A program made the position numbers and the translations under genes. A DNA stretch of 64,000 nucleotides, taken from assembly GCA_964504365.1 (NCBI GenBank), contig CAZDDW010000003.1:8031-72030 (forward strand). Reading direction: 5' to 3'. This stretch comes from an uncultured Gammaproteobacteria bacterium. GTDB lineage: Bacteria; Patescibacteriota; Patescibacteriia; UBA9934; CAZDDW01. Shown piece after piece: positions 1 through 64,000 of this stretch. Below the pieces are notes generated by a model, which saw nothing but the letters and a program-made list of their open reading frames with translations, was not told the origin of the DNA and ran no database searches. How positions within the stretch are numbered: the stretch's first letter is position 1; every line of letters starts with the position of its first letter.

Positions 1-520
1 AACTAAGTCCGGTCAAACGAGCTAACGCGATCGTAGCTGAATTATCTGAACCTACTAAACTAGCGTGAAGGATATCGTGAACAGTCACCTGATCATTTAG
101 ATACAAATACAGGTGCCCACCCTCTCGAAGATCCTCATCAGAAACTGCTGCTAAATCATCAAGATCTAAACCGGAACGCAAGGAAACATACGCAGTCATT
201 AATTTAGTGATACTACCAATCGAACGAATTTCATTAGCATTTTTTTCAAACAAAGTACTTCCACTATCTCGATCAAGGACCAATGCACTAACAGCAGTAG
301 TAACAATACCAAGACTACTCTGATCTACTTTTATTGGAGAAGCAGTGGAAGCCAGTGTAGCAATTGGATCAGCCGACCAATCAATCAGCTGCTCAACTCC
401 AAGCGGCCGCGAGGTTGAACTTGGCAGCTGCGCGCGTTGCTCCAATTGCCCAGCATCAATCGGCACGAACTCAACCATTGTCAAAGCCAGAACAACTTGT
501 ATCAAAGCCTTAAAAATCAT
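1..520 (-). CDS. D-alanyl-D-alanine carboxypeptidase (peptidase S11 / PBP5-like), N-terminal part; the gene runs off the window edge
   Basis: Hand translation of the minus strand from the ATG at 520 gives MIFKALIQVVLALTMV (signal-peptide-like), then SIGSITKLMTAY (SxxK active-site motif) and LVGSDNSAT (SxN motif). The ORF track omits it because the 3' end lies beyond position 1. Confidence 0.55.
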   Translation of the reverse strand, partial: MIFKALIQVVLALTMVEFVPIDAGQLEQRAQLPSSTSRPLGVEQLIDWSADPIATLASTASPIKVDQSSLGIVTTAVSALVLDRDSGSTLFEKNANEIRSIGSITKLMTAYVSLRSGLDLDDLAAVSDEDLREGGHLYLYLNDQVTVHDILHASLVGSDNSATIALARLTGLS

Positions 521-1095
521 ACATCCATTTCTGTTTCAGGTTTTGTCTCATCAATAGGGTTCATGTCTGCTAAAACTTGTTCTAAGCTTTCGTGCGCACG
601 AAGGTCATCATAGTCTGGCAAATCCTTCACATTGTGTAGACCAACATGCCGAAGAAAACTATTCGACAATGTGTAAACCGGTTGTAAGCGCGTTTTGTCA
701 TCTTGCTCCTCGATTAGCCCACGCATTAATAAATTACGTAAAATTAGCGAACAATTGATACCTCGAATCTGCTCAATTTCTGGTTTGGTCACTGGTCCAC
801 GGTAAGCGATAATCGTCAGTGTCTCTAATGACGGTCTAGTTAACTCACCTGCCACTTCTTCTTTGACCAAAGACTCAACCACATCTCCGAATGCTGGATT
901 TGTTACTAACTGTAGTTTCCCTTCATGGTCGATCAGGTGTAGACCAGAACTATCAATGTTCAATTGTATTTTCAATTCTTCAATAGCTGTTTCAATCTCT
1001 TGTTTCTTAGAATCCAAAATCTTAACCAAACGATCAACCGCGATCGGCTTACCAGCAACAAACAGTACAGCTTCAATTTTCCCAACCAAAGACAT
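517..1095 (-). CDS. scpB: segregation and condensation protein B
   Basis: 192 aa beginning MSLVGKIEAVLFVAGKP, with the winged-helix ScpB pattern; sits immediately downstream of scpA. Confidence 0.8.
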   Translation of the reverse strand: MSLVGKIEAVLFVAGKPIAVDRLVKILDSKKQEIETAIEELKIQLNIDSSGLHLIDHEGKLQLVTNPAFGDVVESLVKEEVAGELTRPSLETLTIIAYRGPVTKPEIEQIRGINCSLILRNLLMRGLIEEQDDKTRLQPVYTLSNSFLRHVGLHNVKDLPDYDDLRAHESLEQVLADMNPIDETKPETEMDV

Positions 1096-1784
1096 TAGTC
1101 TACTCTTTTAATATTAATATCATCAAATAGGTCTGGCTGACTAACATTAACGATCTTTTGTTTTACTAACTCAAGCAAGGCCAGAAAGTTTACTACCATA
1201 TCAATTTTTGATCCACTGCTCGTGATCTCACTAAATTTGAACCGAGCACGGTCCATAACTGCCTGATGAATATTTTTGATTCGCTCCTGAACCGAGGCCA
1301 CCTGTCGCAGGCTGGCTTTTTGCAAAGCAAGAAATGGCTCTAATCTTTTTACAAGACTACGCATGGCAGATTGAAGAACACTAGCGTCCAACCTTTTCGG
1401 TGGAGCAAACTCAAGAACTTTCTTCACCGGACGCTCACGCACATACATAATTTGATGCTGAGCATACAGCTCTTCAATTGTCTTCGAGGCTTCGACAAAC
1501 TTCTTATACATCTTCAGTTGCTCAGTCAAGTTTCCCTCCTCTTCCTCCTCGATCGTCAGGTCTGGCAAAATTGCCCGTGATTTAATGTAGAGCAGACGTG
1601 AAGCAATAACTAAAAAATCCGCTAACTCCTCCGCTGGTACCTGACCTTTCTCAATATAATCTAAATAGTCTTCAGCAACCTTAGCTAGCGACACCTCCGT
1701 GATTTCCATTTCCTCCTCTTCAATTAACTCAAGCAAAACTTGCAAAGGACCGGCAAATTCCTCCATTTTAAGCTCAAAACTCAT
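1095..1784 (-). CDS. scpA: segregation and condensation protein A
   Basis: 229 aa beginning MSFELKMEEFAGPLQVLLELIEEEEMEITEVSL, typical of ScpA; forms the scpA-scpB pair. Confidence 0.8.
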   Translation of the reverse strand: MSFELKMEEFAGPLQVLLELIEEEEMEITEVSLAKVAEDYLDYIEKGQVPAEELADFLVIASRLLYIKSRAILPDLTIEEEEEGNLTEQLKMYKKFVEASKTIEELYAQHQIMYVRERPVKKVLEFAPPKRLDASVLQSAMRSLVKRLEPFLALQKASLRQVASVQERIKNIHQAVMDRARFKFSEITSSGSKIDMVVNFLALLELVKQKIVNVSQPDLFDDINIKRVD

Positions 1785-1785
1785 G

Positions 1786-3183
1786 TTATTTTTTCTTTTT
1801 TATCTGTATTCCAAGTTCATCAAGTTGCCCTTTTTCAACCTCACTCGGCGCACCAGTCATTGGTTCATTGCCTTCGCTATTCTTTGGAAAAGCAATTACT
1901 TCTCGAATGCTTGGCTCGCCTTCCAAGATCATCATCAAACGATCAATTCCAGGGGCAATCCCACCATGGGGCGGAGCACCGTACTTAAATGCCTCAAGCA
2001 TGTGTCCAAATTTTTTCTCAGCTTCTTCGCCCTTGATTCCAACGATCTCAAGAATCTTCTTTTGCAGTTCTGCATCATGGATACGAATGCTTCCAGATGA
2101 CATTTCATAACCGTTACACACCATGTCAAACAACTGACCCTTAACGTTAAGTGTATCAGAATCTAGTTTGTCCAGATCTTCTTCTGCTGGCATAGTGAAC
2201 ATGTGATGCATCGATTCAGTCTGGCCATTATCATCATTTTTGGTAAATAATGGGAAGTCGACAATCCAGGCAAAGGCCAGCTCATCCGGATCATCTTTGT
2301 CTTTGCGTAAATCTGGTTTATCGGTTCCATACTTTTCCATTGACTCAGCATAGCCCAAGCGAGGCCAAGGTGTAGTCACTTTTTTGTTTGGATACAACTC
2401 CTTAATCATCTTAGTAAACATTTCCTCAGTTATCTGCAAAATCTCTTCCTGAGTCACAAATGACATCTCAACATCAAACTGAGTGAACTCAAGCTGACGA
2501 TCTCCACGAGCATCCTCGTCGCGCAGACATCGAGCCATTTGAAAATAACGCTCATAACCAGCAACCATGAGTAGTTGCTTATACTGCTGTGGTGCCTGCG
2601 GCAAAGCATAAAACTTTCCCTGACTCATTCGACTTGGGACAATATGATCACGAGCACCCTCTGGAGAACTAACTGTTAACAGCGGTGTTTCAATCTCGAT
2701 AAATCCGTTGTCAGTCATGTGATCTCGGAAAAACTTAACCACTTTATCGCGATTACGAATATTCTCTGCTAGTCGTTCAGTGCGCAGATCAAGATAGCGA
2801 TACTTCAAACGCAGTTCCTCGTTAACATCCATGGAATCCTTATCAATCTCAAATGGTGGGGTCTCACAGGTATTCTGAATGACAACCTTCTTGGCCAAAA
2901 TTTCGACTGTACCAGTAGGCAACTTCTCATTCTTCTGCTTTCCACCACGCTCCTGGACAACACCCTCTATTTCAAGCACAAATTCAGGACGAATACCTTC
3001 GATTAATTCCTTTGAAGTATCATCAAGTTCATCTGGAACAATAACAACTTGAAGTAAAGCAGACCGATCGCGCATATCCAAAAAAACGATTTTACCCATG
3101 TTTCGCCGAGAATGTACCCAGCCGTTTAGTCGAACAGTCTGCCCGACTTGTTTTGTTGTTTCTATATTAAGAGTTCTGTCCAT
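1786..3183 (-). CDS. aspS: aspartyl-tRNA synthetase, short form without the GAD insertion
   Basis: Class II motifs RLKYRYLDLR, FRDE and GGIAPGIDRLMMIL...IAFPK are present. The likely start is MDRTLNIETTKQVGQTVRLNGWVHSRR; the long ORF start would overlap asnS. Confidence 0.8.
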   Translation of the reverse strand: MDRTLNIETTKQVGQTVRLNGWVHSRRNMGKIVFLDMRDRSALLQVVIVPDELDDTSKELIEGIRPEFVLEIEGVVQERGGKQKNEKLPTGTVEILAKKVVIQNTCETPPFEIDKDSMDVNEELRLKYRYLDLRTERLAENIRNRDKVVKFFRDHMTDNGFIEIETPLLTVSSPEGARDHIVPSRMSQGKFYALPQAPQQYKQLLMVAGYERYFQMARCLRDEDARGDRQLEFTQFDVEMSFVTQEEILQITEEMFTKMIKELYPNKKVTTPWPRLGYAESMEKYGTDKPDLRKDKDDPDELAFAWIVDFPLFTKNDDNGQTESMHHMFTMPAEEDLDKLDSDTLNVKGQLFDMVCNGYEMSSGSIRIHDAELQKKILEIVGIKGEEAEKKFGHMLEAFKYGAPPHGGIAPGIDRLMMILEGEPSIREVIAFPKNSEGNEPMTGAPSEVEKGQLDELGIQIKKKK

Positions 3184-3187
3184 ATAT

Positions 3188-4477
3188 TTACGGTCTAATT
3201 CGATTGATAAGTCGTGGGAATGGAATAGTTTCCCGAATATGTTTTGTGCCACAGATCCAGCCGGTCAGTCGCTCCAAACCATAACCGAATCCTGAGTGTG
3301 GTACTGATCCGTATTTTCGCAGATCCAAGTACCACTGAAAATCTTCAACTGGAAGCTTGTGCTCTTTGATTCGCTTAAGCAATAAATCATGATCGTCTTC
3401 GCGCTGCGAACCTCCAATAATCTCTCCATACCCTTCTGGTGCCAACAAGTCTGAACACAGAGCAAGATCTGGATTATCTGAATCACGCTTCATATAAAAT
3501 GCTTTCACAGCAGCCGGATATTTTTCTACAAAAATAGGTTTGTCATACTGTTCAGTGAGTTTTGTTTCATCGTCGCCCCCAAGATCATCATTGTCTTTTA
3601 TGTCTGATCCAAGCTCGCGAAGTTTTGTAACAGCCTCAGCGTGAGTCATGCGGACAAATGGTGCCTTTACTTTTTCAAGAGCTGGTATGTCTCGTTCTAA
3701 AACTTTTAGCTCGTGCTCATTCTTTTCCAATACTTTCTCTACAATGAAACACACCAGGTCTTCTTGAATCTTTATATTCTCTTCATGCTCAACAAATGCG
3801 GCCTCAGCATCCATCATCCAGAACTCGGTCAAGTGCCGACGAGTCTTTGACTTCTCTGCCCGGAAAACCGGACCGAAATCAAAAGCACGACCATGACTCA
3901 TGATCGCGGCTTCAAGATACAATTGTCCTGACTGTGACAGGTAAGCCTGTCCTTCATCAAAATATTCAAGCCCGAAAAGTTCAGTTGTTCCCTCGCAAGC
4001 AGATGGGGTCAGAATTGGCGAATCACTTTTAATGAAACCTTCACGATTCAAAAATTCGTAAGTTGCGTTAATGATTGTGTTGCGTATACGTTGGATCGCC
4101 CACTGTCGTTCTGATCGCAACCACAAGTGCCGGTTCTCAAGCAAGAAATCAGGGCCGTGTTCTTTTTTAGAAATCGGATAGTCGTCTGGTGCCAGTTGGA
4201 CAACTTTAATCGAAACTCCTTCTAGTTCAAAACCAGATGGCGCTCGCGACTCTTCTTTAACCACACCCTCGACGATGACAGATGATTCAATCTTCAGATC
4301 CTGCAGCGCCTGCCACTGATCCTCTGGTAAATCAGCTTTTGAGAAAACCACCTGCACTCGGCCGGTTCCATCACGAAACTGCAAAAAAAATATCTTTCCG
4401 CTGGAACGGAAATTATACCCCCATCCTTTCAAGACAACTTTTTCGCTAATTTTAGCGCCAATTTCTGCAACTGTCAT
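3188..4477 (-). CDS. asnS: asparaginyl-tRNA synthetase
   Basis: Carries the FRAEKSKTRRHLTEFWMMDAE and GGSQRE motifs with an N-terminal OB fold (VVLKGWGYNFR). Confidence 0.85.
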   Translation of the reverse strand: MTVAEIGAKISEKVVLKGWGYNFRSSGKIFFLQFRDGTGRVQVVFSKADLPEDQWQALQDLKIESSVIVEGVVKEESRAPSGFELEGVSIKVVQLAPDDYPISKKEHGPDFLLENRHLWLRSERQWAIQRIRNTIINATYEFLNREGFIKSDSPILTPSACEGTTELFGLEYFDEGQAYLSQSGQLYLEAAIMSHGRAFDFGPVFRAEKSKTRRHLTEFWMMDAEAAFVEHEENIKIQEDLVCFIVEKVLEKNEHELKVLERDIPALEKVKAPFVRMTHAEAVTKLRELGSDIKDNDDLGGDDETKLTEQYDKPIFVEKYPAAVKAFYMKRDSDNPDLALCSDLLAPEGYGEIIGGSQREDDHDLLLKRIKEHKLPVEDFQWYLDLRKYGSVPHSGFGYGLERLTGWICGTKHIRETIPFPRLINRIRP

Positions 4478-4494
4478 ATCAACATTCTGAGGCT

Positions 4495-4523
4495 ATTTTA
4501 GCTTATTTTAGGCTTATGTGCAA
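4495..4523 (-). promoter_or_regulatory. sigma70-like promoter of asnS (TTGCAC, 17 nt, TAAAAT on the minus strand)
   Basis: The reverse complement reads TTGCAC ataagcctaaaataagc TAAAAT, ending about 17 nt before the asnS ATG; the spacer contains the TAAGC word seen in other promoters here. Confidence 0.45.
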
Positions 4524-4546
4524 ATCTACTTACTCACACTATCTAA

Positions 4547-4578
4547 AAACCCTGATAACTTACCAGGGTCTTTTATTT
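4547..4578 (-). terminator. rho-independent terminator after the 4601..5683 gene
   Basis: accctg-ataacttacc-agggt hairpin followed by a T-run when read on the minus strand. Confidence 0.5.
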
Positions 4579-4600
4579 GCTCGGTACTAGCCACTGATGA

Positions 4601-5683
4601 TTAGGCCGCCATATCCTTTCCTGTATTTTCAAGCAAACCAGTCAAGTGGGCAAGCATTTCTTCTCTTGCTTGTTTAATTTGATCAGGCTGCAAAAACATT
4701 GCACCGCTTGGGTCAACACCAACATCTTTAAGAAACCCTTGATCATCCGCGCCCTGCACCCGCTCAATAAATCCTGTAATTTGAGCTAAGGCCTTTTCAG
4801 CCCCATCTGAATCTATCAAATCTTGAAATCTTTGCTCACTCAAATTGTCTTTCCATTTATTAAGCCTTTCCATCTGAGCTGCATTTTCTTTTTCTGTTAC
4901 GTCCAAAGATTCGGCTAATCGCTGTGTCTGCAATAATGTATTTTTCCTTCCTACCAATCGACCCCTGGATTTTACCTCAGCTGATTCAATCTTGCCTTGG
5001 AGTGACTTTTGATCTGGCTTATCTACCCTTTGATCAAACTTAGTTGCAAGCGCAATCCCAAATCTCTCGTTTATATCATCAAACTGTTCCCGAATTTCAC
5101 TAAGTTCAGGATCAAGACCGGAGACAGCGTCAGCTATCTCTTCCTTTATTCTCATCACTTCCTGAGCCTCTTCAGGTGTTTTATCAGGTTTAGCAAACAT
5201 CCGATTCCAATCAACAATCTTTGTCCACAACTCATGCGAAGAAGGTTTATCAGGATTAGCTAAAGCCCCTAGTTTACCCTCAGCTGTAACCAACGCATTA
5301 TTCGACTCTGCATCTGAATAGGCAGATTCCAATGAACCCACAAAATCATCAAGGTCTGATTCACCTCTGATTAATTTATCTGCTTCATCTTCATAATGTT
5401 CAGCGCGCTCTTGGCTTGCCTCATCTCGCCCATCAGGATTACGCTGATAGTTCGTCTCACTGGCATTTGCATAAACATTACTATTACCAACTCCAACGTG
5501 CTCTTTGGCCACCAATCCGGTTACCCTTTGTAGCTCAGGCCCTTTTTCAAATCCGACCTCAGCCTTCTCAATAGCGTCAGCATCCAAATCAGGACTTGGT
5601 GCCTCTGGTGATTCTTTTGGAGAACCTTCTTGTTGAGCCTCAAGATGCGCCGCTAATTCGGCAAAACCCATTCCTTCTGCCAT
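4601..5683 (-). CDS. hypothetical acidic protein, no recognisable domain
   Basis: Long minus-strand ORF with a terminator downstream. The start is uncertain: the ORF-track start uses TTG, and ATG candidates lie at 5683 and 5671. Highly acidic and low in complexity. Confidence 0.4.
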   Translation of the reverse strand: MAEGMGFAELAAHLEAQQEGSPKESPEAPSPDLDADAIEKAEVGFEKGPELQRVTGLVAKEHVGVGNSNVYANASETNYQRNPDGRDEASQERAEHYEDEADKLIRGESDLDDFVGSLESAYSDAESNNALVTAEGKLGALANPDKPSSHELWTKIVDWNRMFAKPDKTPEEAQEVMRIKEEIADAVSGLDPELSEIREQFDDINERFGIALATKFDQRVDKPDQKSLQGKIESAEVKSRGRLVGRKNTLLQTQRLAESLDVTEKENAAQMERLNKWKDNLSEQRFQDLIDSDGAEKALAQITGFIERVQGADDQGFLKDVGVDPSGAMFLQPDQIKQAREEMLAHLTGLLENTGKDMAA

Positions 5684-5783
5684 ATAAATAATATTATTAA
5701 TATTTGTGACTACTTTAACCCATTTATCGCTATATTGCAATATATATTGACTTTTGCTAAGCTAAAAACAAGGAGGGCAAAGA

Positions 5784-6050
5784 ATGCCAAAAACAAAAAT
5801 ACCCCGGTCAACCGGGGATACCATTCGTGCAGTGTTCGCTGGCGAGATCGAGCCAAGGCCGGATCCTGAACGTGACCGAGTTACTCGGCAACTGACCGAA
5901 GAAATGTGCGGCACGTACGCCATGGATCACATGCCGAACGTCGGTGCTGAGGGTCCGGTTCGTTCCGAAGAGAATCGTGTCGAAGGTGTTGGTGGCGACC
6001 GCCGCAGCCATCTGCGATCGCCACACTCACGAGCACATCGCCGCCGCTAA
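5784..6050 (+). CDS. small GC-rich hypothetical protein (88 aa) with an Arg/His-rich C-terminus
   Basis: Strong ribosome-binding site aaggagg 8 nt upstream of the ATG, a hairpin terminator immediately downstream, and a GC content far above its neighbours. Confidence 0.4.
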   Translation: MPKTKIPRSTGDTIRAVFAGEIEPRPDPERDRVTRQLTEEMCGTYAMDHMPNVGAEGPVRSEENRVEGVGGDRRSHLRSPHSRAHRRR

Positions 6051-6058
6051 CCAACTTC

Positions 6059-6080
6059 TAGACCCATCTCGGGTCTTTTT
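6059..6080. terminator. bidirectional hairpin terminator between the small ORF and recO
   Basis: tAGACCCatctcGGGTCTttttt, flanked by A's on one side and T's on the other. Confidence 0.55.
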
Positions 6081-6081
6081 C

Positions 6082-6855
6082 TTATACCAAACTAGCAACT
6101 CTTAATGATGTGGCTGGAATGGTTGGAAAATGACAGACCAGGAGTGATTCGACCAGGTCGTGGAATTCGAGCAAGGTCTGGCCAGGGATAGTTGGTTTAA
6201 GAAATTCTGTTGGTGATTCACGTGAAGCAAAGCGGATTAACTTCAAAGCGTCATCTGATATCTCACGCGCAGCAAACCAACTTTCCTGATCAACCATAAC
6301 ACAGCGAGAACAGACTACCCCGCCCTTGAGTCCATGCCAGCGATACGTACCCGGCTCGATCTCTAACTTGCAAGACAAACATCGCGTCAACTCTGGACGA
6401 TATCCTGAAATGCCGAGCAACTTCAAAGCAAAGGCAGCGAGCAAGAATCCAGCACGTTCTTGCGAGATCTCTGGCACACTTTCAATAAATTCAAGCCACT
6501 TTAAAACCTCCTGATACAACACTGGATCCTGCTCTTCGTGACGTGTAGCCAGGTCAACCAGATGCAGTGTCTGGCGCGCCAGGAGCAAACGATTTATGTC
6601 TGTGCAGATTGGATGATACGCTCGCAATCGCTCTACACCAGCAACAGTGTCGACTACACGGCCTCGTACTACCAACAAATCCAGAATCGCGAACGATTCG
6701 AGATGTGGACCAAGCTTGGCTCCAATCTTACGCGAGCCACGAGCATGCAATGACATCTTGCCTCGTTCCTCTGTCAAAACAGAATAAACACGATCATGCT
6801 CTCGATGATCGCGTCGGGCTAAGACTATTCCGTTTGTTTGAAACAGGACTGACAT
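6082..6855 (-). CDS. recO: DNA repair protein RecO
   Basis: 257 aa with an N-terminal OB fold (MSVLFQTNGIVLARRDHREHDRV) and a C-terminal Cys4 zinc motif (CLSC...CSRC). Confidence 0.75.
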   Translation of the reverse strand: MSVLFQTNGIVLARRDHREHDRVYSVLTEERGKMSLHARGSRKIGAKLGPHLESFAILDLLVVRGRVVDTVAGVERLRAYHPICTDINRLLLARQTLHLVDLATRHEEQDPVLYQEVLKWLEFIESVPEISQERAGFLLAAFALKLLGISGYRPELTRCLSCKLEIEPGTYRWHGLKGGVVCSRCVMVDQESWFAAREISDDALKLIRFASRESPTEFLKPTIPGQTLLEFHDLVESLLVCHFPTIPATSLRVASLV

Positions 6856-7247
6856 TATTTGTTTTGATCTAAATACGCTTGCAAGACTAACATGGCAGCC
6901 AGGGCATCGTCCGCAGCCTCAGCACCTTCTTCACGCTGCAAGCGAATGCTCTCAGCGGTTGTGTAGCGTTCGTCTTCTTCGTGGACTGGGATCGAGACAA
7001 CCTCTTGTAAACCTTTAATAAACGACCGTGTCTTTTCTAATTGTGGCGAACCTGGCCCTTCAACCGTAGACAACGGAACCCCTATAACAATCTCATCGAT
7101 CTGTTCAACAGCGATTCGGTCGGCCAGTTTTTGATAAATGTTCTCAACATTCTGGATTACATCCAAAGGCACAGCAATACCGGCTTCTGAATCCCCAAAA
7201 GCTAGTCCGATCTTTTTATCTCCATAGTCGATTCCGAGATACCTCAT
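6855..7247 (-). CDS. ruvX: Holliday-junction resolvase-like RuvX/YqgF
   Basis: MRYLGIDYGDKKIGLAFGD, the RNase H-like YqgF signature. Confidence 0.75.
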   Translation of the reverse strand: MRYLGIDYGDKKIGLAFGDSEAGIAVPLDVIQNVENIYQKLADRIAVEQIDEIVIGVPLSTVEGPGSPQLEKTRSFIKGLQEVVSIPVHEEDERYTTAESIRLQREEGAEAADDALAAMLVLQAYLDQNK

Positions 7248-8020
7248 ACTGGTAGTGGGGTTAAAATCTCAGGACCGGATTCTGTGGCTACCATCGTCAC
7301 TTCAAAGTGAGCCGCCAGCGAGCGATCTGCAGTCACAGCTGTCCAGCCGTCGTCTGCGGTCTCTAATAAATATTCTCCGGCTGTAATCATTGGCTCAAGG
7401 GCCAAACATTCACCTTCTACAATTTTTTTCTTCTTCATTGCTCGATCATAAAAATTTGGAATCCGTGGTTCCTCATGTACTTCATGACCGACTCCGTGTC
7501 CGACCAATTGTCGTACGATTCCATATCCATGCGGTGCAATCGACTTTTCAACAGCCATACCGATATCTGCGATCGTGCCACCGACATGCACAGAAGCAAC
7601 AGCGTCGAGCAAAGCCTGCTTTGTCGCAGCCATTAGATCAGAAGCCTCCTTTGACACATTACCCACTGGCACAGTCACTGCCATGTCCGTGTATAGATCT
7701 TTATATTTGCACCCAAGATCAAGTCCAACAATATCGCCTTCTTTGAGTTCAATGTCGCGATCTGCGGTTCCATGAACAACTTCTTCGTTTATGGAAACGC
7801 ACAATGAACTTGGAAATGGATTGTCATCATGTGGCGTAGAGAAATTCAAAAATGAAGGCTCACCGCCCCCTGCCCTGATCTCAGCTTCTGCGATCTTGTC
7901 CAGCTCAGCAATCTTTGCACCCGGCCGCACCGCTTTGACCGCTTTGCCTAGTGCCTGTGATAGGATCTGCCCACCTTCTCGCATTAACTCAATTTCCTGT
8001 TCAGTCTTCTTTATAGCCAT
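7244..8020 (-). CDS. map: methionine aminopeptidase type I
   Basis: MetAP metal-ligand motifs are present, including DIVGLD and HGVGHEVHE. Confidence 0.85.
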   Translation of the reverse strand: MAIKKTEQEIELMREGGQILSQALGKAVKAVRPGAKIAELDKIAEAEIRAGGGEPSFLNFSTPHDDNPFPSSLCVSINEEVVHGTADRDIELKEGDIVGLDLGCKYKDLYTDMAVTVPVGNVSKEASDLMAATKQALLDAVASVHVGGTIADIGMAVEKSIAPHGYGIVRQLVGHGVGHEVHEEPRIPNFYDRAMKKKKIVEGECLALEPMITAGEYLLETADDGWTAVTADRSLAAHFEVTMVATESGPEILTPLPV

Positions 8021-8022
8021 AT

Positions 8023-8511
8023 TTATTTAACATCTTCAAAGATCCCTAATTTTTTATTCTTTTTAACTTTGTCCCACTGGAAAATATGGCCATTCATGGC
8101 GATATAAACACCGGCCGGCATAGACTGAGCAAAAGCAATAGCACTGCCCAAATTAAATAATCCATCAGAACTACCGAACTTCCAAGGAACCATTGCTCCA
8201 GTCAACACAACGGTCTTGTCTTTAACTTTTTCAGCAACCACTTCTGCGGTATCAACCATAGTGTCAGTACCGTGAGTAATAACAATATTCTTCTCATCAA
8301 CCTCAGCACAATTCTCAGCAACTGTTTTTCGATCTGCATCAGTCATATCCAAAGAATCAATCATCATTAAAGTGCGCATTTCTACATCAACCAAATTTCT
8401 TCCCAACTTAAGCATTTCTGGCAAGTGTGTGTCTTTAAAAAACAACTCACCGTTTAGCTCATTATACTCTTTATCAAACGTCCCTCCGGTTAGAAAAATT
8501 CTTACTTTCAT
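8023..8511 (-). CDS. L-asparaginase-family N-terminal-domain-only protein (162 aa)
   Basis: FLTGGTFDK, ITHGTDTM and VVLTGAM match the asparaginase/glutaminase N-domain motifs; no C-terminal domain follows. Confidence 0.5.
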   Translation of the reverse strand: MKVRIFLTGGTFDKEYNELNGELFFKDTHLPEMLKLGRNLVDVEMRTLMMIDSLDMTDADRKTVAENCAEVDEKNIVITHGTDTMVDTAEVVAEKVKDKTVVLTGAMVPWKFGSSDGLFNLGSAIAFAQSMPAGVYIAMNGHIFQWDKVKKNKKLGIFEDVK

Positions 8512-8513
8512 AA

Positions 8514-9140
8514 TTATATTTTCAGACTTTTAGTTATATTGTTTGCTACTTCCTCAATCGAACCACTGCCATCAATCTCAACCAAAATTCCCATTTCTCG
8601 ATATCGCTCAACCATAGGTTCAGTTTGTTCATGATAAACCTTCAGCCGTTCACGTATCGCCTCTGGTGTATCGTCTTCACGCTGCTCTGGCTTGCCACCA
8701 CAGGGACAACCTTCTGCTGGTGGTGGATTGTATTCAATATGATAAATCCGACCGCAAGCAAAACAGGTGCGCCGCCCAGAAATCCGCTCCACAGCCGTGT
8801 CGTCATCCAGGTTGATCAGTATTGCGTGCGTTGGCTGATCGATTTTTAAAAACAGATCAAGTTGATTCAGGCGCCGAGGAAAGCCGTCAAGGATATAGCC
8901 GTTCTTTGCATCGTCGCGATTCAATCGTTCACGAACAACCTGATCTGTCAGATCATCTGGCAACATCTTACCAGCATTAATTGTCTCATCCACCTGTTTA
9001 CCCAGAGGGTTATCCTGCTCGGCAATCTGACGCAATAGGCGCCCCATAGAAATCGCTGGTATCCCAAGCCTCTCAGACAGCTTTTCCGCCTGAGTACCCT
9101 TCCCAGAGCCCTGCGGCCCAATCATTAATATCTTATGCAT
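8514..9140 (-). CDS. adk: adenylate kinase with a Cys4 zinc lid
   Basis: P-loop MIGPQGSGKGTQ, and the lid motif CFACGRIYH...CPCGG. Confidence 0.85.
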   Translation of the reverse strand: MHKILMIGPQGSGKGTQAEKLSERLGIPAISMGRLLRQIAEQDNPLGKQVDETINAGKMLPDDLTDQVVRERLNRDDAKNGYILDGFPRRLNQLDLFLKIDQPTHAILINLDDDTAVERISGRRTCFACGRIYHIEYNPPPAEGCPCGGKPEQREDDTPEAIRERLKVYHEQTEPMVERYREMGILVEIDGSGSIEEVANNITKSLKI

Positions 9141-9224
9141 ACGCAGACAGTATAGCAAAGGATGAAAGGAATCCAAAGCGAGGTCTTTCGACCCCGCACA
9201 CTTGATACTTACATTATGAAACTT

Positions 9225-10481
9225 CTAATAATCGTACTCCCGCATGGCAACCTGGCCCTCAATCTGCTTGATCATATCAATAATAACTGAAACCACAATC
9301 AAGATTGATGTTCCACCAACAATCATTGAAGCATTACCTGTTGCCTGTTGCATAATCAACGGCAGCACAGCGATCAGGGACAAGAAACTTGCTCCTCCAA
9401 ATAGAATTCGATTTGAAATCCAATCTAGATATTCAGCAGTTGGTGTACCTGGTCGGATACCCGGAACAAAGCCACCTTGTTTCTGCAAGTTGTCTGCAAT
9501 TCTGTCCGGATGAAAAACCACATTGGCATAAAAGTAAGTAAAACCAAATACCAAAACAAAATAAGTAATTCCGTAAAACAGCTGATTCTGGAATAACTGA
9601 TTAATCCAAGTTGCCGCGGTCTGCAAGAACTCACTATTAGCAGCCATAAAAAACTGAGCAACCATGGTTGGGAACAAAACAATCGAGATGGCAAAGATGA
9701 TCGGAATCACACCAGCCAAGTTCACTCGAATTGGCAAGAATGATGCTGATCCACCACCTCCGCGCAAACGACGAGCATACTGAACCGGAATGTTGCGCTG
9801 GCCTTCGTTCATAATTACCACACCAATAATCGTGGCAATGGTCACTACGGCAAACATAATCATAATAAACAGTTGTGACATGTCAAAAGTGGCAAATGTT
9901 CTCTGGAAAAAGCTTGGTAGTCCAGCCAAAATTCCAGCAAAGATCATGATGGAAATACCGTTTCCAATTTTGCGTTCAGAAATCAATTCACCCAACCACA
10001 TCAAAAAAATGGTTCCAGCAGTCATAACTATTAACGATGTAACCAAATGATATCCGGTAATACTAAATCCAAGTGCCCCGCCCTGCTGGCTCAAAAGAGC
10101 AATCAAACCATAGCCCTGCAACACGGCCAATGGAACAGTTGAGTAGCGTGTCCACTGAGTAATCTTTTGTCGTCCAGCCTCTTCCTTTTGCATTTCCTCT
10201 AACTTCGGCACAATCATAGCCAGCAGCTGGAAGATAATTGAGGCAGTAATATATGGGGCCACACCAAGGGCTACAACGGAAAAGTTATCCATAGTTCCAC
10301 CGGCAAAGATGTTCAGCAGCCCAAAGAACTGATTTGTTTCAAATAAACTAGATAGGGCTGTGGCGTCAACACCTGGAACTGGAATATGAGCAGCTAATCT
10401 AAAAATCACGAGCATGCCCAGCACAAAAAGTATGCTTAAACGCAGCTCGCGAATTTTGAATATTTTTTTAAATGTCAGCAT
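9225..10481 (-). CDS. secY: preprotein translocase SecY
   Basis: 418 aa with ten transmembrane segments and the N-terminal SecY pattern [25 protein letters not shown]. Confidence 0.9.
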
Positions 10482-10487
10482 AGGTTG

Positions 10488-10931
10488 CTATGCAATGCTT
10501 CCTCCAGCTTTTTCAATCTTCTCTTTTGCTGAAGCAGAAACCTTACACTCTTTGATGGTCAGCTTAGTTTTGATTTCACCATTTCCCAGAATCTTCACAC
10601 CGTTACGAACAGTAGAAACCAGACCTTTTTCTTTTAGAACACGTGGGTTAACCTCTGCGCCGTCTTTAAAGCTCTTAGCCAATTCTGAAACATTAACCAC
10701 CTCAGCCTTTGGATGAGGGCTCTTAAATCCACGTTTCTTAGGGATATTTAACATGATAAGACGTAATCCTTTCTTTTTCAAGCCCGCTTTTCCACCAGAA
10801 CGAGATCGCTGACCTTTTCGTCCACGACCAGAATATTTTCCTTTTGAAGCCCAACCACGACCAATACGCTTGCGGCTTTTCTTTGCTCCCTTACCAGGTT
10901 TCAGATTGTGTAGAGTAATTTCTTCAGCCAT
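10488..10931 (-). CDS. rplO: 50S ribosomal protein L15
   Basis: LKPGKGAKKSRKRIGRGWASKGKYSGRGRKGQ. Confidence 0.9.
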   Translation of the reverse strand: MAEEITLHNLKPGKGAKKSRKRIGRGWASKGKYSGRGRKGQRSRSGGKAGLKKKGLRLIMLNIPKKRGFKSPHPKAEVVNVSELAKSFKDGAEVNPRVLKEKGLVSTVRNGVKILGNGEIKTKLTIKECKVSASAKEKIEKAGGSIA

Positions 10932-10933
10932 AT

Positions 10934-11581
10934 TTATTTATCAGACTTCTTCTCAGTCGTCTTTTTAGCAGGTTTCTTAGCTGCTGGTTTCTTCACCTCT
11001 CTCTTGACTTCCTTTTTTTCAGCCTTCTTCACCACAGCTTTTTCTTTATCGGTTTTTACACCTTCTGGTACGCGCAGTTCTCGCAATGCTTTCATTGTTG
11101 CATTGGCAATATTGATCTTATTGTTTGATCCAAGAATTTTCGCTGAAGCGTTTGGTACACCACCAAGCTCAAGCAACATGCGCATGGCACCACCAGCTTT
11201 CAGTCCAGTTCCTTTAGGCGCTGGCATTAACAAAACCTTGGCTGCACCAAACTTCATGTTAATGGCGTGTGGTAGTGTCTCTTCAATCATTGGAATATCA
11301 ACAATGTTTTTCTTGGCTTGTCGGAATGCTTTATCAACAGCAAGAGCAACGTCAGCACCTTTAGCTAAACCAACTCCAACACGACCCTTCTTGTCACCAA
11401 TTACTAAACAGGCGCGGAAGCGAAGCCGTTTACCACCAGCAGTAACTCGAGTAACTCGCGCTAGATCCAAAATCTTCTGCTCAAACTCCTTTGGTTCGCG
11501 CTTCATTCGTCGGCGTCCTTTGCCCCTAGGCTTTCCTTTAAAGCCCCCCTTCTTGAATGGTTGTTTCTTCTGTTCTGGCAT
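10934..11581 (-). CDS. rpsE: 30S ribosomal protein S5 with a lysine-rich C-terminal tail; L30 gene absent downstream
   Basis: S5 core (RVTRVTAGGKRLRFRACLVIGD) plus a KK-rich tail; rplO follows directly with no rpmD between them. Confidence 0.9.
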   Translation of the reverse strand: MPEQKKQPFKKGGFKGKPRGKGRRRMKREPKEFEQKILDLARVTRVTAGGKRLRFRACLVIGDKKGRVGVGLAKGADVALAVDKAFRQAKKNIVDIPMIEETLPHAINMKFGAAKVLLMPAPKGTGLKAGGAMRMLLELGGVPNASAKILGSNNKINIANATMKALRELRVPEGVKTDKEKAVVKKAEKKEVKREVKKPAAKKPAKKTTEKKSDK

Positions 11582-11583
11582 AT

Positions 11584-11952
11584 TTAAAAGTCTAGTCCGG
11601 CTTCACGCGCTCCATCAGCCAGAGCTTTTACGCGACCGTGATATTTATAACTTCGTCGATCAAATACTGCCTTTTTGATGTCGGTCTTAACTGCTTTATC
11701 ACCAACAAGCTTTCCTACCATACCAGCCACCTCTACTGGTTTCTTGCCTTTTTTATCAGCATCAGCAATATCTTTATCAGAAGCGCTAACAATGGTTTTC
11801 TTAGTATTATCATCAATCAGTTGTGCAGAAATGTGGCGCAAGCTTCGAAATACGGCCAAACGTGGCTGTTCTTTTGTACCAGAAATCTTTGCTCGACTTC
11901 GTACCTGTCGACGCTTAGCAATTGATCGTTTTTTCAAAATTTTCTTACTCAT
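11584..11952 (-). CDS. rplR: 50S ribosomal protein L18
   Basis: The true start is MSKKILKKRSIAKRRQVRSRAKISG; the longer ORF-track start is a spurious extension. Confidence 0.85.
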   Translation of the reverse strand: MSKKILKKRSIAKRRQVRSRAKISGTKEQPRLAVFRSLRHISAQLIDDNTKKTIVSASDKDIADADKKGKKPVEVAGMVGKLVGDKAVKTDIKKAVFDRRSYKYHGRVKALADGAREAGLDF

Positions 11953-11953
11953 A

Positions 11954-12511
11954 TTATTCAGCAGTCTTAGCAGCTTTACCAGCCTTACGACGAATAACTT
12001 CATCACTATACTTGATCCCTTTTCCTTTATAAGGCTCTGGTTTGCGGATTTTACGCATCTCGGCAGCAATTTTTCCAACCAGTTGTCGATCGATTCCAGA
12101 AACAATAACGTTGTTTTTCTCAATCTTCACATCAATTCCTTCTGGAATCTTGAATTCAACTGGATGTGAATAACCAACTTCGAAAACAACATCTTTTCCT
12201 TTCATGTTTACTTTATAACCAACACCAACAACTTCAAGAGACCTTGAAAAACCTTCAGTCACTCCCGAAACCATATTCGCAATCAGTGCACGAGTGGTTC
12301 CCCACATAGCAATTGCTTCCTTGTCAGCAGTGTCAGTTGCTTTAACTTCAATTATTTTTTCACCATCAGCTTCACCTAAAACAACTTCAGACTTATTATG
12401 AATATCCATTTCTAAAGCACCCTTAGGACCCTTAACAAAAATATGCTTGTCCTCGAGCTTCACTTCAACACCCTCTGGAATTGTGATTGGTTTTTTTCCA
12501 ACTCGAGACAT
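11954..12511 (-). CDS. rplF: 50S ribosomal protein L6
   Basis: MSRVGKKPITIPEGVEV. Confidence 0.9.
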   Translation of the reverse strand: MSRVGKKPITIPEGVEVKLEDKHIFVKGPKGALEMDIHNKSEVVLGEADGEKIIEVKATDTADKEAIAMWGTTRALIANMVSGVTEGFSRSLEVVGVGYKVNMKGKDVVFEVGYSHPVEFKIPEGIDVKIEKNNVIVSGIDRQLVGKIAAEMRKIRKPEPYKGKGIKYSDEVIRRKAGKAAKTAE

Positions 12512-12512
12512 A

Positions 12513-12905
12513 TTAGTAAATTTCACAAATTACTTCCCCACCCAAATGTCGCTTTCGGGCTTCTTTGTTAGTCATCAAGCCATTCGGTGTTGAAACAATC
12601 GCCATACCCATTCCTGATAAAACATTTGGTAACTCATTATGCTTTGCATAGACCCGACGCCCAGGCTTACTGACTCGGCTCAACTTGGCAATAACTGGGG
12701 TAGCATCTTGGTACTTCAATTCAATTCGCAAAACAGCAAATTTCTCATCAGTGTCTTTTTCTACTTTTCCAAGATATCCTTCACGCTCCAAAATCTTTGC
12801 GATACTGTACTTCATATTTGAGTACGGCAAAACCACTTCCGGCTTTTTCACAGCCGATGCGTTACGAATTCTTGTTAACATGTCTGAAATTGGATCTGTA
12901 ATCAT
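12513..12905 (-). CDS. rpsH: 30S ribosomal protein S8
   Basis: MITDPISDMLTRIRNA. Confidence 0.9.
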   Translation of the reverse strand: MITDPISDMLTRIRNASAVKKPEVVLPYSNMKYSIAKILEREGYLGKVEKDTDEKFAVLRIELKYQDATPVIAKLSRVSKPGRRVYAKHNELPNVLSGMGMAIVSTPNGLMTNKEARKRHLGGEVICEIY

Positions 12906-12906
12906 A

Positions 12907-13092
12907 TTACCAACTTGATTTTTTGACGCCCGGAATCTGGCCTTTATTAGCTAACTCTCGGAAACAGATTCGACACAACTTAAAGTCGCGCATGTAACCA
13001 CGCTGACGACCACACTTCCAACAACGTCGAACGTGTCGAGTCGAAAACTTTGGTTGCTTCTTTGATTTAGCTTTCTGGTTTTCAGTAGCCAT
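12907..13092 (-). CDS. rpsN: 30S ribosomal protein S14 type Z (zinc form)
   Basis: 61 aa with [23 protein letters not shown]. Confidence 0.9.
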
Positions 13093-13094
13093 AA

Positions 13095-13649
13095 TTACTT
13101 GTCTTTCTTAAACGGAAATCCGAGTTTTGTAAATAATGCCATTCCTTGGGCGTAATCTGGAGCAGTAGTAGTAACATTAACTTCTAGCCCGTGAATTGTC
13201 TCAATTTCATCTGGTCTAATCTCAGGAAAAGCAACATGCTCTTTAAATCCGTATGAAAAATTTCCATTCTTATCAACTGCTTTTGGACCGATACCACGAA
13301 AGTCACTAACACGTGGGAAGGTGATATTAACTAACTTGTCTAAAAATGCCCACATCTGATTACCACGTAAGGTAACTTTCAATCCAACCACGTTCCCTTC
13401 ACGGATCTTGAAACCAGCAATTGATTTACGTGCTTTTGTCTGAACTGGTTTTTGTCCACTGATACGATTCAAAGTATCTTCAACAATCGCAATGTAACCT
13501 GAATCCTTATACTTTTCACCAAGACCAACATTTAAAGTCACCTTCTCAATTTTAGGAACAGACATTATATTTGCATATCCAAACTCTTCCTTCAAAACAG
13601 GCAAAACTTCTTTCTTGTATTTGTCTTTCAAATTCTCCATATTATTCAA
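13095..13649 (-). CDS. rplE: 50S ribosomal protein L5
   Basis: [36 protein letters not shown]. Confidence 0.9.
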
Positions 13650-13968
13650 CGTCTTCTACTTTACCTTTTGAACGAATAACTCGCACTTTCTGCTTCTTAC
13701 CATCTTTCTCTAACAACTTATAACCAACCCGACCGCTAGTTCCGGTCTTTGCAGAAATTAATTTAACATTCGAAACATGCATCGGTGCTGGGAACTGGAT
13801 CTTCTGACCAGACTGTCCCCGTTGACGTGTTCGTAAGTGTCGAGTTGCTAAATTAATTCCTTCAATTACAATTCTCTCTTGCTTAGGAAATACCTGAAGC
13901 ACTTTTCCCTCTTTGCCTTTCTCTTTACCAGCAATCACTTTTACTTTGTCACCTGTTTTAATCTTCAT
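13642..13968 (-). CDS. rplX: 50S ribosomal protein L24
   Basis: MKIKTGDKVKVIAGKEKGKEGKV (KOW domain). Confidence 0.9.
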   Translation of the reverse strand: MKIKTGDKVKVIAGKEKGKEGKVLQVFPKQERIVIEGINLATRHLRTRQRGQSGQKIQFPAPMHVSNVKLISAKTGTSGRVGYKLLEKDGKKQKVRVIRSKGKVEDVE

Positions 13969-13972
13969 ATCT

Positions 13973-14344
13973 TTAAAGCACTTCCGGGGCTAATGAAATA
14001 ATTTTATTATATCCAGCCGCACGTAGTTCGCGGGCCACAGGTCCAAAAATACGAGTCGCTTTTGGTTCCTTGGTCTTCTTGTCAATAATCACTGCTGAAT
14101 TTTCATCAAAACGAATATATGATCCATCTTTTCGACGAGTCTCTTTTCTTGTTCGTACCATCACAGCATGGATAACATCACCTTTTTTTACAGCCGAATG
14201 AGGCACAGCCTCTTTAACTGAAGCGGTAACAACATCACCAATCACAGCATAGCGCTTTTTATATCCACCAAGAACTCGAATAACCTTGAGCTTTTTAGCC
14301 CCACTGTTATCAGCTACATTTAACATTGTCTCTTCCTGAACCAT
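13973..14344 (-). CDS. rplN: 50S ribosomal protein L14
   Basis: The start is [19 protein letters not shown]; the ORF-track N-terminal extension is spurious. Confidence 0.9.
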
Positions 14345-14346
14345 AT

Positions 14347-14601
14347 TTAACTTACTTTTTTTACAAATCGCCAACACTTATCTTTTGACATTGGTCGACA
14401 TTCTTCAAAAATAATCTTGTCACCCTCAACCAGTTCGTTCTTTTCATCATGTACCTTATACTTCGCACTACGCACATATCGTTTGTGATATTTTGAATGC
14501 TCAACAGTTCGGTCAACCCGAACCAAGGCTGTCTTTTCCATCTTGTTTCCGACAACTTCTCCAGTCAAACGACGACGTTGTGTTTTCTTTTCTTCAGACA
14601 T
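14347..14601 (-). CDS. rpsQ: 30S ribosomal protein S17
   Basis: [23 protein letters not shown]. Confidence 0.9.
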
Positions 14602-14604
14602 AGA

Positions 14605-14790
14605 TTATTTACTTTGATTCAAAGCAGTTTTAATCTTAGCAATTAACTGCTTGGTTTCCCGTACCTGGCGCACCTGTTTCAGCTGGTTCGAAGCCAGTTT
14701 AAACTTGAGCTCTCGTAATTTAGCCCGAGCCTCAACCAACATTTTGTCCAGATCCTCTTTAGTTTTTCCTTTAAATTCTTTGATCTGCAT
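14605..14790 (-). CDS. rpmC: 50S ribosomal protein L29
   Basis: 61 aa helical protein (KLRELKFKLASNQL) at the expected operon position. Confidence 0.85.
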   Translation of the reverse strand: MQIKEFKGKTKEDLDKMLVEARAKLRELKFKLASNQLKQVRQVRETKQLIAKIKTALNQSK

Positions 14791-14792
14791 AA

Positions 14793-15206
14793 TTAGAAAC
14801 GGGTAACAACTTTTGTTTTAACTGGCAACTTGTGAGAGGCCAAACGCAGCGCTTCACGAGCCACATCATCGGGCACACCATCGATCTCGAACATAACTGT
14901 CCCTGGTCGAACTGGAGTGATATAGTGATCTACCCCACCTTTTCCTTTACCCATTGGCACCTCAGCACCTTTCGCAGTCACTGGATGATCCGGAAAAATT
15001 CGAATCCAGATCGAACCACCACGCTTGACGTGACGTGTCATTGCACGACGTGCTGCTTCAATCTGGCGCGAAGTTACCCAAGATTCAGTAACTGCCTTCA
15101 AACCTAATTTACCAAAAGCCAACCGGGTCTTGCTGGTTGCAATCCGTTTTCCACTGGCACGTCCTTTGTGCCATTTTCGGTGCTTCATTTTCTTAGGCAT
15201 CAACAT
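14793..15206 (-). CDS. rplP: 50S ribosomal protein L16
   Basis: [17 protein letters not shown]. Confidence 0.9.
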
Positions 15207-15208
15207 AA

Positions 15209-15862
15209 TTATTTGTCAGTTTTTTTCTCAAAAACTTCTCCACGATTAATCCAAATCTTAATTCCGATAGTTCCATATGTAGTCCAGGCACGCACACGAG
15301 CAAAATCAATGTCAGCACGCAAATTATGCAACGGAATACATCCTTGCGACAACTGCTCAGTTCGAGCAATGTCTGCTCCATTCAAACGACCGGCCACAGC
15401 AATTTTAACTCCTTTAGCCCCACCCTTCATTACTCGCTCGATTGTCTGTTTCATTGAGCGACGGAAAGGCAAACGCTTTTCAAGATCGTCACGAATCTGT
15501 TGACCAACAATTGAAGCAGACAACGATGGCTTAGCCACTTCCTGTACATTTAAATTCAGATTAACTCTTCGTCCACGGAAAAACTGTCCCATGACCTTTT
15601 TCTTCAAATCTTCAATACCAGCCCCTGAACGACCAATGATAAATCCCGGCTTGGCAGAATGAATAGTAACAGTAATATTCTGAGTATTTCTTTCAATGGC
15701 CACGTGATCAACTGCTGCATCTTTCAGCTTCTTTTCTAAGAAAGTACGGATCTTGTGATCTTCCTCAAGTAACTTTGGGTAATCCTTTTTTGCAAACCAA
15801 TTAGAATCCCAACCACGAGTTGTGGGAATACGGAATACCTTTGGGTGTACTTTCTGAGACAT
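15209..15862 (-). CDS. rpsC: 30S ribosomal protein S3
   Basis: [24 protein letters not shown], with a KH domain. Confidence 0.9.
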
Positions 15863-15864
15863 AA

Positions 15865-16317
15865 TTACTTAGTTGATTTGCTTGTTTTCTTAGTCGTTTC
15901 TTTCTTTTTTTCTACTTTCTTTACTGCTTTTTTTACAGCTGGCTTCTTCACATTTTTCTTAACCTCAGTCTTCTTTTCAGCTTTCTCTTTTTCATCTAGG
16001 ACAACGGTAATGTGGGTGGTACGCTTGCGAATCGGAGCCGCTCGGCCTCGAGCCCTTGGCTTGAAACGTTTCAAAGTAGGACCTCCGTCGGCTTTAATGG
16101 TCTTAACAAATAGATCACCTGGTTTCAGTTTAAAGTTATGTTCAGCATTTGCAGCAGCCGAATTAATCAACTTGAGCACTGGCAAAGCTGCAGCCTTATT
16201 CATAAACGTCAGCTGACTTTGTGCCTCAGCCAAATCCATGCCTCTAACAACATCAATCACCAACCGCACTTTTCGCGGTGACATTCTGATATATCTTGCT
16301 TTAGCTGAAACTTCCAT
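15865..16317 (-). CDS. rplV: 50S ribosomal protein L22 with a lysine-rich C-terminal extension
   Basis: AKARYIRMSPRKVRLVIDVVRGM, followed by a KK-rich tail. Confidence 0.9.
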   Translation of the reverse strand: MEVSAKARYIRMSPRKVRLVIDVVRGMDLAEAQSQLTFMNKAAALPVLKLINSAAANAEHNFKLKPGDLFVKTIKADGGPTLKRFKPRARGRAAPIRKRTTHITVVLDEKEKAEKKTEVKKNVKKPAVKKAVKKVEKKKETTKKTSKSTK

Positions 16318-16319
16318 AA

Positions 16320-16595
16320 TTATTTCTGACCTTTGGCCATTTTACCTCCATGACTTACAAACTTTCTTGTCTGAGCAAATTCACCTAATTTATGTCCAAC
16401 CATATTCTCAACGATTCGTATTGGCACATGCGTTCGACCGTTATGCACACCGATAGTAAAACCTACCATTTCTGGAGTAATACTAGAAGCACGAGCCCAA
16501 GTCTTAATTACAGTAGTATCACCTGGTTTCAAGGCTTGAATCTTCTTTAATAGTTTGGCGTCCACATAAGGACCTTTTTTCAAACTTCGTGACAT
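16320..16595 (-). CDS. rpsS: 30S ribosomal protein S19
   Basis: [12 protein letters not shown]...GHKLGEF. Confidence 0.9.
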
Positions 16596-16599
16596 ATCA

Positions 16600-17439
16600 T
16601 TATCGGCGTCGTTTCTTACGTCGCTGCAAAATTAACTTATCTGATGTTTTCTTTCGTCGAGTCTTTACACCCAAGGCCGGCTTTCCAGTCGGGGTCTTTG
16701 GATGTTTCAAACCAATTGGGTTACTTCCTTCTCCACCTCCGTGCGGGTGATCTACTGGGTTCATTACTTTACCACGAACAGTTGGTCTAATACCTCGATG
16801 ACGCATCCTACCAGCTTTTCCCCAACGAATCAAACGTCGATCCGGATTTGAGGTCTGCCCAATGGTAGCCATACAAGATCGTGGAACCATACGCACTTCA
16901 CCTGAAGGTAGTTTCAAAGTCGCGTTCTTTCCTTCAACTGCCATGATCTGAGCTGTTGTTCCAGCACCACGCACCATCTGCCCACCTTTTCCAGGTTCAA
17001 TCTCAATGTTATAAACACCAATTCCCGCCGGAATATTCTCGATTGGGAAACGATTTCCTACTTTGATCTCACCTTTATTCTTTGAACTTACAACTTTGTC
17101 TCCTACTTTCAAACCAATCGGAGCAACCATATACTTCTTATCACCATCAGCATACTGCAACAAGGCAATTCGAGCACCACGTCCTGGATCATACTCGATT
17201 GAAGCCACGGTTGCTGGAACATCAAACTTTGTACGTTTAAAATCGATAACACGGACGTGGCGTTTTGCACCACCGCCACGGTGACGAACAGTAATCTTTC
17301 CCTGAGAGTTTCGTCCAGCCTGCTGTTTTCGTTTCTTTAACAAAGACTTCTCAGGTTTCTTTTTGGTAATATCAGAAAAGGTGTCAACGCTAGAAATACG
17401 TCGTCCCGGAGTAGTTGGTTTGTATTTTCTAATAGCCAT
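16600..17439 (-). CDS. rplB: 50S ribosomal protein L2
   Basis: [14 protein letters not shown] ... GGGEG. Confidence 0.9.
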
Positions 17440-17441
17440 AA

Positions 17442-17885
17442 TTAAACACCTTCGTAAACATCAATTTTACTTCCTTTTGGCAAAGTAACGATTGCTTTTT
17501 TCCAGGCCTTTCGCTTTCCACGAACTCGACCAAAACGAACAGCTTTACCAGCATAATTCTGAACGTTCACCCTAACTGGCAAAACACCGTACAATTCCTT
17601 TACTGCATTACGAATCTGGATCTGGTTAGCATCTGGATGTACTACGAAAACATACTGATTAGCATGAGCCAAAATTGCTGCCTTCTCTGTAATATGTGGC
17701 CGAACGATCACACGATCAGTCTGCTCAGAAACCATTTTCTTTGATTTTGTGGTTGCAGCCTTTCCTTTCTTGGTCTCCTTTTTCTTTTCTTCTTTTGCAA
17801 CCTTAACCTCTTCTGCCTTCTTCTGCGGGGCAGCTTCCAGTGCTTCCTTCTCGTTCTTTTTCTTGAAAATATTCTTCAAAGCCAT
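17442..17885 (-). CDS. rplW: 50S ribosomal protein L23 with a lysine-rich N-terminal region
   Basis: C-terminal L23 core ([23 protein letters not shown]); the start MALKNIF is chosen to avoid overlapping rplD. Confidence 0.85.
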
Positions 17886-17886
17886 A

Positions 17887-18519
17887 TTACTTGCTATAAG
17901 TCTTGTGCAAAATATCAATCGTGTCTTTAGCAACCAAGATATAGTCGTGTCCCAAAATTTCTAAAACATTCAAACTTCCAGCACCCAGTGTATCGACCTT
18001 AGGGACATTCTTAATTGCTCGCTTGATCTCAACATTGCTTGGATCTGTAATCACCAAAGTCTTTTTCCCAGATACAGGCAATTTTTCATAAAATTCAACA
18101 AACATCTTAGTCTTCACTTCTGGCAATTTCAATGAATCAACAACAATAAATTTTTCATGAGCAACCTTGTCAGTCAAAACCATACTTAATGCCTTTTGCC
18201 GCACCTTCTTATTCACTTTTTTTGTAAAATTTCGAACATTACGTGGGCCAAATGTAACTCCACCACCTTTCCAAAGTGGAGAACGAATAGAACCAGCACG
18301 GGCACGCCCAGTTCCTTTCTGTCGCCAAGGCTTTCGACCACCACCACGCACTTCACCACGTGTCTTGGTGTGAGCAATCGGATCACGCGCACCAGCCTCA
18401 AGAGCAACAACAACCTCATGAATCAGGGCTTTATTTGCAGCAACCTCAAACAACTCAGGTTTCAATTCAACCTCACCACTAGCTTTTCCTTCTGCATTGT
18501 ATACTTTAACCTTAGCCAT
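17887..18519 (-). CDS. rplD: 50S ribosomal protein L4
   Basis: MAKVKVYNAEGKASGEVEL ... GGGRKPWRQKGTGRAR. Confidence 0.9.
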   Translation of the reverse strand: MAKVKVYNAEGKASGEVELKPELFEVAANKALIHEVVVALEAGARDPIAHTKTRGEVRGGGRKPWRQKGTGRARAGSIRSPLWKGGGVTFGPRNVRNFTKKVNKKVRQKALSMVLTDKVAHEKFIVVDSLKLPEVKTKMFVEFYEKLPVSGKKTLVITDPSNVEIKRAIKNVPKVDTLGAGSLNVLEILGHDYILVAKDTIDILHKTYSK

Positions 18520-18521
18520 AT

Positions 18522-19148
18522 TTAGTTACCCCAAAGAGTTTTACCAACACGCCCACGAATCATTAATACAGTATTTCGCGCACCTGGAACAGCACCCTTA
18601 ATTGCTAAAATATTATTCTTTGCATCAACTGCAGCAATTTCTAAATTCTTCACAGTCACTCGATCTCCACCCATTCGACCACCCATACGCTTTCCTTTCA
18701 AAACACGCTGTGGACCTTGGGCACCAATTGAACCTGGCATACGCAACTGATCTTTGTGACCGTGTGAAGCCGGACTTCCGTGGAAACCATGGCGTTTAAC
18801 AACACCCTGAAATCCTTTTCCTTTTGATTCTCCAACCACATCAACTTTGTCACCTTCTTCAAAAACAGAAACGTTAATCTTGTCTCCTTGTTTCAATTCA
18901 GTTTCATCTACTCGAAATTCACGTGTCATAGCAACTGGCCCCACCTCTTTAGCACGAGCCTGTTGTGGTTTAGCAACTTTCTTGGTCTGACCATAACCGA
19001 TCTGAACAGCAGTATAACCATTCTTGTCTTCAGTTTGCACACCAGTTACCACACATGGTCCAGCCTGAACCAAGGTCACAGGAATTACTGTGCCATCTTC
19101 CTTGAAGATCTGGGTCATTTCAATTTTCTTACCAAGAATGAATTTCAT
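18522..19148 (-). CDS. rplC: 50S ribosomal protein L3
   Basis: The start is MKFILGKKIEMTQIF; the ORF-track extension is spurious. Confidence 0.9.
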   Translation of the reverse strand: MKFILGKKIEMTQIFKEDGTVIPVTLVQAGPCVVTGVQTEDKNGYTAVQIGYGQTKKVAKPQQARAKEVGPVAMTREFRVDETELKQGDKINVSVFEEGDKVDVVGESKGKGFQGVVKRHGFHGSPASHGHKDQLRMPGSIGAQGPQRVLKGKRMGGRMGGDRVTVKNLEIAAVDAKNNILAIKGAVPGARNTVLMIRGRVGKTLWGN

Positions 19149-19359
19149 ATATAACTGACTAACATAAAAGTCAGAAGTTGTGCCACGAACTAAATTCATA
19201 GAACAGCTTCTGACCCATGCGAGCAAATGGGTTTTCCTAACTTATTTATTTGAATTCCTTTCTTCTACCCAACCCTCAAAGCCCAAGGAGGTTTTCGCCA
19301 TTAGCCCGTCAATAAGCACGCGATCTTTCTCCTTCGTTTTTAGATTGGTGTTCCTCCAA

Positions 19360-19692
19360 CTACATTTTAATCTCTACATCCACGCCAGCTGGCAAATTCA
19401 GACTCATCAATGAATCAATGGTTTTTTCACTAGGATTGATAATATCAATCAATCGTTTGTGAACTCGCATTTCATATTGATCACGTGCTGTCTTGTGAAC
19501 GAAAGTTGATTTATTGACCGTGTACTTACGTTTCTCAGTTGGCAATGGTACCGGACCAAGAATCTTAGCACCAGTTCGCTCAGCCGTCTTGATAATAGTC
19601 TGAGTAGCCTGGTCAATAATCTTGTGGTCGTAAGCTCGAATCTTAATTCGGATTCTTTGCTTTACATCGTTTTGTGTTTTTTCTGTTGGCAT
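19360..19692 (-). CDS. rpsJ: 30S ribosomal protein S10
   Basis: [41 protein letters not shown]; the start is at MPTEK. Confidence 0.9.
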
Positions 19693-19757
19693 GTGTTTAG
19701 GGAAAGAACAGGTCAAAACCTTAAGGAGGGCGATTTTACTCGCCCTCCTGGTTTATA

Positions 19758-20945
19758 TTAATTGATAACTTTGGTTACAACTCCAGCTCCTACAGTTCGT
19801 CCACCTTCACGGATAGCAAAGCGCTGTTTTTCCTCAAGAGCAATCGGCTGAATCAACTTAACTGTAACATTAACCTCATCTCCAGGCATAACCATTTCTA
19901 CTCCGTCTGGCAAAGTAACTTCACCGGTAACATCAGAGGTTCGTGTGAAAAACTGTGGCTTGTATCCTTTGAAGAATGGCTTGTGTCGTCCACCCTCTTC
20001 TTTGGTCAAAGCATATACCTGAGCTTCAAACTCTGTGTGTGGAGTAACTGAACCTGGTTTAGCCAAAACCTGTCCGCGCTCAACCTCGTCTTTCTTAGTA
20101 CCACGCAGCAAAATTCCAGCATTATCACCAGCCTGTCCCTGATCAAGAGTTTTGTTAAACATCTCAACACCAGTAACAGTTGTTTTTGTAGTCTCCTTCA
20201 AACCAACCATTTCTACTTCTTCACTAACGTTTACAATACCACGCTCAATACGACCAGTAACCACAGTTCCTCGTCCCTCAATTGAGAAAACGTCTTCGAT
20301 AGGCATCAGGAATGGCTGATCAGTAGCACGTTCTGGCTCTGGAACATTTTCATCAAGAGCTGCTAGAAGATCTTTAATTGACTTTGTGGCTTCTTCATCA
20401 TCTGGATTCTCAAGAGCTTTCAAAGCAGAACCACGAATAATTGGAGTCTCATCACCTGGGAACTCATATTTCTTAAGCAAATCTCGGATCTCCTCCTCAA
20501 CAAGGTCAACCAATTCAGGATCATCAACCTGGTCAACTTTATTCATATAAACAACAATGGCAGGTACACCAACCTGACGAGCAAGCAAAATGTGCTCACG
20601 AGTCTGTGGCATAGGACCATCAGCAGCAGATACTACCAAAATAGCACCGTCCATCTGTGCAGCTCCAGTGATCATGTTCTTCACATAATCAGCGTGCCCT
20701 GGACAGTCAACGTGCGCGTAGTGGCGCTTTTCAGTTTCATATTCAACGTGAGCAGTAGCAATAGTAATTCCACGCTCTCGCTCCTCTGGTGCTTTGTCAA
20801 TCTGGTCAAAAGCTTTTGCTTGACCCTGACCCATATTAGCAGCAACCTGAGTAATAGCCGCAGTTAAAGTTGTTTTACCGTGGTCAACGTGACCAATAGT
20901 ACCAACGTTTACGTGCGGTTTTGATCGATCAAATGTTTCGGCCAT
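19758..20945 (-). CDS. tuf: elongation factor Tu
   Basis: [18 protein letters not shown] and NKVD motifs across the 395 aa protein. Confidence 0.95.
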
Positions 20946-21052
20946 AAATTTGGCTAAAAATAGTAATTAATTCTAAGAAAATAGATTCTAAATGAATGCG
21001 GGCAATAGTATAACAGATACCTTAAAATAATGCAAGTCTAAATAAAGGGGAA

Positions 21053-21463
21053 TTATTCGACTGGCTCAAGGTAAAACTGCTCTTCTGGCTCATCGTCTGA
21101 TTTACCCGCCTTATCTTCGCTTAAGTTAGCGTTAATCTTAACATCTAGCTCTGATTCCTCTTGCACCAACTCTGCCCCTAGCTTATCTATCAACTCCACT
21201 GGCGGTTCAGGAGCAAATTCTTCATCAGACGATGACTCAACTACATCATCGAATATAAAATCCTCATCTAAATCCTCAGGCTCAAAATCGCCAAACATGT
21301 CTTCGTCTCCACAATATGGCTCAATCAAGCCGTTTTCCTCCAACAAGATCTCATATTCGTCTAAATCCATGACCACAAAGGCTTGTTCCCCATCAGGGTC
21401 AGTAACCACCAACTTATCGCCAGTGCGACGAACTAAATCTAAAATGCGTTTAAAGTTATTCAT
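21053..21463 (-). CDS. hypothetical acidic protein whose N-terminus resembles Phd/YefM antitoxins
   Basis: ILDLVRRTGDKLVVTDPDGEQAFVVMDLDEYEILLE fits the YefM beta-alpha pattern, followed by a long tail rich in D and E. A TTGACA-type promoter lies upstream and no toxin partner sits adjacent. Confidence 0.4.
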   Translation of the reverse strand: MNNFKRILDLVRRTGDKLVVTDPDGEQAFVVMDLDEYEILLEENGLIEPYCGDEDMFGDFEPEDLDEDFIFDDVVESSSDEEFAPEPPVELIDKLGAELVQEESELDVKINANLSEDKAGKSDDEPEEQFYLEPVE

Positions 21464-21542
21464 AGTATATTTTAAGTTGAGCTTATCTTAGCTTATTTAC
21501 CCAAACTGTCAAGTGCATATTCTGGGGTTAAGTAGTCGATCA

Positions 21543-21734
21543 GGCCGGCCACTCCTCTTGTCGTCAGAAGCAAAGAGCCGAAGGGTTTTGAATTGTGGAA
21601 CGATCGGAGGCCGGTGTCCTTACTAATTTTCAATTTTCATTCAATAACCAATGACCATTGTGACATTGAAAATTCAATGTAAATTCTAAATTGAAAATTG
21701 TAAATTTATTATCTGAGGCTCCCTGTGGCCGGCC
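21543..21734. mobile_element. MITE-like element copy 1 (about 190 bp, terminal inverted repeats GGCCGGCCAC...GTGGCCGGCC)
   Basis: The left 75 bp (GGCCGGCCACTCCTCTTGTCGTCAGAAGCAAAGAGCCGAAGGGTTTTGAATTGTGGAACGATCGGAGGCCGG) and right end (CTGAGGCTCCCTGTGGCCGGCC) are near-identical to the ends of a second copy at 39009..39218. The termini are inverted repeats and the interior is AT-rich. Confidence 0.5.
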
Positions 21735-21740
21735 AAAAGA

Positions 21741-21770
21741 AAAGGCCCCGCCGCAGTCAAGCGACGGGGT
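21741..21770 (-). terminator. terminator of the 21798..23015 gene
   Basis: ccccgccgc-agtcaa-gcgacgggg hairpin followed by TTTTCTTTT on the minus strand. Confidence 0.5.
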
Positions 21771-21797
21771 CGTGTTGAACGATGGAGCCAGTTCGTT

Positions 21798-23015
21798 CTA
21801 CTGGGGAGTCTGTACCTGAGCCACGGGTTCGGGCGGCGTGTTGAGCGCGGCCAGCTGTCCGGCGACCATGGTCTGGTAACTCGCCGTGTACTTCAGCGTA
21901 CGCACCGTGCGCAGATCCGTGGCCACTCGCGCGGTCATGCCGCGGACCTCGTCGGCCTCCATACCGGACCACTGGGCAGCCAGAGTCAGCCAGACCCGGG
22001 TGTTGACCACCCAGTCCTCGTACTGCTGGACCGTGCCACCGAGAGCCACGATGTCCTCGTAGCGGCGCATGTAGAATCCGTCATACCCGGATCCGGTCGT
22101 GGTCTCGGCATCGATCTTGCGCCGCAGCTCGACCGGGTCCACGAACGAACCGGACCAGTAGCCGCTGATGTAGTCGTGCGCGTTGTTGGTCAGATGCTCG
22201 GGCAGCATCGGCTTGACCGTTTCGTAGTCCTGGCTGAGGATCAGCCAGGAACCGACGTTGCTCAGCACGTCCTCGTCGAGCACGGCCTGGCGTGCGGCCA
22301 GGATGAGCTCCTCGCAGGGACGATCGACATCGCCGTCGACCTCGCAGATCTCACCGTTGATCAGGCCGTGGTAGGAGATCGTGTCCCCGAGACCACCGAG
22401 AACCCAGGCACCAACGAAGGTGCGTGCGTTGACCGGAACCGGGAAGGTCTCGGCCAGGCGGGTGATCAGCTCGGGCTGACCGTCGGTGTTGACGACCAGT
22501 GCCTGCTCCTCACGCATCAGCTGCATGGCATTCAGACCCTCGGGCAAGGCCGGGAATCCGCCGGTATCGAGGGCGGCCGTGAAGGCACGCAGGGTGTCGA
22601 ACGGCTTCTTCTTCTCGTCGAAGCTCTTCTGCTGCTCGGCATTGAACTTGTCGGCCAACGCCTCCAGGCTCGCCGGCGTGGCTGCCAGCTCCGCCTCGAC
22701 CTTGGTCAGATCGGATTCGAGGGTGGCGATCTTGGCCTTCAGCGCGGCCATATTCTCGCGGTGCTCCCGCTCCTCGTCGGTCTCGCCGATCGGGGGCATG
22801 CGCTGCTCCCCAGACGAATCGTCGGCGACTGCATTGGTCTCGTCCCCGTCCGCAGTCGGATCCGCGGGCACGGTCTCCTCGGCTGCCTCGGCCTCGTCGT
22901 TTCCGAAAGCCCAGCGCAAGGCCGGCTTGAAACCGATCACGATGACGAACAGCACAACGCCGATACCGACGAACCAGGGCCAGCGGCGGGAACTCTTGGT
23001 GGTGGGATCTCCCAT
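21798..23015 (-). CDS. GC-rich hypothetical type II membrane protein: short N-terminal tail, one transmembrane helix, acidic linker, coiled coil, and a ~270 aa C-terminal domain
   Basis: Start at MGDPTTKSS with ribosome-binding site gaggagag; transmembrane segment WPWFVGIGVVLFVIVIGF; coiled coil ENMAALKAKIATLESDLTKVEAELAA. Far more GC-rich than the flanking tuf and fusA genes. Has its own TTGACA, 17 nt, TATTAT promoter and its own terminator. Confidence 0.5.
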   Translation of the reverse strand: MGDPTTKSSRRWPWFVGIGVVLFVIVIGFKPALRWAFGNDEAEAAEETVPADPTADGDETNAVADDSSGEQRMPPIGETDEEREHRENMAALKAKIATLESDLTKVEAELAATPASLEALADKFNAEQQKSFDEKKKPFDTLRAFTAALDTGGFPALPEGLNAMQLMREEQALVVNTDGQPELITRLAETFPVPVNARTFVGAWVLGGLGDTISYHGLINGEICEVDGDVDRPCEELILAARQAVLDEDVLSNVGSWLILSQDYETVKPMLPEHLTNNAHDYISGYWSGSFVDPVELRRKIDAETTTGSGYDGFYMRRYEDIVALGGTVQQYEDWVVNTRVWLTLAAQWSGMEADEVRGMTARVATDLRTVRTLKYTASYQTMVAGQLAALNTPPEPVAQVQTPQ

Positions 23016-23130
23016 GATTTCTCTCCTCTTCTCGATTGAGATGAACGTTGTTGAAGCGACCCTCCATAGGCCGCGCTTGGGTTGATCTCGCGCTTGACTG
23101 TCCACCAAATCGGACAGTTAGCAACGCCGA

Positions 23131-23159
23131 ATAATAACACGTTTAAGCTTATCTGTCAA
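23131..23159 (-). promoter_or_regulatory. consensus sigma70 promoter of the 21798..23015 gene
   Basis: The minus strand reads TTGACA gataagcttaaacgtgt TATTAT, with AT-rich UP-like sequence (aagcttatttaagc) upstream. Confidence 0.5.
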
Positions 23160-23187
23160 CCCCAACAGGCTTAAATAAGCTAAAAAG

Positions 23188-23215
23188 AAAAACCCGTTGC
23201 AAGCAACGGGCAGGG
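23188..23215 (-). terminator. terminator of the 23235..23920 gene
   Basis: cccgttgc-aag-caacggg hairpin followed by TTTTTCTTTTT on the minus strand. Confidence 0.5.
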
Positions 23216-23234
23216 CCTAGCCCCTAGAGTCGTT

Positions 23235-23920
23235 CTACTGTGCTTCGGGCCACTTCTCGGGCAGCTCGGCCAGCATGCGATCGATGTCTTCCCGATAGGC
23301 CTCCGTATACAGGAGACCCTCCGGCGGATTGACCAGAGTGGCTTGAGCAGCCTTGAGCGAGGTCTCGGCAATTGACCGGCTGGTACAGCGGAAGGTCTGA
23401 ACTCCATCCCAGTACCGGGCCGTCGCGTGCTCGGGTGTTCCTTCTTCGAAGCACCCGTACAGAGCAATCCAGAGATGGAGGCTCTTGCATCCGTCTGGAT
23501 GATTGGCAAAGACCTCGTTGCCGAGCGCGTTGATCTCATCCTCATCAAGGAAGCTCAACGCTTCGCAACGAGCTGCTTCCCGCTCTTCGGCCTGCTCTGA
23601 CATGTTCTGCACGATCTCAGCCTTGAGACGCTCGTTCTCAGCCTTGAACTCGTCCAGCTCTTCCTGGAACGGATTGACCTCAGGCTCTTCAGGAACCGGA
23701 TCCATAGGTACGGCATTGGCAGCCTGCCCAGAATCACTATTCAGGGGCAGAAGACCAAAACAATCCCAACCGTTCCGGATATCCAAGTACCCCATTCCAA
23801 TGATCACCAGAAGAAAGACCAGGACCACCAAGACCCATAACCACCATAAACTCCTGCGCGAACCAGCCGCCCCAGAACCACTGGCGTCGTGTACCTTCTT
23901 TGTTTTATCGTCGGACATGA
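23235..23920 (-). CDS. GC-rich hypothetical type II membrane protein with the same architecture as its neighbour (transmembrane helix, Pro/Glu linker, coiled coil, ~110 aa Cys-containing C-terminal domain)
   Basis: Start at MSDDKTKK with ribosome-binding site gaaagg; transmembrane segment LWWLWVLVVLVFLLVIIGMGY; coiled coil EELDEFKAENERLKAEIVQNMSEQAEE; own promoter and terminator. Confidence 0.5.
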
Positions 23921-23973
23921 TCTGCCTTTCAACAGTAGAGCTGTTTAGTGAATGAACATTTTCGTAACGCAAA

Positions 23974-24002
23974 ATAATAGCATAAATAAGCCTAATTGTC
24001 AA
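23974..24002 (-). promoter_or_regulatory. consensus sigma70 promoter of the 23235..23920 gene
   Basis: The minus strand reads TTGACA attaggcttatttatgc TATTAT. Confidence 0.5.
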
Positions 24003-24029
24003 GGTAGTGAGCACAAAGCCGACGAACGG

Positions 24030-24062
24030 AAAAGACAAAACCGACGAACATTCGTCGGTTTT
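24030..24062 (-). terminator. fusA terminator
   Basis: Perfect hairpin ccgacgaa-ca-ttcgtcgg followed by TTTTGTCTTTT on the minus strand. Confidence 0.6.
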
Positions 24063-24087
24063 GTGCTTATTTTAGTCGGTTTCGTGC

Positions 24088-26172
24088 TTACTCTTTCTTC
24101 CCTCGCTTTTCAATAATCGCATCAGATACATTGCGTGGAACATCCTCATAGTGATCAAATTCCATTGAATAGCTAGCTCGTCCCTGAGTAATCGAACGCA
24201 ATTCAGTAGCATAACCAAACATCTCAGCCAACGGCACAAACGCTTCAACCACTTTCATGTTTCCACGATCACGCATTTCCTGAATCTTGGCTCGCTTAGA
24301 ATTCAAATCACCAACAACTGTTCCCATAAAATCTTCCGGTGTCACCACCTCAACTTTCATCACAGGCTCTTGCAAAGTAATTCCAGCTGCCTTGGCTGCG
24401 GCTTGGAAAGCCATAGAACCAGAAATCTTAAACGCAGCCTCAGAAGAGTCAACTTCGTGATAAGAACCATCATAAACAGTACATTTAATATCTAGCACTG
24501 GATATCCAGCCAACACACCACGCTCCATCGCCTCTTTAACACCCTTGTTAATCGGTTGGATATATTCCTTTGGAATCACACCACCTTTAATCTCATCAGT
24601 AAATTCATAACCACCACCAGCCTCAAGAGGCTCAATTCGCAACCAACAGTGACCGTACTGACCACGACCACCAGACTGACGAACAAATTTCCCCTCAGCT
24701 TCAGCCAACTTTTTGATCGACTCTTTGTAAGCCACCTGCGGAGCACCAACATTGGCCTCTACTTTAAACTCGCGCTTCATTCTATCAACAATAATATCTA
24801 AGTGCAGTTCTCCCATTCCAGAAATAATTGTTTGCAAAGTTTCATCATCTGTACGCACTTTGAAAGTTGGGTCCTCTTCAGCTAACTTAGCTAAAGCAAC
24901 TCCCATCTTTTCCTGGTCAGGCTTTGTCTTTGGTTCAATAGCAACAGAAATCACAGGTTCTGGGAATGTAATATTTTCCAAAACCACTGGATTATTTTCA
25001 TCACACAATGTTTGTCCGGTAGTCGTCCCTTTCAAACCAACTACAGCCGCAATGTCACCAGCATAAATCTCATCAATCTCTTCACGGTGATTAGCGTGCA
25101 TACGCAACAGTCGTCCGATGCGTTCTTTCTTTCCAGTTGATGCATTCAACACATAAGAACCTGACTTCAACACACCAGAGTAAACGCGGATAAAAGCTAA
25201 CTTACCAACAAACGGATCAGTAGCAATCTTGAATGCTAATGCAGCAAACGGCTCCTCATCAGAAGCTGGACGTGGAATAACTTTTTCTTCATCGTCTGGA
25301 TCAGTTCCTTCAACAGGTGGAACCTCCAATGGACTTGGTAGGTAATCAACAATCGCATCTAGCAATGGCTGCACACCCTTGTTCTTCAAGGCAGTACCAC
25401 AAAGCACAGGGATAATCTCTAGTTTCAAAACAGCCTCGTGCAAAATCTTTTTAATATCTTCCAAAGGGATCTCTTCACCAGCCAAATATTTTTCCATGGC
25501 CGCCTCATCATTTTCCACAATCGCTTCCATTAATTTCCCGCGCCACTCATCAGCTAACTCTTTCATGTCTTCAGGAATATCAGTCTCTTCCATTTCTTGC
25601 CCAAGATCATCTTTATAAATAGTTGCCTTCATGGTTAACAAATCAACAATCCCAGTAAACTTATCTTCAGCACCGATTGGCAGCTGCAAAGGATATGCTT
25701 TCTTGGTCAACCGCTCATGAATCGAATTCAGATCGTAAAAGAAATCTGCACCGGTTCGATCTAGTTTGTTAATAAAACAAATTCGCGGCACATTGTACTT
25801 GTCAGCCTGGTGCCAAACAGTCTCTGACTGTGGCTCAACACCAGCAACACCGTCAAAGATAACAGCACCACCGTCAAGCACACGCAATGAACGCTCCACC
25901 TCAACGGTAAAGTCTACGTGCCCTGGGGTATCAATAATATTAACTCGGTGATCTTTCCAGAAACAAGTTGTTGCAGCGGAAGTAATAGTAATACCGCGCT
26001 CTTGCTCTTGCTCCATCCAGTCCATCTCAGCTTCACCCTCATGCACCTCACCGATCTTATGCTTTTTACCAGTATAAAACAGAACTCGCTCAGTAACCGT
26101 AGTCTTACCAGCGTCAATATGAGCAATGATTCCAATGTTACGAGTTTTCTCAAGTGAATATTCTCTTGGCAT
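24088..26172 (-). CDS. fusA: elongation factor G
   Basis: 694 aa with [17 protein letters not shown] and NKLDR motifs. Confidence 0.95.
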
Positions 26173-26190
26173 ATTTTTGTATTTGATCGA

Positions 26191-26658
26191 TTAGCGTGCA
26201 AAGTGAGCAAAGGCACGGTTTGCCTCAGCCATTTTCTGCACATCAGTTTTCTTTTTAATAGCATCGCCCTCATTGTTGGCTGCGGCAATAAACTCATCAG
26301 CTAGACGATCAGCCATTGGACGACCTTTTTTGCTACGAGCAGCAGCCAACAACCATCGATAGCTCAAAGCAACACGGCGCTCGCCGCGTACAGGAATAGG
26401 GATCTGATAGTTGGCTCCACCGATTCGACGTGAACGAACCTCAAGTGATGGACCAATATTCTTCATGGCAGTATCAAAAACCTCTACTGGATCTTGCTTA
26501 GTTTTCTCAGCCACAATATCAAAAGCATCGTAAACTACTTTCTGTGCAGTTGACTTCTTTCCCCCTTTCATAACGTAATTAATAAATTTAGCAACGAGAA
26601 CGTTGCTATACTTGGGGTCGGGTGTAATAACCCGCTTTGGTGCTTGTTTCCCACGCAT
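26191..26658 (-). CDS. rpsG: 30S ribosomal protein S7
   Basis: [36 protein letters not shown]. Confidence 0.9.
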
Positions 26659-26732
26659 ATGTTCTGGTTAAGCCAGCGTTTCTTCCCCCGTGGCGAGGTA
26701 CTGCGCTAGCAAGACTTAAATGATTTTAACGT

Positions 26733-27152
26733 TTAGCTTTTAGGCTTTTTAGTTCCGTATTTAGATCGACTACGCTTTCGTCCATCAACACCCTGAGTGT
26801 CATAAACTCCACGAACAACGTGATACCGAACACCAGGCAAATCTTTCACTCGACCACCACGGATCATCACGATTGAGTGCTCCTGCAAATTGTGACCTTC
26901 ACCTGGAATGTAAGCTGTTACCTCAGTACCATTTGAAAGACGCACACGAGCAATCTTTCGAATAGCTGAGTTTGGTTTCTTTGGTGTAGCAGTTGTCACC
27001 TTAACACAAACACCACGCTTAAAGGCACTTCCCTTTTTGAGCGCAGTAGTTTTTCTATGCAAAGAATCCAGCGTGTACTGCATTGCTGGAGATTTACTGT
27101 TTTTCTTTGAGGTCTTCCGACCCTTTCTAATCAATTGAGAAATTGTAGGCAT
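26733..27152 (-). CDS. rpsL: 30S ribosomal protein S12
   Basis: The start is [13 protein letters not shown]; PKKPNSA is also present. Confidence 0.9.
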
Positions 27153-27238
27153 ATTTCTGAAGTGCCGAAATAATAACATGAGGTTAAAATTAGGTCAAGT
27201 GGCTCTGTGAGGAAAACATTGGTCAGAGCATAATAAGC

Positions 27239-27267
27239 TTGACAATAATACATTTTTCTGTTAATGT
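27239..27267 (+). promoter_or_regulatory. sigma70-like promoter (TTGACA, 17 nt, TAATGT)
   Basis: TTGACA ataatacatttttctgt TAATGT lies upstream of the 27315 gene, preceded by taagctt. Confidence 0.4.
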
Positions 27268-27314
27268 TTCCTATTATTCCTGATCCTTCAACTAACAATG
27301 CAGAAAGGGTTGCC

Positions 27315-27752
27315 ATGTCAACCAAACCCAGAACCTTGCGTAGAGTCATCCGTGAATTCTGTGCCGATCATGGCATCGTCTATGACCAATCTATCGTGAA
27401 CCTTCGTTTCAGAGATACGGCAATTGCCAAGTTACTCAGCCGCAAGGTACTGCAGGTAGAACAAGTACCCCAACAACAGTTCCTCGTTTGGACTGAAGCG
27501 GCCATACGTATTGGTATGCGTCAGCCGGTGTTCGAAATCACATTCCAAGATAGGCCGGACCAGACTCTAGTGATGTTCTTGAATACGACATCCGATGATG
27601 AAGAGGAAGAAGAACCTTTGACAGAGGTTGATTTACTCTTCCGTCATGAGTTGGACCGTTCAATCGATACTGATACCGACGAGGTTGTGGGCGGCAGGAC
27701 TCTTGATCAGCAAGAGTTCGATGATTGGCAAAGAAGCGATGCCAAGGACTAG
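27315..27752 (+). CDS. hypothetical acidic protein
   Basis: Start at MSTKPRTLRRV with ribosome-binding site aaaggg; EEEEE stretch; hairpin terminator at 27786..27815. Confidence 0.4.
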   Translation: MSTKPRTLRRVIREFCADHGIVYDQSIVNLRFRDTAIAKLLSRKVLQVEQVPQQQFLVWTEAAIRIGMRQPVFEITFQDRPDQTLVMFLNTTSDDEEEEEPLTEVDLLFRHELDRSIDTDTDEVVGGRTLDQQEFDDWQRSDAKD

Positions 27753-27837
27753 ACCACCCCATCCAGATGACCCTTACGACAACAACACCGCGCGGTCTCC
27801 CGTGCGGCTTTTTCTTTTTCTAATTTTCTCTATATCA

Positions 27838-28518
27838 CTAACCTGCGAAAACCAAACTCAATATGGCAATACAATTCTCACCAACCAAAGCGCTGCAGGT
27901 TTGGAATGCTGGGAGGCTAATGAAGAAGAAGACTGGGATACTGGTTAGGATAGCGATAAAAACTGCAAGAAATAGAATCTGCGGACCACGCACAGCAACG
28001 AACTTGCGCAAGGCTGCATACTTTGGTGCGTCAAAGATGGCGAACAGTAATTTCGAACCATCAAGCGGATGGATCGGGATAATATTGAAGAACATCAGGA
28101 ACAAATTGATTAGTACCAGCAAGAACAGGAAGACAACTAGTAGATTCAATTCAACTAACCAGCTGCCGTTGAGCATCAAACGCAGGACCAAGGCCGATAG
28201 CATGGCCAAGACCAAATTCGAAGCAGGCCCAGCTAAACCAACAATCACAGAATCCCACTTCGGGTTCTTTAGATTATTCGGATTATATGGCACTGGCTTG
28301 GCCCAACCGAATCCGAGTAACAACAGCGGAATAAATCCCATCCAGTCAATATGAGCCAATGGATTCAGGGTTAAGCGACCGGCCCGCTCAGCTGTATGAT
28401 CTCCGCGAAGCTTAGCAGCCAGACCATGCGAAAACTCGTGCACAGTTAAAGCAACCAGGATGGCCAAGATCCAGGCAAAAGCGATTGGCGCGTTGTTCCA
28501 AAGTAATGATAAAAACAT
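27838..28518 (-). CDS. site-2 protease family zinc metallopeptidase (peptidase M50)
   Basis: HEFSHG zinc motif and the NIIPIHPLDGSK second motif, with multiple transmembrane segments. Confidence 0.7.
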   Translation of the reverse strand: MFLSLLWNNAPIAFAWILAILVALTVHEFSHGLAAKLRGDHTAERAGRLTLNPLAHIDWMGFIPLLLLGFGWAKPVPYNPNNLKNPKWDSVIVGLAGPASNLVLAMLSALVLRLMLNGSWLVELNLLVVFLFLLVLINLFLMFFNIIPIHPLDGSKLLFAIFDAPKYAALRKFVAVRGPQILFLAVFIAILTSIPVFFFISLPAFQTCSALVGENCIAILSLVFAG

Positions 28519-28574
28519 GCCGCTATTCTACCCTACTTGCCAAAATTAGTCGACCATGATAGTATCTCGACGTT

Positions 28575-28805
28575 ATGTCAAAGTTCTGCGAGGCCTGTGG
28601 CCGTGGACCGCTTTCAGCACAAAGCCGCTCAAAGTCCATGATGATCACTAAGCGCCGTCAAAAAGTCAATCTACAAAACAAAACCATTGATGGTAAAAAG
28701 GTAAAACTTTGTACCAAGTGCTTGAAGTCTAGTACTAAGGAAGGTTTTGTACTCAAGTTCGGAGCCAAGCCAAGAGTTGGTAAACGAACTAAGAAGAGTA
28801 AATAA
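28575..28805 (+). CDS. rpmB: 50S ribosomal protein L28
   Basis: MSKFCEACGRGPLSAQSRSKSMMITKRRQKVNLQ. Confidence 0.85.
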   Translation: MSKFCEACGRGPLSAQSRSKSMMITKRRQKVNLQNKTIDGKKVKLCTKCLKSSTKEGFVLKFGAKPRVGKRTKKSK

Positions 28806-28848
28806 AGGAAACAAAAAATCACGACCTGGCGTCGCGATTTTTGAATTC

Positions 28849-30144
28849 TCATTTTCTGATTATATCTGCTCCTATTCCGCGCAACTTTTCTTCTAAACGC
28901 TCGTACCCGCGATCTAAATGTTCGATCCCTGTCAGCGTTGATGTTCCTTCAGCAACCAAGGCAGCAAGCACCAAAGCCAGTCCTGCGCGAATGTCTGGAA
29001 CAACAATATCTGTTGCCGATAACTTGGTCGCACCACTAACAATCGCTGAATGTTTATGATTCTTGTCTTTGAAACGACACGGCAATTCACCTAAACATTT
29101 ATAAGATCGCTCAACATTTGCCCCCATCGAATTCAAAGTTTCTGTAAACCCGAGCCGATCTTCGTATACAGTTTCGTGCACACGCGAGACTCCGGTCACT
29201 TGAGTTAGCAAAACAACAAACGGTTGCATCCAGTCAGTTCTAAATCCCGGATACGTATCAGTTTCAACGTCAATGCTGTGATACTCTCCGTTGGATTGAA
29301 ATAAGATGCCGTCATCTCGCACTTCATATACCCCACCAAGCCGACGGACTGCATTCAAAAAAGTAATCATGTATTCATGCTGTGCACCGCGAACGAATAC
29401 TTCACCTCGTGTTGCCAATGCAGCGCAGGCATAGCTTGCTGCTTCCAACGCATCTGGAATCACTTGCACCTGACACCCGTGTAATTTCTCAACACCAACG
29501 ATCTCAATAACTCGGTTGGCTCGGACCTCAACAATCGCCCCCATTTTCTGCAACATCTTAACTAACTCAAAAATCTCTGGTTCAACAGCTGCGTTGCGAA
29601 TCACGGTTCGTCCTTCAGCTAAGACACCAGCAAACAAACAAGTCTCAGTTGCACCAACCGACGGATACGGTAACTCGATCAATGCCCCGCGTAGTCGACC
29701 ATCAACAGTTGCATGATATGCATCGCCTCGAGATTCAAATTTGGCTCCCATCTGTTCCAAGGCATCAGTATGAAAATTCACCGGACGCGGTCCGATCTTG
29801 TCTCCACCGACAATTGGCACAGTTGCTTCACCTGCGCGATGTAACAAAGGTGCAATCGCTAAAACACTTAAACGATTCTTGCGCGACAACTTGGTCACCT
29901 CAGTGCTTGTGATCGAACCGGTTCGCGTTGTCACCACGTGATCATCCCAAGAAACCGAAGCACCGACCGTTTCCAAAATCTCCTGCGTGATTGCAGTCTC
30001 GTTCTGCTTTGGGGCATTGGCAACAACAACTTCCTCGTCTGTGAGCAAAGACGCCAATAACAATTTCGAGGCCGAATTTTTGGTCCCAGACAATTCAACT
30101 TCACCTTTCAATGGCTTGCCACCAGTGATTAAAAACGATTCCAT
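28849..30144 (-). CDS. murA: UDP-N-acetylglucosamine 1-carboxyvinyltransferase
   Basis: 431 aa beginning MESFLITGGKPLKGEVELSGTKNSASKLLLASLL, the EPT-fold protein MurA. Confidence 0.9.
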   Translation of the reverse strand: MESFLITGGKPLKGEVELSGTKNSASKLLLASLLTDEEVVVANAPKQNETAITQEILETVGASVSWDDHVVTTRTGSITSTEVTKLSRKNRLSVLAIAPLLHRAGEATVPIVGGDKIGPRPVNFHTDALEQMGAKFESRGDAYHATVDGRLRGALIELPYPSVGATETCLFAGVLAEGRTVIRNAAVEPEIFELVKMLQKMGAIVEVRANRVIEIVGVEKLHGCQVQVIPDALEAASYACAALATRGEVFVRGAQHEYMITFLNAVRRLGGVYEVRDDGILFQSNGEYHSIDVETDTYPGFRTDWMQPFVVLLTQVTGVSRVHETVYEDRLGFTETLNSMGANVERSYKCLGELPCRFKDKNHKHSAIVSGATKLSATDIVVPDIRAGLALVLAALVAEGTSTLTGIEHLDRGYERLEEKLRGIGADIIRK

Positions 30145-30260
30145 AACATGACTAGCTTACCAATATTTACAGGCCAAGACAACAACTTGACGGATAAGAC
30201 AAATAGGAGTACTCTGGCCTTCCTGGTTCCTTCAACCCCGCGACACAAAGGAGATAACAT

Positions 30261-30983
30261 ATGTCGCTGGTATTCCAACCTCTTCCCAACGCGCTACTGG
30301 CCCTGGCCAAGCTGCCCCATGGCAGGATCATCGACGACGATGACAACACCTACACCATCATGCACGAAGGTGAGGCCGAAGCGGCCCTGGTCGCACTGAG
30401 CGAAGCTGGGTGCGACGAAGACATGGTCGAACTCATGCGCACCGAGCTGATCGCGCTCAACTTCCCAGCGGATCTAGGCGAGCTGATCCTGGCCCTGACC
30501 CAGGTCAACCTGGGCGATGACTTCGACCCGGGCGACCTGAGCTTCGAAATCTGCGAACCCGACGAGGACATCAAGGTGCCGCATGGCCAGATCATTCAGG
30601 ACGATCACCTCGCCGGCGCCTCGGCAATCACCAGCATGGAGCACGCGCTCTCCATCATGATGGTCGGTGCCAGGGATGGGTTCATTACCGCCGAACAGGG
30701 AATCTTCCTGCTCAAGCAAATGGCTGCGGCCGACCTGATGCTCACCCAGAAGCAAGTGCTGGCCCACCACGGCTACACCCGAGACACTGACGGCACCTAC
30801 CGCTCCGAGGCCCGGGACGGATCGACCAAAGTCGAAACGGCTACCCGGATCCTTCACATGGGACCGCTGACGATCCTCGTTTCCAGAATCGAGACCACCG
30901 AGATCGACGGCGAGGACGAGCCGCGCGACACGGTCGAGGATGACGAGGGCGGTGACAGCCCGACCGAGGGCGGCGGCTGGTAG
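30261..30983 (+). CDS. GC-rich hypothetical acidic protein
   Basis: Ribosome-binding site aaaggaga 6 nt before the ATG; promoter TTGACG, 17 nt, TACTCT upstream. High GC; no recognisable motif. Confidence 0.45.
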   Translation: MSLVFQPLPNALLALAKLPHGRIIDDDDNTYTIMHEGEAEAALVALSEAGCDEDMVELMRTELIALNFPADLGELILALTQVNLGDDFDPGDLSFEICEPDEDIKVPHGQIIQDDHLAGASAITSMEHALSIMMVGARDGFITAEQGIFLLKQMAAADLMLTQKQVLAHHGYTRDTDGTYRSEARDGSTKVETATRILHMGPLTILVSRIETTEIDGEDEPRDTVEDDEGGDSPTEGGGW

Positions 30984-31061
30984 CCCAGACCAGCACAGAA
31001 CACAAAACTGACCCACACAGGATCAGTCGACTCTATACCACGGACGCAAGTTCGTGGTTCT

Positions 31062-31802
31062 TTATTTCTCCACCCGAACCACTTGATCAATAAACAAATT
31101 CAAAATCCGGTTTGCTTCTGGCGTTTCTTTAGATTCATTAATCACTTTATCCAATTCTTCGCTTTGTTCAAAATATTTCTTTTTATAAAAACTCATCCGT
31201 ACTACCACGTCTTTATGTTCCAACTCTGGATGAAACTGAATTGCATATATCGGCCGATCCTCAAAAACAAATACTTCGCAACAATTCTTTTTATGATTAG
31301 TAATAATATCTCTTGTCCCTGGTGGAGGTGCAATAACACTGTGGCTGTGTCCAATCTGAACAAAAAAACTTTCTGGCAAGTACCGAAAAATTGGATCGTC
31401 TTTTCCTTCTTCAGTGCAACGCATTTCAATCGTACCAATTTCCCGTAATGCAGGATCCTGAACAACCTCTCCACCAAAAGCTAAGGCAACTACTTCGTGT
31501 CCGTAACCGATAGCCAACATAGGAATTTTTTTATCATGAATTTCTTTAATTAATGCAATCAATTCTGGCAGCCTATCCATTTGTCCTTCTCCAGAAAAAT
31601 AATGTCCAGTCCCCGCCAAAATCACAGCATCCATATCATTAAGCAACGAAGGGTCTAACTGATCACGAAAAATATCAACTCGGAAAAAATTCTCTTGTGG
31701 CACATTTATTAAACGATCAAAACACAAAAACTCGTGTTCTTTCATTTCGTCTTCACGAACTTGCAGAAAAAGTATTTTTAAATTATTTCTGTTCTTGATC
31801 AT
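31062..31802 (-). CDS. class I glutamine amidotransferase-like protein whose nucleophile Cys is replaced (GYG), likely a catalytically dead paralogue
   Basis: GATase1 layout with LAIGYGHEVVA where G-C-G is expected; QFHPELEH retained; low GC like the host backbone. Confidence 0.55.
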   Translation of the reverse strand: MIKNRNNLKILFLQVREDEMKEHEFLCFDRLINVPQENFFRVDIFRDQLDPSLLNDMDAVILAGTGHYFSGEGQMDRLPELIALIKEIHDKKIPMLAIGYGHEVVALAFGGEVVQDPALREIGTIEMRCTEEGKDDPIFRYLPESFFVQIGHSHSVIAPPPGTRDIITNHKKNCCEVFVFEDRPIYAIQFHPELEHKDVVVRMSFYKKKYFEQSEELDKVINESKETPEANRILNLFIDQVVRVEK

Positions 31803-32145
31803 ACATAAATATTCATATCATAAAAAAGAAGAAGCGTCGACCCGACACATCTTCTGGACCAGCTATGCTGGCCTGCCATCCGAAGCTTTAGCGAAGGATG
31901 GCGCTCCAGCCCGGCTGGGCTGCAATGGCTCTGTATCTATTACGGATATACCTTGCCAGGTTACGCACTGATCAGCCGCGAAGCCAATGAGAACGCTCTG
32001 ACAAGACGCGAACCGGTTGGACCTTGCTAAAAAGCTTGATCCGAATGTTTGAAAATTTGACCCATAGCAGTTACCAACCGTCTGAAGCCTTTATATTATA
32101 CCATTTTTTTGCTGTCTTTTGCGCTTTTCCGTATAAGTACGTATA

Positions 32146-32166
32146 AGAAAAAGAGGACAAGCTGTC
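32146..32166 (-). terminator. terminator of the 32169 gene
   Basis: agaggacaagctgtcctct hairpin followed by a T-run on the minus strand. Confidence 0.5.
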
Positions 32167-32168
32167 CT

Positions 32169-32945
32169 CTATTGATCCACACGTTTTTCCACAGCTACAG
32201 TGGAAAAGTCAAAGCCAAAAACATGGGCCATGAAGAGCTGAAGCAGACCAGAGGCTTCAGGCGAAGGCTTAAGACCGTCATGGATTCGTTGCAGTGCATC
32301 GCGATCCTCTACGTACAAAGCCTTGTAGTAGGCCAAACGCTCTTTAAAGCTGTCTTCATCCAACTCAGCGTGGAACTGAGTGGCATAGATTGGCTTATCT
32401 GGAAAAGCAAAAGCCTGGACCAGTGAAGCTTCGCTGCGGGCCAAAACAACTGCCCCATCAGGCACCCTAGTAATGAAATCCTTATGCCCTTGCTGGGTAT
32501 TAAAACTACCGGGCAGCTGGGAGAAGATCGGATCCACTTGGCCCTCTTGGGTCAAGGAAACTGTGTAGCTTCCCATTTCCTGATCTTCTGGACGGTACTC
32601 GACTCGACCACCAAGTGCTTCAGCTAAAATCTGAGCACCAAAACAAATACCAAAAGTTGGCATGTTCTGTGTGGCTGCAGCACGAACCACCTCAAGCAAT
32701 TCTTGCCAATGTGGCAGGTCACCCTTGGACACAGCGAAAGATCCGCAGCCAGGTAACAAGAGAAGGTCATGACCATCAAGATCACTGACCCGAGGTGCCG
32801 TGGTCAGAGTATCAACTATCGTCAACTGATCTTCAGGAAGACCGCTGATTCGTTTTAGACATTCTAGTTCTGGACCTTTTGTGTCCGCTTCTCGGAATTG
32901 GTAGATGAGCACTTTCAGCTCCTTTGGTTGTTTTAAGGATTTCAT
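32169..32945 (-). CDS. class I glutamine amidotransferase-like protein (active-type, peptidase C26-like); paralogue of the 31062 gene
   Basis: GICFGAQILAEALGG with the nucleophile Cys, and QFHAELDE; same layout as the 31062 gene but with visibly higher GC. Confidence 0.6.
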   Translation of the reverse strand: MKSLKQPKELKVLIYQFREADTKGPELECLKRISGLPEDQLTIVDTLTTAPRVSDLDGHDLLLLPGCGSFAVSKGDLPHWQELLEVVRAAATQNMPTFGICFGAQILAEALGGRVEYRPEDQEMGSYTVSLTQEGQVDPIFSQLPGSFNTQQGHKDFITRVPDGAVVLARSEASLVQAFAFPDKPIYATQFHAELDEDSFKERLAYYKALYVEDRDALQRIHDGLKPSPEASGLLQLFMAHVFGFDFSTVAVEKRVDQ

Positions 32946-33042
32946 GTTTTCATGTTTTAATTATTTTCTCTTTTCTTTCATGGCCTCTGTTGAGACCAGG
33001 AAAGAGAAGAGCTGCGCGCTTGCATTGCGCGCAGCGTAGAAG

Positions 33043-34383
33043 TTAGAGAGGCAGGAACACTCGACTGCGTCGTGTCTCGATCCGATGCAATCGATCGTGG
33101 TAGCGGTGACGAACACCCTCAGCCTGATCACGATTGGCACCCACAAAGAACAGAGTGGCCTTGCCTGAACCGCGCCAGCAGCCCGGATTACCAGGAACGA
33201 TTCCAGGACGATCCGTACCGTCATAGAGCATCCCATCGACCCGATGATGAATCAGGTCTTCGTGGCCCATACCCTTAGGTATTTCAGTGTTCTCCATAAC
33301 CACACTGCAACTGCCACCGAAACGCGGAGCAACCTGATCAGCGAACGAGCAGACATACTTGGCCGCAGTACCGCGACCATTGATCTCGATCACGTAGACA
33401 AAGACCATTCCGGCGAAACGGATGACCAACAGGTCGATCCCAATAGTCCGAACCATTTCCTGGTCTGGTTGACCGCCACGACCAACACCCCGTCGAACAG
33501 CTTCGTTGCAAAACGGAATGATTGCTCGCATGATCGCCTGGTAGACTTGTACATCGACCAAGAACTGACCGACCGAGACAATATTGCCCTTGTGGGCATT
33601 GCCTTCGGTGATCTGCTGCGTTAGTTTGAGCAGTTTCCAACCGCCCAAACCAACAGCCACCTGGGCGCTGATCTCAGTCATATCGAACATGTCAGCCGGA
33701 TAAGCCGCCTCGATCACCAGTTGCTTGTGGCCATGCTCGGCCAAGAACTGAGCCACCTCAGCAGGATCCGTTCCTGGACCAACGAGCAAGTTGCTTGCTC
33801 CCCCATCAGCACCTGGGTCCTTGAGCATGACCGAATCAGTCTCCAGAACTTCGGCCGCCTCAGCCAAAACTTGTTGACGCAAGCGATCGAAATCGCCTAG
33901 ATTGCGAAACATGCTCCGCCAGGCCGTGAAGTGACCAGCTGCACCAGGCAAGAGTCGAGCACTGAGCTTGTGATCGAACAGTTCTGCCAGGTTTGGCTCG
34001 ATCGCCGCAGTATCACGGAAGCGCAGACCAAGCATCTGGCGAACCAAGAAGCTCAGCCGCGGGGTGAACAAACTCAACGGCCTTCCCTGCGCAACAGATC
34101 GTTGCACCTGTTGCAGCTCATCAGCGTAGCGCAGCAATCCCCGGGTCAGGTCACCACCAGGAACGACCACTAGCTGGTCAGCCCCAAGCTCGATCTGACG
34201 CATGTAGGCAAAAGTATCTTCGATATCCAGACGCGTCCCCTGCGTATCGGCACCAGTCACAGTCATGCCTGGGCAGACCAGGCTCCGGCTGGCGTAGTTA
34301 GCCAACCCACCGATATCAATCCCGCGACTCCGAAACGGAGTCATGTCGTCTACGTTCGTCTGCAGCCGCGTGAATGCGTCCAC
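33043..34383 (-). CDS. GC-rich putative ATP-grasp family ligase
   Basis: VMLKDPGADGGASNLL resembles the ATP-grasp glycine-rich loop (compare glutathione synthetase VKPLDGMGGASI), and VFVYVIEINGRG resembles the E-x-N motif. Likely GTG start at VDAFTRLQ with ribosome-binding site aaagagggg. Confidence 0.4.
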   Translation of the reverse strand: MDAFTRLQTNVDDMTPFRSRGIDIGGLANYASRSLVCPGMTVTGADTQGTRLDIEDTFAYMRQIELGADQLVVVPGGDLTRGLLRYADELQQVQRSVAQGRPLSLFTPRLSFLVRQMLGLRFRDTAAIEPNLAELFDHKLSARLLPGAAGHFTAWRSMFRNLGDFDRLRQQVLAEAAEVLETDSVMLKDPGADGGASNLLVGPGTDPAEVAQFLAEHGHKQLVIEAAYPADMFDMTEISAQVAVGLGGWKLLKLTQQITEGNAHKGNIVSVGQFLVDVQVYQAIMRAIIPFCNEAVRRGVGRGGQPDQEMVRTIGIDLLVIRFAGMVFVYVIEINGRGTAAKYVCSFADQVAPRFGGSCSVVMENTEIPKGMGHEDLIHHRVDGMLYDGTDRPGIVPGNPGCWRGSGKATLFFVGANRDQAEGVRHRYHDRLHRIETRRSRVFLPL

Positions 34384-34634
34384 TGGTTTCCCCTCTTTGG
34401 TTAAAATGTGCACAAAACAAAACGACCTCACTCATGAGGCCGTCCCTGTTTACCAGATTATGTCTAAATAATCAAGAACGGCCTTATGAAATAAAGAGGT
34501 CAATAATAAGTCCTACGAACATGTCGCGGTCAACTTTTCCAATTTGTGTCGCAGGATAATTCATATCGAATGTAAATCTATCATACCTTATTTTTCCGGT
34601 CAAATTAAGGGGGGCTGTGGATAGTCGACCAGGC

Positions 34635-34663
34635 CTTGATTCTTTTCGCTCAATCAACTATAA
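34635..34663 (+). promoter_or_regulatory. sigma70 promoter of ndk (TTGATT, 17 nt, TATAAT)
   Basis: TTGATT cttttcgctcaatcaac TATAAT lies about 30 nt upstream of the ndk start. Confidence 0.5.
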
Positions 34664-34691
34664 TATGGCCAAAATTAACCTAAGAATAATT

Positions 34692-35285
34692 ATGCCAGAA
34701 AATCCAAAACAGGAAAAAACTTTTCTGATGGTAAAGCCAGACGGTGTCAAACGCGGTATCATCGGTGACATTATCACTCGCTGTGAGCAGCGTAACCTGA
34801 AAGTCGTAGCAATCAAAATGGAACTTGCCACTCACGAGCAAATGGATAATCATTATCCAAAAGATCCAGCCTGGGTTACTCGAGTTGGTGAAAAAACCTT
34901 AAAGACCTATCACAAGGCTGGTTGGGATGCTAAGAATGAACTTGGTACTGATGACCCAGCAGAGATTGGTGCCATGGTCCGTAAATGGTTGATTGAATTC
35001 ATGACTTCAGCACCTGTAGTCAAGATGGTCATCCAAGGTGTGCGTTCTGTAGATATGGTCCGCAAGATCGCCGGATCAACCATGCCAGCTGATGCAGACA
35101 TGGGAACTATCCGCGGCGACTATTCAGTTGACACCGCATTAATCGCCAATGCTGAAAAACGTCCAGTACGAAACATTGTTCATGCTTCAGAGACACCAGA
35201 AGAAGCAGCACATGAGATTGAACATTGGTTTGATGCTGGCGAGATCTGTGAGTATAGTAGAAGCGAAGAAGAAATGCAGTTCTAG
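34692..35285 (+). CDS. ndk: nucleoside diphosphate kinase with an internal insertion
   Basis: TFLMVKPDGVKRGIIGDIITRCEQ and the NIVHASE catalytic region; about 50 aa longer than a canonical Ndk. Confidence 0.8.
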   Translation: MPENPKQEKTFLMVKPDGVKRGIIGDIITRCEQRNLKVVAIKMELATHEQMDNHYPKDPAWVTRVGEKTLKTYHKAGWDAKNELGTDDPAEIGAMVRKWLIEFMTSAPVVKMVIQGVRSVDMVRKIAGSTMPADADMGTIRGDYSVDTALIANAEKRPVRNIVHASETPEEAAHEIEHWFDAGEICEYSRSEEEMQF

Positions 35286-37660
35286 AAAATTAGCGGCTTG
35301 GATCGGATAACTTGATCCAAACCATCAGAAATCAAAAGTACATCAGCATCCAGGTCTGTTCGCCAGATCTGGATGTTTTGATCCTGTAGCCGCTGCAACA
35401 CAACCGGATGTGGGTGGCCGTAGGAGTTGTCTTCGCCAACAGTAATCACCGCGGTTTCGATATCAAGTAATTCTAAAAACCGGACTGAACTCGAGCTGAT
35501 ACTGCCGTGGTGCGGGACTTTGAGTACATCAATCTGATTTGAAACATTGCGCAGCACTTCGGCTTCTTGCTCTTGATACATGTCGCCGGTGAACAGAATC
35601 ACAGTCTCACCATGGGCTAACTCAATCACGATCGAGGTCTCGTTGACTTCGTCGATATTTTCATTTTCAAATGATTGATCAGGGAACACAGCTCGCAAAC
35701 CATAACCAAGATCCATTGAATCATCCACGATCGTCACCTGCCCCACCCTTTCTTCAAACGCGTCTAAATAACTTGACCGATAATTCACTCCGGTCATGAC
35801 CACCTGATCGATCTGGTAACGATCCAAAACTTCGATCAAACCAGAGATGTGATCTGAGTGCGGGTGTGTTGAAATAATCATGTCAATCGAACGATCCCAA
35901 AACGGCATAACTGCGCCCAGTTTCGATAACACAGCTTCTCCTGGACCGCCATCAATCAAAATCTGTTTGTTGTCAGGAGTTTGAATAAACACGGCGTCAC
36001 CTTGTCCGACATCAAAAAACCATACGCGGAGCTGTTTGTTTGTATTCAATGTTGAGCCAGTACTATCGAATGTTTGAAAACCAAAACATGCTACGAATAA
36101 AATTGTAAATGATGTGATCGCTAACCCCCAACGTCTACTTCCGTGAAAATGTTCTCGTCGCAATCTGGTTTTGCGATACAACCAGAACAACCAAGCGATC
36201 AGCGCTATCGCGATCACGCTGGCTACGACTTCACTCCAGGGAATCGACACGCTGGCGATCGAAAGTGAACCAAACCAGCGGATAATGTAAAGCATGGTTG
36301 ACAAGCATGTCCAGGCAGCAATTGAAACAAACGCGGCCAGCTTAGTCGAGATAAATCCAACAACGATCGCAATCGCACCAAAGCCCATGGCATACGGAAC
36401 CAGTGGCAGAACCAAGAAATTAACTAATGGCGATACGATCGAGAGCTGTCCAAACTGCAAAATGAGAATTGGCAAAGTCATGATCGTTGCTGCCAAAGTT
36501 GAAACGATCGCCTCGCGAAAACCTCCGGTCGCAGGAATGAATCGGAACTTGTGCTCGATCCGAGGAACAATCATAACCAGCCCGATCGTGGCTAAAAACG
36601 ATAACTGAAAACCAACGTCGTCGAGCAATAATCTTGGATTCACAAAAAGCATCGCCACCGCAGTCAGAGCCAGAATATTTCGCAACGCAGAATCATTTCG
36701 CGCTCGACCCAAAGACCGGCCAAAGACAACAATCAAGCCCATCACTCCAGCACGAGTCACGGCTGGATCAAACCCGGCAACAACAACGTAAATCCCAATC
36801 GCTCCAGCCACCAGAGCCAACGCTGTACGCCGGCGAAAGAGCAGAGCAACGAGGGCCAAGAATAAAAAGCGAGAAAAAATACTAACGTTATATCCAGACG
36901 CGGCTAGGATATGCGAAGTGCCAGTGTCAACAAAATCTTGTCGCAGATCAGAAGAGATTGAGCCCTTGCCCCCAAAAAGCAGGCCGGACAAAAAAGTCGA
37001 ATGTGGTTCAGAAAATATCTGTTCAGTTTTGTTGTATATCACTTGTTTAAAATCGAACAATGTTGATCGAAGTGTTGTCACCTGATTTGATCGAACATCA
37101 ACTGCATCCGGCCACCAACACACAGCAAGCACGCCGCGCGTACGCAAATATCGATCATAAGCAAACCCATCAAATGGTTCTGGTACTTCAAGCTCACATC
37201 GAAAAGCCACCTCGTCCCCGAAACTTATCGTTGGATACTTTGGCATCCAAACCATGACCTTGCCCAAAGCATGCTCATCAGCGACCAGAACATGATCAAT
37301 CGTCACCTGCTGCGACTGAGCTTTTTCAACCACCTCATCAGAAACAACACCTTCGATGCGCACTTCGCGATTCAAAGTATCAGAGACTAGAAACGCATCA
37401 ACTGGTAAAAAAACCTGTGAAAAGCGCCAAAGTCCAAGAAGAAAGAAAAAAAGAAATAAAAATACAAAACACATGGCACGACGTGCGACGTGCGACACGC
37501 TCACCACTACCCCAACCAAACACCCCAACATTCCACCAACCAACCACCCATTCCATAAAGGTTCACCAACTAACCCACCAACAAAAATCCCGAGCAAAAA
37601 CCCGAGCAACACCACGAACAAAGATCGTGAAGGAGATTTAACGATTGATTCCAACTCCAT
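35282..37660 (-). CDS. comEC: DNA internalization competence protein ComEC/Rec2 with a C-terminal metallo-beta-lactamase domain
   Basis: Polytopic transmembrane region followed by ISTHPHSDHISGL. Confidence 0.8.
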   Translation of the reverse strand: MELESIVKSPSRSLFVVLLGFLLGIFVGGLVGEPLWNGWLVGGMLGCLVGVVVSVSHVARRAMCFVFLFLFFFLLGLWRFSQVFLPVDAFLVSDTLNREVRIEGVVSDEVVEKAQSQQVTIDHVLVADEHALGKVMVWMPKYPTISFGDEVAFRCELEVPEPFDGFAYDRYLRTRGVLAVCWWPDAVDVRSNQVTTLRSTLFDFKQVIYNKTEQIFSEPHSTFLSGLLFGGKGSISSDLRQDFVDTGTSHILAASGYNVSIFSRFLFLALVALLFRRRTALALVAGAIGIYVVVAGFDPAVTRAGVMGLIVVFGRSLGRARNDSALRNILALTAVAMLFVNPRLLLDDVGFQLSFLATIGLVMIVPRIEHKFRFIPATGGFREAIVSTLAATIMTLPILILQFGQLSIVSPLVNFLVLPLVPYAMGFGAIAIVVGFISTKLAAFVSIAAWTCLSTMLYIIRWFGSLSIASVSIPWSEVVASVIAIALIAWLFWLYRKTRLRREHFHGSRRWGLAITSFTILFVACFGFQTFDSTGSTLNTNKQLRVWFFDVGQGDAVFIQTPDNKQILIDGGPGEAVLSKLGAVMPFWDRSIDMIISTHPHSDHISGLIEVLDRYQIDQVVMTGVNYRSSYLDAFEERVGQVTIVDDSMDLGYGLRAVFPDQSFENENIDEVNETSIVIELAHGETVILFTGDMYQEQEAEVLRNVSNQIDVLKVPHHGSISSSSVRFLELLDIETAVITVGEDNSYGHPHPVVLQRLQDQNIQIWRTDLDADVLLISDGLDQVIRSKPLIF

Positions 37661-38954
37661 AATAAGCAAATCCTTTTTCAAACAAATCCATATCAGCCAA
37701 TAAATTACGGCCATCAAAAATCACGGCCCGATGCATACCTTCACGCACACTGTTAAACTGCGCTGCTCGGAACTCTGGCCATTCAGTTAATACCAACAAA
37801 GCGTCGGCACCCTGCACCGCATCCAATGCAGAACCAGCAAGCTCAATCCGATCAGAGAAAATTTGCTTGGCATTCTCAGCTGCTTGCGGATCATAAGCAA
37901 CCACGTCCGCGCCCTCGGCAAAACACTTAGAAATAATATCGATCGCTGCTGACTCACGCACATCATCCGTCCCAGCCTTGAAAGCCAAGCCCCAAACAGC
38001 AATCCTCTTACCACCCAGCTCACCGATAACTGAACGCACCTTGTTTACAAAACGTTCGCGCTGCACGTTATTCACTTCAATTACCGAAGACAACAAACGA
38101 AAATCATGACCATTTTCCCCGGCCAGCTGATGCAAGGCAGTTACATCCTTAGGAAAACATGATCCACCATAACCAATCCCAGCCTTTAGAAACGAACTGC
38201 CGATTCTTCTATCCAAACCAATTGCCTGCGCCACCTGACGTACATCTGCTCCACTAGCCTCGGCCATGTTAGCGATTTCGTTGATAAAAGAAATCTTGGT
38301 TGCCAAAAAAGCATTGGCAGCATACTTGGTTAACTCAGAAGACTCTGGATTCATTACCAACTTCGGACACTCAATCGGTTTGTATAACTCCATGATCAAA
38401 TCCCCGGCCCAAAGTTGATCAACCCCAACAACAATCCGGTCTGGATGTAAAAAATCATTAATCGCTGAACCTTCACGCAAAAACTCTGGGTTCGAAGCAA
38501 CAACAACATTAACCAACATGGTATCACGACCAGAATCAACAACACCTTGATCAACTAATTTCTTTACCTGCCGTGATGTACCGACTGGAACCGTGCTCTT
38601 AGTAATCACGTAAGCATTATGTGCAACGTGCTGCCCAACCTCATAAGCCACCTGCTCAACAAAAGACAGATCAACTCGTCCATCAACTTTCGGTGGCGTA
38701 CCAACACAAATAAAAATAAACGAAGCGTTAGCCACCCCGTCTTTAATCGAATCTTTAAAATGCAGCTTCCTGGCCTGAACCCCATCGCTAACCAACTCAG
38801 CTAGGCCTGGCTCATAAAACGGCATCTTTCCAGCCTGCAACTGCCTGACCTTGTCCGGATCATTATCTACACAAACCACATTATGCCCGAAGCTAGCCAA
38901 ACAAGCTCCGGTTACCAAACCAACATATCCTGTGCCGATTATCGCAATTTCCAT
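37638..38954 (-). CDS. ugd: UDP-glucose 6-dehydrogenase
   Basis: MEIAIIGTGYVGLVTGACLA (Rossmann fold) and GGSCFPKD. Confidence 0.85.
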   Translation of the reverse strand: MEIAIIGTGYVGLVTGACLASFGHNVVCVDNDPDKVRQLQAGKMPFYEPGLAELVSDGVQARKLHFKDSIKDGVANASFIFICVGTPPKVDGRVDLSFVEQVAYEVGQHVAHNAYVITKSTVPVGTSRQVKKLVDQGVVDSGRDTMLVNVVVASNPEFLREGSAINDFLHPDRIVVGVDQLWAGDLIMELYKPIECPKLVMNPESSELTKYAANAFLATKISFINEIANMAEASGADVRQVAQAIGLDRRIGSSFLKAGIGYGGSCFPKDVTALHQLAGENGHDFRLLSSVIEVNNVQRERFVNKVRSVIGELGGKRIAVWGLAFKAGTDDVRESAAIDIISKCFAEGADVVAYDPQAAENAKQIFSDRIELAGSALDAVQGADALLVLTEWPEFRAAQFNSVREGMHRAVIFDGRNLLADMDLFEKGFAYYGVGINR

Positions 38955-39008
38955 AGGTCGACACCTTACCAAAAAACTGGCCTTTACGCCAGATGATTTA
39001 TCAAGATA

Positions 39009-39218
39009 GCCGGCCACTTCTCTTGTCGTCAGAAATAAAGAGCCGAGGGGTTTTGAATTGTGGAACGATCGGAGGCCGGACTATCAAATCCACTCTATAA
39101 ATAAGTATCATTTTAATGTTCCGGCCGACGCCGAGCGAGGCAATGATCATTCTCGACCCAACCACCCTGCGGGCCGAGCGCTTCCACAATCAAAACCCTG
39201 AGGCTCCCGTGGCCGACC
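39009..39218. mobile_element. MITE-like element copy 2
   Basis: Same terminal sequences as copy 1 (CCGGCCACTTCTCTTGTCGTCAGAAATAAAGAGCCGAGGGGTTTTGAATTGTGGAACGATCGGAGGCCGG ... CTGAGGCTCCCGTGGCCGACC). Sits in the 3' untranslated region of the MFS gene, upstream of ugd. Confidence 0.5.
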
Positions 39219-39222
39219 TAGA

Positions 39223-40401
39223 TTAGTCAATCATGTTAATAAACAGCGCTGCGATCGCGGCAAGGAAAAAGGCCCACGGCAAAGTAACAAAACCGAGCAA
39301 GATCAGCAGCGCAGCTATCATAACCACTCGCCCAATAGTAATCGCCATATCGCGAAGCACCGTATACTCGTCAACATAATGCCCAGCATCTGCAGCCTTC
39401 TCATACATCAGTGCATCAAACGGCGTTCGCATCATGATCAAGGCAAAGTTATGGAAGGTTGAAGCGATGAAGATAGTAAAGGCTGTAGTAACAAAAGCTT
39501 TGATTATCCAACCAATAGCGTAGATCCCGGTTCCAATCTTAAGCAATTTCTTTTTTGATTTGTGGTCAGCCAAGTCACCCATGACCAGACGTATAACCAC
39601 ACTAACCAAAACGATCAAGGTTGAAATAAAACCAACTTCTAAATAATTCCCGTCAAGAACCTCAAAAATGAATATCGGCCAGATCAGATAACCAACCATG
39701 CTCTGAGCACCGTCGGCCATGTAGGCCAAGAACATGTGTCGATGTTCTTTATCAAATAATTTTCTGAAAGTCTCAAAGTAACCAAAGCTATATTCTTCTG
39801 TGACGTGCTGTGAGAAAAACAAAGGTAAAACCGATGCTAGGATGATCGCCCCAGAAGCAAGGAACAATGAGTCATAACCAAACTTGACGATGATGAAACC
39901 GGCCACAAACGGCACAGCGATACTGACGAGTGACGAGATGCTCGACAAAAAGCCAATCGTTCGGCCACGATGACGACGATCAGTAAACTCAGCAAACTCG
40001 GTATGAAATGGAGTCCAATAAAGCATTCGCCAAATATTGTTCAGAGTCAGGGCAATACCAAGAAAAAGCCAAACGTTCTCGAAGTTATCAAAGAAGGCAT
40101 AAAAACCGTGACAGAGCCCGTAGGATAGAACCGCTAAAATCATCATCCACTTCAAACCGATCTTGTTCATTAGCTTGGCCCCGGGAACGAACAAGAAAAC
40201 GGTCAGTCCAAAGTTGATCATGAAGTACCAAAGCAGCACGGTCGGATCATTGCCAAAACTTTCGTACAAAAAAATCGGCAAGAACAGGCCAATCAGGCCA
40301 GCACCGAACTGAATAATCAAACGGTTTGAATACAACGAAACCATGCCCGCGCTAAACTGCGGATGGAATCGGCTGAATCCTCTCATTTTCCTCCAAGGCA
40401 T
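39223..40401 (-). CDS. MFS-type transporter
   Basis: About 12 hydrophobic transmembrane segments; start uncertain. Confidence 0.65.
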   Translation of the reverse strand: MPWRKMRGFSRFHPQFSAGMVSLYSNRLIIQFGAGLIGLFLPIFLYESFGNDPTVLLWYFMINFGLTVFLFVPGAKLMNKIGLKWMMILAVLSYGLCHGFYAFFDNFENVWLFLGIALTLNNIWRMLYWTPFHTEFAEFTDRRHRGRTIGFLSSISSLVSIAVPFVAGFIIVKFGYDSLFLASGAIILASVLPLFFSQHVTEEYSFGYFETFRKLFDKEHRHMFLAYMADGAQSMVGYLIWPIFIFEVLDGNYLEVGFISTLIVLVSVVIRLVMGDLADHKSKKKLLKIGTGIYAIGWIIKAFVTTAFTIFIASTFHNFALIMMRTPFDALMYEKAADAGHYVDEYTVLRDMAITIGRVVMIAALLILLGFVTLPWAFFLAAIAALFINMID

Positions 40402-40403
40402 AT

Positions 40404-43310
40404 TTAGATAACAAAGTTAATCAATCGTCCTGGGACGTAAACTGTTTTCTTGATTTTATTGTCTGCAACAAACTTCTGAACATTCTCTTCTGCCAAAGCC
40501 AGCTTCTCTGCCTCCTTCTGGTCTAGATCTGGAGCTACCATTATTGTACCACGTAACTTTCCATTAACCTGAATCGGCAACTCAATCGTTTCGTCCTTAG
40601 CCAACTTTGGATCAAACTCTGGCCAAGCCTCAAACGTGATCGACTTCTTGTTTCCTAACTGCTGCCAGATCTCCTCAGTCACATGTGGAGCAAACGGTGC
40701 AAACACGGTCAGAAACTTAGCAAGGCTTTCTTTTGTAATCGAACCAGTGTCTTGTATCTTGTTAACCAGAATCATCATCTGCGATACGGCTGTGTTATAT
40801 TTCATTTCTTCGATATCAGAAGTTACCTTCTTGATTGTCTTGTGCAGCTCGCGAGTCACATCTTCGTCTTCTTTCTTTGCAACCATGTCCTGCAAATTCC
40901 AAACCTTTTCCAGGAACCTACGCACACCAACTACACCAGTCGTACTCCAAGGAATTGCTTCGCTAAAAGGACCCATGAACATTAAATACACTCGCAGCGT
41001 ATCAGCCCCATACTGCTCAACAATCTCATCCGGATTAATCACATTGCCAAACGACTTAGACATCTTGCGCCCGTCCTCAGCCAGAATCATCCCATGTGAA
41101 GTGCGCTTTTGGTATGGTTCGCTAGTTGGCACATGCCCTTGGTCGTGCAGGAACTTATTCCAGAAACGAGAGTAGAGCAAGTGCAGCGTGGTGTGCTCCA
41201 TTCCGCCGTTGTACCAATCAACTGGCATCCAATTCTTCAACTTATCTTCAGCCGCAAACACCTTATCGTTCTTTGGATCGATATAGCGCAGGAAATACCA
41301 ACTAGACCCAGCCCAGTTTGGCATCACATCAGTCTCACGCCTGGCAGGACCACCACATTCAGGACAAGTCGTGTTCACCCAATCGTCAACATTAGCCAAC
41401 GGTGATTCACCAGACTCAGTTGGTTCGAACTTCTTTACCTCAGGTAATTCAACTGGAAGCTGTTCATCTTTAACCGGCACCCAACCACCGTTTCGTTTCG
41501 AACCTTCATTATCCCAATCCGACACCGGCTTCTTATAACACTCTTCACAATGAACCAAAGGAATCGGCTCACCCCAATATCGTTGTCGAGAAAAAACCCA
41601 ATCACGTAACTTGTAATTAACTGCGGCCTTGCCCTTACCTTCTTTTTCCAACCACTGATTCATCTTCTTAATCGCCTCTGGCGTGTGCAGACCATCAAGA
41701 AAATCCGAATTAATACATTCGCCTTCACCAACAAAAGCCTGACCTTGATCTGAGTCAAGCTCCGACTTCCAACACCGCAGTTCAGAACAAGCCATACTCT
41801 CTTCTGTAATCTCACAACGATCAACCCAGCGTATTTCATGGGCTGCTTTTTCCTTATCCTCAACATCCACTTGCTTTTCACTTTTCAGATCAAACACGAT
41901 CGCGGTACTGTAAGCAACGCGATTCTCTTTTTTATGAGCAGCATAATATTCTGAACGAATCTCCTGACTCATAAACTTTCGAAATTCCAAATCAACATAT
42001 CCTGTTTCTTCTTCAATCTCACGTTTAGCAGCATCGATCAAATCCTCTCCATCATCAACCCCACCTAGAACAAAAGTTGTCCAAGGGTGTTTTTTCCAAT
42101 CAAGACACAAATATTTGTCAGTCTTTGGATTATGGACAATAGCCATTATCATTTTTCGAGTCACAATCTTCTTGCCTTTTTGTGGTGGATTATTTTTATC
42201 ACATACGCAAGGTGCTACCACTTGTTGAATCAGTAGACCAAACTTTATAGCAAACTCAAAGTCACGCTCATCATGCGCAGGAACAGCCATGATCGCACCA
42301 GTACCGTAGCCCATCAAAACATAATCAGCGATCCAGATTGGAATCTTTTCATTGTTCACTGGATTAGTCGCATACGCGCCAGTAAACACTCCTGTTTTTT
42401 CTTTTGATACATCACCGCGCTCAATATCCGTTTTCGCGGCAGCCTCTTTCTTATACTTGGTCACGGCCTTCATCTGCTCCTTGGTCGTGATCTGCTCTAC
42501 TAACTCATGCTCAGGCGCCAAGACCATATATGTAGCTCCAAACAAAGTATCCGGACGAGTTGTAAAGACTTTCAAATACGGTGTCACTCCGCCGGACTTT
42601 TGATCAACCTCAAACTCAACAATCGCACCTTCAGATCGGCCGATCCAGTTAGCCTGCTGCGCTTTGATCTTGTCCAAGAAATCAACAGTATCCAAATCAT
42701 CTAACAACTTGTCGGCATAGCGAGTGATCTCCAACATCCATTGCTCACGATCCCGCTTCTCAACTTCCCCACCACAACGCTCACACTTTCCATCAACCAC
42801 TTCCTCATTAGCCAAACCAATCTTGCAAGACAAACACCAATTAATCGGCATCTTGGATTTGTAAGCCAAACCAGCCTTGAACAACTGCAAGAAAATCCAT
42901 TGTGTCCATTTGTAATAATTCGGATCTGTCGTGTCCACCTCACGCGACCAATCAAAAGAAAAACCAATAGACTTCAGCTGACGCTTAAAGGTTGCGATGT
43001 TCTGCTGAGTCGCCTCACGCGGATGAGTCCCAGTCTTGATCGCGTAGTTCTCGGTCGGCAAACCAAAAGCGTCCCAACCAATTGGATACAAAACATTATG
43101 CCCCTCAGCTCGTCGCTTACGCGCCACAATATCCAGCGCGGTGTAAGATCGCGGATGTCCAACGTGCAAACCGGCTCCTGACGGATAAGGAAACTCAACT
43201 AAACAAAAATACTTCGGCTTGTCCGAATTATCCTGCGCTTCGTATAATTTTTTCTCCTCCCAAAACTTTTGCCATTTAGGCTCGATTTCTAAGTGGTTGT
43301 ACCGATCCAT
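40404..43310 (-). CDS. leuS: leucyl-tRNA synthetase carrying an inserted Nudix hydrolase domain
   Basis: HVGH, TRPDT editing motif and KMSKS are present. About 165 extra residues lie between AHDERDFEFA and NSDFLDG, containing a perfect Nudix box GGVDDGEDLIDAAKREIEEETGY. Confidence 0.9.
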   Translation of the reverse strand: MDRYNHLEIEPKWQKFWEEKKLYEAQDNSDKPKYFCLVEFPYPSGAGLHVGHPRSYTALDIVARKRRAEGHNVLYPIGWDAFGLPTENYAIKTGTHPREATQQNIATFKRQLKSIGFSFDWSREVDTTDPNYYKWTQWIFLQLFKAGLAYKSKMPINWCLSCKIGLANEEVVDGKCERCGGEVEKRDREQWMLEITRYADKLLDDLDTVDFLDKIKAQQANWIGRSEGAIVEFEVDQKSGGVTPYLKVFTTRPDTLFGATYMVLAPEHELVEQITTKEQMKAVTKYKKEAAAKTDIERGDVSKEKTGVFTGAYATNPVNNEKIPIWIADYVLMGYGTGAIMAVPAHDERDFEFAIKFGLLIQQVVAPCVCDKNNPPQKGKKIVTRKMIMAIVHNPKTDKYLCLDWKKHPWTTFVLGGVDDGEDLIDAAKREIEEETGYVDLEFRKFMSQEIRSEYYAAHKKENRVAYSTAIVFDLKSEKQVDVEDKEKAAHEIRWVDRCEITEESMACSELRCWKSELDSDQGQAFVGEGECINSDFLDGLHTPEAIKKMNQWLEKEGKGKAAVNYKLRDWVFSRQRYWGEPIPLVHCEECYKKPVSDWDNEGSKRNGGWVPVKDEQLPVELPEVKKFEPTESGESPLANVDDWVNTTCPECGGPARRETDVMPNWAGSSWYFLRYIDPKNDKVFAAEDKLKNWMPVDWYNGGMEHTTLHLLYSRFWNKFLHDQGHVPTSEPYQKRTSHGMILAEDGRKMSKSFGNVINPDEIVEQYGADTLRVYLMFMGPFSEAIPWSTTGVVGVRRFLEKVWNLQDMVAKKEDEDVTRELHKTIKKVTSDIEEMKYNTAVSQMMILVNKIQDTGSITKESLAKFLTVFAPFAPHVTEEIWQQLGNKKSITFEAWPEFDPKLAKDETIELPIQVNGKLRGTIMVAPDLDQKEAEKLALAEENVQKFVADNKIKKTVYVPGRLINFVI
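41715..42210 (-). other. Nudix (MutT-like) domain embedded in leuS, about residues 368..532
   Basis: Nudix box G-x5-E-x7-REUxEExGU matched exactly, with flanking strands of the Nudix fold (MAIVHN, AIVFDL, HEIRWV). Confidence 0.6.
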
Positions 43311-43317
43311 AAGTTTT

Positions 43318-43357
43318 CTGGTTATCTGGTTATCTGGTTATCTGGTTATCTGGTTAA
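43318..43357. repeat. tandem octamer repeat (GTTATCTG, 4.5 copies) followed by three AGACAAC repeats, upstream of leuS
   Basis: ctggttatctggttatctggttatctggttatctggtta, then tagacaactagataaccagacaacaagacaac. Confidence 0.7.
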
Positions 43358-43448
43358 AACTAGACAACTAGATAACCAGACAACAAGACAACTCATACAG
43401 CCAAAATCGTATCATATTTAAGGCTCCAAGGCAATTTACTGCTTTACC

Positions 43449-43478
43449 TTGACAAACCCATCTTTCCATGCTTAAATA
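43449..43478 (+). promoter_or_regulatory. sigma70-like promoter (TTGACA, 18 nt, TAAATA)
   Basis: Lies upstream of the 43605 gene. Confidence 0.4.
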
Positions 43479-43604
43479 CCTTCTCATGCCACGCGCTGGG
43501 CAAGGCTCTCACAGGGTACTACGACCTCACCGGTCCTGGGCTCTACCAAATGGGACTTGATCCCTGATCCTTGTACTAGCGTCTACCACGAAAGGAGATG
43601 TGCC

Positions 43605-44900
43605 ATGAGTCGTGACGAAAAAGAAACCCCTCTTTCCAAATTCGTATCCACCCTGGGACGGCTATTGCCGAAGTTCGAACGCCGAGAGCTTCCGCTCTCA
43701 CGTTTGGACAACGCGCGCATGGCTCTGGATGGAGCAGCCGTCCCGCTTCCGAACAGCGCTGGACCGCAGCTACCGACCAAACTCTACGGCGGCGTCAACG
43801 AGGTCGCTCTGGCTGCTGATGGCACCAGATTCGTGACCGGAAAGCGACACGGGAGAAAAGGTGAAAAGGTCGTTCTCTTGAGGGCGATGCCGGGCAGCGA
43901 TCAGTTCGAAGAGGTCGACTCGGCACCGGTCATCGAGCGACTCTTCGTACCAGAAGGATCGAACAAGCCAGCCTACATGCGCGCCATCGAACGTGGTGTC
44001 AGCCATGCCGAGTGGGTCTGGAACGGCCTGACTCTGCCCGGCGACCAGAACGACATGGACACTCGCCCGCTGTTCTGGACCAATGATCAAGGGATCAACG
44101 GGGCCGTAATCACCAAGGGAAAGTTGTACGTGTGGCATTCCGGCCAGCGGCACATCGTTGGTCTTCCTCACCGATACAGAGAATACAAACCAACTCACAT
44201 CCAGCTCATCAGTAAAAGCCTGTTCCAGATCTGGGGTCTTCCAGCCCACCAGGATGTGGTTGTCTGGCGCGACAAGGTGGGTCCTGCGGGAATGTACATT
44301 GACCGTGAATCAGTAGTCAGGGGCGTCAACGCCGAGCCCTGGTTCTTGGCCCGAGCCAACGCTGCCCATGGCCCTGTCCACGTCTGCAACATGGACGGGC
44401 TAGAGCGGATGCTCGAACACAAGCCCGAGGGCATCTGGACCGCTCCTGGGAAGATCTTCGTCCTGGAAGAGACCCTGACTGGGCCCGACGGTCCGAGCTG
44501 TCGCGTCCATGAGGTCATCTCAGGCTGGAGTTCAGACTTGCTCGACCAGCAGGTCGAGCAAGTCTGGGCACTGAGTGGTCACTCCAGTGACATCGCCCTT
44601 CACAACCGAAACTCGGGAGTGCTGCGCTATCTGAGTGAAAGTAGCAGCGTCATCGGACAAGCACCGGCAATGTCACGCGCCAGTGTCCGACAGATGGGCA
44701 ACCTGTTCGTCTATCAGATCGGCGATACCTTCGCCTTCCTGAAAGACACCAACATCGAATTCTCAGCCCACAGAATTCCGCGACAAGAACTGGGGCTCGA
44801 ACATCTGGTGCTCATGAACGACGGGACGATCCAGGGCATAGTCAAATCCGGTACGAGTGTGGTGACGTATACCTTCTTCGATCCAAGCAAGCGCGCGTAA
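43605..44900 (+). CDS. GC-rich hypothetical protein (431 aa)
   Basis: Start at MSRDEKETPL with ribosome-binding site aaaggag; hairpin terminator cccccg-aacgact-cggggg plus T-run at 44905..44940; no recognisable motif. Confidence 0.45.
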   Translation: MSRDEKETPLSKFVSTLGRLLPKFERRELPLSRLDNARMALDGAAVPLPNSAGPQLPTKLYGGVNEVALAADGTRFVTGKRHGRKGEKVVLLRAMPGSDQFEEVDSAPVIERLFVPEGSNKPAYMRAIERGVSHAEWVWNGLTLPGDQNDMDTRPLFWTNDQGINGAVITKGKLYVWHSGQRHIVGLPHRYREYKPTHIQLISKSLFQIWGLPAHQDVVVWRDKVGPAGMYIDRESVVRGVNAEPWFLARANAAHGPVHVCNMDGLERMLEHKPEGIWTAPGKIFVLEETLTGPDGPSCRVHEVISGWSSDLLDQQVEQVWALSGHSSDIALHNRNSGVLRYLSESSSVIGQAPAMSRASVRQMGNLFVYQIGDTFAFLKDTNIEFSAHRIPRQELGLEHLVLMNDGTIQGIVKSGTSVVTYTFFDPSKRA

Positions 44901-45008
44901 CGGATCATCTCCCCCCCCGAACGACTCGGGGGATTTTTTATTGAAACATAAAAGGACACCCGCAAGGAGTGCCCCACGTACGGGTCAACGGCCGTTGACC
45001 CCTACATT

Positions 45009-45347
45009 TTAACTTTCTTCCCCAAACTGTAACTGGTGTCCAGCTTCCATCCAGCCGTGCAAGCCGCTGTCAAACAAGTCGACCTGCTGGTAACCAAGCT
45101 CTTGCAGTTTCTTAATCGCGTCAAAGCATTCTTGCTTGCCATGGAAGTCAGCATAAACAATTACCGGAACTTCCTTGTCTAGCAAAACCTTAGCCGCGGT
45201 CTCGACAAAATTAGTATCGTACGGCAGATTGACCGCACTGGCAATGTGATTGTGTTCGTAATGTTCAGCATTACGAATATCAACAAGCATAAAAGTCTCA
45301 TCAGCATCCATCTTAGCTTTTAGCTCGTCAGCAGTAAGTGTAAGCAT
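45009..45347 (-). CDS. rhodanese-like domain protein, probably inactive (Asp in place of the catalytic Cys)
   Basis: 112 aa with the rhodanese fold pattern; the active-site loop reads VIVYADFHGKQ where Cys is expected. Confidence 0.65.
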   Translation of the reverse strand: MLTLTADELKAKMDADETFMLVDIRNAEHYEHNHIASAVNLPYDTNFVETAAKVLLDKEVPVIVYADFHGKQECFDAIKKLQELGYQQVDLFDSGLHGWMEAGHQLQFGEES

Positions 45348-45364
45348 ACATTTACACTATAACA

Positions 45365-46618
45365 TTAGATGATATTTTTGTCCTTCATTGCTTGTTCAAT
45401 CCGTTTCATGGCCACGATAAATGCGCCTGTTCGAAGATCAATCGACTTTTCTTTCGCCACACTCGATACGGCTGCGAACGACTCTTGCATGATCGGCTGC
45501 AACTTTCCAAAAACATCTTCCTCAGTCCAGCGCTCGCCTTTAAGATTCTGTTCCCACTCAAACGAGCTAACGGTCACACCACCGGCATTGGCCAGAATAT
45601 CCGGGAGAACTGGGACACCTTTTTCAAACAAGACCTGATCGGCTTCTGGGGTAATTGGTCCGTTGGCCAGCTCTAAGATAACTTTTGTCCGAACACGATC
45701 AACGTTTTCTTTTGTAATTGAATTTTCAAGAGCTGCAGGAACTAATACATCGCACTCGACCTCAAGCAATTCTTGTTTTGATATCTGGGTACCAGCGTAA
45801 AAATCATTTACTGGCTTGCGTTCAGCTTTGTGTTCCATCAACTTCGGAATGTCTAGACCGCTTGGATCCTGGATACCACCTTGCGAATCTGAAACTGCGA
45901 TCACTTTATAACCAGCTTCGTGAAATAGTTTTGCGATGAACTGTCCAGCGTTTCCAAATCCCTGGACAACCACAGTCGATCCTTGGGCCAGGTTCAATTC
46001 TTTGTTCATCTCTTCGAACACATAAAAACCACCTTGTGCTGTTGCCGTCCCTCGACCTTCGCTGCCTCCTTGCTCAACCGGCTTACCAGTGATCACGGCA
46101 CCAGTAGTATCGCCAGAAATCTTTGAATACTCATCAGAAATCCAGTTCATGATTTGTGGTGTGGTGTTCACGTCTGGTGCTGGGATATCTCGATCAGGTC
46201 CAATCACATCAGCCATGCCACGAGCCCAGCCGCGAGACAACTTCTCGATCTCAGTCTCAGACAGCTCTTTTGGATTCACAGTAATACCACCCTTGCCTCC
46301 GCCAAGCGGGATGTTAACCACAGCACATTTCAAAGCCATCCAAAAAGCCAAGGCCTTAACTTCGTCAATATCCGTATCCTGATGATAACGAATACCACCC
46401 TTGTACGGGCCGCGGGCTGAGTTGAACTGGACACGATAACCTTCGTAGACTTCAAGCGAACCATCATCTTTACGTACCGGGATCGAGATACGGACCTCGC
46501 GCTCTGGCGCAGCCAGTACATCAAGAAAGTCGTTAGTAAAATCGCCGACCTCTGAGGCTCGGCGAAGTTGCTCTAATGCATTTTGAAATGGATTGGTCAT
46601 ATTATTCTTGTTCATCAA
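45365..46618 (-). CDS. gdhA: glutamate dehydrogenase
   Basis: KGGIRYH, PLGGGKGG and the GFGNAG Rossmann motif. Confidence 0.85.
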   Translation of the reverse strand: MMNKNNMTNPFQNALEQLRRASEVGDFTNDFLDVLAAPEREVRISIPVRKDDGSLEVYEGYRVQFNSARGPYKGGIRYHQDTDIDEVKALAFWMALKCAVVNIPLGGGKGGITVNPKELSETEIEKLSRGWARGMADVIGPDRDIPAPDVNTTPQIMNWISDEYSKISGDTTGAVITGKPVEQGGSEGRGTATAQGGFYVFEEMNKELNLAQGSTVVVQGFGNAGQFIAKLFHEAGYKVIAVSDSQGGIQDPSGLDIPKLMEHKAERKPVNDFYAGTQISKQELLEVECDVLVPAALENSITKENVDRVRTKVILELANGPITPEADQVLFEKGVPVLPDILANAGGVTVSSFEWEQNLKGERWTEEDVFGKLQPIMQESFAAVSSVAKEKSIDLRTGAFIVAMKRIEQAMKDKNII

Positions 46619-47525
46619 GATATCGTTTTACATCAATCGCGGCTTGGCAACCTTCACCAGCAGCAGTGATTGCCTGGCGATATTTCCAATCAGCCACATC
46701 ACCAGCAGCAAAAACACCTTCGACTGATGTTGTGGTTGAATCATCCTTAGTTACAATGTAACCCTTAGCCATCTCAAGTTTATCAATTACGAAATCTGTA
46801 CTTGGTCGTCGACCGATAGCAACAAACATTCCATCAGCCTCGATCTCGGTTTCTTCGTTAGTCTTGTTATTAACGATTTTAGCTCCGGTCATCTTAGCAT
46901 CATCTCCGAGAACTTCCTTAACTTCGGTGTTGTATACAAACTCAATCTTCGGATCATTCTTGGCCCGCTTTTCCATAATCTCTGAAGCCTTGACCTCGTC
47001 CTTGCGAACCAAGACCTTCACTTCAGTAGCGAACTTGGTCAAGAAGGTTGCTTCTTCCATAGCCGAATCACCACCACCAACAACAATCAACTTTTTATCT
47101 TTAAAGAAAAATCCGTCGCATGTTGCACAAGCAGACACACCACGGCCTTTATATTTTTCCTCGCCTTCAACACCCAACCATCGCGCCTCAGCGCCGGTTG
47201 AAATAATCACAGTCTTGGCTTGAAATTCTTTATCAGCAGTTTTGATTTTAAAAGGCTGTGCAGAAAAATCCACTTCAGTCACTGTATCAACCACAAACTC
47301 AGTTCCAAATCGTTCAGCTTGCTTTTTAAACAGACCCATTAAATCTGGACCCTGAATCCCTTCAGGAAAACCAGGATAGTTTTCAACTTCCGTAGTCCAC
47401 ATCAGCTGCCCGCCAGTTTGTGGACCATCAATCATTAGTGGTTTGAGCTCGGCTCGAGCAGCGTAAATTGCTGCCGTATATCCAGCAGGACCAGAGCCGA
47501 TAATAATTACGTCGCGCACCTCCAT
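46602..47525 (-). CDS. trxB: thioredoxin reductase
   Basis: IIGSGPAGYTAAIYAARA, the CATC redox centre and GGGDSAME. Confidence 0.9.
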   Translation of the reverse strand: MEVRDVIIIGSGPAGYTAAIYAARAELKPLMIDGPQTGGQLMWTTEVENYPGFPEGIQGPDLMGLFKKQAERFGTEFVVDTVTEVDFSAQPFKIKTADKEFQAKTVIISTGAEARWLGVEGEEKYKGRGVSACATCDGFFFKDKKLIVVGGGDSAMEEATFLTKFATEVKVLVRKDEVKASEIMEKRAKNDPKIEFVYNTEVKEVLGDDAKMTGAKIVNNKTNEETEIEADGMFVAIGRRPSTDFVIDKLEMAKGYIVTKDDSTTTSVEGVFAAGDVADWKYRQAITAAGEGCQAAIDVKRYLDEQE

Positions 47526-47526
47526 A

Positions 47527-47838
47527 CTAAGCCAACTTTTCCAAACGCTCTTGCAGAGCTTCTTTAGTCATTGCTCCGGAAAACTGGTCAACCACTTGTC
47601 CGCCTTTGAAAACAATGAAAGTTGGGATGGACAAAATATTATGTTGCTGAGCCAGGTCTTGAGCTTCGTCAACATTGACTTTACCAACTTTGACCTTGCC
47701 TTCAAGAGCCTTGGCCACCTCATCAATGACCGGAGCCATCATTTTACAAGGACCACACCATGGAGCCCAAAAATCCACTAAGACCGGCAGATCAGACTGC
47801 ATTACTTCAGTTTGAAAATTTTCAGAATTCAAATCCAT
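47527..47838 (-). CDS. trxA: thioredoxin
   Basis: WAPWCGPCK. Confidence 0.9.
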   Translation of the reverse strand: MDLNSENFQTEVMQSDLPVLVDFWAPWCGPCKMMAPVIDEVAKALEGKVKVGKVNVDEAQDLAQQHNILSIPTFIVFKGGQVVDQFSGAMTKEALQERLEKLA

Positions 47839-47848
47839 ATAATTATAT

Positions 47849-47958
47849 TAATGACCAATGATCAATAACCAATTACCCAGATAATAATCAATGACCGAAT
47901 TTTCGAACATTGGTTATTTGGTAATTATTTTGATCATTGTTATTTGGTTATTGGTTAT
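47849..47958. repeat. ~110-bp AT-rich repeat copy A, built from inverted ATGACCAATGATCAATAACCAATTACC / GGTAATTATTTTGATCATTGTTATTTGGTTATTGG arms around TTCGAA
   Basis: About 85 percent identical to 61530..61641. The spurious plus-strand ORFs at 47891 and 61599 share the peptide IILIIVIWLLVILL. Sits between the infB stop and the trxA start. Confidence 0.7.
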
Positions 47959-47963
47959 TCTAC

Positions 47964-49994
47964 TTAGCGTTTTGAAACCCCTTCAATTTCAAGAACCTTT
48001 TTCTCTGCCTTTTCTGAATATAGTTCAAACACATCACCAGGCTCAGCTTTTACTTTTCCTTTATATTGAATACCACACTCCTGGTTCTTCAAAACCTCGC
48101 TGGTATCTTGTTTGTTGGCCTGGAGCTTAAGCATGATCGCCTCACCAATTATCTCATCTCCGCGCATCAGGCGCAACTTAGAATCTTTCAAAGCTGTACC
48201 TTCAATCACCTTAGCACCAATAATCCAACCGTTATCAGTCTTTTTAAAATTCATCAGCACTTCAACTTTACCAGTCTCTGTAACTACGATTTCCTCTGGC
48301 ATTAATTTTTCAAGACGTTCAACCATGTCTTCGAAAATCTTGTAAATAACCGAATTCTCCATGATTTCAACATTTTTATCACGAGCCAACTCCGCAGCCG
48401 TACCAGTTGGTTTAACACTAAAGGCGTAGATCACGGCCTTACTTGCCTCAGCTGCCAAAACCTCAGAGTCTGTCACATCTCCAAGACCCTTGTCCAAAAT
48501 CTTCACCTCAACGTGCGGATTTTTTTGCAGCTTCTCAATCATCCCAAGCAGTGCCTCCAAAGAACCAAGCACATCGGCTTTAATGATCATGGTCAAACAC
48601 GGCTTGGTCTGTTCCTCATCTTCAACAACAGGGGCAATCTTAGTCGCAGTAACCTCATCAATTGCAGCAGATTTAACTGTCTTGAACTTTGTTTTTTTCA
48701 AATCTTTTATATTTTCTGGAACTTCAATCACATCACCCACAGTTGGTGCAGCCTTGAAGCCAAGAACACGAACCGGGGTCGATGGTAATGCCTCTTTAAC
48801 ATTTTTATTCTGCCAATCTTGCATTGCCTTAACTTTTCCATAAAGCATGCCGCGCACACCAAGCGGATCACCAACGCGGAGTGTTCCAGTCTGAACCAAT
48901 GCAGTAACCACAGGCCCAGCACCTGGATCAATTTTAGAATCAATCACTGTTCCAATTGCTGTGCGTTCTGGATTGGCCACAATCTTTTCTTTTTCCATGT
49001 CAGCCACCAAAATCAACATGTCTAAAATATCGTCGATACCAATCTGTTTCTTTGCCGAAATTGGAACCATGATCGTATCCCCTCCCCAATCTTCTGGATT
49101 CAAACCTTTTTCTGCTAGCTGGCCTTTTACCATGTCAATATTCTGTTCCGCTTTGTCGATCTTGTTCAATGCAACAATAAAAGGCATGCCTGATGCCTTG
49201 ATAATATCAATTGCCTCGCGAGTCTGCGGCTGAATTCCATCGTCCACAGCAACAACCAAAATTGCAATATCAGCCACCTTGGCTCCACGCGAACGCATGA
49301 CCGTAAAAGCTTCATGTCCAGGAGTATCAATAAATGTCAGCTGTCGGTTCTTGCGCTCAACCTGATAAGCACCGATGTGCTGAGTAATTCCACCAGCCTC
49401 TTCGTCAACCACGTTAGTTGTTCTAATAGCATCAAGCAATTTGGTCTTTCCATGATCAACGTGTCCCATGACAACAACAACCGGAGGTCGCTCAACTGCA
49501 TCTTTTTTATCTTCCCCTTCCAAAATCTCACCAACTCGTTCTAGATCTGCCTCCTGTTCTTCATCTGGACTTTCCTCCTCAGCCTTAGCTTCAAACCCAA
49601 GGTCAGAAGCAATAATGGCTGCGGTTTCAAAATCGATCGTATCATTCAACGAGGCCAAGATTCCGGCCTTCATCAACTCTTGCATTACCTTGGCAACCGG
49701 CAATTCCAAACGTCCGGCAAATTCACGCACAGCAATTGTTGGCGGCAAAGCAACTGGCTTTTTTGGAGCCTGATCTTCTGCTCCAGCTCCGGCTGCTTGC
49801 TGCTGCTGGGCCTCACGTTTCATCTTCAGTCTCTGTCGTCGACGATACTCACCCCAAGCATTCATGATCTGATTAGCAATCCGATCATCAACCTTAATCG
49901 CTTTCTTTCCAATACTAAAACCGAGCTCAGGCAACTTCTCCCTAAGCTCTTCTGGGTTAACATTTAATCGTCGTGCTAGTTCAGTTACATTCAT
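47964..49994 (-). CDS. infB: translation initiation factor IF-2
   Basis: [16 protein letters not shown] and NKID motifs; C-terminal beta-barrels. Confidence 0.9.
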   Translation of the reverse strand: MNVTELARRLNVNPEELREKLPELGFSIGKKAIKVDDRIANQIMNAWGEYRRRQRLKMKREAQQQQAAGAGAEDQAPKKPVALPPTIAVREFAGRLELPVAKVMQELMKAGILASLNDTIDFETAAIIASDLGFEAKAEEESPDEEQEADLERVGEILEGEDKKDAVERPPVVVVMGHVDHGKTKLLDAIRTTNVVDEEAGGITQHIGAYQVERKNRQLTFIDTPGHEAFTVMRSRGAKVADIAILVVAVDDGIQPQTREAIDIIKASGMPFIVALNKIDKAEQNIDMVKGQLAEKGLNPEDWGGDTIMVPISAKKQIGIDDILDMLILVADMEKEKIVANPERTAIGTVIDSKIDPGAGPVVTALVQTGTLRVGDPLGVRGMLYGKVKAMQDWQNKNVKEALPSTPVRVLGFKAAPTVGDVIEVPENIKDLKKTKFKTVKSAAIDEVTATKIAPVVEDEEQTKPCLTMIIKADVLGSLEALLGMIEKLQKNPHVEVKILDKGLGDVTDSEVLAAEASKAVIYAFSVKPTGTAAELARDKNVEIMENSVIYKIFEDMVERLEKLMPEEIVVTETGKVEVLMNFKKTDNGWIIGAKVIEGTALKDSKLRLMRGDEIIGEAIMLKLQANKQDTSEVLKNQECGIQYKGKVKAEPGDVFELYSEKAEKKVLEIEGVSKR

Positions 49995-50024
49995 AGTGCG
50001 CCTATTCTACTAAATTCCGCTTAA

Positions 50025-50440
50025 AAAGTAAAGACCGCCGGGTTAATCGGCGGTAAGGACGCAGAACGTCCTAGAGATTCGGAAGTGGCCCAGAACAGGA
50101 ACCGTTGCAGTTCCTGCCTGGGACCACCCGACCACGTCGCATAGCCGTCGCACGACTTTTCATCGTCGGGTATTACCCGGCCAGCTGGCTCTTGGGAAAC
50201 GGTGTTCCGGCGCAAGCAGTGCCCGACCCTTTGGTAGTATTGCGCCACCATCGGTCGAGATTATTCGCGTTTTGTGGTTTCCCAGTCTGCCCCCTCGTAG
50301 CGAATAGCGTGCGTGGGCGTAAGAGACGTGGGTTTTGAAAGAGGATGGTGCGGCCCGGGGTGGTCGGGGTCGAGATCCGGACCGCACCAAACGGGACAGG
50401 CAACAGGAGGTGGGGCACGTTTTAGCCTCCTATCGCCGGG
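50025..50440 (-). ncRNA. GC-rich ~400-nt non-coding block, candidate structured RNA of unassigned class (RNase P RNA, tmRNA or an infB leader considered)
   Basis: No consistent reading frame (five short overlapping ORFs across frames), GC much higher than the flanks, many local helices (for example GGTGCGG...CCGCACC and CCCAGAACAGGAAC..GTTCCTGCCTGGG), and a minus-strand intrinsic terminator (accgccg-attaac-ccggcggt plus CTTTACTTTTT) ending 30 nt before the infB ATG. Confidence 0.35.
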
Positions 50441-50499
50441 CAAAGATTAAGATATCATGATTGTTGATTTACGTCAACAATGTGCTAGGATATGAGCAT

Positions 50500-51156
50500 A
50501 TGAATAACTTTTTGTTAATAGATAAACCAGCTGGGATGACTTCGCATGATGTTATTGATCAGGTACGTCAGATCACTGGCGAGCGCAGGGTTGGGCATGC
50601 TGGCACACTGGATCCATTTGCTACCGGACTCTTAATCGTAGCTGTAGGACGAGACTCGACCAAGAAGCTGAGTGAATATGTTGGTTTAGACAAAGAGTAC
50701 GAAGCAGTTTTTGTTTTGGGAATGCGCTCTGAGACTGATGATCCTGAAGGACCAGTCGCACCCAGCGAAACCGACCGAGATATCACCCGCGAAGAAATCG
50801 AAACAGCGATGCAGAAATTCATCGGTCAGATCGAACAAGTTCCACCGAAATATGCTGCGATCAAAGTTGGCGGTCGAAAGCTTTACCAAGCCGCACGTGC
50901 AGGTCAGGAGATCGAACGCAAACCCCGCTCAGTCAAGATCGACGAGTTTGAATTGCTCGATACTTCAGAAGACAATCACAAATTAACTGTACGTATCAAA
51001 TGCGGATCCGGAACATACATCCGCGCCCTTGCACGAGACCTTGGTGACGAACTAGGCGTTGGCGGATACGTTGAGCAACTTCGCAGAACCAAAATCGGAG
51101 AATACAAAATCGAAAACGCAAAAACTTTAGAGCAAATAAAAAATGGGTCCAATTAG
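50500..51156 (+). CDS. truB: tRNA pseudouridine(55) synthase
   Basis: LLIDKPAGMTSHDV and GHAGTLDPFATGLL. Confidence 0.85.
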   Translation: MNNFLLIDKPAGMTSHDVIDQVRQITGERRVGHAGTLDPFATGLLIVAVGRDSTKKLSEYVGLDKEYEAVFVLGMRSETDDPEGPVAPSETDRDITREEIETAMQKFIGQIEQVPPKYAAIKVGGRKLYQAARAGQEIERKPRSVKIDEFELLDTSEDNHKLTVRIKCGSGTYIRALARDLGDELGVGGYVEQLRRTKIGEYKIENAKTLEQIKNGSN

Positions 51157-51172
51157 GACCCGAGAAGTGAGA

Positions 51173-51565
51173 CTAGAATTCGTCAGGGGAGACCAAGTGC
51201 TGCAAAGAGGCATAGACCGTCTGAATTGCCCCGATCGTCTCAGGATCCTTCAAAACCTCGAAAAGCTTGTCCAAGGGAATACCTTGGCTTTTGCACAGCA
51301 TGATCAGCCTGGTCAGGCTGGAAGCTTGAGACATCATCAAGATAGAAAAACAGGACTCTCGATCTACCCCCATGCTCTCGGCGATACCGTCGAGCAAGGT
51401 CATCAGGTGGTCAGGCAGAGAAATCCAGTTCCCCTCTCGCGACAGAGAATCCTGGTAGACATTTGCCAGATATTCTTCGACCGTGATTCCACGAGCTGCG
51501 GCAGCCTCGACTGCTTGCGCGTGAAATTCATCTTCGACCTCGATTTCGATAGTGACTCGTGGCAC
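51173..51565 (-). CDS. GC-rich hypothetical protein whose N-terminus looks like a ribbon-helix-helix fold
   Basis: GTG start with ribosome-binding site gaaggga; N-terminus VTIEIEVEDEFHAQAVEAAAARGITVEEYLANV (strand plus two helices); convergent with truB. Confidence 0.35.
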   Translation of the reverse strand: MPRVTIEIEVEDEFHAQAVEAAAARGITVEEYLANVYQDSLSREGNWISLPDHLMTLLDGIAESMGVDRESCFSILMMSQASSLTRLIMLCKSQGIPLDKLFEVLKDPETIGAIQTVYASLQHLVSPDEF

Positions 51566-51923
51566 GATATATCCCTTCTGAAGGTGCTACGAGTAGTCTA
51601 TCAGCACCTCACAAACTGTCAAGAATACAAATTAGCTAAACTCCCCTACAAAACCCTCCCACCCCTTGTCAGCCTCCTCTATATATGCTAGTCTGAGCAA
51701 TGTAATTAATGAAAATTCTTGAAGGCTGGGAGTATACGAAAGGCACTGAACCGAGCGCACCTGGAAGAAACACCTCTATGACGTTTAAATTTTCTCTCTT
51801 AAAACTTCTGTTCGGTCAAGTTGAACCCGAACATAAGCCACAATCTAACGTCAGAGCTTAAGGACAGCGGTCCTAAATTTTTCGTAACTCAGACCTTCGG
51901 ATCTGAATATTTTAATATAATAT

Positions 51924-53453
51924 ATGGAAGCTGTATTTGCCCTGATTGCCCTAGCTGCACTTGGAATCGGTGTGTTCGGTGGATACTTGATCCGCAAAAC
52001 CATTGCCAAGAGCAACATTCATACTGCTGAGTCAAAGGCTGAGCAGATGGTGCAGGAGGCCAAGACCAAACAACAGGAGGTACTTCTCAAAGCTAAGGAG
52101 AAGGCCATCGCCATTATTGACGATGCAAAGAAAGATGAGGGTGAACGTCGAGCTGAATTACAAAAAGCTCGTCAACGTTTGGAAAAACGTGAATCTTTGT
52201 TTGATAAAAAATTACTTGACCTAGAAGATCGAAAAGGAAAACTGGAAAACAAGGTTAAGAAGGTTGAAGAAATTAAAGTCAACCTGGAGCAGGTCAAGGA
52301 AAGCCAGATGGCTAAGCTGCAAGAGATTGCTGGCATGGACCAGGAGACAGCTAGCAAGCGCTTGTTTGAAATGGTTGAAGAAGAGCAGCAAGATGCGCTG
52401 ATGAGTCGAGTGCGTAAAATGGAACAAGCCACTGAAGAAGAGTTGGAACGCGAAAGCCGAAAGCTCTTGTCTTTGGCGATTACTCGTTATGCAAGTTCAC
52501 AAGCAACTGACACAACCACCACTCAGGTTGACCTCCCTTCTGATGAGATGAAGGGGCGAATCATCGGAAAAGAAGGTCGTAACATTAAGGCCTTAGAGCA
52601 ACTGACTGGTTGTGAGATTATTGTTGATGACACTCCAGAGATGATCACTATTAGTGGTTTCTCTCCAATCCGTCGACAAGTTGCTAAACGCGCATTAGAT
52701 ATTTTGATCAAAGACGGACGCATTCATCCAGCACGTATTGAAGATTCAGTACAAGAGGCTAAGAAAAGTCTGGCTCTGGAGATTAGAAAAGCTGGAGAAG
52801 AGGCGTTGTATCAGTTGGGTCTTCCTGTTTCTTCGATCGATCCAAAGCTTGTTTCAATCTTAGGACGCCTACGCTTCCGATCTAGTTACGGACAAAACGT
52901 TCTTCAACACTCAATCGAAGTGGCTCAACTTTCTGCCTCAATGGCCGAGGAGCTTGGGGCTGACGTGGCTGTATGTCGAAAAGGTGGCCTGTTCCATGAT
53001 ATTGGAAAAGCTGTTGACCATGATATGCAGGGCGCCCACCCAGAGATCGGTTACAACATCATGAAAAAATTCAAGTTTGCTGAAGAGGTCTGTTATCAGT
53101 CTATTGCTCACCACGAGGATAAGCCAAAAACAATCGAAGGAGCAATTATTAAAGCTGCTGATGGAATCAGTGGTGCACGACCTGGTGCACGTAAGCAAAC
53201 CCTGGAACAATTCTTGCAGCGTATGGAAGAACTTGAGGACACAGCATCAAACTTCCCTGGTGTAGAAAAAGCTTATGCTATTCAGGCTGGACGTGAAGTG
53301 CGCGTGTTTGTGCAACCGCAAGAGATTGATGACTTCAATGCTTACAAAATGGCTAAGGACATTGCACAGAAAATTGAAAGCGAATTGCAGTATCCAGGAG
53401 AGGTCAAAGTTACTTTGATCCGTGAAACTCGAGTTATCGAGTACGCGCGGTAG
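51924..53453 (+). CDS. rny: ribonuclease Y
   Basis: N-terminal transmembrane helix, coiled coil, KH domain (GRIIGKEGRNIKALE) and HD domain (LFHDIGKA). Confidence 0.85.
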   Translation: MEAVFALIALAALGIGVFGGYLIRKTIAKSNIHTAESKAEQMVQEAKTKQQEVLLKAKEKAIAIIDDAKKDEGERRAELQKARQRLEKRESLFDKKLLDLEDRKGKLENKVKKVEEIKVNLEQVKESQMAKLQEIAGMDQETASKRLFEMVEEEQQDALMSRVRKMEQATEEELERESRKLLSLAITRYASSQATDTTTTQVDLPSDEMKGRIIGKEGRNIKALEQLTGCEIIVDDTPEMITISGFSPIRRQVAKRALDILIKDGRIHPARIEDSVQEAKKSLALEIRKAGEEALYQLGLPVSSIDPKLVSILGRLRFRSSYGQNVLQHSIEVAQLSASMAEELGADVAVCRKGGLFHDIGKAVDHDMQGAHPEIGYNIMKKFKFAEEVCYQSIAHHEDKPKTIEGAIIKAADGISGARPGARKQTLEQFLQRMEELEDTASNFPGVEKAYAIQAGREVRVFVQPQEIDDFNAYKMAKDIAQKIESELQYPGEVKVTLIRETRVIEYAR

Positions 53454-53533
53454 TTTTAAGGTAGAGAGTAGAAGGTAGAAAGTAGAAAGAATCAGTCTCT
53501 CTCTACTATCTACTCTCTACTTTCTACATATTT

Positions 53534-54337
53534 ATGGAATCCACAATACTTATCTTCGGTGACGTCATTGGACGTATTGGTCGGGAAGCCCTTGCAAAGG
53601 CGCTTCCCGATTTGCGTTCTCAATACCAACCAGACCTGGTCCTAGCCAACGGCGAAAACCTGGCTCATGGTTTTGGAATCACTCCAAAGACCGTTCGCTT
53701 CATGTTGAATGCTGGAGTCGACGTGCTCACCAGCGGAAACCATATCTGGGCCAACCCGGCTTACAAGGATGTCTTTTCTGATCCAGAACTAAACCGCCGC
53801 GTAGTTCGTCCGCTGAACGATCCACACACCGAGGGTATCGGATATACAATTCATGAAAACGATCACGGCCGCTTTTTGATCATCTGCCTAAACGGCCGCG
53901 TCTTTATCGACGAATCCTATGGCATATTTTTCGATCCAATCGACCGCGTTCTCACAGATCTAAAAGACGAACACTTTGACGCTGTGCTGGTTGACTTCCA
54001 TGCCGAAGCCACTTCAGAAAAAAACGTGCTTGGTTTGTATCTAGACGGCCGCGTCTCTTGCCTTTACGGAACCCACACTCATGTACCAACTGCTGACGAG
54101 CGAGTCCTGCCCAAAGGCACAGCTTACATCTCCGATGTTGGAATGGTTGGTGCTCACAACCAAGCCTTGGGTGGTGAATACGAACCGATTCTGGAAGGAA
54201 TGAAGCAGGGCGGACTGGGCAAATACCATGTTCCAGAATCCGACCCAGTGGAAATCAATGCTGTCTTGGTCAAGACAAAAGACGGTCAAGCCACCTCAAT
54301 CGAACGGATTCAAAAAATACTTGCCAAGTTTCCATAA
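53534..54337 (+). CDS. ymdB: YmdB-like metallophosphoesterase (2',3'-cyclic-nucleotide phosphodiesterase family)
   Basis: ILIFGDVIGRIGREAL, GNH and GTHTHV metal-ligand motifs; conserved rny-ymdB synteny. Confidence 0.8.
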   Translation: MESTILIFGDVIGRIGREALAKALPDLRSQYQPDLVLANGENLAHGFGITPKTVRFMLNAGVDVLTSGNHIWANPAYKDVFSDPELNRRVVRPLNDPHTEGIGYTIHENDHGRFLIICLNGRVFIDESYGIFFDPIDRVLTDLKDEHFDAVLVDFHAEATSEKNVLGLYLDGRVSCLYGTHTHVPTADERVLPKGTAYISDVGMVGAHNQALGGEYEPILEGMKQGGLGKYHVPESDPVEINAVLVKTKDGQATSIERIQKILAKFP

Positions 54338-54388
54338 TTCCGCTATACTGACACGTGAATTCATAAACAAACTTTTAAAACCAAGCAT

Positions 54389-54682
54389 ATGAACAAAGCA
54401 GAACTTGCAGCACGTGTTGCCGACCGAGTCGGTGTTTCTAAAAAACAAGGTGAGGAATTTGTTATAGCCTTCCAAGAAATTGTAACCAAAACTTTGGTCG
54501 AGGGCGGTGAGGTAACCATTGCCGGATTCGGTACATTCTCAGCTCGAACTCGTAAAGGCCGTATCGGTGTGAACCCACAGAATCCAACAGAAAAGATCCA
54601 GATTCCACCAGTAGTTGTTCCAAAATTCAAAGCTGGAAAAGCATTAAAGGATTCATTGAAAGGAAAGCGAGAAGTACACTAG
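54389..54682 (+). CDS. hup: DNA-binding protein HU
   Basis: MNKAELAARVADRVGVSKKQGEEFV ... GFGTFSARTRKGR. Confidence 0.85.
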   Translation: MNKAELAARVADRVGVSKKQGEEFVIAFQEIVTKTLVEGGEVTIAGFGTFSARTRKGRIGVNPQNPTEKIQIPPVVVPKFKAGKALKDSLKGKREVH

Positions 54683-54729
54683 GAAATAATAAAAAGCGGA
54701 AGCATTTGCTCCCGCTTTTTTGATTCTAA

Positions 54730-55275
54730 CTAATCCAGTTCCCGCAGCGTTTCCATTATTTCCTCCCAATACACTTCTTGATTAACAAATGGTGAGAAAA
54801 TAATTAATCCATCTTCACGCTCTTGAATGTAATTTGTTTTAGTTACCTCACCCATTGCTGTTGTATTCTCTAATGCAGTCAAAATAATACCACCTTGGTT
54901 GATCTGCTCTTCTAGAACAATCTGCCCAGTTCCCTCAACACCACCATACCCACTAGCTGTGACTTCTTTAAACTGATCCAAAGTCATCCCTTGAGCAAAG
55001 AAAGCGTACATGAGTTGTTCTGCGCTCTCAGCTACAGTAGGATCATAAATTGAGAACAGCAAGCGCATCTCTGCACTCAGATAATAGATGTTGTCGTCGG
55101 CTTCTTTGTTGTTGAATGTATACTTGCCTGGATATTGGAAAGCAAAATTAAATTCTTCACTTTCAAAAATTTCCCAAGTCGGCTGAACAGTTGGCAGGTT
55201 CTTTTTTGGACCACCACAACCAAGTCCAGTAGTGACAAGCAAGGTTAATACTAATACTGAAAGTATATAGCGCAT
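54730..55275 (-). CDS. hypothetical lipoprotein
   Basis: Signal peptide followed by the lipobox LGCGG. Confidence 0.55.
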   Translation of the reverse strand: MRYILSVLVLTLLVTTGLGCGGPKKNLPTVQPTWEIFESEEFNFAFQYPGKYTFNNKEADDNIYYLSAEMRLLFSIYDPTVAESAEQLMYAFFAQGMTLDQFKEVTASGYGGVEGTGQIVLEEQINQGGIILTALENTTAMGEVTKTNYIQEREDGLIIFSPFVNQEVYWEEIMETLRELD

Positions 55276-55276
55276 A

Positions 55277-56551
55277 CTATTTCTTGTTTACAAAACTTTT
55301 TACTTCTTTAACGATCTGGTCGATCTTAACTAAACTGAATTCTTTGTTGGTTCGTTCTTTCCACTCAACAGAATCCTCAGCCAAGGTCTTTTCTGATACA
55401 ACTAAACGCAATGGAATTCCGATCAAGTCAGCATCACCAAATTTCTCACCAGGTGACATGCCTTCACGATCATCCCACAATACTTCGATTCCAGATTTTT
55501 CTAGATCATTATGTAAAGCAGACGCAACATCGTTGATTCGTGATACAACGGCCTCGTCTTTAGAACTCAGAGAAATAATCTCAACTGCATATGGAGCAAT
55601 CGACTTTGGCCAGATCATTCCTCGATCATCATGCGATACCTCAACCACAGCACCCATTACACGTGAAGGGCCGATTCCGTAAGAACCCATAACAATCTGT
55701 TGACTCTCCCCTTTTTCATCCTTCATGCTCATCTTGTTAGCGTCTGTGAACTTGGTTCCTAGCGGGAAAATATTTCCAACCTCGATTGACTTCATCTCTT
55801 CTACTTTACCACCACAATCCTTTGGACAAGCATCGCCATCTTTACCATCAAAGATCTCCTTGTTCCAAGCGTAGTCACAGCCTTCACAGAAGTAAATTGT
55901 GTCCTCACCAGATTCTGTTGGGGTTTGGAACTCATGCGAGTCCTTTGAAAAGTCGCCACCTGAAGCTTCGGTGTAAATGGCCCGGATTCCAATGCGATCA
56001 AAAACTTTTCGATAAGCATCAGCGGATTTCAAATAAAACTCAGCACGATCTTCTTCTGACAAATGAAAACTGTAAAAGTCCTTCATTGAGAACTCGCGTC
56101 CACGCAACAACCCAGACTTAGCCCGAGCCTCGTTGCGGAACTTGTCCTGAACCTGATACAAGAAGACTGGAAAGTCCTTATACGAATTCACGTACTGTTT
56201 AACCAGCGGCGTAATCACGTCCTCATGAGTCAAACCAAGACAATAGTCCTTGTCACCATGACCTTTCAGTTTGAACATGACGTCGATAGTATCCCAGCGA
56301 CCAGTTGTGGTCCAAGGTTCTTTTGGTTGAAGTGCTGGCAAATAAACCTCTTGTCCACCAATGGCTTCCATTTCCTCGCGAACAATATCTTGAATCTTTT
56401 TCAAGACCCGCAAACCAAGCGGCAGGTACGAGAAAATCCCAGCAGCGAGTTGATTTATAAATCCAGCCTGAAGCAAGAGCTGAGCATTGGCTGAATCAGC
56501 ATCAGCCGGCTTCATCTTATTGGTCTTACCAAATAGTTTTGAATATTTCAT
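55277..56551 (-). CDS. proS: prolyl-tRNA synthetase, short form without the INS editing domain
   Basis: Class II motifs with a zinc-binding C-terminal domain (FCEGCDYAWN..CPKDCGG); 424 aa. Confidence 0.85.
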   Translation of the reverse strand: MKYSKLFGKTNKMKPADADSANAQLLLQAGFINQLAAGIFSYLPLGLRVLKKIQDIVREEMEAIGGQEVYLPALQPKEPWTTTGRWDTIDVMFKLKGHGDKDYCLGLTHEDVITPLVKQYVNSYKDFPVFLYQVQDKFRNEARAKSGLLRGREFSMKDFYSFHLSEEDRAEFYLKSADAYRKVFDRIGIRAIYTEASGGDFSKDSHEFQTPTESGEDTIYFCEGCDYAWNKEIFDGKDGDACPKDCGGKVEEMKSIEVGNIFPLGTKFTDANKMSMKDEKGESQQIVMGSYGIGPSRVMGAVVEVSHDDRGMIWPKSIAPYAVEIISLSSKDEAVVSRINDVASALHNDLEKSGIEVLWDDREGMSPGEKFGDADLIGIPLRLVVSEKTLAEDSVEWKERTNKEFSLVKIDQIVKEVKSFVNKK

Positions 56552-56642
56552 ACGCCGCTTATGGTACCAAGATAGGCTAATTTATTCAAGGCTTGACCTT
56601 GCGCTGTCCATGTGCTTAAATAGCCGCACAAGGGAGAACATC

Positions 56643-56936
56643 ATGTTCCAAAAACTCGCAAAAAATACCTGGTTGCTCCTGCTGGCCATTGCTGGACTGG
56701 CAACTATCCTCGTCATCAAGATCGAAAATCCTTTCGTGTTGGCGATAGGCTCTTATTACCTGTTCTATGGCGTGATCCATTTGATGGGCAAGACCTTGCC
56801 CCTGTTCACTGACAAACACCGCAGATCGAAAGCTGCTCCGATCAAGCTTGTCGCCAGCCCGCTCGCAACGCTTTTCCTGTTCGCTACCGGAGCTTGCCTG
56901 ATCTACTTCTACCACTTCCCACTCTCGGCTTCGTAG
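56643..56936 (+). CDS. small membrane protein (97 aa, 2-3 transmembrane helices)
   Basis: Ribosome-binding site gggag, hydrophobic helices, and hairpin terminator gcgcc-tcact-ggcgc followed by seven T's immediately after. Confidence 0.45.
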   Translation: MFQKLAKNTWLLLLAIAGLATILVIKIENPFVLAIGSYYLFYGVIHLMGKTLPLFTDKHRRSKAAPIKLVASPLATLFLFATGACLIYFYHFPLSAS

Positions 56937-56942
56937 CCACCT

Positions 56943-57025
56943 CGCGCCTCACTGGCGCTTTTTTTGTTGGCTAAACAGACCGCCGACCAATAAAAAACCG
57001 GCCCTGGAAAGGGTCGGTGCTGTGT
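56943..57025. terminator. convergent terminator module A: plus-strand hairpin plus T7, then a minus-strand hairpin (ccgaccc-tttcca-gggccgg plus T6)
   Basis: Homologous to module B at 58048..58150 (shared GCGCC.ACTGGCGCTTTTTTTGTTGGC...AGACCGC.GACCAA...AAAAAA). Confidence 0.55.
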
Positions 57026-57045
57026 GAAGTAAGGAACGATGGTAA

Positions 57046-57711
57046 CTACTCAGAGTCGCTTTTCTGGGCCTGTCTCATCATGTACATGGCCAAGCCCTCA
57101 CGTTCGAAGGCCTGCAGGATCTTCTCAGCGTGGTCTAGAGCTGTACGTCGTTTGTCGACCCACATCCTAACCAGACAGAAAACCTGGTACGCAATCTGTT
57201 GCCCGTCTTCCTCGGTCTTGGCACAGATCTCAGACAACGGAGTCTCTTTGACAGTCACCTTGACCGCACGGTCATAGCCATGATCACACACGAAGTCGAC
57301 TCTGACCAAGACCCAGCGAGCCGTCCGCGTCAGCCCCCAAAAATGATGACACCCTGTCTCCTGGTCATCAGCGATAACCGTACCTAGGTTGCGGCTCCGT
57401 GACACAAAGAGGCCCTTGCTCTTCAGGCTCGAGACTCCATCAACCGAAGACACCAACTCGGGCTCATCATCCTCAATCTTGTGCTGGGACGAAGAGCTTC
57501 CGCCCCCCTTCTCGCCTTTGAGACACCTGACACCGCCCAGGCTCCAGAGCTTGATGTTTCTCTCCAGGTCTGGAGCAAGGACCCTGGCTCTTGCCTCCAG
57601 GATGACGGCCCAGTCCTCCTCGGTTACAGGTTCACGACGGGCCAGCTGTCTTTGTCCAACTGACAATGCTTCCAAATACTCCTCATAGGAGTCGAATCCT
57701 GGCACGGGCAT
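57046..57711 (-). CDS. GC-rich hypothetical protein (222 aa)
   Basis: Start at MPVPGFDSYEEYLE with a perfect ribosome-binding site aaaggagg and a terminator downstream; no recognisable motif. Confidence 0.45.
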   Translation of the reverse strand: MPVPGFDSYEEYLEALSVGQRQLARREPVTEEDWAVILEARARVLAPDLERNIKLWSLGGVRCLKGEKGGGSSSSQHKIEDDEPELVSSVDGVSSLKSKGLFVSRSRNLGTVIADDQETGCHHFWGLTRTARWVLVRVDFVCDHGYDRAVKVTVKETPLSEICAKTEEDGQQIAYQVFCLVRMWVDKRRTALDHAEKILQAFEREGLAMYMMRQAQKSDSE

Positions 57712-57866
57712 ACCCGGCCTCCTTTCGTCACCCAAAGGGCAAACCCAATGGTGATATTAACTTACTACAATATATAAATCCCATCAAATGTATCATCAGC
57801 ACCTGGTGCAACTCGGCGCTTTTTTCTTTGTCTGATTTCATGCTATGCTAAATACAAGGAGGATTA

Positions 57867-58034
57867 ATGGGAGAGAAATCGAATCTTTGGACAGAATTCA
57901 AGGAATGGCTTGGAGGAGACGCTTTGTTCTTTCTCCGCCTCGCCTTCATCGTTCTTTGCCTCTGGGCCCTCGTACCGTTCGTCTTCGCATTCTTGGAAAC
58001 ACTCTTTGGCGGAAGCACTTCGCAATCCTGAGAC
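57867..58034 (+). CDS. small membrane protein (55 aa: MGEKSNLWTEFKEWLGGDALFFLRLAFIVLCLWALVPFVFAFLETLFGGSTSQS)
   Basis: Translated by hand; ribosome-binding site aaggagg 4-5 nt before the ATG, one transmembrane helix, followed directly by terminator module B. Not in the ORF track because it is shorter than 60 aa. Confidence 0.45.
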
Positions 58035-58047
58035 AATTCCTTCCGCC

Positions 58048-58150
58048 TTGCGCCACCTGGCGCTTTTTTTGTTGGCCGAATAGACCGCTGACCAACAACC
58101 CGCCCGAAGCTTTAGCGAAGGCGGGTCATTCAATAAAAAATCGGCCAGGA
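58048..58150. terminator. terminator module B (gcgcc-acct-ggcgc plus T7), containing an inserted CGAAGCTTTAGCGAAGG-loop hairpin and a minus-strand hairpin
   Basis: Duplicate of module A, with an extra hairpin cccgcCCGAAGCTTTAGCGAAGGcgggt at 58100..58128. Confidence 0.55.
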
Positions 58151-58380
58151 CGACCGATGTGTCTGTGTCGGGCAATCCGACAAACAAGGCAGATGAGATC
58201 AGGAATGTCATGAGAAAGAACAGGAGCAGGACCAGACAAAGAACAACAGCCCAAGCAGACTTTCTGGTCACAGCAAGTGCAGTAAACAATCCGGACAGGA
58301 AAGAGCTAGCCGCAATCATTAGAAACAAGATCATCATTTCCTCCAAAACCAACCTTACACCAACCCGCTAGAAAAGAAAA

Positions 58381-58405
58381 ATCCCTCGTTGCCGAGGGGC
58401 GATGA
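58381..58405 (-). terminator. terminator of the 58434 gene
   Basis: ccctcg-ttgc-cgaggg hairpin followed by ATTTTTCTTTT on the minus strand. Confidence 0.5.
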
Positions 58406-58433
58406 GGGACAGGTCCAATCAAGGGCGATCGGA

Positions 58434-58640
58434 CTAGATGGGCTTGTACTGCCAGCCCTGCCGTTCGCAGAACTCGGCCACCGAGACAGAGCCCTCGCGG
58501 AGTCGTTGGTGCAGTTCGTCGGCCTCGTCAGCCGGGATCACGGGCGGGCGAGTCGGATTGCCCTGGTCGTCGAAGAAACGGATCGGATGTGTGCGTGCGT
58601 TGGATGCTGGACCGGCTTCCCAGTCGGGTTTGGCCATACT
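58434..58640 (-). CDS. GC-rich small hypothetical protein (about 68 aa)
   Basis: ATG preceded by ribosome-binding site aggagg with 5 nt spacing; sequence MAKPDWEAGPASNARTHPIRFFDDQGNPTRPPV...; terminator downstream. Confidence 0.4.
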   Translation of the reverse strand, partial: SMAKPDWEAGPASNARTHPIRFFDDQGNPTRPPVIPADEADELHQRLREGSVSVAEFCERQGWQYKPI

Positions 58641-58717
58641 CACCTCCTAATTAGACCATATCATTATTTTACCAAAAATAAAAATCCGACCAGGTGGTCG
58701 GAATGAGTACGTGCGGT

Positions 58718-59149
58718 CTAGGCGCTTGCAGGTACGGCAGCGGGTGGGACCAGGCGGAAGATGCGTGCAGCGAAGATCGAGCAACTGTGAGCAAAGACCC
58801 TTGCTACACCACTCTTCTGGCTGACCGCGACCAGTGGGCTACCTGCCCTATAGCTGATCCAGGGTCCGGGCTTCATCATCTTCGCCGGAATCTCGTGCTC
58901 GGCACCTTCGGCGTAGGCGGGCAGGAGCTGATCATCTTGCTCGGCCATCCTGCGTACGAGCACGGTTCGCCAGGAACGATCGTCAGACCACACCTGGAGC
59001 TGCTCACCGATCGTTCCCTCTCGCGGGAATTCGATGCTGTCCGTCTGGACTGGAGCTTCTCCGGTTCGATCCTCGAAATATCGTCTGTCGTTTTCGCGTT
59101 CTCCCGTGTCTCCCATGAGAACGAACACTCCGACCGGCTGACTACTCAT
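58718..59149 (-). CDS. GC-rich hypothetical protein (about 144 aa)
   Basis: Start at MSSQPVGVFVLMGDTGE with ribosome-binding site aaggagg. Confidence 0.45.
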   Translation of the reverse strand: MSSQPVGVFVLMGDTGERENDRRYFEDRTGEAPVQTDSIEFPREGTIGEQLQVWSDDRSWRTVLVRRMAEQDDQLLPAYAEGAEHEIPAKMMKPGPWISYRAGSPLVAVSQKSGVARVFAHSCSIFAARIFRLVPPAAVPASA

Positions 59150-59229
59150 GAGGCCTCCTTGCTGTCGTAGCTCACGACTAAAAGATCTTGCCACAAAAAC
59201 CTGATACTGTCAATTCCTGGTATTTCAGG

Positions 59230-59258
59230 TTGACATTTATCAAGAAATATAGTATATT
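59230..59258 (+). promoter_or_regulatory. sigma70 promoter upstream of tRNA-Lys (TTGACA, 17 nt, TATATT)
   Basis: TTGACA tttatcaagaaatatag TATATT lies about 15 nt before the tRNA 5' end. Confidence 0.5.
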
Positions 59259-59273
59259 TGCGACCACAAGTAT

Positions 59274-59350
59274 GCCCCGTTAGCTCAGCCCGGTAGAGCA
59301 GTTGGCTCTTAACCAAACGGTCGCAGGTTCGAGTCCTGCACGGGGCACCA
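59274..59350 (+). tRNA. tRNA-Lys (anticodon CUU), CCA encoded
   Basis: Hand-folded cloverleaf: acceptor GCCCCGT/ACGGGGC, D arm GCTC/GAGC, anticodon loop CTCTTAA, T arm GCAGG-TTCGAGT-CCTGC, discriminator A, then CCA. Confidence 0.8.
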
Positions 59351-59473
59351 GCCGTCGCTTCATCAGATCATTTATTGATGGCGCGACGGCTGCCCTTCGA
59401 AGCCTCGGCGAAGAAGGGCCGTGAATAAGATTGTGATGAAGCTATGGCTGGCAGGCCATGCTAATCACAGTAT

Positions 59474-59550
59474 GCAGGCGTAGCTCAGTTGGATAGAGCG
59501 TCTGGCTTCGGACCAGAAGGTCGGGGGTTCGAGCCCTCCCGCCTGTACCA
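59474..59550 (+). tRNA. tRNA-Arg (anticodon UCG), CCA encoded
   Basis: Acceptor GCAGGCG/CGCCTGT (G1-U72 wobble), anticodon stem TCTGG/CCAGA with loop CTTCGGA, T arm GGGGG-TTCGAGC-CCTCC. Confidence 0.8.
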
Positions 59551-59552
59551 AA

Positions 59553-59580
59553 AAACCACCGAATTACCGGTGGTTTTTTG
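59553..59580 (+). terminator. terminator after the tRNA pair
   Basis: ccaccg-aatta-ccggtgg hairpin followed by six T's. Confidence 0.6.
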
Positions 59581-59651
59581 TTTGTGTATTTGTATAAATT
59601 TAAAAAAACTGATAAAACTACTTCAGCACCTTCAGCATCAAAGGGGACGTG

Positions 59652-60263
59652 ATGGGCGAACTGACCAGAGACGAAGTCATTAACTGTTTTCGTGATTACT
59701 ATCAAGGTACTGTATACGCCTCAACAACAAACCAGATTGCCGCACGGGCAATGCAGAATGACTATTCCGGCAACACTCTTTACGAAAAAATTCTCAGTTG
59801 GCTTTCTCAATCTGATCAGGATCGTTCAATTTCATTGATCGAACTGACTATTGCCCATGACGTTCATACTCAACTTCTGGAAGACGATGACAAAGTCCAG
59901 GCTGAAAGGCTTGAAAGACTACTCCGTATTCGAGCAGGACTGATCGGAAATAGAACGGTAATAAACCCCACAGAGATCATTCTGGCCACTGAGCAAATCT
60001 CCCAGGCTTTAGATGACCTTCGACGAGAACAACGAATCGAAAGCTTTTTCAAAAAGCTGGATCAGTTGAAACAGATCTTGGGAACAGACGACCCAGAGAA
60101 GCTCGCGCAAGCCTGCCACTTACCAGCCGAGGTCGTCAAGACGGTCATCCTCCGACACGCCGAGGACCCGAATTATTGCCCTCACTACTTCATACTGACC
60201 ATGCTTTTCACAGCTGTCCGAACCGGTCTCAGAGAACCAGTAGCTAGTGTCCAAGAGACCTAA
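59652..60263 (+). CDS. hypothetical protein
   Basis: 203 aa, helical and acidic; hairpin terminator cccacatc-acgacg-atgtgggg plus T-run at 60266..60295. Confidence 0.45.
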   Translation: MGELTRDEVINCFRDYYQGTVYASTTNQIAARAMQNDYSGNTLYEKILSWLSQSDQDRSISLIELTIAHDVHTQLLEDDDKVQAERLERLLRIRAGLIGNRTVINPTEIILATEQISQALDDLRREQRIESFFKKLDQLKQILGTDDPEKLAQACHLPAEVVKTVILRHAEDPNYCPHYFILTMLFTAVRTGLREPVASVQET

Positions 60264-60271
60264 AACCCACA

Positions 60272-60829
60272 TCACGACGATGTGGGGTTTTTCTTTTTAG
60301 ACTGAGAATAAACACAACCACAATATTCTTGGCGGTATACCCCTAAGTCGCGAGCGCGGATCTGAGATAAATCTTCGCCACCGGCTTTTTTGAAATCTCG
60401 ATCTAAGAATTCGATCCCTGTCTCTTCGGCGATGCGCTGGCCGATCGGATTCACGTCGCTGGCCTTTTTGCGTCTTCCAACCGTAAGTGTGGTTGCAAAA
60501 CAATCAAATCCATGGTCACGCGCGTATTCGGCTGTTGCTCGCAAGCGATGCTTGAAGCAAAGATGACAGCGTGTGCCTCCTTCCTGATCTGACGCGTGAC
60601 CTTGCATTGATTCAAACCAAGCCCTTGGATCATACTCGCCTTCGATCAATTCCAGACCCAACTCTTTAGCCATTAATCGAGCTCCGGCAAGGCGCTTTTG
60701 ATATTCCTCTTCTGGATGAATATTTGGATTAAAATAAAACAAAGTCACTTCGTGATCGTGACTAAGTTTCTTCGGGACCCAAGCGCCACAGGTTCCGCAA
60801 CAAACATGGAGGAGTAATTTCTTTACCAT
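60272..60829 (-). CDS. queH: epoxyqueuosine reductase QueH (DUF208 family)
   Basis: LLLHVCCGTCGA plus the conserved Cys pattern (CHLCF, CGC). Confidence 0.65.
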   Translation of the reverse strand: MVKKLLLHVCCGTCGAWVPKKLSHDHEVTLFYFNPNIHPEEEYQKRLAGARLMAKELGLELIEGEYDPRAWFESMQGHASDQEGGTRCHLCFKHRLRATAEYARDHGFDCFATTLTVGRRKKASDVNPIGQRIAEETGIEFLDRDFKKAGGEDLSQIRARDLGVYRQEYCGCVYSQSKKKNPTSS

Positions 60830-61521
60830 CCCTTCTTTTCCAAAGCTGCGGCTGCTGCTGCCACTTGTCCTTCGTGTTTACTGGTTCCTTCCCCTTCAGC
60901 AATCAATTCTTTATTCAAATAAACTCCAACAACAAACTTCTTATTGTGATCTGGGCCTGATTCTTCCAGAACTTTATACGACGGGGTAACGCTAAATCGA
61001 TCCTGAGATGCTTCCTGAAAACGGCTCTTTGGATCAATGTATAACTTCTGCTCCAAAATTCGAGGCAGTTCAGCCAGGTTTGTTCGAGTAATAAATTCTT
61101 TTGACACATCCCAACCTTGATCCTCATAGATTGCTCCGATGATTGCTTCAAAAGCGTTAGCCAAAATGTATCGTCTTGCCTTAGAATCCGTATCCTTGGA
61201 CTCACCCTTAGACAAATACAGATAGTCATCAACATCCAACTTGATACACATATCAGCGTTCATCTCAGCATTTACCAAAGCTGCACGCCAGTTAGTTAGC
61301 TCTCCTTCGGGATTATCAAAATTGTCATACAAGTGCTCTGTAACAACCAACTCAAGCACAGCATCTCCCAAAAACTCTAAACGTTCATTATGCCCCAAAT
61401 GAAAACTTGGGTGTTCATTAATATAACTGCGATGAACAAGCGCTTGGCGCAAATTATCAATTTTTTGAAACTTCACGCCGAGCGTTTCTTCTAGTTTAGA
61501 CAAATCTTTTTCTTCAGACAT
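60823..61521 (-). CDS. rnc: ribonuclease III
   Basis: HRSYINEH...NERLEFLGDAVLELVV signature plus a C-terminal dsRBD; start at MSEEKDL. Confidence 0.85.
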   Translation of the reverse strand: MSEEKDLSKLEETLGVKFQKIDNLRQALVHRSYINEHPSFHLGHNERLEFLGDAVLELVVTEHLYDNFDNPEGELTNWRAALVNAEMNADMCIKLDVDDYLYLSKGESKDTDSKARRYILANAFEAIIGAIYEDQGWDVSKEFITRTNLAELPRILEQKLYIDPKSRFQEASQDRFSVTPSYKVLEESGPDHNKKFVVGVYLNKELIAEGEGTSKHEGQVAAAAAALEKKGW

Positions 61522-61529
61522 AATCGTAG

Positions 61530-61641
61530 AATGACCAATGATCAATAACCAATTACCGAGATAATGATCAATAATCGAATTTTCGAACATTAGATCATTT
61601 GGTCATTATCTTGATCATTGTTATTTGGTTATTGGTTATTC
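61530..61641. repeat. ~110-bp AT-rich repeat copy B
   Basis: Matches 47849..47958; lies between the nusB stop and the rnc start. Confidence 0.7.
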
Positions 61642-62153
61642 TTCTCTTCCTCCTTGACCTCCGGTTTCTTTTCTTCTTTATTTTCTTTATCCTTATCTTT
61701 CTTTGGTGGCTCTTTATCAACTGCCTTTTCTTCTCCATGAGCGATCATGTGTTTATAAATAGCACCAAGTACACCGTTAACAAATCGACCAGATGCTTCA
61801 CCACCAAAACCTTTAGCCAACTCAATCGCTTCATTAATCGCCACCTTAGAAGGTACTTTCTCAGAAAACTTTAACTCGTAAGTTCCTAAACGCAACACAT
61901 TGCGATCTACTATAGTTATAGTATCCAAAGGCCAGTCAGGGGCAAAGTGAGTAATCAACTCATCAATATCTTTCTGATTTTTTAAAACTCCCTCAACAAG
62001 CTCAGAAATAAAACCACCGTCATCAAACTGCGGTGCGAATTCTTGTTTACTGTACTCCATCAAATCTGGAATACTATCTTTTGATTGTCCGGCAAAGTCC
62101 CATTGATACAATGTTTGCAAAGCAATGGTTCGAGCCAAGTGTCGATTAGACAT
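61629..62153 (-). CDS. nusB: transcription antitermination factor NusB with a lysine-rich C-terminal tail
   Basis: MSNRHLARTIALQTLYQWDF, with a KDKDKENKEEKK tail. Confidence 0.8.
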   Translation of the reverse strand: MSNRHLARTIALQTLYQWDFAGQSKDSIPDLMEYSKQEFAPQFDDGGFISELVEGVLKNQKDIDELITHFAPDWPLDTITIVDRNVLRLGTYELKFSEKVPSKVAINEAIELAKGFGGEASGRFVNGVLGAIYKHMIAHGEEKAVDKEPPKKDKDKENKEEKKPEVKEEEKNNQ

Positions 62154-62194
62154 AAATAAGGTCCTTAAGAACGAATGAACTTATCTTGATTCTA

Positions 62195-62222
62195 TCATAA
62201 AATAATAAACCAAAAAAGAGGC
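62195..62222. terminator. bidirectional hairpin terminator
   Basis: aagaggc-ttag-gcctctt flanked by A's and T's. Confidence 0.5.
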
Positions 62223-62510
62223 TTAGGCCTCTTTTTTATCTTCTTTTTTCTTTTCAGTTTTAGGCTTGGCTTCAGCTGGCTCAGACTTAGCCTCGGCTGC
62301 GGCCTGAGTTTTGCGCAAAGCACGCTCACTCTGACGAGCAGTGCTCAAAACCTGCTTGTCACCATAGTGACCACAGAATCCACAAGCTCGATGCGGCTGA
62401 ACTGCCTTTTTACATTTTGAACACACAGACAAAACCACTTTTTTTAACGCGTGATGAGCACGACGTCGGCGAGTTTTTCCATGAGTTTGTCGTCTAACTG
62501 GTACTGACAT
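62223..62510 (-). CDS. rpmF: 50S ribosomal protein L32 with a C-terminal extension
   Basis: MSVPVRRQTHGKTRRRRAHHAL ... CSKC...CGFCGHY. Confidence 0.85.
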   Translation of the reverse strand: MSVPVRRQTHGKTRRRRAHHALKKVVLSVCSKCKKAVQPHRACGFCGHYGDKQVLSTARQSERALRKTQAAAEAKSEPAEAKPKTEKKKEDKKEA

Positions 62511-62570
62511 ATCTAAAATTCAAATTTAATCGTGGCCGAATAATATCAGATAAGGCTAAATCTGTCAATC

Positions 62571-64000
62571 CTACACCAATGTCACAGAGGCAACCCTATC
62601 CTTTTCTTTCTTAAAGCTCATTACTCGGACACCTTGCGTAGCTCGTCCAAGAACTGAAACAGAACTCAACGAGGTTCGGATCACTTGCCCACCATCTGAC
62701 ATTACTAGCAAGTCTCGCTCGTCCTTTCCTTTAACCACCCGACCAGCAACAATATCCCCGGTCTTAGCTGTTACATTAGCTGTCTTGATTCCAGAACCTC
62801 CACGCCCCTGAACCTTGTACTCGGTCAAATCAGTGCGCTTCCCGTATCCATGACGCATAATGACCATTAGCTGATAATCTCCTTTCTTAATCTTGGCCGG
62901 AATCACATCCATCCCAACAACGATATCATCACCCTTCAACTTGATCGCGCGTACACCAGCCGCAGTTCGTCCCATTGGCCGAATATCTGATTCTTTAAAA
63001 TGAATTGCTTGTCCGTTGCGTGTAGCCAAAGCAACATTATCTTTTCCGGTTGAAGCACGTACGGCCCATAGACTATCGCCGTCCTTCAATTTCAGCGCAA
63101 TCAAACCAGATCGTCGAACTGTATCAAATTCTTTCAACTCGGTTTTCTTGATCGTGCCTTTGATAGTAACCATGGTCAGATACTTGTGGTCGTCGATATC
63201 TTCGTACGAGAACGTTGCCTCAACAACCTCACCTGGGGCCAGCTGCAAAAAGTTAACTAAAGCCTGCCCTTTTGCAGTTCGTGTTGATTCAGGGACTTCG
63301 TAAGCTTTCAATTTAAATACGCGTCCGCGGTTGGTGAAGAATAACAAATCTTTATGAGTTGAAGTTGAGAACACGCGTGTGATCACATCCTCTTCCTTGG
63401 CAGTTAAACCAGAAACACCTTTTCCACCTCGTCCTTGTTGTTTGAAAGCGTCTGGTGGAATGCGTTTGATGTAACCATCACGGGTAATCATGACCACAGT
63501 CGGCGTATCTGGAATCACATCTTCCATGCGGAAATCCTTAACTCCATGGGCGACCACCTGGGTACGCCGTTCATCAGCAAACTTTTCTCTAACCTCTTGG
63601 ACACCGTCTTTAATCAAACCAAGAATCTTTTTCTTAGATTTCAAAATCGACTCTAATTCTTTAATCAACTTTTGCTTTTCCTTATACTCTTGTTCAACTT
63701 TCAAACGCTCCAAGTTAGCCAACTGCTGCAGCTTCATCTCCAAAATAGCCACAGACTGTCGCTCAGTCAACTTGAACTTCTTCATCAAATTCTTACGCGC
63801 TTCATCCTTGTCTTTTGATTTCTTAATCGTAGCAATAATTTTATCGATCTTCATGATCGCAATACGCAAGCCCTCTAAAATATGCGCCCGCTCCTTGGCA
63901 CGATCAAGATCAAACTGGGTTCGACGACGAATCACTTCTTGACGATGAGCAACATACTCTTCCAAAATCGTCTTTAAGTTCAGTAGTCGTGGCTGAATTC
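62571..64000 (-). CDS. gyrA: DNA gyrase subunit A, C-terminal portion; the 5' part lies beyond the window
   Basis: GyrA box QGRGGKGV and beta-pinwheel repeats; the ORF continues past position 64000. Confidence 0.8.
   Translation of the reverse strand, partial: IQPRLLNLKTILEEYVAHRQEVIRRRTQFDLDRAKERAHILEGLRIAIMKIDKIIATIKKSKDKDEARKNLMKKFKLTERQSVAILEMKLQQLANLERLKVEQEYKEKQKLIKELESILKSKKKILGLIKDGVQEVREKFADERRTQVVAHGVKDFRMEDVIPDTPTVVMITRDGYIKRIPPDAFKQQGRGGKGVSGLTAKEEDVITRVFSTSTHKDLLFFTNRGRVFKLKAYEVPESTRTAKGQALVNFLQLAPGEVVEATFSYEDIDDHKYLTMVTIKGTIKKTELKEFDTVRRSGLIALKLKDGDSLWAVRASTGKDNVALATRNGQAIHFKESDIRPMGRTAAGVRAIKLKGDDIVVGMDVIPAKIKKGDYQLMVIMRHGYGKRTDLTEYKVQGRGGSGIKTANVTAKTGDIVAGRVVKGKDERDLLVMSDGGQVIRTSLSSVSVLGRATQGVRVMSFKKEKDRVASVTLV

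Follow-up and report, generated by a model that had tools for sequence, protein, structure and literature searches.

A dispersed palindromic repeat, probably MITE/REPIN-like, in short intercistronic spacers of a Candidatus Uhrbacteria species

Why two unrelated gene pairs of one genome, infB-trxA and nusB-rnc, should carry the same palindrome between them, and whether it serves those genes or has simply been copied there, is the question raised by the 64,000-nt stretch of DNA analysed here (the window). An earlier note on this DNA described two related inverted-repeat segments around a central TTCGAA, about 85% identical, and both are indeed present where it had placed them, at 47846-47963 (copy A) and 61526-61644 (copy B). 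The relatedness holds but the figure was too low, as the measured identity is 91% by column in a MAFFT alignment and 92% over 113 nt by BLAST. The two copies agree fully over the outermost 28 nt of the left arm, AATGACCAATGATCAATAACCAATTACC, and over about 32 nt of the right arm, and this 28-mer occurs exactly twice in the 64 kb with up to 3 mismatches allowed, 0.00 occurrences being expected from 100 shuffles. The parts of the copies are as follows, with the strand where one was assigned.

47846-47963: copy A, whole, tags TATT...CTAC, infB-trxA (alignment, BLAST, 28-mer count)
47850-47896, plus strand: left arm of copy A, AATGACC AATGATC AATAACC AATTACC, a CAGAT bulge, then AATAATC AATGACC (sequence; Tandem Repeats Finder, period 7)
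47897-47911: central non-repeat segment of copy A, GAATTTTCGAACATT, with TTCGAA at 47902-47907 (sequence; common to copy B)
47912-47959, plus strand: right arm of copy A, GGTTATT, GGTAATT, GATCATT, GTTATTT, GGTTATT, GGTTATT (pairs with the left arm; Tandem Repeats Finder)
61526-61644: copy B, whole, tags GTAG...CTTC, nusB-rnc (alignment, BLAST, 28-mer count)
61530-61576, plus strand: left arm of copy B, heptamers (sequence; Tandem Repeats Finder)
61577-61592: central segment of copy B, GAATTTTCGAACATTA, with TTCGAA at 61582-61587 (sequence)
61593-61640, plus strand: right arm of copy B, heptamers, the 44-nt arms being 77% complementary (sequence; Tandem Repeats Finder)

The full element is an imperfect palindrome of 112-120 bp, with cores at 47850-47959 and 61530-61640 and the palindrome running 4 nt past the core to GTAG/CTAC-like tags. 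The arms are built of heptamers, with AATNAYC as the unit of the left arm and GRTNATT as that of the right, flanking the TTCGAA loop, and Tandem Repeats Finder gives arrays of period 7 for all four arms. The units are heterogeneous, and the order of the variants and the CAGAT/GAGAT bulge are kept between the copies. There are two TGATCA sites in copy A and four GATC in copy B. A related word had also been reported within a MITE of the window (MITE copy 1), but the 16-nt match has a BLAST E of 0.82, which is chance level, and we reject this kinship: MITE copy 1 belongs to a separate, GC-rich repeat family.

The identities of the four adjoining genes are all (4/4) backed by Pfam. These genes, and the frames that enter the element, are:

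47964-49994, minus strand: infB (Pfam), its stop TAA at 47964-47966 abutting copy A
47527-47838, minus strand: trxA (Pfam PF00085, E = 3e-35)
61629-62153, minus strand: nusB (Pfam PF01029, E = 4e-39)
61629-61631, minus strand: nusB stop TAA, which comes from the element together with the final codons N-N-Q
60823-61521, minus strand: rnc (RNase III) from its true start MSEEKDL (Pfam; homologues start there)
61522-61590, minus strand: in-frame 23-codon extension of rnc, with its ATG in the element loop, taken by gene callers (255-aa product)
47848-47910, minus strand: 20-codon ORF that opens at the loop ATG and runs along the 3' arm of copy A to a point 9 nt short of the trxA start (sequence)

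The core of copy A ends 11 nt before the trxA ATG (47838) and that of copy B 8 nt before the rnc ATG (61521), in agreement with the claim that copy B is directly 5' of rnc. Both copies were said to lie just after one stop codon and just before the next start; this is right for copy A, but in copy B the nusB stop is inside the element. The NusB tail is different in relatives, and insertion of copy B overwrote the 3' end of nusB. The 23-codon extension of rnc is probably an artefact. The 3' arm, which is G/T-rich, has no stop codon in any frame and the 5' arm has stops in all three. The plus-strand ORFs at 47891-48130 and 61599-61874 begin in the element, as the note held, and are antisense to infB and nusB. 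The genome itself, of Candidatus Uhrbacteria (CPR), lacks Shine-Dalgarno sites.

The comparison of orthologous spacers that had been proposed shows the element to be missing from the nusB-rnc and infB-trxA junctions of every relative examined for which DNA was available, and no copy of the family was found at the relatives' loci. The nusB-rnc spacer is 3 nt in L265-L267 (whose NusB matches at 95% identity over 66% of the query) and in L251, 10 nt in L253, 47 nt in L255, where it holds an unrelated small heptamer hairpin, and 57 nt, with a different NusB tail, in the closest relative by Rnc (96% identical). At infB-trxA, L255, L268-L271 and one JGI contig have an A-rich spacer of 24-34 nt. On these sequence comparisons the element is a lineage-specific gain at both junctions.

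The search for further copies, also proposed, found a partial third one about 2.2 kb past the right end of the window, one arm only (L258:5894-5928), which matches the 28-mer at 27/28. Compared with L265 it is a clean insertion of 35 nt that follows immediately on a TAG stop, in flanks otherwise about 90% identical. In this filled/empty pair a target duplication is not convincingly present, an ambiguous CC being the most that can be read, and the flanks of copies A and B, which do not match, show none either. The three loci, filled here and empty in relatives, all lie within about 18 kb of the roughly 83 kb covered, some 8% of a genome of roughly 1 Mb. In two large-scale DNA scans the matches were taken up by unrelated heptamer arrays. 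Copies A and B, unlike the third, did not insert cleanly, spacer sequence having been replaced. The outer ends of the five arms are GTAG (B left), GTAG (A, minus strand), GAAG, GTAC-A and TATT.

Within the species copy A is identical in 10/10 independent contigs, and copy B in seven other contigs has the same length and one SNP relative to the window:

61604, plus strand: the sole within-species polymorphism seen, C in the window and A, the copy A state, in seven contigs

No variation in unit number or length was seen in these 17 contigs (10 for copy A, 7 for copy B), and the copies are fixed in the species without unit-number variation.

Folding, as the note had advised, gives copies that beat shuffles on both strands, with -33.7 and -43.5 kcal/mol for A and B as plus-strand RNA (z -4.9 and -7.1) and -27.6 and -32.9 kcal/mol as minus-strand RNA (z -3.6 and -4.2). 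The full copies are also significant as single-stranded DNA. The solo arm has no fold above shuffles (z = +1.3 and +0.8). The mRNA-sense strand is the one that folds worse, the G.U pairs of the plus strand becoming C.A mismatches, and since it folds less well than the antisense no selection for mRNA structure is evident. In the predicted mRNA-sense fold copy A has helices of 10+8+5+5+4 bp, some 32 paired positions, and copy B has a longer helix with interruptions, of some 45. Of the A/B differences in pairing one is compensatory (G-C vs A-U), two preserve the pair and three break it. In Rfam no family reached its gathering threshold on the element, the best score being 25.8 bits for a miRNA-precursor model with a gathering score of 74, and only two tRNAs passed in the window.

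We think it rather probable that we have here a dispersed palindromic repeat, non-coding and of low copy number, MITE/REPIN-like, with STRR-type heptamer arms (AATGAYC / GRTCATT) and termini of about GTAG...CTAC. Recent copying has brought it to at least three spacers, all intercistronic and very short, of one Candidatus Uhrbacteria species, two loci having full hairpin doublets and one a single arm. Copies A and B descend from one another, as the non-repetitive loop is common to them and both have the same orientation relative to transcription. The REP-like mobile repeat, one of several options in the earlier note, is thus the best supported, with orthologous junctions empty and the partial copy a clean insertion. 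Against it, only three loci are known in the ~83 kb, neither the window ORFs tested nor the precomputed Pfam matches of the flanking loci yielded a transposase or RAYT, a clear target-site duplication and a defined target are both absent, two of the insertions replaced spacer sequence, and the mRNA-sense strand folds worse than the antisense.

The alternatives that give the element a role in RNA have to be weighed against this. RNase III cleaves the leader of rnc in E. coli, and an adaptive device, whether a stem-loop for processing by RNase III or for its autoregulation or a stabiliser of the mRNA, could have been selected to set the relative expression of nusB and rnc and of infB and trxA. 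There is a stem-loop in what would be the transcribed leader of rnc, mRNA-sense helices are predicted in both copies, three of the A/B differences are compensatory or pair-preserving, and a heptamer-SSR hairpin at H. influenzae hmw is cut by RNase III (PMC12721329). However the element is not conserved, even close relatives having only a 3-57 nt gap before rnc, which argues against a dedicated rnc autoregulatory or processing site. The same sequence is carried by unrelated gene pairs, a solo arm that does not fold was inserted too, the sense strand is the worse folder and three differences break pairs, while compensatory changes in a DNA palindrome can come from arm-to-arm template switching without selection. 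We therefore regard such a device as unlikely. That the element is a plus-strand small RNA gene, antisense to the operons, is very improbable: the plus strand does fold better, and sigma-70-like hexamers on it end 0-5 nt before each copy, but such matches are not above shuffles (3 vs 2.1; 2 vs 2.1) and are explained by the start-codon context AAATAATT-ATG, which at most gene starts gives CATAAT when the opposite strand is read, no terminator is present, and Rfam has only the sub-threshold miRNA-precursor-like matches. The termination role that the note had allowed is hardly credible. There is a stable hairpin just past a stop codon, but its stem is AT-rich with 45-50 nt per arm and no U-tract, a terminator scan found no terminator-like site at A or B, canonical terminators with GC stem and U-tract occur elsewhere in these genomes (L255 I5, I6; I8), and the start codons of trxA and rnc, essential genes, follow 8-11 nt after the element.

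Two further readings need no role in RNA. Each junction could have grown its own heptamer array in situ, by replication slippage and arm-to-arm template switching, with no movement between loci. Heptameric SSRs are over-represented in bacterial intergenic DNA, which is attributed to polymerase slippage (PMC4692102), the relatives have, at the corresponding junctions, small arrays of AATTTTC and of TTTTAAC, and palindromic short-unit arrays with unrelated units are found in the relatives (L253:4216-4304, L253:18152-18226, L255:1761-1826) and in the window:

43313-43393: palindromic array of octamers, GTTATCTG, immediately 5' of the leuS ATG, of the same architectural class but unrelated sequence (Tandem Repeats Finder), absent in relatives L268 and L269
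53458-53527: palindromic heptamer array (GTAGAAA) between rny and ymdB, ending 6 nt before the ATG, likewise of the same class and unrelated (Tandem Repeats Finder)

However slippage does not explain the 91-92% identity of A and B over about 113 nt, with their variant order, bulge and 15-nt non-repeat loop, nor the 27/28 match of the solo arm, and the units are heterogeneous with no change of number in 17 contigs. For A, B and the solo arm it is already largely refuted by the non-repetitive parts common to them, and we consider it quite unlikely. It is more doubtful still that the element acts as DNA, as an array of binding sites, as GATC/TGATCA sites for a DNA-binding protein or methylation, or as a cruciform affecting supercoiling or replication. 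Several GATC sites are present, the single-stranded DNA folds are significant, and the sense strand has no consistent advantage among such hairpins, as fits a strand-symmetric DNA feature, but no cognate protein was identified, orthologous sites are not conserved, and the units vary between arrays, hence there is no common site.

If the element is a dispersed repeat as we prefer, it would probably be mobilised through a single-strand hairpin or by template switching, perhaps in the manner of RAYT/IS200 or as copying, associated with replication, from one site to another close by; DDE cut-and-paste seems less likely. Copies A and B should be transcribed within mRNA, as they are inside operons and have no terminator, and the full copies would there form a long imperfect stem-loop. 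The consequences are likely to be passive: gene pairs formerly 3-34 nt apart would lose their tight spacing, and the mRNA would gain a helix, which might be cut by RNase III or might stop 3' exonucleases. An RNase III substrate is physically plausible, as the mRNA would carry a 32-45-bp interrupted helix, and cleavage of this hairpin is plausible on the predicted folds. The element is not a conserved control element.

We take it to be a small repeat of the familiar MITE/REP-like kind. Like the MITEs Correia/NEMIS, ERIC, RUP and Nezha it is within 70-300 bp, non-coding and terminally inverted, with arms that pair end to end, and is present in dispersed copies that differ in presence between relatives. 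NEMIS, according to De Gregorio and co-workers, is reportedly processed by RNase III. MITEs insert beside coding regions, as here, are co-transcribed and fold into long RNA hairpins, which RNase III or RNase E can process (PMC3733652). Unlike them the element has no target-site duplication (TA for Correia), the ~83 kb yielded no IS or transposase that shares its terminal inverted repeats and could be its parent, and its arms have an internal 7-nt period. REPs are GTAG-tagged and inverted pairs fold into larger structures (PMC3733652); the element resembles REP/REPIN in being extragenic, downstream of ORFs and between co-directional genes, in having two inverted units with a spacer that fold into a larger hairpin (PMC3733652, PMC3116915), in existing also as a single unit (two doublets and a singlet), and in having no target duplication. 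Its outer tags may be GTAG-like, two of the five arm ends reading GTAG and the others varying. In contrast a REP unit is itself a 20-40-bp imperfect palindrome, whereas our single arm is not a stem-loop but an AT-rich heptamer array, REPs number tens to hundreds, and the RAYT of REPIN-RAYT systems was not seen here.

Very small dispersed repeats (SDRs) of Nostoc are said by Elhai and colleagues, in 2008, to be tens of nt long, with no known transposase and filled and empty sites between relatives, and reportedly they are often in or beside tandem heptamers and preserve hairpins. The solo arm, at 35 nt, is comparable in size and has filled and empty sites, but the sequence and host phylum differ and the doublet is larger. 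In the H. influenzae hmw 5'-UTR a long hairpin cleaved by RNase III has a heptamer array as one of its arms (PMC12721329), much as the arrays here would in a presumed transcribed leader; however hmw has a perfect repeat at a single locus that phase-varies by unit number, and our element is constant in length in the 17 contigs. The cyanobacterial STRR are also intergenic tandem heptamers, and form a hairpin between the co-transcribed hupS and hupL, for which a part in transcript stability or translational coupling is proposed (PMC2670836). STRR repeats are however perfect and highly repeated in (heterocystous) cyanobacterial genomes, whereas the element is heterogeneous, of apparently low copy number, in a CPR host, and dispersed as an entire palindrome including its non-repeat loop. 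The unit GGTCATT/AATGACC is what we take to be a cyclic permutation of STRR2, TTGGTCA (Mazel et al. 1990). Among the genome records listed with AATNAYC arrays, 45 of 80 are cyanobacteria.

The window carries two copies of a small heptamer-built repeat, copy A between infB and trxA (47846-47963) and copy B between nusB and rnc (61526-61644). They are real repeats, and more alike than the earlier estimate of about 85% identity: column identity is 91% (MAFFT, 47840-47970 against 61520-61650), and BLAST finds 92% over 113 nt. The two copies agree fully over the outer 28 nt of the left arm and about 32 nt of the right; with up to 3 mismatches allowed, the left-arm 28-mer has two occurrences in the window, where 0.00 are expected. 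The inverted arms described in the earlier note are also there, each copy being an imperfect palindrome with arms that are arrays of 7-nt units (TRF period 7), laid out as follows.

Left arm: AATGACC, AATGATC, AATAACC and AATTACC, a 5-nt bulge, then 2 further units
Centre: the non-repeat segment GAATTTTCGAACATT
Right arm: GGTNATT, GATCATT and GTTATTT units

The palindrome runs on for another 4 nt to GTAG/CTAC-like tags, which are GTAG...CTTC in copy B and TATT...CTAC in copy A. Since the heterogeneous units are in a common order, with a common bulge and non-repeat loop, A and B are copies of one another and not products of independent slippage. RNA of both strands folds far better than shuffled sequence, at -33.7 (A) and -43.5 (B) kcal/mol for the + strand and more weakly, at -27.6 (A) and -32.9 (B) kcal/mol, for the - strand, which is the mRNA sense; single-stranded DNA folds of both copies are likewise significant. 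Searches of the element against Rfam, at the gathering threshold and by E-value, brought no meaningful match.

The host is a member of Candidatus Uhrbacteria (Patescibacteria/CPR), judging by the names of the closest Rnc, NusB and TrxA homologues. Within the species the element is carried by contigs from several samples: copy A is identical in all 10 contigs compared, and copy B, in 7 contigs, has a single SNP relative to the window, at 61604. There is no variation in unit number among these 10 and 7 contigs, and phase variation is thus unlikely. Comparison of orthologous spacers shows a lineage-specific gain, absent from the junctions of relatives. The element is missing between nusB and rnc in every relative examined, the gap being 3 nt in L265-L267 (NusB 95% identical over 66% of the query) and in L251 (Rnc 89%), 10 nt in L253 (Rnc 82%) and 47 nt in L255 (Rnc 83%), where the spacer has a small unrelated TTTTAAC hairpin. 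In the closest relative by Rnc (96% identical), compared via protein tails, the gap is 57 nt and NusB ends in ...EENKKIKK, against ...EEKNNQ in the window. The infB-trxA spacer of relatives is A-rich and of 24-34 nt, and no copy of the family was found in any relative's locus examined.

There is a third copy about 2.2 kb past the right end of the window, at L258:5894-5928 on a same-species contig, between a 162-aa gene and a gene of the metallo-beta-lactamase fold. It is a single arm containing CCGGTCATTGGTTATTGATCATTGGTCATTTGTAC, and 27 of 28 positions agree with the 3' arm of A and B. In alignment with relative L265 it is a clean 35-nt insertion right after a TAG stop, with flanks about 90% identical and a duplication that is at most an ambiguous CC. 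The solo arm has no fold. The three loci span about 18.4 kb and all have the same orientation relative to transcription; no more copies were found in the remaining 8 kb or so of L258 to the right of the window, nor in 8.6 kb to the left.

Taken with the shared structure of A and B and with the solo arm, the occupied and empty sites make this a small dispersed, non-autonomous repeat, and of the options in the earlier note the REP-like mobile repeat is the right one. It resembles a MITE in its size, end-to-end inverted arms and lack of coding capacity, but differs in having no target-site duplication. It is like REPINs in combining an inverted doublet with singlets and in making no duplication, and perhaps also in its GTAG-like tags (PMC3733652, PMC3116915). 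Its arm taken singly, however, forms no stem-loop, and no RAYT turned up. Transposases were likewise not found among the window ORFs tested, unannotated ones included, or in the Pfam matches of the flanking loci. Movement may have been by a single-strand hairpin route, or by template-switch copying between nearby sites. The element is a genuine repeat of a kind already known, and its main bearing is on CPR genome dynamics and on annotation: it shows active insertion of a small non-coding repeat in extremely compact CPR genomes, in which intercistronic spacers are just 3-35 nt.

The genes on either side of the two full copies, all identified by Pfam, are as follows.

47527-47838, - strand, trxA
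47964-49994, - strand, infB
60823-61521, - strand, rnc
61629-62153, - strand, nusB

Copy A abuts the infB TAA and its core ends 11 nt from the trxA ATG; the core of copy B ends 8 nt from the rnc ATG, and the nusB stop codon and final three codons lie within this copy. On either strand every frame of the 5' arm, with its AATGACC/AATAACC units, meets a TGA or TAA, and no frame of the 3' arm (GGTNATT units) is interrupted. By the stop codons of its 5' arm the element ends upstream translation, and does so for nusB. In both copies an ATG in the loop opens an ORF through the stop-free 3' arm (61522-61590 and 47848-47910, both - strand). That of copy A has 20 codons and stops 9 nt ahead of the trxA ATG. 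That of copy B continues in frame into rnc, giving the 255-aa Rnc that gene callers report (P0372); the 23-codon N-terminal extension that RNase III thereby gains is probably false and derived from the element. The antisense ORFs regarded as spurious in the earlier note do arise from the element. For annotation, then, it gives NusB its stop codon and last residues, Rnc this probable false extension, and spurious antisense ORFs. Downstream of rnc there is also a strain difference: in the window (60272-60829) and in L258, L263 and L264 of the same species, queH has 185 aa and an overlap with rnc; in L259-L262 it is called at 133-135 aa, with its start 150 nt past rnc.

Both full copies are inside operons and lack terminator features, and should therefore be transcribed into mRNA. 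The element would there separate cistrons that relatives keep 3-34 nt apart, and place a predicted interrupted helix of 32-45 bp ahead of trxA and rnc. In the predicted fold the start-codon region is about half unpaired, with a mean unpaired probability of 0.48 for trxA and 0.57 for rnc. It is plausible that such a helix would act as an RNase III substrate or a barrier to 3'-exonucleases. Should RNase III cut the hairpin, the element would offer a natural example of operon mRNA processing rewired by a selfish insertion, in a genome that has no Shine-Dalgarno sites. Nothing points to selection for the helix, as the sense strand is the weaker, no sense-strand advantage is consistent across seven such hairpins, and the differences between A and B are mixed (1 compensatory pair, 2 pairs kept by one-sided change and 3 broken pairs).

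The position of copy B next to rnc could be taken to mean a conserved autoregulatory or processing element of that gene, but this is contradicted by the empty orthologous sites, and a hairpin beside rnc should not be called an autoregulatory site without comparative evidence. The earlier note also offered termination, which is contradicted by sequence and scans, neither copy having terminator features. With regard to a small RNA from the + strand, that strand does fold better and promoter-like hexamers are present; however the promoter/terminator scan gave matches at chance frequency, and the hexamers are by-products of start-codon context. No Shine-Dalgarno motif was found upstream of about 60 gene starts in the window, the usual context being A/T-rich AAATAATT-ATG, and it is this context that gives -10-like CATAAT hexamers on the antisense strand at gene starts. 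An array acting at the DNA level, in binding or methylation, is a slim possibility with no specific support.

The window and its relatives hold further palindromic short-unit arrays, those of the window with unrelated units.

21625-21706, weak palindromic array in the window
43313-43393, palindromic octamer array 5' of leuS, GTTATCTG five times facing AACTAGAC-type units
53458-53527, palindromic heptamer array (GTAGAAA / TCTACTN) between RNase Y (rny) and ymdB, ending 6 nt before the ATG
L253:4216-4304, L253:18152-18226 and L255:1761-1826, arrays in relatives

These are not conserved at orthologous sites. The octamer array, with folds of -36.9 and -42.5 kcal/mol, stops 2 nt short of the leuS ATG, and the leuS leader has no such array in relatives L268 and L269; at the rny-ymdB junction L268 has a GC-rich repeat fragment, and in L255 the genes overlap. 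The nusB-rnc, infB-trxA and rny-ymdB junctions and the leuS leader have been taken repeatedly, in related species, by differing small elements.

In bacteria, heptamer SSRs are over-represented between genes, with slippage held responsible (PMC4692102), and cyanobacteria have 7-bp STRR hairpins of unknown function between co-transcribed genes (PMC2670836). A leader hairpin of heptamer SSRs in H. influenzae is a target for RNase III cutting (PMC12721329). We scanned for AATNAYC arrays with a generic heptamer pattern in genome contigs and a more specific 23-mer in metagenome contigs, and they are very common, with at least 120 matches in each. Among the matches listed, cyanobacteria account for 45 of 80 genome records, the remainder being spread across many phyla; 15 of 120 metagenome and 7 of 120 genome arrays are palindromic; and BLAST of the element against 240 loci gave array-level similarity only, at 77% or less. 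Viral contigs scanned with a 24-mer gave 0 matches. AT-rich (AATGAYC)n...(GRTCATT)n palindromes are present in metagenome contigs of 57-68% G+C (L137, L163, L198, L208, L214 and L232), and in L141 and L217 (about 42% G+C) such palindromes measure 110-130 bp and resemble the element in their termini (AGAATNACCAATGACC ... TTTGGTTATTGGTTATT). L141 carries a lipid A acyltransferase and is therefore non-CPR; L217 encodes only glycosyltransferase-type genes. Another CPR genome, of Candidatus Saccharibacteria, has at L007:1145-1270 an intergenic run of four AATTATC units and then units of GTAAATT type, shortly before a gene start.

As palindromes of the same type recur across phyla, they might be an intercistronic module that spreads horizontally or has been built convergently. 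We think it rather improbable that the element represents a class of very small elements without target-site duplication (35-nt arm; 112-120-bp hairpin doublet with GTAG/CTAC-like ends), still moving in CPR via a single-strand hairpin route, with an unrecognised HUH/RAYT-like enzyme, or via replication template switching, and perhaps forming such a module, possibly one managing translation between cistrons in bacteria without Shine-Dalgarno sites.

What the earlier note called a MITE is a second, GC-rich repeat family (21544-21734 and 39009-39219), with no match in Rfam. Its two copies are 94% identical over a 71-nt 5' module, have the 3' module CTGAGGCTCCC(T)GTGGCCGRCC in common and vary in the middle; the terminal GCCGGCCAC pairs with the terminal GTGGCCGGC. 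The fragment between rny and ymdB in L268 (L268:1560-1624) is of this family. L268 also has an ISL3-family DDE transposase inserted between truB and infB (6686-7672), with no counterpart in the window. Repeated terminator-like segments (CTGGCGCTTTTTTTGTTGGC...) at 56952-56993, 57802-57835 and 58046-58098 sit among short hypothetical genes without Pfam match. About 110 nt of non-coding sequence 5' of leuS is conserved (window about 43440-43580, L268:19850-19990), is without an Rfam match at the gathering threshold, and has a tRNA T-arm-like motif, GGGATCAAGTCCC in the window and GGGATCGAATCCC in L268. The leucyl-tRNA synthetase itself (40404-43310, - strand) has an inserted NUDIX domain (Pfam PF00293, residues 389-501), and relatives are recorded alike.

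Follow-up and report, generated by a model that had tools for sequence, protein, structure and literature searches.

Ms1 is an orphan, lineage-specific structured small RNA (sRNA) of mycobacteria, about 300 nt in length, that has its own promoter and intrinsic terminator and is grouped here with other 6S-like or scaffold RNAs. The 6S RNA itself is a rod of about 180 nt with a central bubble. The RNAs OLE, ROOL, GOLLD, raiA and HEARO, all of which are represented in Rfam, possess a core of sequence and structure that is conserved across wide taxa and are found by covariance models. In Firmicutes, the sRNAs RsaE/RoxS have C-rich loops that pair with Shine-Dalgarno (SD) sequences. An RNA gene is also part of the Escherichia coli metY-rimP-nusA-infB operon, where metY is a tRNA that is co-transcribed with the operon.

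With regard to CPR bacteria, genomes are about 1 Mb in size with very little non-coding DNA, and their regulatory RNAs are, to our knowledge, almost entirely uncharacterised; a literature search on CPR structured RNAs returned nothing relevant, and no paper was found that mentions both Uhrbacteria and ncRNA. Here, we describe a GC-rich block between infB and the divergent truB gene in a stretch of 64,000 nucleotides (the 64-kb window, or simply the window) that the names of IF2 homologues assign to Candidatus Uhrbacteria (Patescibacteria/CPR). The block is best explained as a stand-alone gene for a structured sRNA, a reading to which we give a probability of roughly 0.6; the sRNA is lineage-specific and would probably act in trans. 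The RNA is an unclassified, clade-restricted family of a familiar general kind. Like E. coli metY, it would be a stable-RNA gene (here a predicted RNA) that immediately precedes the infB unit and has its orientation. Unlike metY, it is not a tRNA, it is followed by a terminator before infB, infB has a putative promoter of its own, and neither nusA nor rimP is adjacent to infB. The first-pass annotation had remarked on the missing nusA partner, and this holds as far as adjacency is concerned.

The features of the locus, with positions in the window, are as follows.

47964 to 49994, minus strand: infB, encoding IF2 (676 aa; Pfam domains IF2_N, GTP_EFTU and IF-2), the downstream neighbour of the RNA block.
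50004 to 50032, minus strand: predicted separate infB promoter, with a -35 TTTACT (50032-50027), a 17-nt spacer and a -10 TAGAAT (50009-50004), then AGGCGCACT and the ATG.
50023 to 50054, minus strand: intrinsic terminator, with a stem-loop at 50054..50034 and the U-tract CUUUACUUUUU at 50033..50023.
50023 to 50442, minus strand: predicted ncRNA of about 420 nt, its 5′ end placed from the promoter and its 3′ end from the terminator U-tract.
50056 to 50072, minus strand: small hairpin GGACGU-UCU-GCGUCC, which separates the 3′ hairpin from the terminator (predicted fold).
50079 to 50131, minus strand: long 3′ hairpin, invariant at its base (CGG-GUGG ... CCAC-UU-CCG) and covarying in the upper stem.
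50132 to 50331, minus strand: central multi-branched domain closed by CACGUCUC.../...GCGACGUG, with branch details from MFE prediction only.
50346 to 50389, minus strand: hairpin H2, GGUGCGGUCCGG...CCGGGCCGCACC, then single-stranded AUCCUCUUUCAAAACC; the 13-nt arms are 92% complementary.
50399 to 50437, minus strand: hairpin H1, with a 12-bp stem GGCGAUAGGAGG/CCUCCUGUUGCC and a 15-nt loop CUAAAACGUGCCCCA (predicted fold).
50449 to 50457, minus strand: extended -10 element TGaTATCTT, with the TG at 50457-50456 and the hexamer at 50454-50449.
50472 to 50477, minus strand: -35 hexamer TTGACG of the RNA's own predicted promoter (promoter scan), in a layout common to all six full-length copies.
50500 to 51156, plus strand: truB, with its ATG at 50500 (Pfam TruB_N, 8.9e-49), the divergent upstream neighbour.

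On the minus strand the order of elements is thus RNA promoter, RNA of about 420 nt, terminator, infB promoter, 9 nt and the infB ATG. The Pfam-supported neighbourhood includes trxA, trxB and gdh downstream of infB, and an ORF without assignment, rny and ymdB downstream of truB. The GC content is 0.595 for the ncRNA (50023..50442) and 0.60 for 50031-50430, and the mean of the window is 0.458 (sd 0.056, 400-nt windows), which puts the block about 2.6 sd above the mean and bears out the earlier description of a GC-rich stretch of some 400 nt between infB and divergent truB (0.60 vs 0.46). By this measure the block comes only seventh, behind six other GC-rich islands of the window. What singles it out is an excess of structure on one strand rather than GC, since the other GC-rich islands have z-scores of about 0 to -1.5. 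On the minus strand, the MFE is about -183 to -185 kcal/mol with z = -6.99, and 0/100 dinucleotide shuffles folded as well; a second set of dinucleotide shuffles gave z of -5.0 to -6.0 with the terminator in or out. On the plus strand z is only -2.7 or -1.6, the latter being the antisense of the RNA body in the second shuffle set. The abundance of local helices noticed at first reading therefore exceeds chance, with minus-strand z-scores of -5 to -7. The block is present in a single copy, as self-BLAST against the 64-kb window returned only chance-level matches of at most 19 nt. A genome-wide class of structured GC islands was rejected, as the other islands are without excess folding and look like long ORFs without Pfam matches.

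The truB-infB regions of relatives were obtained by a genome scan and contig retrieval. The six full-length copies considered below are those of the window and of five of these loci, which are listed here with their IF2 identity and the state of the RNA gene.

L089/L090, 96%: RNA partial, the contig ends within the RNA.
L001, 86%: RNA full length, 648 nt.
L094, 82%: RNA partial, the contig ends within the RNA.
L082/L083, 79%: RNA interrupted by an ISL3 insertion sequence.
L095, 79%: RNA absent, an 82-nt gap.
L084, 76%: RNA full length, 368 nt.
L085, 73%: RNA full length, 536 nt.
L091/L092, 73%: RNA full length, 297 nt.
L086, 72%: RNA full length, 283 nt.
L087, 71%: RNA absent.
L088, 61%: RNA absent, a response-regulator gene in its place.

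In an IF2 tree, lineages with the RNA are spread over the entire clade above about 70% identity, and in the simplest history the gene was present in the ancestor, was lost twice and was hit once by an insertion sequence. Absence from L095 and L087, together with the insertion sequence in L082/L083, implies that whatever the RNA does is dispensable. A metagenome scan that started from the IF2 alignment used G-domain patterns that were too general, with 80 mostly unrelated bacteria among its matches; L002 and L003, the only remotely related loci of that scan, are without the RNA. Gene callers sometimes extend truB over the block, producing proteins of 319 aa in L086 and 247 aa in L085.

Transcription of the RNA would start at its own sigma-70-type extended -10 promoter, TTGACG-17-TGaTATCTT at 50477..50449 on the minus strand, which is identified by match to the consensus only and suggests a transcription start at about 50442. 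The pattern TTGAC[AG]-17-TGnTAnnnT, with identical spacing, is found in 6/6 full-length copies (window, L001, L084, L085, L086, L091). Transcription would stop at the terminator at 50054..50023, where ACCGCCG-ATTAACC-CGGCGGT (50054..50034, minus strand) is followed by CTTTACTTTTT up to 50023. There are 29 nt from the last T of the terminator to the infB ATG, so that the intrinsic terminator that the first reading had put some 30 nt before the start codon has both the sequence and the distance described. A terminator is present in every orthologue, as a tandem pair in L084 and L094.

The U-tract of this terminator would double as the -35 element of infB, which sits within it and consists of the same bases. 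The infB promoter pattern, TTTACT/TTGACT-17-TAnnnT followed by AG[GC]CGCAC and the ATG (about 9 nt to the ATG), is found by regular expression (again a consensus match) in 11/12 loci that reach that far upstream, including L095, L087 and L088, which lack the block. This count leaves out L093, where the contig ends short of the promoter; the twelfth locus is L094, where the infB -35 read by eye is the deviant ATTACT. The predicted layout of the infB promoter is nearly leaderless. On the other strand, a putative truB promoter, TTGATT-16-TGcTAGGAT (50464-50491, plus strand), shares bases with the RNA promoter in a back-to-back arrangement; this truB promoter was read by eye, falls below the threshold of the promoter scan, and is assigned to truB provisionally. 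Insertions resembling MITEs between promoter and ATG are tolerated in L084, L089 and L094.

The RNA varies 2.3-fold in length among the copies (283-648 nt), and its predicted branch architecture differs between subclades. All copies have a GC content of 0.56-0.63 against 0.43-0.47 in the surrounding loci, which is 10-18 points higher. The RNA body without the terminator has z-scores of -3.0 to -7.8 in all six copies, and the sense strand folds better than the antisense in four of them. Unconstrained sites should drift to genomic composition at about 72% IF2 identity, and the persistence of high GC and of folding therefore argues for selection.

The clearest case for a maintained helix is the long 3′ hairpin, which is shared by the window, L094, L084 and L083. 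In an alignment of these four sequences, from which the structure itself was derived, 92.3% of cells are paired and 9/26 pairs have changed on both sides; 0/500 shuffles reach that level, and slid partners are 39-58% paired. These are clear compensatory changes, and they argue for selection on the helix. Comparison with relatives, the check called for when the block was named as a candidate structured RNA, thus speaks for such an RNA, as the compensatory changes exceed both the shuffle and the slid controls. For the other helices support comes from two-sequence comparisons. Between L086 and L091 the differences are mostly in loops, compensatory changes or insertions at hairpin tips, and the window compared with L094 or L001 reveals further compensatory changes and hairpin-tip indels. 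The core of the H1 loop, AACGUGCCCC, is identical in L001, where the stem differs in sequence and pairing is kept, and a 20-nt stretch of the central domain, CCAAGAGCCAGCUGGCCGGG, is identical in L094. Hairpins of the form GGGUGCGG...CCGCACC-UUCC-A-rich that resemble H2 were seen by eye in L086, L091, L085 and L001 and are not statistically significant; the MAFFT alignment of these hairpins was too poor, and its information too low, for a model to be built. The position of the small hairpin holds a different hairpin in L094 and none in L084/L083.

A covariance model of the 3′ hairpin (model R1) finds the four orthologous sites only (E 1e-18 to 4e-22), with no match in L001, L085 or L086 and no paralogue in the 64-kb window. 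A REP- or MITE-like repeat was rejected on the ground of this one R1 site and of the lack of similar copies in the 64-kb window (about 6% of a genome of about 1 Mb). Pairwise local alignments of RNA bodies are not significant between subclades, with the exceptions of window-L084, L001-L084 and L086-L091. An inventory of k-mers and loops yielded A-rich linkers as the only recurrent motifs, plus C-rich loops in two members. Given the lack of significant similarity between subclades, the assignment of all copies to one family rests on synteny, promoter and terminator.

Several other explanations have to be weighed against that of a stand-alone sRNA gene. Size and GC-richness fit a housekeeping RNA, and RNase P RNA or tmRNA had been put forward on account of size. 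CPR bacteria have unusual RNAs, and rnpB, ssrA, ffs and ssrS were not found in the 64-kb window (about 6% of a genome of about 1 Mb). A very divergent RNase P RNA, tmRNA, 6S or SRP RNA is nevertheless highly improbable and already largely refuted. A cmscan of the whole window against Rfam 15 (4227 families) at gathering thresholds returned two tRNAs only, and at E<=10 there are zero matches on 49900-50600; no family, leader families included, was matched on the block by the search that had been recommended. The five orthologous loci are likewise without a match on the element in sense (zero at E<=10), and matches elsewhere are tRNA-related noise. ARAGORN found two tRNAs and no tmRNA in the window, and with Rfam empty as well tmRNA was rejected. 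RNase P RNA (RF00010/RF00011) was rejected since no covariance model matched and no conserved core exists between subclades, whose architectures differ, and 6S and SRP RNA since Rfam gave no match and the folds are multi-hairpin or multi-branched and 283-648 nt long. A gene that is missing from, or interrupted by an insertion sequence in, close relatives is also a poor fit to an essential housekeeping RNA at the truB/infB locus. A weak and spurious isrK match lies on the opposite strand of L085, inside the RNA copy of that locus. A small protein or decayed coding gene can be given hardly any weight either. Its best candidate is an 81-codon GTG ORF (50173..50418, minus strand) with AGGAGG 7 nt upstream, and this AGGAGG-N7-GUG sits in hairpin H1, whose loop AACGUGCCCC is common to L001. 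However, the L001 counterpart has only 21 codons (by eye), no equivalent start or frame exists in L084, L085 or L086, and ORFs are not conserved between orthologues. The ORFs of the block (at most 81 aa on both strands) have no Pfam match, in agreement with the original statement that no coherent reading frame is present, and a six-frame pseudo-protein searched against 5.8 billion protein clusters matched nothing at E<=1e-3, which speaks against the decayed protein-coding fragment that had been considered. As the genes of the window are largely without SD motifs, the AGGAGG is better read as a helix strand.

The block might also be transcribed but functionless filler, the truB-infB gap being a hotspot that gathers GC-rich hairpin DNA (for example, remnants of mobile elements) with unrelated inserts in each subclade. 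The lack of significant similarity between subclade groups, the large differences in length and the clean absence from L095 and L087 are what such a hotspot would produce; the locus does draw mobile DNA (ISL3 in L082, MITE-like palindromes in L084, L089/L090 and L094), and several contigs break at the truB-infB spot. Such a reading is improbable in view of the near-consensus promoter with identical spacing and the terminator that flank the block in 6/6 copies, of helices kept by compensatory substitutions, and of GC and significant folding that persist in 6/6 copies despite saturating divergence in a genome of about 46% GC, which implies selection. The 64-kb window contains no further copy, and BLAST of the block against phages and plasmids gave no match; a pattern scan of viral contigs gave six matches, none with the hairpin and each in an unrelated context, which is about the number expected by chance on a rough estimate. 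An action in cis on infB deserves more attention, though we consider it unlikely. The RNA would then be either an attenuator leader whose read-through feeds the infB mRNA, or an interference module in which terminating polymerases occlude the infB promoter. The block is co-oriented with and directly upstream of infB in every orthologue, and the bases shared by the terminator tail and the infB -35 make some transcriptional interference with infB physically plausible. RNAalifold pairs the conserved GCCAGCUGG with the 3′ arm of the terminator, a possible anti-terminator, in the window and L094 only and not in other orthologues. Against this, the proximal infB promoter is found in 11/12 loci, including those without the block, the tandem terminators of L084 and L094 argue for tight termination over regulated read-through, and no alternative structure was seen to be conserved across orthologues. 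A length of 283-648 nt and a fluid architecture are unlike known attenuators and riboswitches, no leader family matches, and the MITE-like insertions between promoter and ATG in L084, L089 and L094 are tolerated. Taken with the tandem terminators, the infB promoter favours an RNA that is transcribed as a unit of its own, with a terminator that shields infB, and the attenuator-type infB leader of the first-pass annotation is not favoured. Overall, its structured RNA, the infB orientation and the terminator have stood, whereas its RNase P RNA or tmRNA has fallen away.

The preferred reading, a stand-alone sRNA gene, would then work as follows. The family would be confined to one Candidatus Uhrbacteria clade of roughly >=70% IF2 identity, where promoter, terminator, high GC, strong folding and individual helices (via compensatory changes) would be maintained, while length, sequence and branch architecture would turn over fast and the gene would be lost or interrupted in some lineages. 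With its ends placed by promoter and terminator, the RNA would probably be stable and act in trans as an accessory regulatory RNA or a protein-binding scaffold, a role that is a guess. Its helices, and a small number of unpaired segments that are often C-rich, would count for more than the exact sequence, and the strong terminator would also shield the promoter of infB from transcription that arrives from upstream. Strong selection for folding, tolerance of hairpin-tip indels, the small number of motifs and dispensability fit such an accessory trans-acting RNA better than a catalytic or housekeeping one.

In the window RNA and L086, C is abundant and G scarce among the unpaired bases (31-38% C vs 10-11% G), and five or six CCC/CCCC motifs are exposed; C-richness is weaker in L001, L084 and L085. 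Pairing of the C-rich loops with SD sequences was considered as a mechanism and dropped. A loose SD-like motif lies upstream of only 12/55 ORFs in the window, a scarcity that makes such a mechanism unlikely, and in several genes (infB, truB and rny among them) the ATG follows within a few bases of a -10-like element. The analysis identified neither a conserved seed nor a target or partner protein. On a bolder and doubtful reading, the RNA is the founding member of a novel class of scaffold RNAs, large (0.3-0.65 kb), GC-rich and fast-evolving, in the streamlined genomes of CPR bacteria (Uhrbacteria). Such an RNA would organise or sequester a protein of RNA processing or translation whose gene lies close by (truB, rny, ymdB, infB), or adjust the expression of the near-leaderless infB. 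It is equally tentative that selection in such a class would act on strong folding and a few exposed motifs, and not on sequence.

An RNA of 0.3-0.65 kb with a strong predicted promoter of its own, kept GC-rich and folded against the lower GC of the genome, makes a concrete candidate for a regulatory RNA of CPR bacteria, and the locus also corrects a tempting mis-annotation, as the block is neither rnpB nor ssrA. Its importance is limited for now by narrow distribution, by dispensability and by the lack of an identified target. It is of moderate interest as an unusually large and fluid RNA in a streamlined CPR genome.

Among the systems introduced above, RsaE/RoxS resemble the window RNA and L086, whose unpaired regions are C-rich and G-poor. 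They differ in that C-richness is weaker in L001, L084 and L085, and in that the canonical SD target is missing in this window, where SD-like motifs are rare and several genes look leaderless. The likeness to OLE, ROOL, GOLLD, raiA and HEARO lies in the unusually large size (283-648 nt), in the multi-helix structure without an adjacent dedicated protein gene, and in having been noticed as a GC-rich structured intergenic region. Unlike those families, the window RNA matches nothing, and even the model of its best-conserved hairpin fails outside one subclade. Ms1 and the 6S-like or scaffold sRNAs offer another comparison. The differences are that the RNA does not fold into a centrally bubbled rod, gives no sign of binding RNA polymerase and matches no Rfam 6S-type model, that close relatives differ more than twofold in its length and branching, and that it is dispensable in some lineages. 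As with these sRNAs, it is predicted to be an independent intergenic unit of several hundred nt, strongly folded and with a GC content above that of its surroundings, and, as with Ms1-type sRNAs, its primary sequence is poorly conserved and its distribution is confined to one clade.

Genes in the window nearly always lack a Shine-Dalgarno motif, which was found upstream of only 12 of 55 even with a loose test, and their upstream regions are A/T-rich. Several of them share a layout in which a -10-like TAnnnT hexamer is followed by a GC-rich stretch of 8-10 nt and then by the ATG. Because of this arrangement, the sequence suggests that the mRNAs of several window genes are leaderless or nearly so. 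Examples of the layout are:

50004-49992, minus strand, infB
50486-50502, plus strand, truB
upstream of 28518
upstream of 56551

In three relatives, MITE-like palindromic elements have inserted downstream of the infB promoter, ahead of the ATG of that gene:

L084, 2815-3000 (locus with a full-length RNA gene): MITE-like element, GGATACGAACTACGAAAG...CTTTCGTAGTTCGTATCC
L089/L090, 70-175 (partial locus): the same element as in L084
L094, 235-425 (partial locus): a different element, with repeated GATATT motifs

Each of these insertions converts the putatively leaderless layout into one with a 5′ UTR of 130-190 nt. The RNA gene itself, a predicted structured RNA between infB and truB, is interrupted in another relative by an ISL3-family insertion sequence (DDE_Tnp_ISL3, with inverted repeats of ~25 bp) that lies within its 5′ part (L082:1311-2765, and the start of L083); downstream of the insertion, the conserved 3′ hairpin and terminator of the RNA gene are still intact. 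Five independent metagenomic contigs (L083, L089, L090, L093 and L094) end inside or right beside the RNA gene, and these breaks may reflect strain-level variability that disrupts assemblies at the locus.

Short tandem repeats are found directly upstream of leuS (40404..43310, minus strand), where five copies of the 8-nt unit CCAGATAA lie within 43311-43400, the last base of the repeat being 8 nt from the ATG of that gene. Just upstream of the repeat sits an imperfect inverted copy, and the two together make up a long hairpin. Comparable repeats occur in relatives between the truB start and the promoter of the RNA gene, with the unit GTATAAA in 4-5 copies in L086 and AAATCATGA in three copies in L084. 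The leucyl-tRNA synthetase encoded by leuS contains an inserted NUDIX domain, which follows the editing domain and spans residues 389-501 (E 1.8e-11).

The window also contains GC-rich islands, among them a block of ~2 kb between tuf (EF-Tu; 19758..20945) and fusA (EF-G; 24088..26172), in which long ORFs overlap on both strands. The islands and their long ORFs are:

21700-23750, GC 0.61-0.67; ORFs including one of 436 aa at 21798..23108 (minus strand)
30204-31080; ORF of 240 aa at 30261..30983
43478-45073; ORF of 447 aa at 43557..44900
58348-59270; ORFs of 158 aa on both strands, ~58700..59190

None of these ORFs has a Pfam match. The tuf/fusA block folds no better than shuffled sequence (z 0 to -1.5), and it may represent an unknown gene of high GC content or DNA of foreign origin within an otherwise conserved operon. 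In the other three islands (GC 0.56-0.60) excess folding is likewise mostly absent, the exceptions being 43311-43700 and 44500-45364 (z -3 to -4.8). Adjoining tuf, a 136-aa ORF (21053-21463, minus strand) matches the PhdYeFM antitoxin family weakly, with a hit (E 3.6e-6) that falls short of the curated cut-off.

L003, a more distant CPR-like relative whose IF2 is 55% identical, has directly upstream of infB a sequence (1830-1905) that was judged by eye to be tRNA-gene-like. The position of this putative tRNA gene resembles the metY-infB arrangement of E. coli.

What the first reader, a model, noticed from the sequence alone, without database searches (positions are those of the whole stretch)
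56643..59550. Cluster of small GC-rich genes with duplicated terminator modules next to a tRNA-Lys/tRNA-Arg pair
Between proS and the two tRNAs lie several units. There are two unrelated small membrane proteins on the plus strand (97 aa and 55 aa; the 55-aa one is missed by the ORF track). Each is followed by a homologous ~60-100 bp terminator module (GCGCC.ACTGGCGC plus seven T's, GTTGGC...GACCAA, A-run, then a minus-strand hairpin). A third degenerate copy of that terminator lies at about 57796..57830. There are also three GC-rich minus-strand genes (222, about 68 and about 144 aa), all with perfect AGGAGG ribosome-binding sites. The region is GC-rich, modular, and tRNA-adjacent, which is typical for integrated accessory DNA, yet no integrase is present. 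The small membrane proteins paired with GC-rich soluble partners could be toxin/immunity-like or a signalling module.
Basis: partly seen in the sequence, partly recalled or inferred. Interest (0 to 1): 0.6.

Follow-up and report, generated by a model that had tools for sequence, protein, structure and literature searches.

The report
Variable orphan-gene islet beside tRNA genes
A 2.5-kb stretch between the proline-tRNA synthetase gene and two tRNA genes of an uncultured Uhrbacteria (candidate phyla radiation) bacterium holds six small, separately transcribed genes with no known relatives, sitting at a spot whose gene content differs from species to species; it is an ordinary kind of accessory-gene hotspot, not a recognisable mobile element or toxin system.

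Summary
Each has its own ribosome-binding site and intrinsic terminator. A 54-nt terminator core occurs twice at about 85% identity. The second copy also carries a 38-nt inserted hairpin element. GC is 0.53 against a 0.43-0.46 backbone, and GC3 is 0.55-0.75 against 0.35-0.43.

The organism is Candidatus Uhrbacteria. In relatives, nusB-rnc-(queH)-tRNA pair-...-proS-HU-rny is conserved, but the tRNA-to-proS gap runs from 45 bp to 7.2 kb with different contents. A and B matched only themselves in the big-database searches. None of A-D has a counterpart in the relatives' loci. F and E recur next to tRNA-Lys in a few close lineages, diverge fast (44-64% identity) and show purifying selection (omega about 0.3).

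There is no integrase, no att-like tRNA repeat and no phage, plasmid, defence or toxin-antitoxin match. The best reading is a flexible orphan-gene islet at a conserved hotspot. Protein functions remain unknown.

A side finding is that the inserted hairpin belongs to a widespread, unannotated palindromic element.

The parts
56643..56936 (+). Gene A: 97-aa protein with 2-3 membrane helices; orphan gene
   Evidence: ORF with a GGGAG ribosome-binding site and a TTGACC-17-TTAAAT promoter-like site. GC1/2/3 is 0.48/0.38/0.67 and the hydropathy is membrane-like. A terminator follows directly. It finds only itself among 5.8 billion proteins. Some annotations call the antisense 99-aa ORF instead.
56937..57018 (.). 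Terminator module T1. It comprises the (+) hairpin 56944-56958 with T7, a 25-nt spacer GTTGGC..GACCAA at 56966-56990, and the (-) hairpin 57018-56997 with TTTTTATT that terminates B.
57046..57711 (-). Gene B: 221-aa soluble protein; strict orphan gene
   Evidence: AGGAGG lies 7 nt before the ATG. GC1/2/3 is 0.60/0.41/0.66. It finds only itself in the 5.8-billion-protein database. There is no family, PDB, phage or IMG/VR match. The AF2 model has pLDDT 41.
57802..57835 (+). Degenerate terminator-like remnant in the B/C divergent intergenic region
   Evidence: 74% identical to T2 over 34 nt. The hairpin is weak and the fold z-score is +0.9.
57867..58031 (+). Gene C: 54-aa protein with one membrane helix
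   Evidence: AAGGAGG ribosome-binding site. GC1/2/3 is 0.51/0.42/0.58 and there is one strong hydrophobic segment. Terminator T2 follows. Only one public gene call exists for it.
58043..58158 (.). Terminator module T2. It comprises the (+) hairpin 58050-58063 with T7, the spacer 58071-58095, the inserted hairpin element 58096-58133, and the (-) hairpin 58158-58140 with TTTTTATT that terminates D.
58096..58133 (+). 38-nt palindromic hairpin element (cccgccCGAAGCTTTAGCGAAGgcggg) inserted into T2 and flanked by CAA/CAA
   Evidence: It is absent from T1. Further copies lie at 31881 and 59398 in the window, in other Uhrbacteria and in more than 120 viral contigs with covarying stems.
58167..58337 (-). 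Gene D: membrane protein with two helices (57 aa shown). The open frame runs on without a stop to 57864 (156 aa), crossing its own terminator, T2 and the antisense of C.
   Evidence: GGAGG ribosome-binding site. The membrane part has coding-like GC1/2/3 of 0.46/0.39/0.56, while the tail is flat at 0.54/0.46/0.54. NCBI, ENA and JGI gene calls give 156-157 aa.
58373..58398 (-). Intrinsic terminator after E
58434..58637 (-). Gene E: 67-aa proline-rich soluble protein, conserved partner of F
   Evidence: AGGAGG ribosome-binding site. A 44%-identical homologue follows the F homologue in L099. The third codon position is the least conserved and omega is about 0.33.
58685..58702 (-). Intrinsic terminator after F; also conserved in L099
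58718..59149 (-). Gene F: 143-aa soluble, beta-rich protein; a small fast-evolving family
   Evidence: AGGAGG ribosome-binding site. Homologues are P0003 (64%), P0004/L099 (48%) and L013:8969-9337 (28-38%). An exhaustive profile search finds nothing else. Omega is about 0.3.
59150..59273 (.). Divergent promoter region. It contains the F promoter (TTGACA 59213-59208, CAAGAT 59190-59185, on the minus strand) with a 5'UTR hairpin; the tRNA-Lys promoter TTGACA-17-TATATT at 59230-59258 (+); and the relic palindromic double -35 TTGATAAATGTCAA.
   Evidence: The 206-nt stretch covering this region and tRNA-Lys (59147-59351) is 91% identical to L099.
59274..59580 (+). tRNA-Lys(ctt), a 123-nt spacer with three hairpins (the middle one is a copy of the palindromic element), tRNA-Arg(tcg), and a terminator
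59652..60263 (+). Gene G: 203-aa orphan gene between tRNA-Arg and queH. It belongs to the same variable slot but lies outside the finding's coordinates.
   Evidence: It is absent from all relatives' loci. Family hits are only sub-threshold.

Best explanation
The region is a lineage-specific flexible gene islet. It occupies a conserved recombination hotspot between the tRNA-Lys/tRNA-Arg pair and proS in a Candidatus Uhrbacteria (Patescibacteria/CPR) genome.

Layout. It holds six single-gene transcription units, or seven counting G on the other side of the tRNAs. Each has a strong Shine-Dalgarno site and its own intrinsic terminator. The genes are arranged as convergent pairs, A-> <-B and C-> <-D, followed by E and F.

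Role of the duplicated module (inferred). The 'duplicated terminator module' is a back-to-back terminator pair that was copied locally. Its job is to stop convergent transcripts running into each other or into proS and the tRNAs. The second copy later received a 38-nt mobile palindromic hairpin.

Origin (inferred). The genes come from a GC-richer gene pool than the backbone. They were gained and exchanged by ordinary recombination in the conserved flanks, not by a site-specific integrase. In the process tRNA-Arg was displaced from its ancestral place opposite tRNA-Lys.

Age of the parts. F and E are the older residents: real, expressed-looking, fast-evolving proteins kept beside tRNA-Lys in several lineages. 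A, B, C and D are private to this population.

Function (inferred only). Three small membrane proteins and three small soluble proteins serve as strain-specific accessory functions at the cell envelope or in host or phage interaction.
For: Shown:
- Organism and synteny.
- Interval length 45 bp (L019) or 97 bp (L017, a complete chromosome) up to 7.2 kb (L013), with unrelated contents.
- None of A-G is found in about 70 relatives' loci, except F and E.
- A and B are singletons among 5.8 billion proteins. The F family has 3-4 members even by exhaustive hmmsearch.
- F-E sit next to tRNA-Lys in L099, with the promoter, 5'UTR and ribosome-binding site about 90% identical while the proteins are 48% and 44% identical.
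- Codon-position pattern and omega of about 0.3 for F and E.
- GC3 of 0.55-0.75 against 0.35-0.43.
- Perfect AGGAGG at 4 of 7 island genes against 4 of 70 low-GC3 ORFs (a rough count).
- Terminators after every gene: 19 found against 7.3 expected in 54-61 kb.
- Module duplication is significant.
- Relatives have a divergent tRNA pair around TTGACnnnnGTCAA. The window keeps that palindrome, but F sits where tRNA-Arg used to be.
- No integrase, att repeat, phage, plasmid or defence match.
Against: - No expression data exist, so the promoters and terminators are pattern matches only.
- A, C and D have no homologues, so their reality as genes rests on ribosome-binding sites, hydropathy and codon-position GC. 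Public annotations disagree on A (sense against antisense) and on C against a long D.
- D has no stop codon before its terminator.
- High GC persists in F and E across diverged lineages. That fits a long-resident family with its own composition at least as well as horizontal transfer.
- No donor was identified.
- In many relatives the slot holds ordinary genes (ABC transporter, AstE-like). The hotspot therefore partly reflects plain rearrangement.
Confidence: 0.6

Rival explanations
1. Toxin/immunity or toxin-antitoxin modules. On this reading the small membrane proteins (A, C, D) are toxins or immunity proteins paired with soluble partners (B, E, F). Alternatively C is a type I toxin controlled by an antisense transcript from D.
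For: A, C and D are short and hydrophobic. C and D converge, and the D frame overlaps C on the antisense strand. The genes sit in a variable islet and evolve fast.
Against: There is no hit to any toxin-antitoxin, defence, bacteriocin or immunity family. The partners are not co-transcribed: two terminators lie between each convergent pair, and F and E are separated by a terminator plus a promoter in both the window and L099. A, B, C and D are not conserved as pairs anywhere.
Confidence: 0.12
2. Decayed remnant of a tRNA-targeting integrative element or prophage that has lost its integrase.
For: The islet lies next to tRNA genes, has atypical GC, and consists of orphan genes with strong ribosome-binding sites.
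Against: No 10-11-nt or longer repeat of either tRNA lies near the islet. The islet abuts the 5' promoter side of tRNA-Lys rather than a tRNA 3' end. There is no similarity to 50,697 phage genomes or to IMG/VR, at DNA level for the islet and at protein level for B and F. No PHROG hits were found.
Confidence: 0.08
3. Native, vertically inherited, fast-evolving (possibly newly arisen) lineage-specific genes rather than acquired DNA. On this reading the high GC is a property of this gene class in these genomes.
For: F/E keep the same position, promoter and high GC in at least three lineages, and an F-like gene lies upstream of proS in L013, whose genome GC is 0.42. At least five other GC-rich orphan genes are scattered through the same window between core genes.
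Against: A GC3 excess of 0.2-0.4 is hard to maintain without a foreign source. A-D are absent from the close relative L099. The contents of the slot turn over between species.
Confidence: 0.2

Closest known systems
Flexible genomic islets or hypervariable regions at conserved, often tRNA-adjacent, hotspots in streamlined bacteria (for example the genomic islands of Prochlorococcus and the hypervariable regions of SAR11; from my own knowledge, and see the titles listed)
   Same: The flanks are conserved and syntenic. The content is variable, lineage-specific and mostly of unknown function. Composition is atypical. The site is next to tRNA genes. The genes are small and membrane- or surface-biased.
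   Different: It is very small (2.5 kb, six genes). There is no integrase, transposase or att repeat. The insertion lies on the promoter side of the tRNA. Every gene is its own transcription unit with its own terminator. The organism is a CPR bacterium.
Classical tRNA-integrated genomic islands or prophage remnants
   Same: Next to tRNA genes, with atypical GC and accessory genes.
   Different: It lacks all defining parts that were tested: integrase, direct repeat of the tRNA 3' end, location at the tRNA 3' end, and mobility genes.
Bidirectional intrinsic terminators between convergent genes
   Same: A GC hairpin with a U-run on each strand lies within about 80 nt between convergent stop codons.
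   Different: Here the whole module, including the 25-nt spacer that is presumably not transcribed, has been duplicated at about 85% identity between two unrelated gene pairs.
REP/MITE-like and Rickettsia-palindromic-element-like short palindromic repeats (this applies to the inserted hairpin only)
   Same: It is a short palindrome in many dispersed copies, mostly intergenic and after genes. One copy is inserted in frame inside a protein gene (queH of L013). A possible 3-nt target duplication flanks the T2 copy.
   Different: The conserved part is the apical 16-18 nt (GAA/GAA internal loop plus a CUYG or UUUA loop), while the stem varies with compensatory changes. It is found across phyla and in GC-rich viral contigs. 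No associated transposase is known. It is not in Rfam.

Membership tests
tRNA-integrated genomic island / integrative element | A tyrosine or serine integrase (or other mobility gene) within or next to the island | tested here: not met
   Pfam, NCBIfam and PHROGs scans of A-G give no integrase or recombinase. The neighbours are proS, queH, rnc and nusB.
tRNA-integrated genomic island / integrative element | A direct repeat of the tRNA 3' end (attL/attR) bounding the island, with the island downstream of the tRNA 3' end | tested here: not met
   No match of 10-11 nt or more to either tRNA lies anywhere near the islet. The islet adjoins the tRNA-Lys promoter.
Flexible genomic islet / hypervariable hotspot | Conserved syntenic flanks with variable content between related genomes | tested here: met
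   nusB-rnc-(queH)-tRNA pair ... proS-HU-(ymdB)-rny is found in more than 20 Uhrbacteria loci. The gap is 45 bp to 7.2 kb with unrelated genes.
Flexible genomic islet / hypervariable hotspot | Composition or codon usage that differs from the backbone | tested here: met
   GC is 0.53 against 0.43-0.46, and GC3 is 0.55-0.75 against 0.35-0.43.
Flexible genomic islet / hypervariable hotspot | Presence/absence polymorphism within the population | tested here: inconclusive
   All 18 population contigs are colinear and over 99.6% identical. Many contigs break inside the islet, but none shows an alternative junction.
Integron cassette array (CALIN) | attC sites (57-141 nt, R''/L''-L'/R' with GTTRRRY cores) after each cassette; promoterless cassettes all in one orientation | tested here: not met
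   By inspection of the sequence, GTTGGCY...GACCAA spans only 25 nt and both cores mismatch the consensus. The genes face both ways and carry their own promoter-like sites and terminators.
Type II toxin-antitoxin / known defence systems | A two-gene operon with a recognisable toxin or antitoxin (or defence) domain | tested here: not met
   There are no Pfam, NCBIfam or PADLOC hits for A-F. Terminators separate every gene.
Type I toxin-antitoxin | A small hydrophobic toxin with an overlapping antisense RNA | tested here: inconclusive
   C (54 aa, one membrane helix) converges with D. Whether they overlap depends on read-through of T2, and no RNA data are available.
Rho-independent terminators | A GC-rich hairpin followed directly by a U-run downstream of a stop codon | tested here: met
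   The pattern scan finds one after each of A, B, C, D, E, F and tRNA-Arg, and the folds agree. Function was not measured.
REP/MITE/RPE-like palindromic repeats (hairpin element) | Many dispersed copies of a short palindrome, with evidence of insertion | tested here: met
   Three copies occur in the window against 0.24 expected. Copies are in five other Patescibacteria loci and one Omnitrophota locus and in more than 120 viral contigs. There is an insertion in T2 relative to T1 and an in-frame insertion in queH of L013.
REP/MITE/RPE-like palindromic repeats (hairpin element) | An associated transposase (RAYT/TnpA) or terminal inverted repeats with a target-site duplication | not tested
   Only a possible CAA/CAA duplication at the T2 copy was seen. 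No search for a transposase was made.

The most novel reading that the evidence does not exclude
Two readings remain open.

(1) F-E may be a new, very narrowly distributed pair of fast-evolving proteins. They are driven from what used to be half of a bidirectional tRNA promoter, and they are kept for a host- or phage-interaction role specific to this Uhrbacteria lineage.

(2) The more novel reading concerns the 38-nt hairpin in T2. It may belong to an undescribed, cross-phylum family of mobile palindromic elements or structured RNA motifs: a conserved GAA/GAA internal loop with a CUYG-type tetraloop on a covarying stem. Copies occur in CPR bacteria, in Omnitrophota and in many GC-rich viral contigs, and the element can insert in frame into genes.
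Probability: 0.3. Interest if true: 0.55.

Novelty: new member of a known kind. Interest (0 to 1): 0.3.

Why it matters
CPR bacteria have tiny genomes and few recognisable mobile elements, so how they gain and exchange accessory genes is poorly understood. This locus is a clean example of gene turnover without an integrase, at a conserved tRNA/proS junction. The ancestral state can be reconstructed: a divergent tRNA pair sharing a palindromic promoter.

The locus also shows that orphan genes with foreign-looking composition can persist and evolve fast under selection. As it stands this is descriptive, because no function is assigned. The unannotated palindromic hairpin element may be of wider interest than the islet itself.

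Tried and rejected
- Family scans of A-G (Pfam, NCBIfam, PHROGs, PADLOC) gave nothing above threshold. G's SAVED and SngB hits are sub-threshold and were dismissed.
- PDB sequence searches for B, F and E gave nothing.
- AlphaFold2 models of F (3-sequence alignment, pLDDT 36) and B (single sequence, pLDDT 41) were too poor for a fold search, so none was run.
- Metagenome-collection scans for F relatives and for the terminator module found nothing. They are uninformative, because that collection did not return even the source population's own contigs.
- A viral scan for the terminator module gave eight chance hits with no extended similarity.
- Phage-genome and IMG/VR searches with the islet DNA, B and F found nothing.
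- The att-site search found nothing.
- The integron attC reading of GTTGGC..GACCAA was rejected on length and core mismatches.
- An A-like identity for the 63-aa membrane gene of L099 was not supported at protein level. Only its stop-codon/terminator region resembles T1.
- Contig break points inside the islet were examined as a sign of population variants, but every contig is colinear with the window.
- The hairpin-bearing viral contigs were tested as donors of the GC-rich orphan genes; they hold no homologues.
- A literature search for the hairpin sequence gave no paper. The plasmid search found nothing, and the cultured-phage search gave only partial, chance-level matches.

Full report
WHAT IS THERE

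The window comes from an uncultured Candidatus Uhrbacteria (Patescibacteria/CPR) population. Its proS protein is encoded identically on 14 marine or aquatic metagenome contigs. The 18 contigs retrieved through proS and through F are over 99.6% identical and colinear with the window. The nearest species representatives are Uhrbacteria MAGs with 55-87% ProS identity.

Reading from proS (55277-56551, minus strand), the sequence shows the following features:
- A (+, 97 aa).
- Terminator module T1.
- B (-, 221 aa).
- A divergent intergenic region that contains a weak terminator-like remnant.
- C (+, 54 aa).
- Terminator module T2.
- D (-, two membrane helices).
- A terminator, then E (-, 67 aa).
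- A terminator, then F (-, 143 aa).
- A divergent promoter region.
- tRNA-Lys(ctt), a 123-nt hairpin-rich spacer, tRNA-Arg(tcg) and a terminator.
- G (+, 203 aa), then queH, rnc and nusB.

B, C, E and F carry perfect AGGAGG sites 4-7 nt before the ATG. D has GGAGG and A has GGGAG. In a rough count, only 4 of 70 low-GC3 ORFs in the window reach a perfect AGGAGG, even when the best start is chosen for each.

The terminator scan finds 19 sites in 54-61 kb against 7.3 +/- 2.8 expected. One follows each of these genes.

CHECKING THE OBSERVATION

The duplicated module is real.
- The 42-nt stretches 56952-56993 and 58057-58098 are 88% identical.
- By my count from the alignment, the whole core (56937-56990 against 58043-58095) is about 85% identical.
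- A further 16 nt are 94% identical.
- The local alignment scores 67 against 14 +/- 2 for shuffles.
- The 20-mer and 25-mer cores occur exactly twice in the window, where 0.01 or fewer are expected.

Each module is a back-to-back pair of intrinsic terminators for a convergent gene pair. On the plus strand there is a GCGCC-loop-GGCGC hairpin followed by T7. A 25-nt spacer follows. On the minus strand there is a hairpin followed by TTTTTATT.

The spacer lies between the two predicted termination points and is as conserved as the hairpins. This looks like plain co-duplication rather than a separate functional site (inference).

I treat it as a decayed remnant at best.

Its frame has no stop codon until 57864. 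It therefore runs through its own terminator, through T2 and across the antisense of C, and the tail has a flat codon-position profile. By my reading of the sequence, both other frames have a TGA exactly at the terminator's T-run. D is therefore either a frameshifted gene or a 156-aa product, as the public annotations call it. I cannot decide between these.

T2 is longer than T1 because of a 38-nt insertion (58096-58133), discussed below.

GC is 0.53 in the islet against 0.458 for the window and 0.43 for proS. GC3 is 0.55-0.75 against 0.35-0.43 in the backbone genes.

COMPARISON WITH RELATIVES

The order nusB-rnc-(queH)-[tRNA-Lys(ctt), tRNA-Arg(tcg)]-...-proS-(lipoprotein)-HU-(ymdB)-rny recurs across Uhrbacteria.

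The distance from the tRNA pair to proS varies widely: 45 bp in L019, 97 bp in L017 (a complete 1.0-Mb chromosome), about 1 kb in L031, 2.5-3.3 kb in several loci, and up to 7.2 kb in L013.

The contents also differ: ABC-transporter genes, an AstE-like gene, and unrelated orphan genes.

None of A-G has a tblastn, phmmer or profile match in about 70 such loci, with two exceptions:
- An F-like gene lies just upstream of proS in L013. It is 28% identical in a pairwise BLASTP (E 1e-8), its GC is 0.55 in a genome of GC 0.42, and it has its own AGGAGG site and terminator.
- F and E homologues are present in L099/L100.

In the large protein databases:
- B and A find only themselves.
- F finds one 64%-identical protein, P0003.
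- An exhaustive profile search of 1.84 billion representatives adds only P0004.

L099, the contig that carries P0004, shows the following:
- tRNA-Lys.
- A promoter, 5'UTR hairpin and ribosome-binding site. The 206-nt stretch from tRNA-Lys to the F start is 91% identical to the window.
- F' (48% amino-acid identity).
- The same terminator.
- E' (44% identity).
- A terminator.
- A hairpin-rich spacer.
- On the opposite strand, an unrelated 63-aa protein with two membrane helices. Its stop codon and terminator resemble T1.

Nucleotide similarity collapses exactly at the F start codon.

For both F and E the third codon position is the least conserved. Among codons that differ at one position, the synonymous-to-non-synonymous ratio gives an omega of about 0.3. 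These are therefore real protein-coding genes under purifying but relaxed selection, and they are GC-rich in every lineage.

The P0003 contig has called genes of 167 (+), 68 (+), 97 (-) and a cut 55 aa (+). That looks like F-E-(a 97-aa gene)-proS without B, C and D.

HOW THE LOCUS AROSE (INFERENCE)

In most relatives tRNA-Lys and tRNA-Arg are divergent. They share a palindromic double -35 element, TTGACnnnnGTCAA.

The window and L099 still have TTGATAAATGTCAA next to tRNA-Lys. On its other side now lie a new TTGACA-17-CAAGAT promoter and gene F. tRNA-Arg sits behind tRNA-Lys as a tandem pair, and the spacer between them shows no promoter-like site.

The islet therefore occupies the former position of tRNA-Arg, on the 5' side of tRNA-Lys. 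That is the opposite of what integrase-mediated insertion into a tRNA 3' end produces.

Consistent with that:
- No match of 10-11 nt or more to either tRNA lies near the islet.
- No integrase or other mobility gene is present.
- There is no similarity to cultured phage genomes or to IMG/VR contigs.

WHAT IT MOST LIKELY IS

It is a small flexible gene islet at a conserved hotspot. It is made of single-gene cassettes insulated by terminators.

The duplicated module is a copied bidirectional terminator. Its role is to end convergent transcripts and to shield proS and the tRNA operon (inferred from the anatomy; no RNA data).

The composition and the unusually strong ribosome-binding sites point to a GC-richer source for these genes. 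F and E, however, have kept their place and their composition through considerable divergence. I therefore give real weight (0.2) to the rival that these are long-resident, fast-evolving lineage-specific genes.

The toxin/immunity idea has nothing in its favour beyond the small hydrophobic proteins. There are no family hits. The supposed partners are convergent genes separated by two terminators, and F and E are separated by a terminator and a promoter in both lineages.

Protein function remains unknown. Structure prediction failed for B and F (pLDDT 41 and 36), and PDB searches were empty.

THE INSERTED HAIRPIN

The 38-nt insertion in T2 is cccgccCGAAGCTTTAGCGAAGgcggg. It has two more copies in the window: the middle hairpin of the tRNA spacer (59398) and a 366-nt intergenic region (31881). 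That is 3 hits against 0.24 expected.

Copies with the same apical sequence but different, still complementary, stems occur in L011, L013, L031 and L099. A covariance model adds weaker copies in L013, in L015 (33 nt after tRNA-Arg) and in an Omnitrophota MAG.

In L013 one copy sits inside queH as an in-frame insertion of about 27 residues.

The 18-nt core pattern hits more than 120 IMG/VR contigs, whose median GC is 0.62. In 107 unique hits, taken without selecting for a stem, two flanking positions covary:
- Pair (11,30) is paired in 79% of sequences against 45% in shuffles.
- Pair (8,33) is paired in 81% against 55%.

The pair types seen at these positions include GC, TA, CG and AT.

The element is not in Rfam. 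I found no paper holding the sequence, and it is absent from cultured phages and from PLSDB plasmids.

It looks like a small mobile palindromic element, or a structured RNA motif, that has not been described. I followed it only this far.

VERDICT

The 'accessory DNA' reading is supported by synteny and composition. The tRNA-integration and toxin/immunity readings are not supported.

This is a new example of a known kind of feature, of modest interest. The side observation, the hairpin element, may deserve its own study.

Noticed in passing
window 58096-58133, 59386-59425, 31869-31908; L011:9837-9876, L013:126-165, L013:15623-15662, L015:3841-3880, L031:2215-2254, L047:7669-7709, L099:1020-1059; more than 120 IMG/VR contigs (L109 onward): This is an unannotated palindromic hairpin element. 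It has a variable, covarying 5-7-bp stem, a GAA/GAA internal loop, a 2-bp GC step and a CUYG or UUUA loop (core CCGAAGCYTNRGCGAAGG). It occurs in Uhrbacteria, in an Omnitrophota MAG and in many GC-rich viral contigs. One copy is inserted in frame in queH of L013. It is not in Rfam, and no paper holds the sequence.
   Followed up: partly
window 21798-24038, 30261-30983, 33043-34431, 43557-44900, 51143-51691: Other GC-rich orphan genes (GC 0.54-0.64, GC3 0.56-0.85, no Pfam hit) are scattered between core genes of a genome with about 0.43 GC. High-GC orphan genes seem to be a genome-wide feature, not special to the proS/tRNA locus. They have no match in the relatives' loci or in the hairpin-bearing viral contigs that were fetched.
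   Followed up: partly
window 31803-32168: A 366-nt GC-rich intergenic region contains several hairpins, including one copy of the palindromic element. It has no Rfam match and could be a non-coding RNA or a pile-up of palindromic elements.
   Followed up: no
window 61530-61645 and about 47850-47965 (L001:14678-14792): A 116-nt stretch is repeated at 91% identity in two places: at the rnc/nusB junction, and next to infB about 14 kb away.
   Followed up: no
window 59351-59473: The spacer between tRNA-Lys and tRNA-Arg folds into three strong hairpins (-61.9 kcal/mol, z = -6.6). In most relatives the two tRNAs are instead divergent around a palindromic double -35 box, TTGACnnnnGTCAA.
   Followed up: partly
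L099:930-1010: Three perfect 7-bp hairpins with CTTTAG or CTAAAG apexes (GGAAGGCTTTAGCCTTCC, GACAAACTTTAGTTTGTC, GACACACTAAAGTGTGTC) lie in the convergent intergenic region after E'. Two of them form an 85%-identical 54-nt inverted repeat.
   Followed up: no
window 56616-56915 (-) and 57864-58337 (-): Public annotations disagree here. NCBI and ENA call the 99-aa ORF antisense to A, together with a 156-aa D that overlaps C. JGI calls A. C is called only once, in a Logan assembly.
   Followed up: partly
L011:4782-4944 compared with window about 51.7-51.9 kb: The closest species representative (ProS 87% identical) has tRNA-Val and tRNA-Gly after rny, where the window has a 182-aa orphan gene. Its contig also breaks inside proS, so the islet side cannot be compared.
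   Followed up: no
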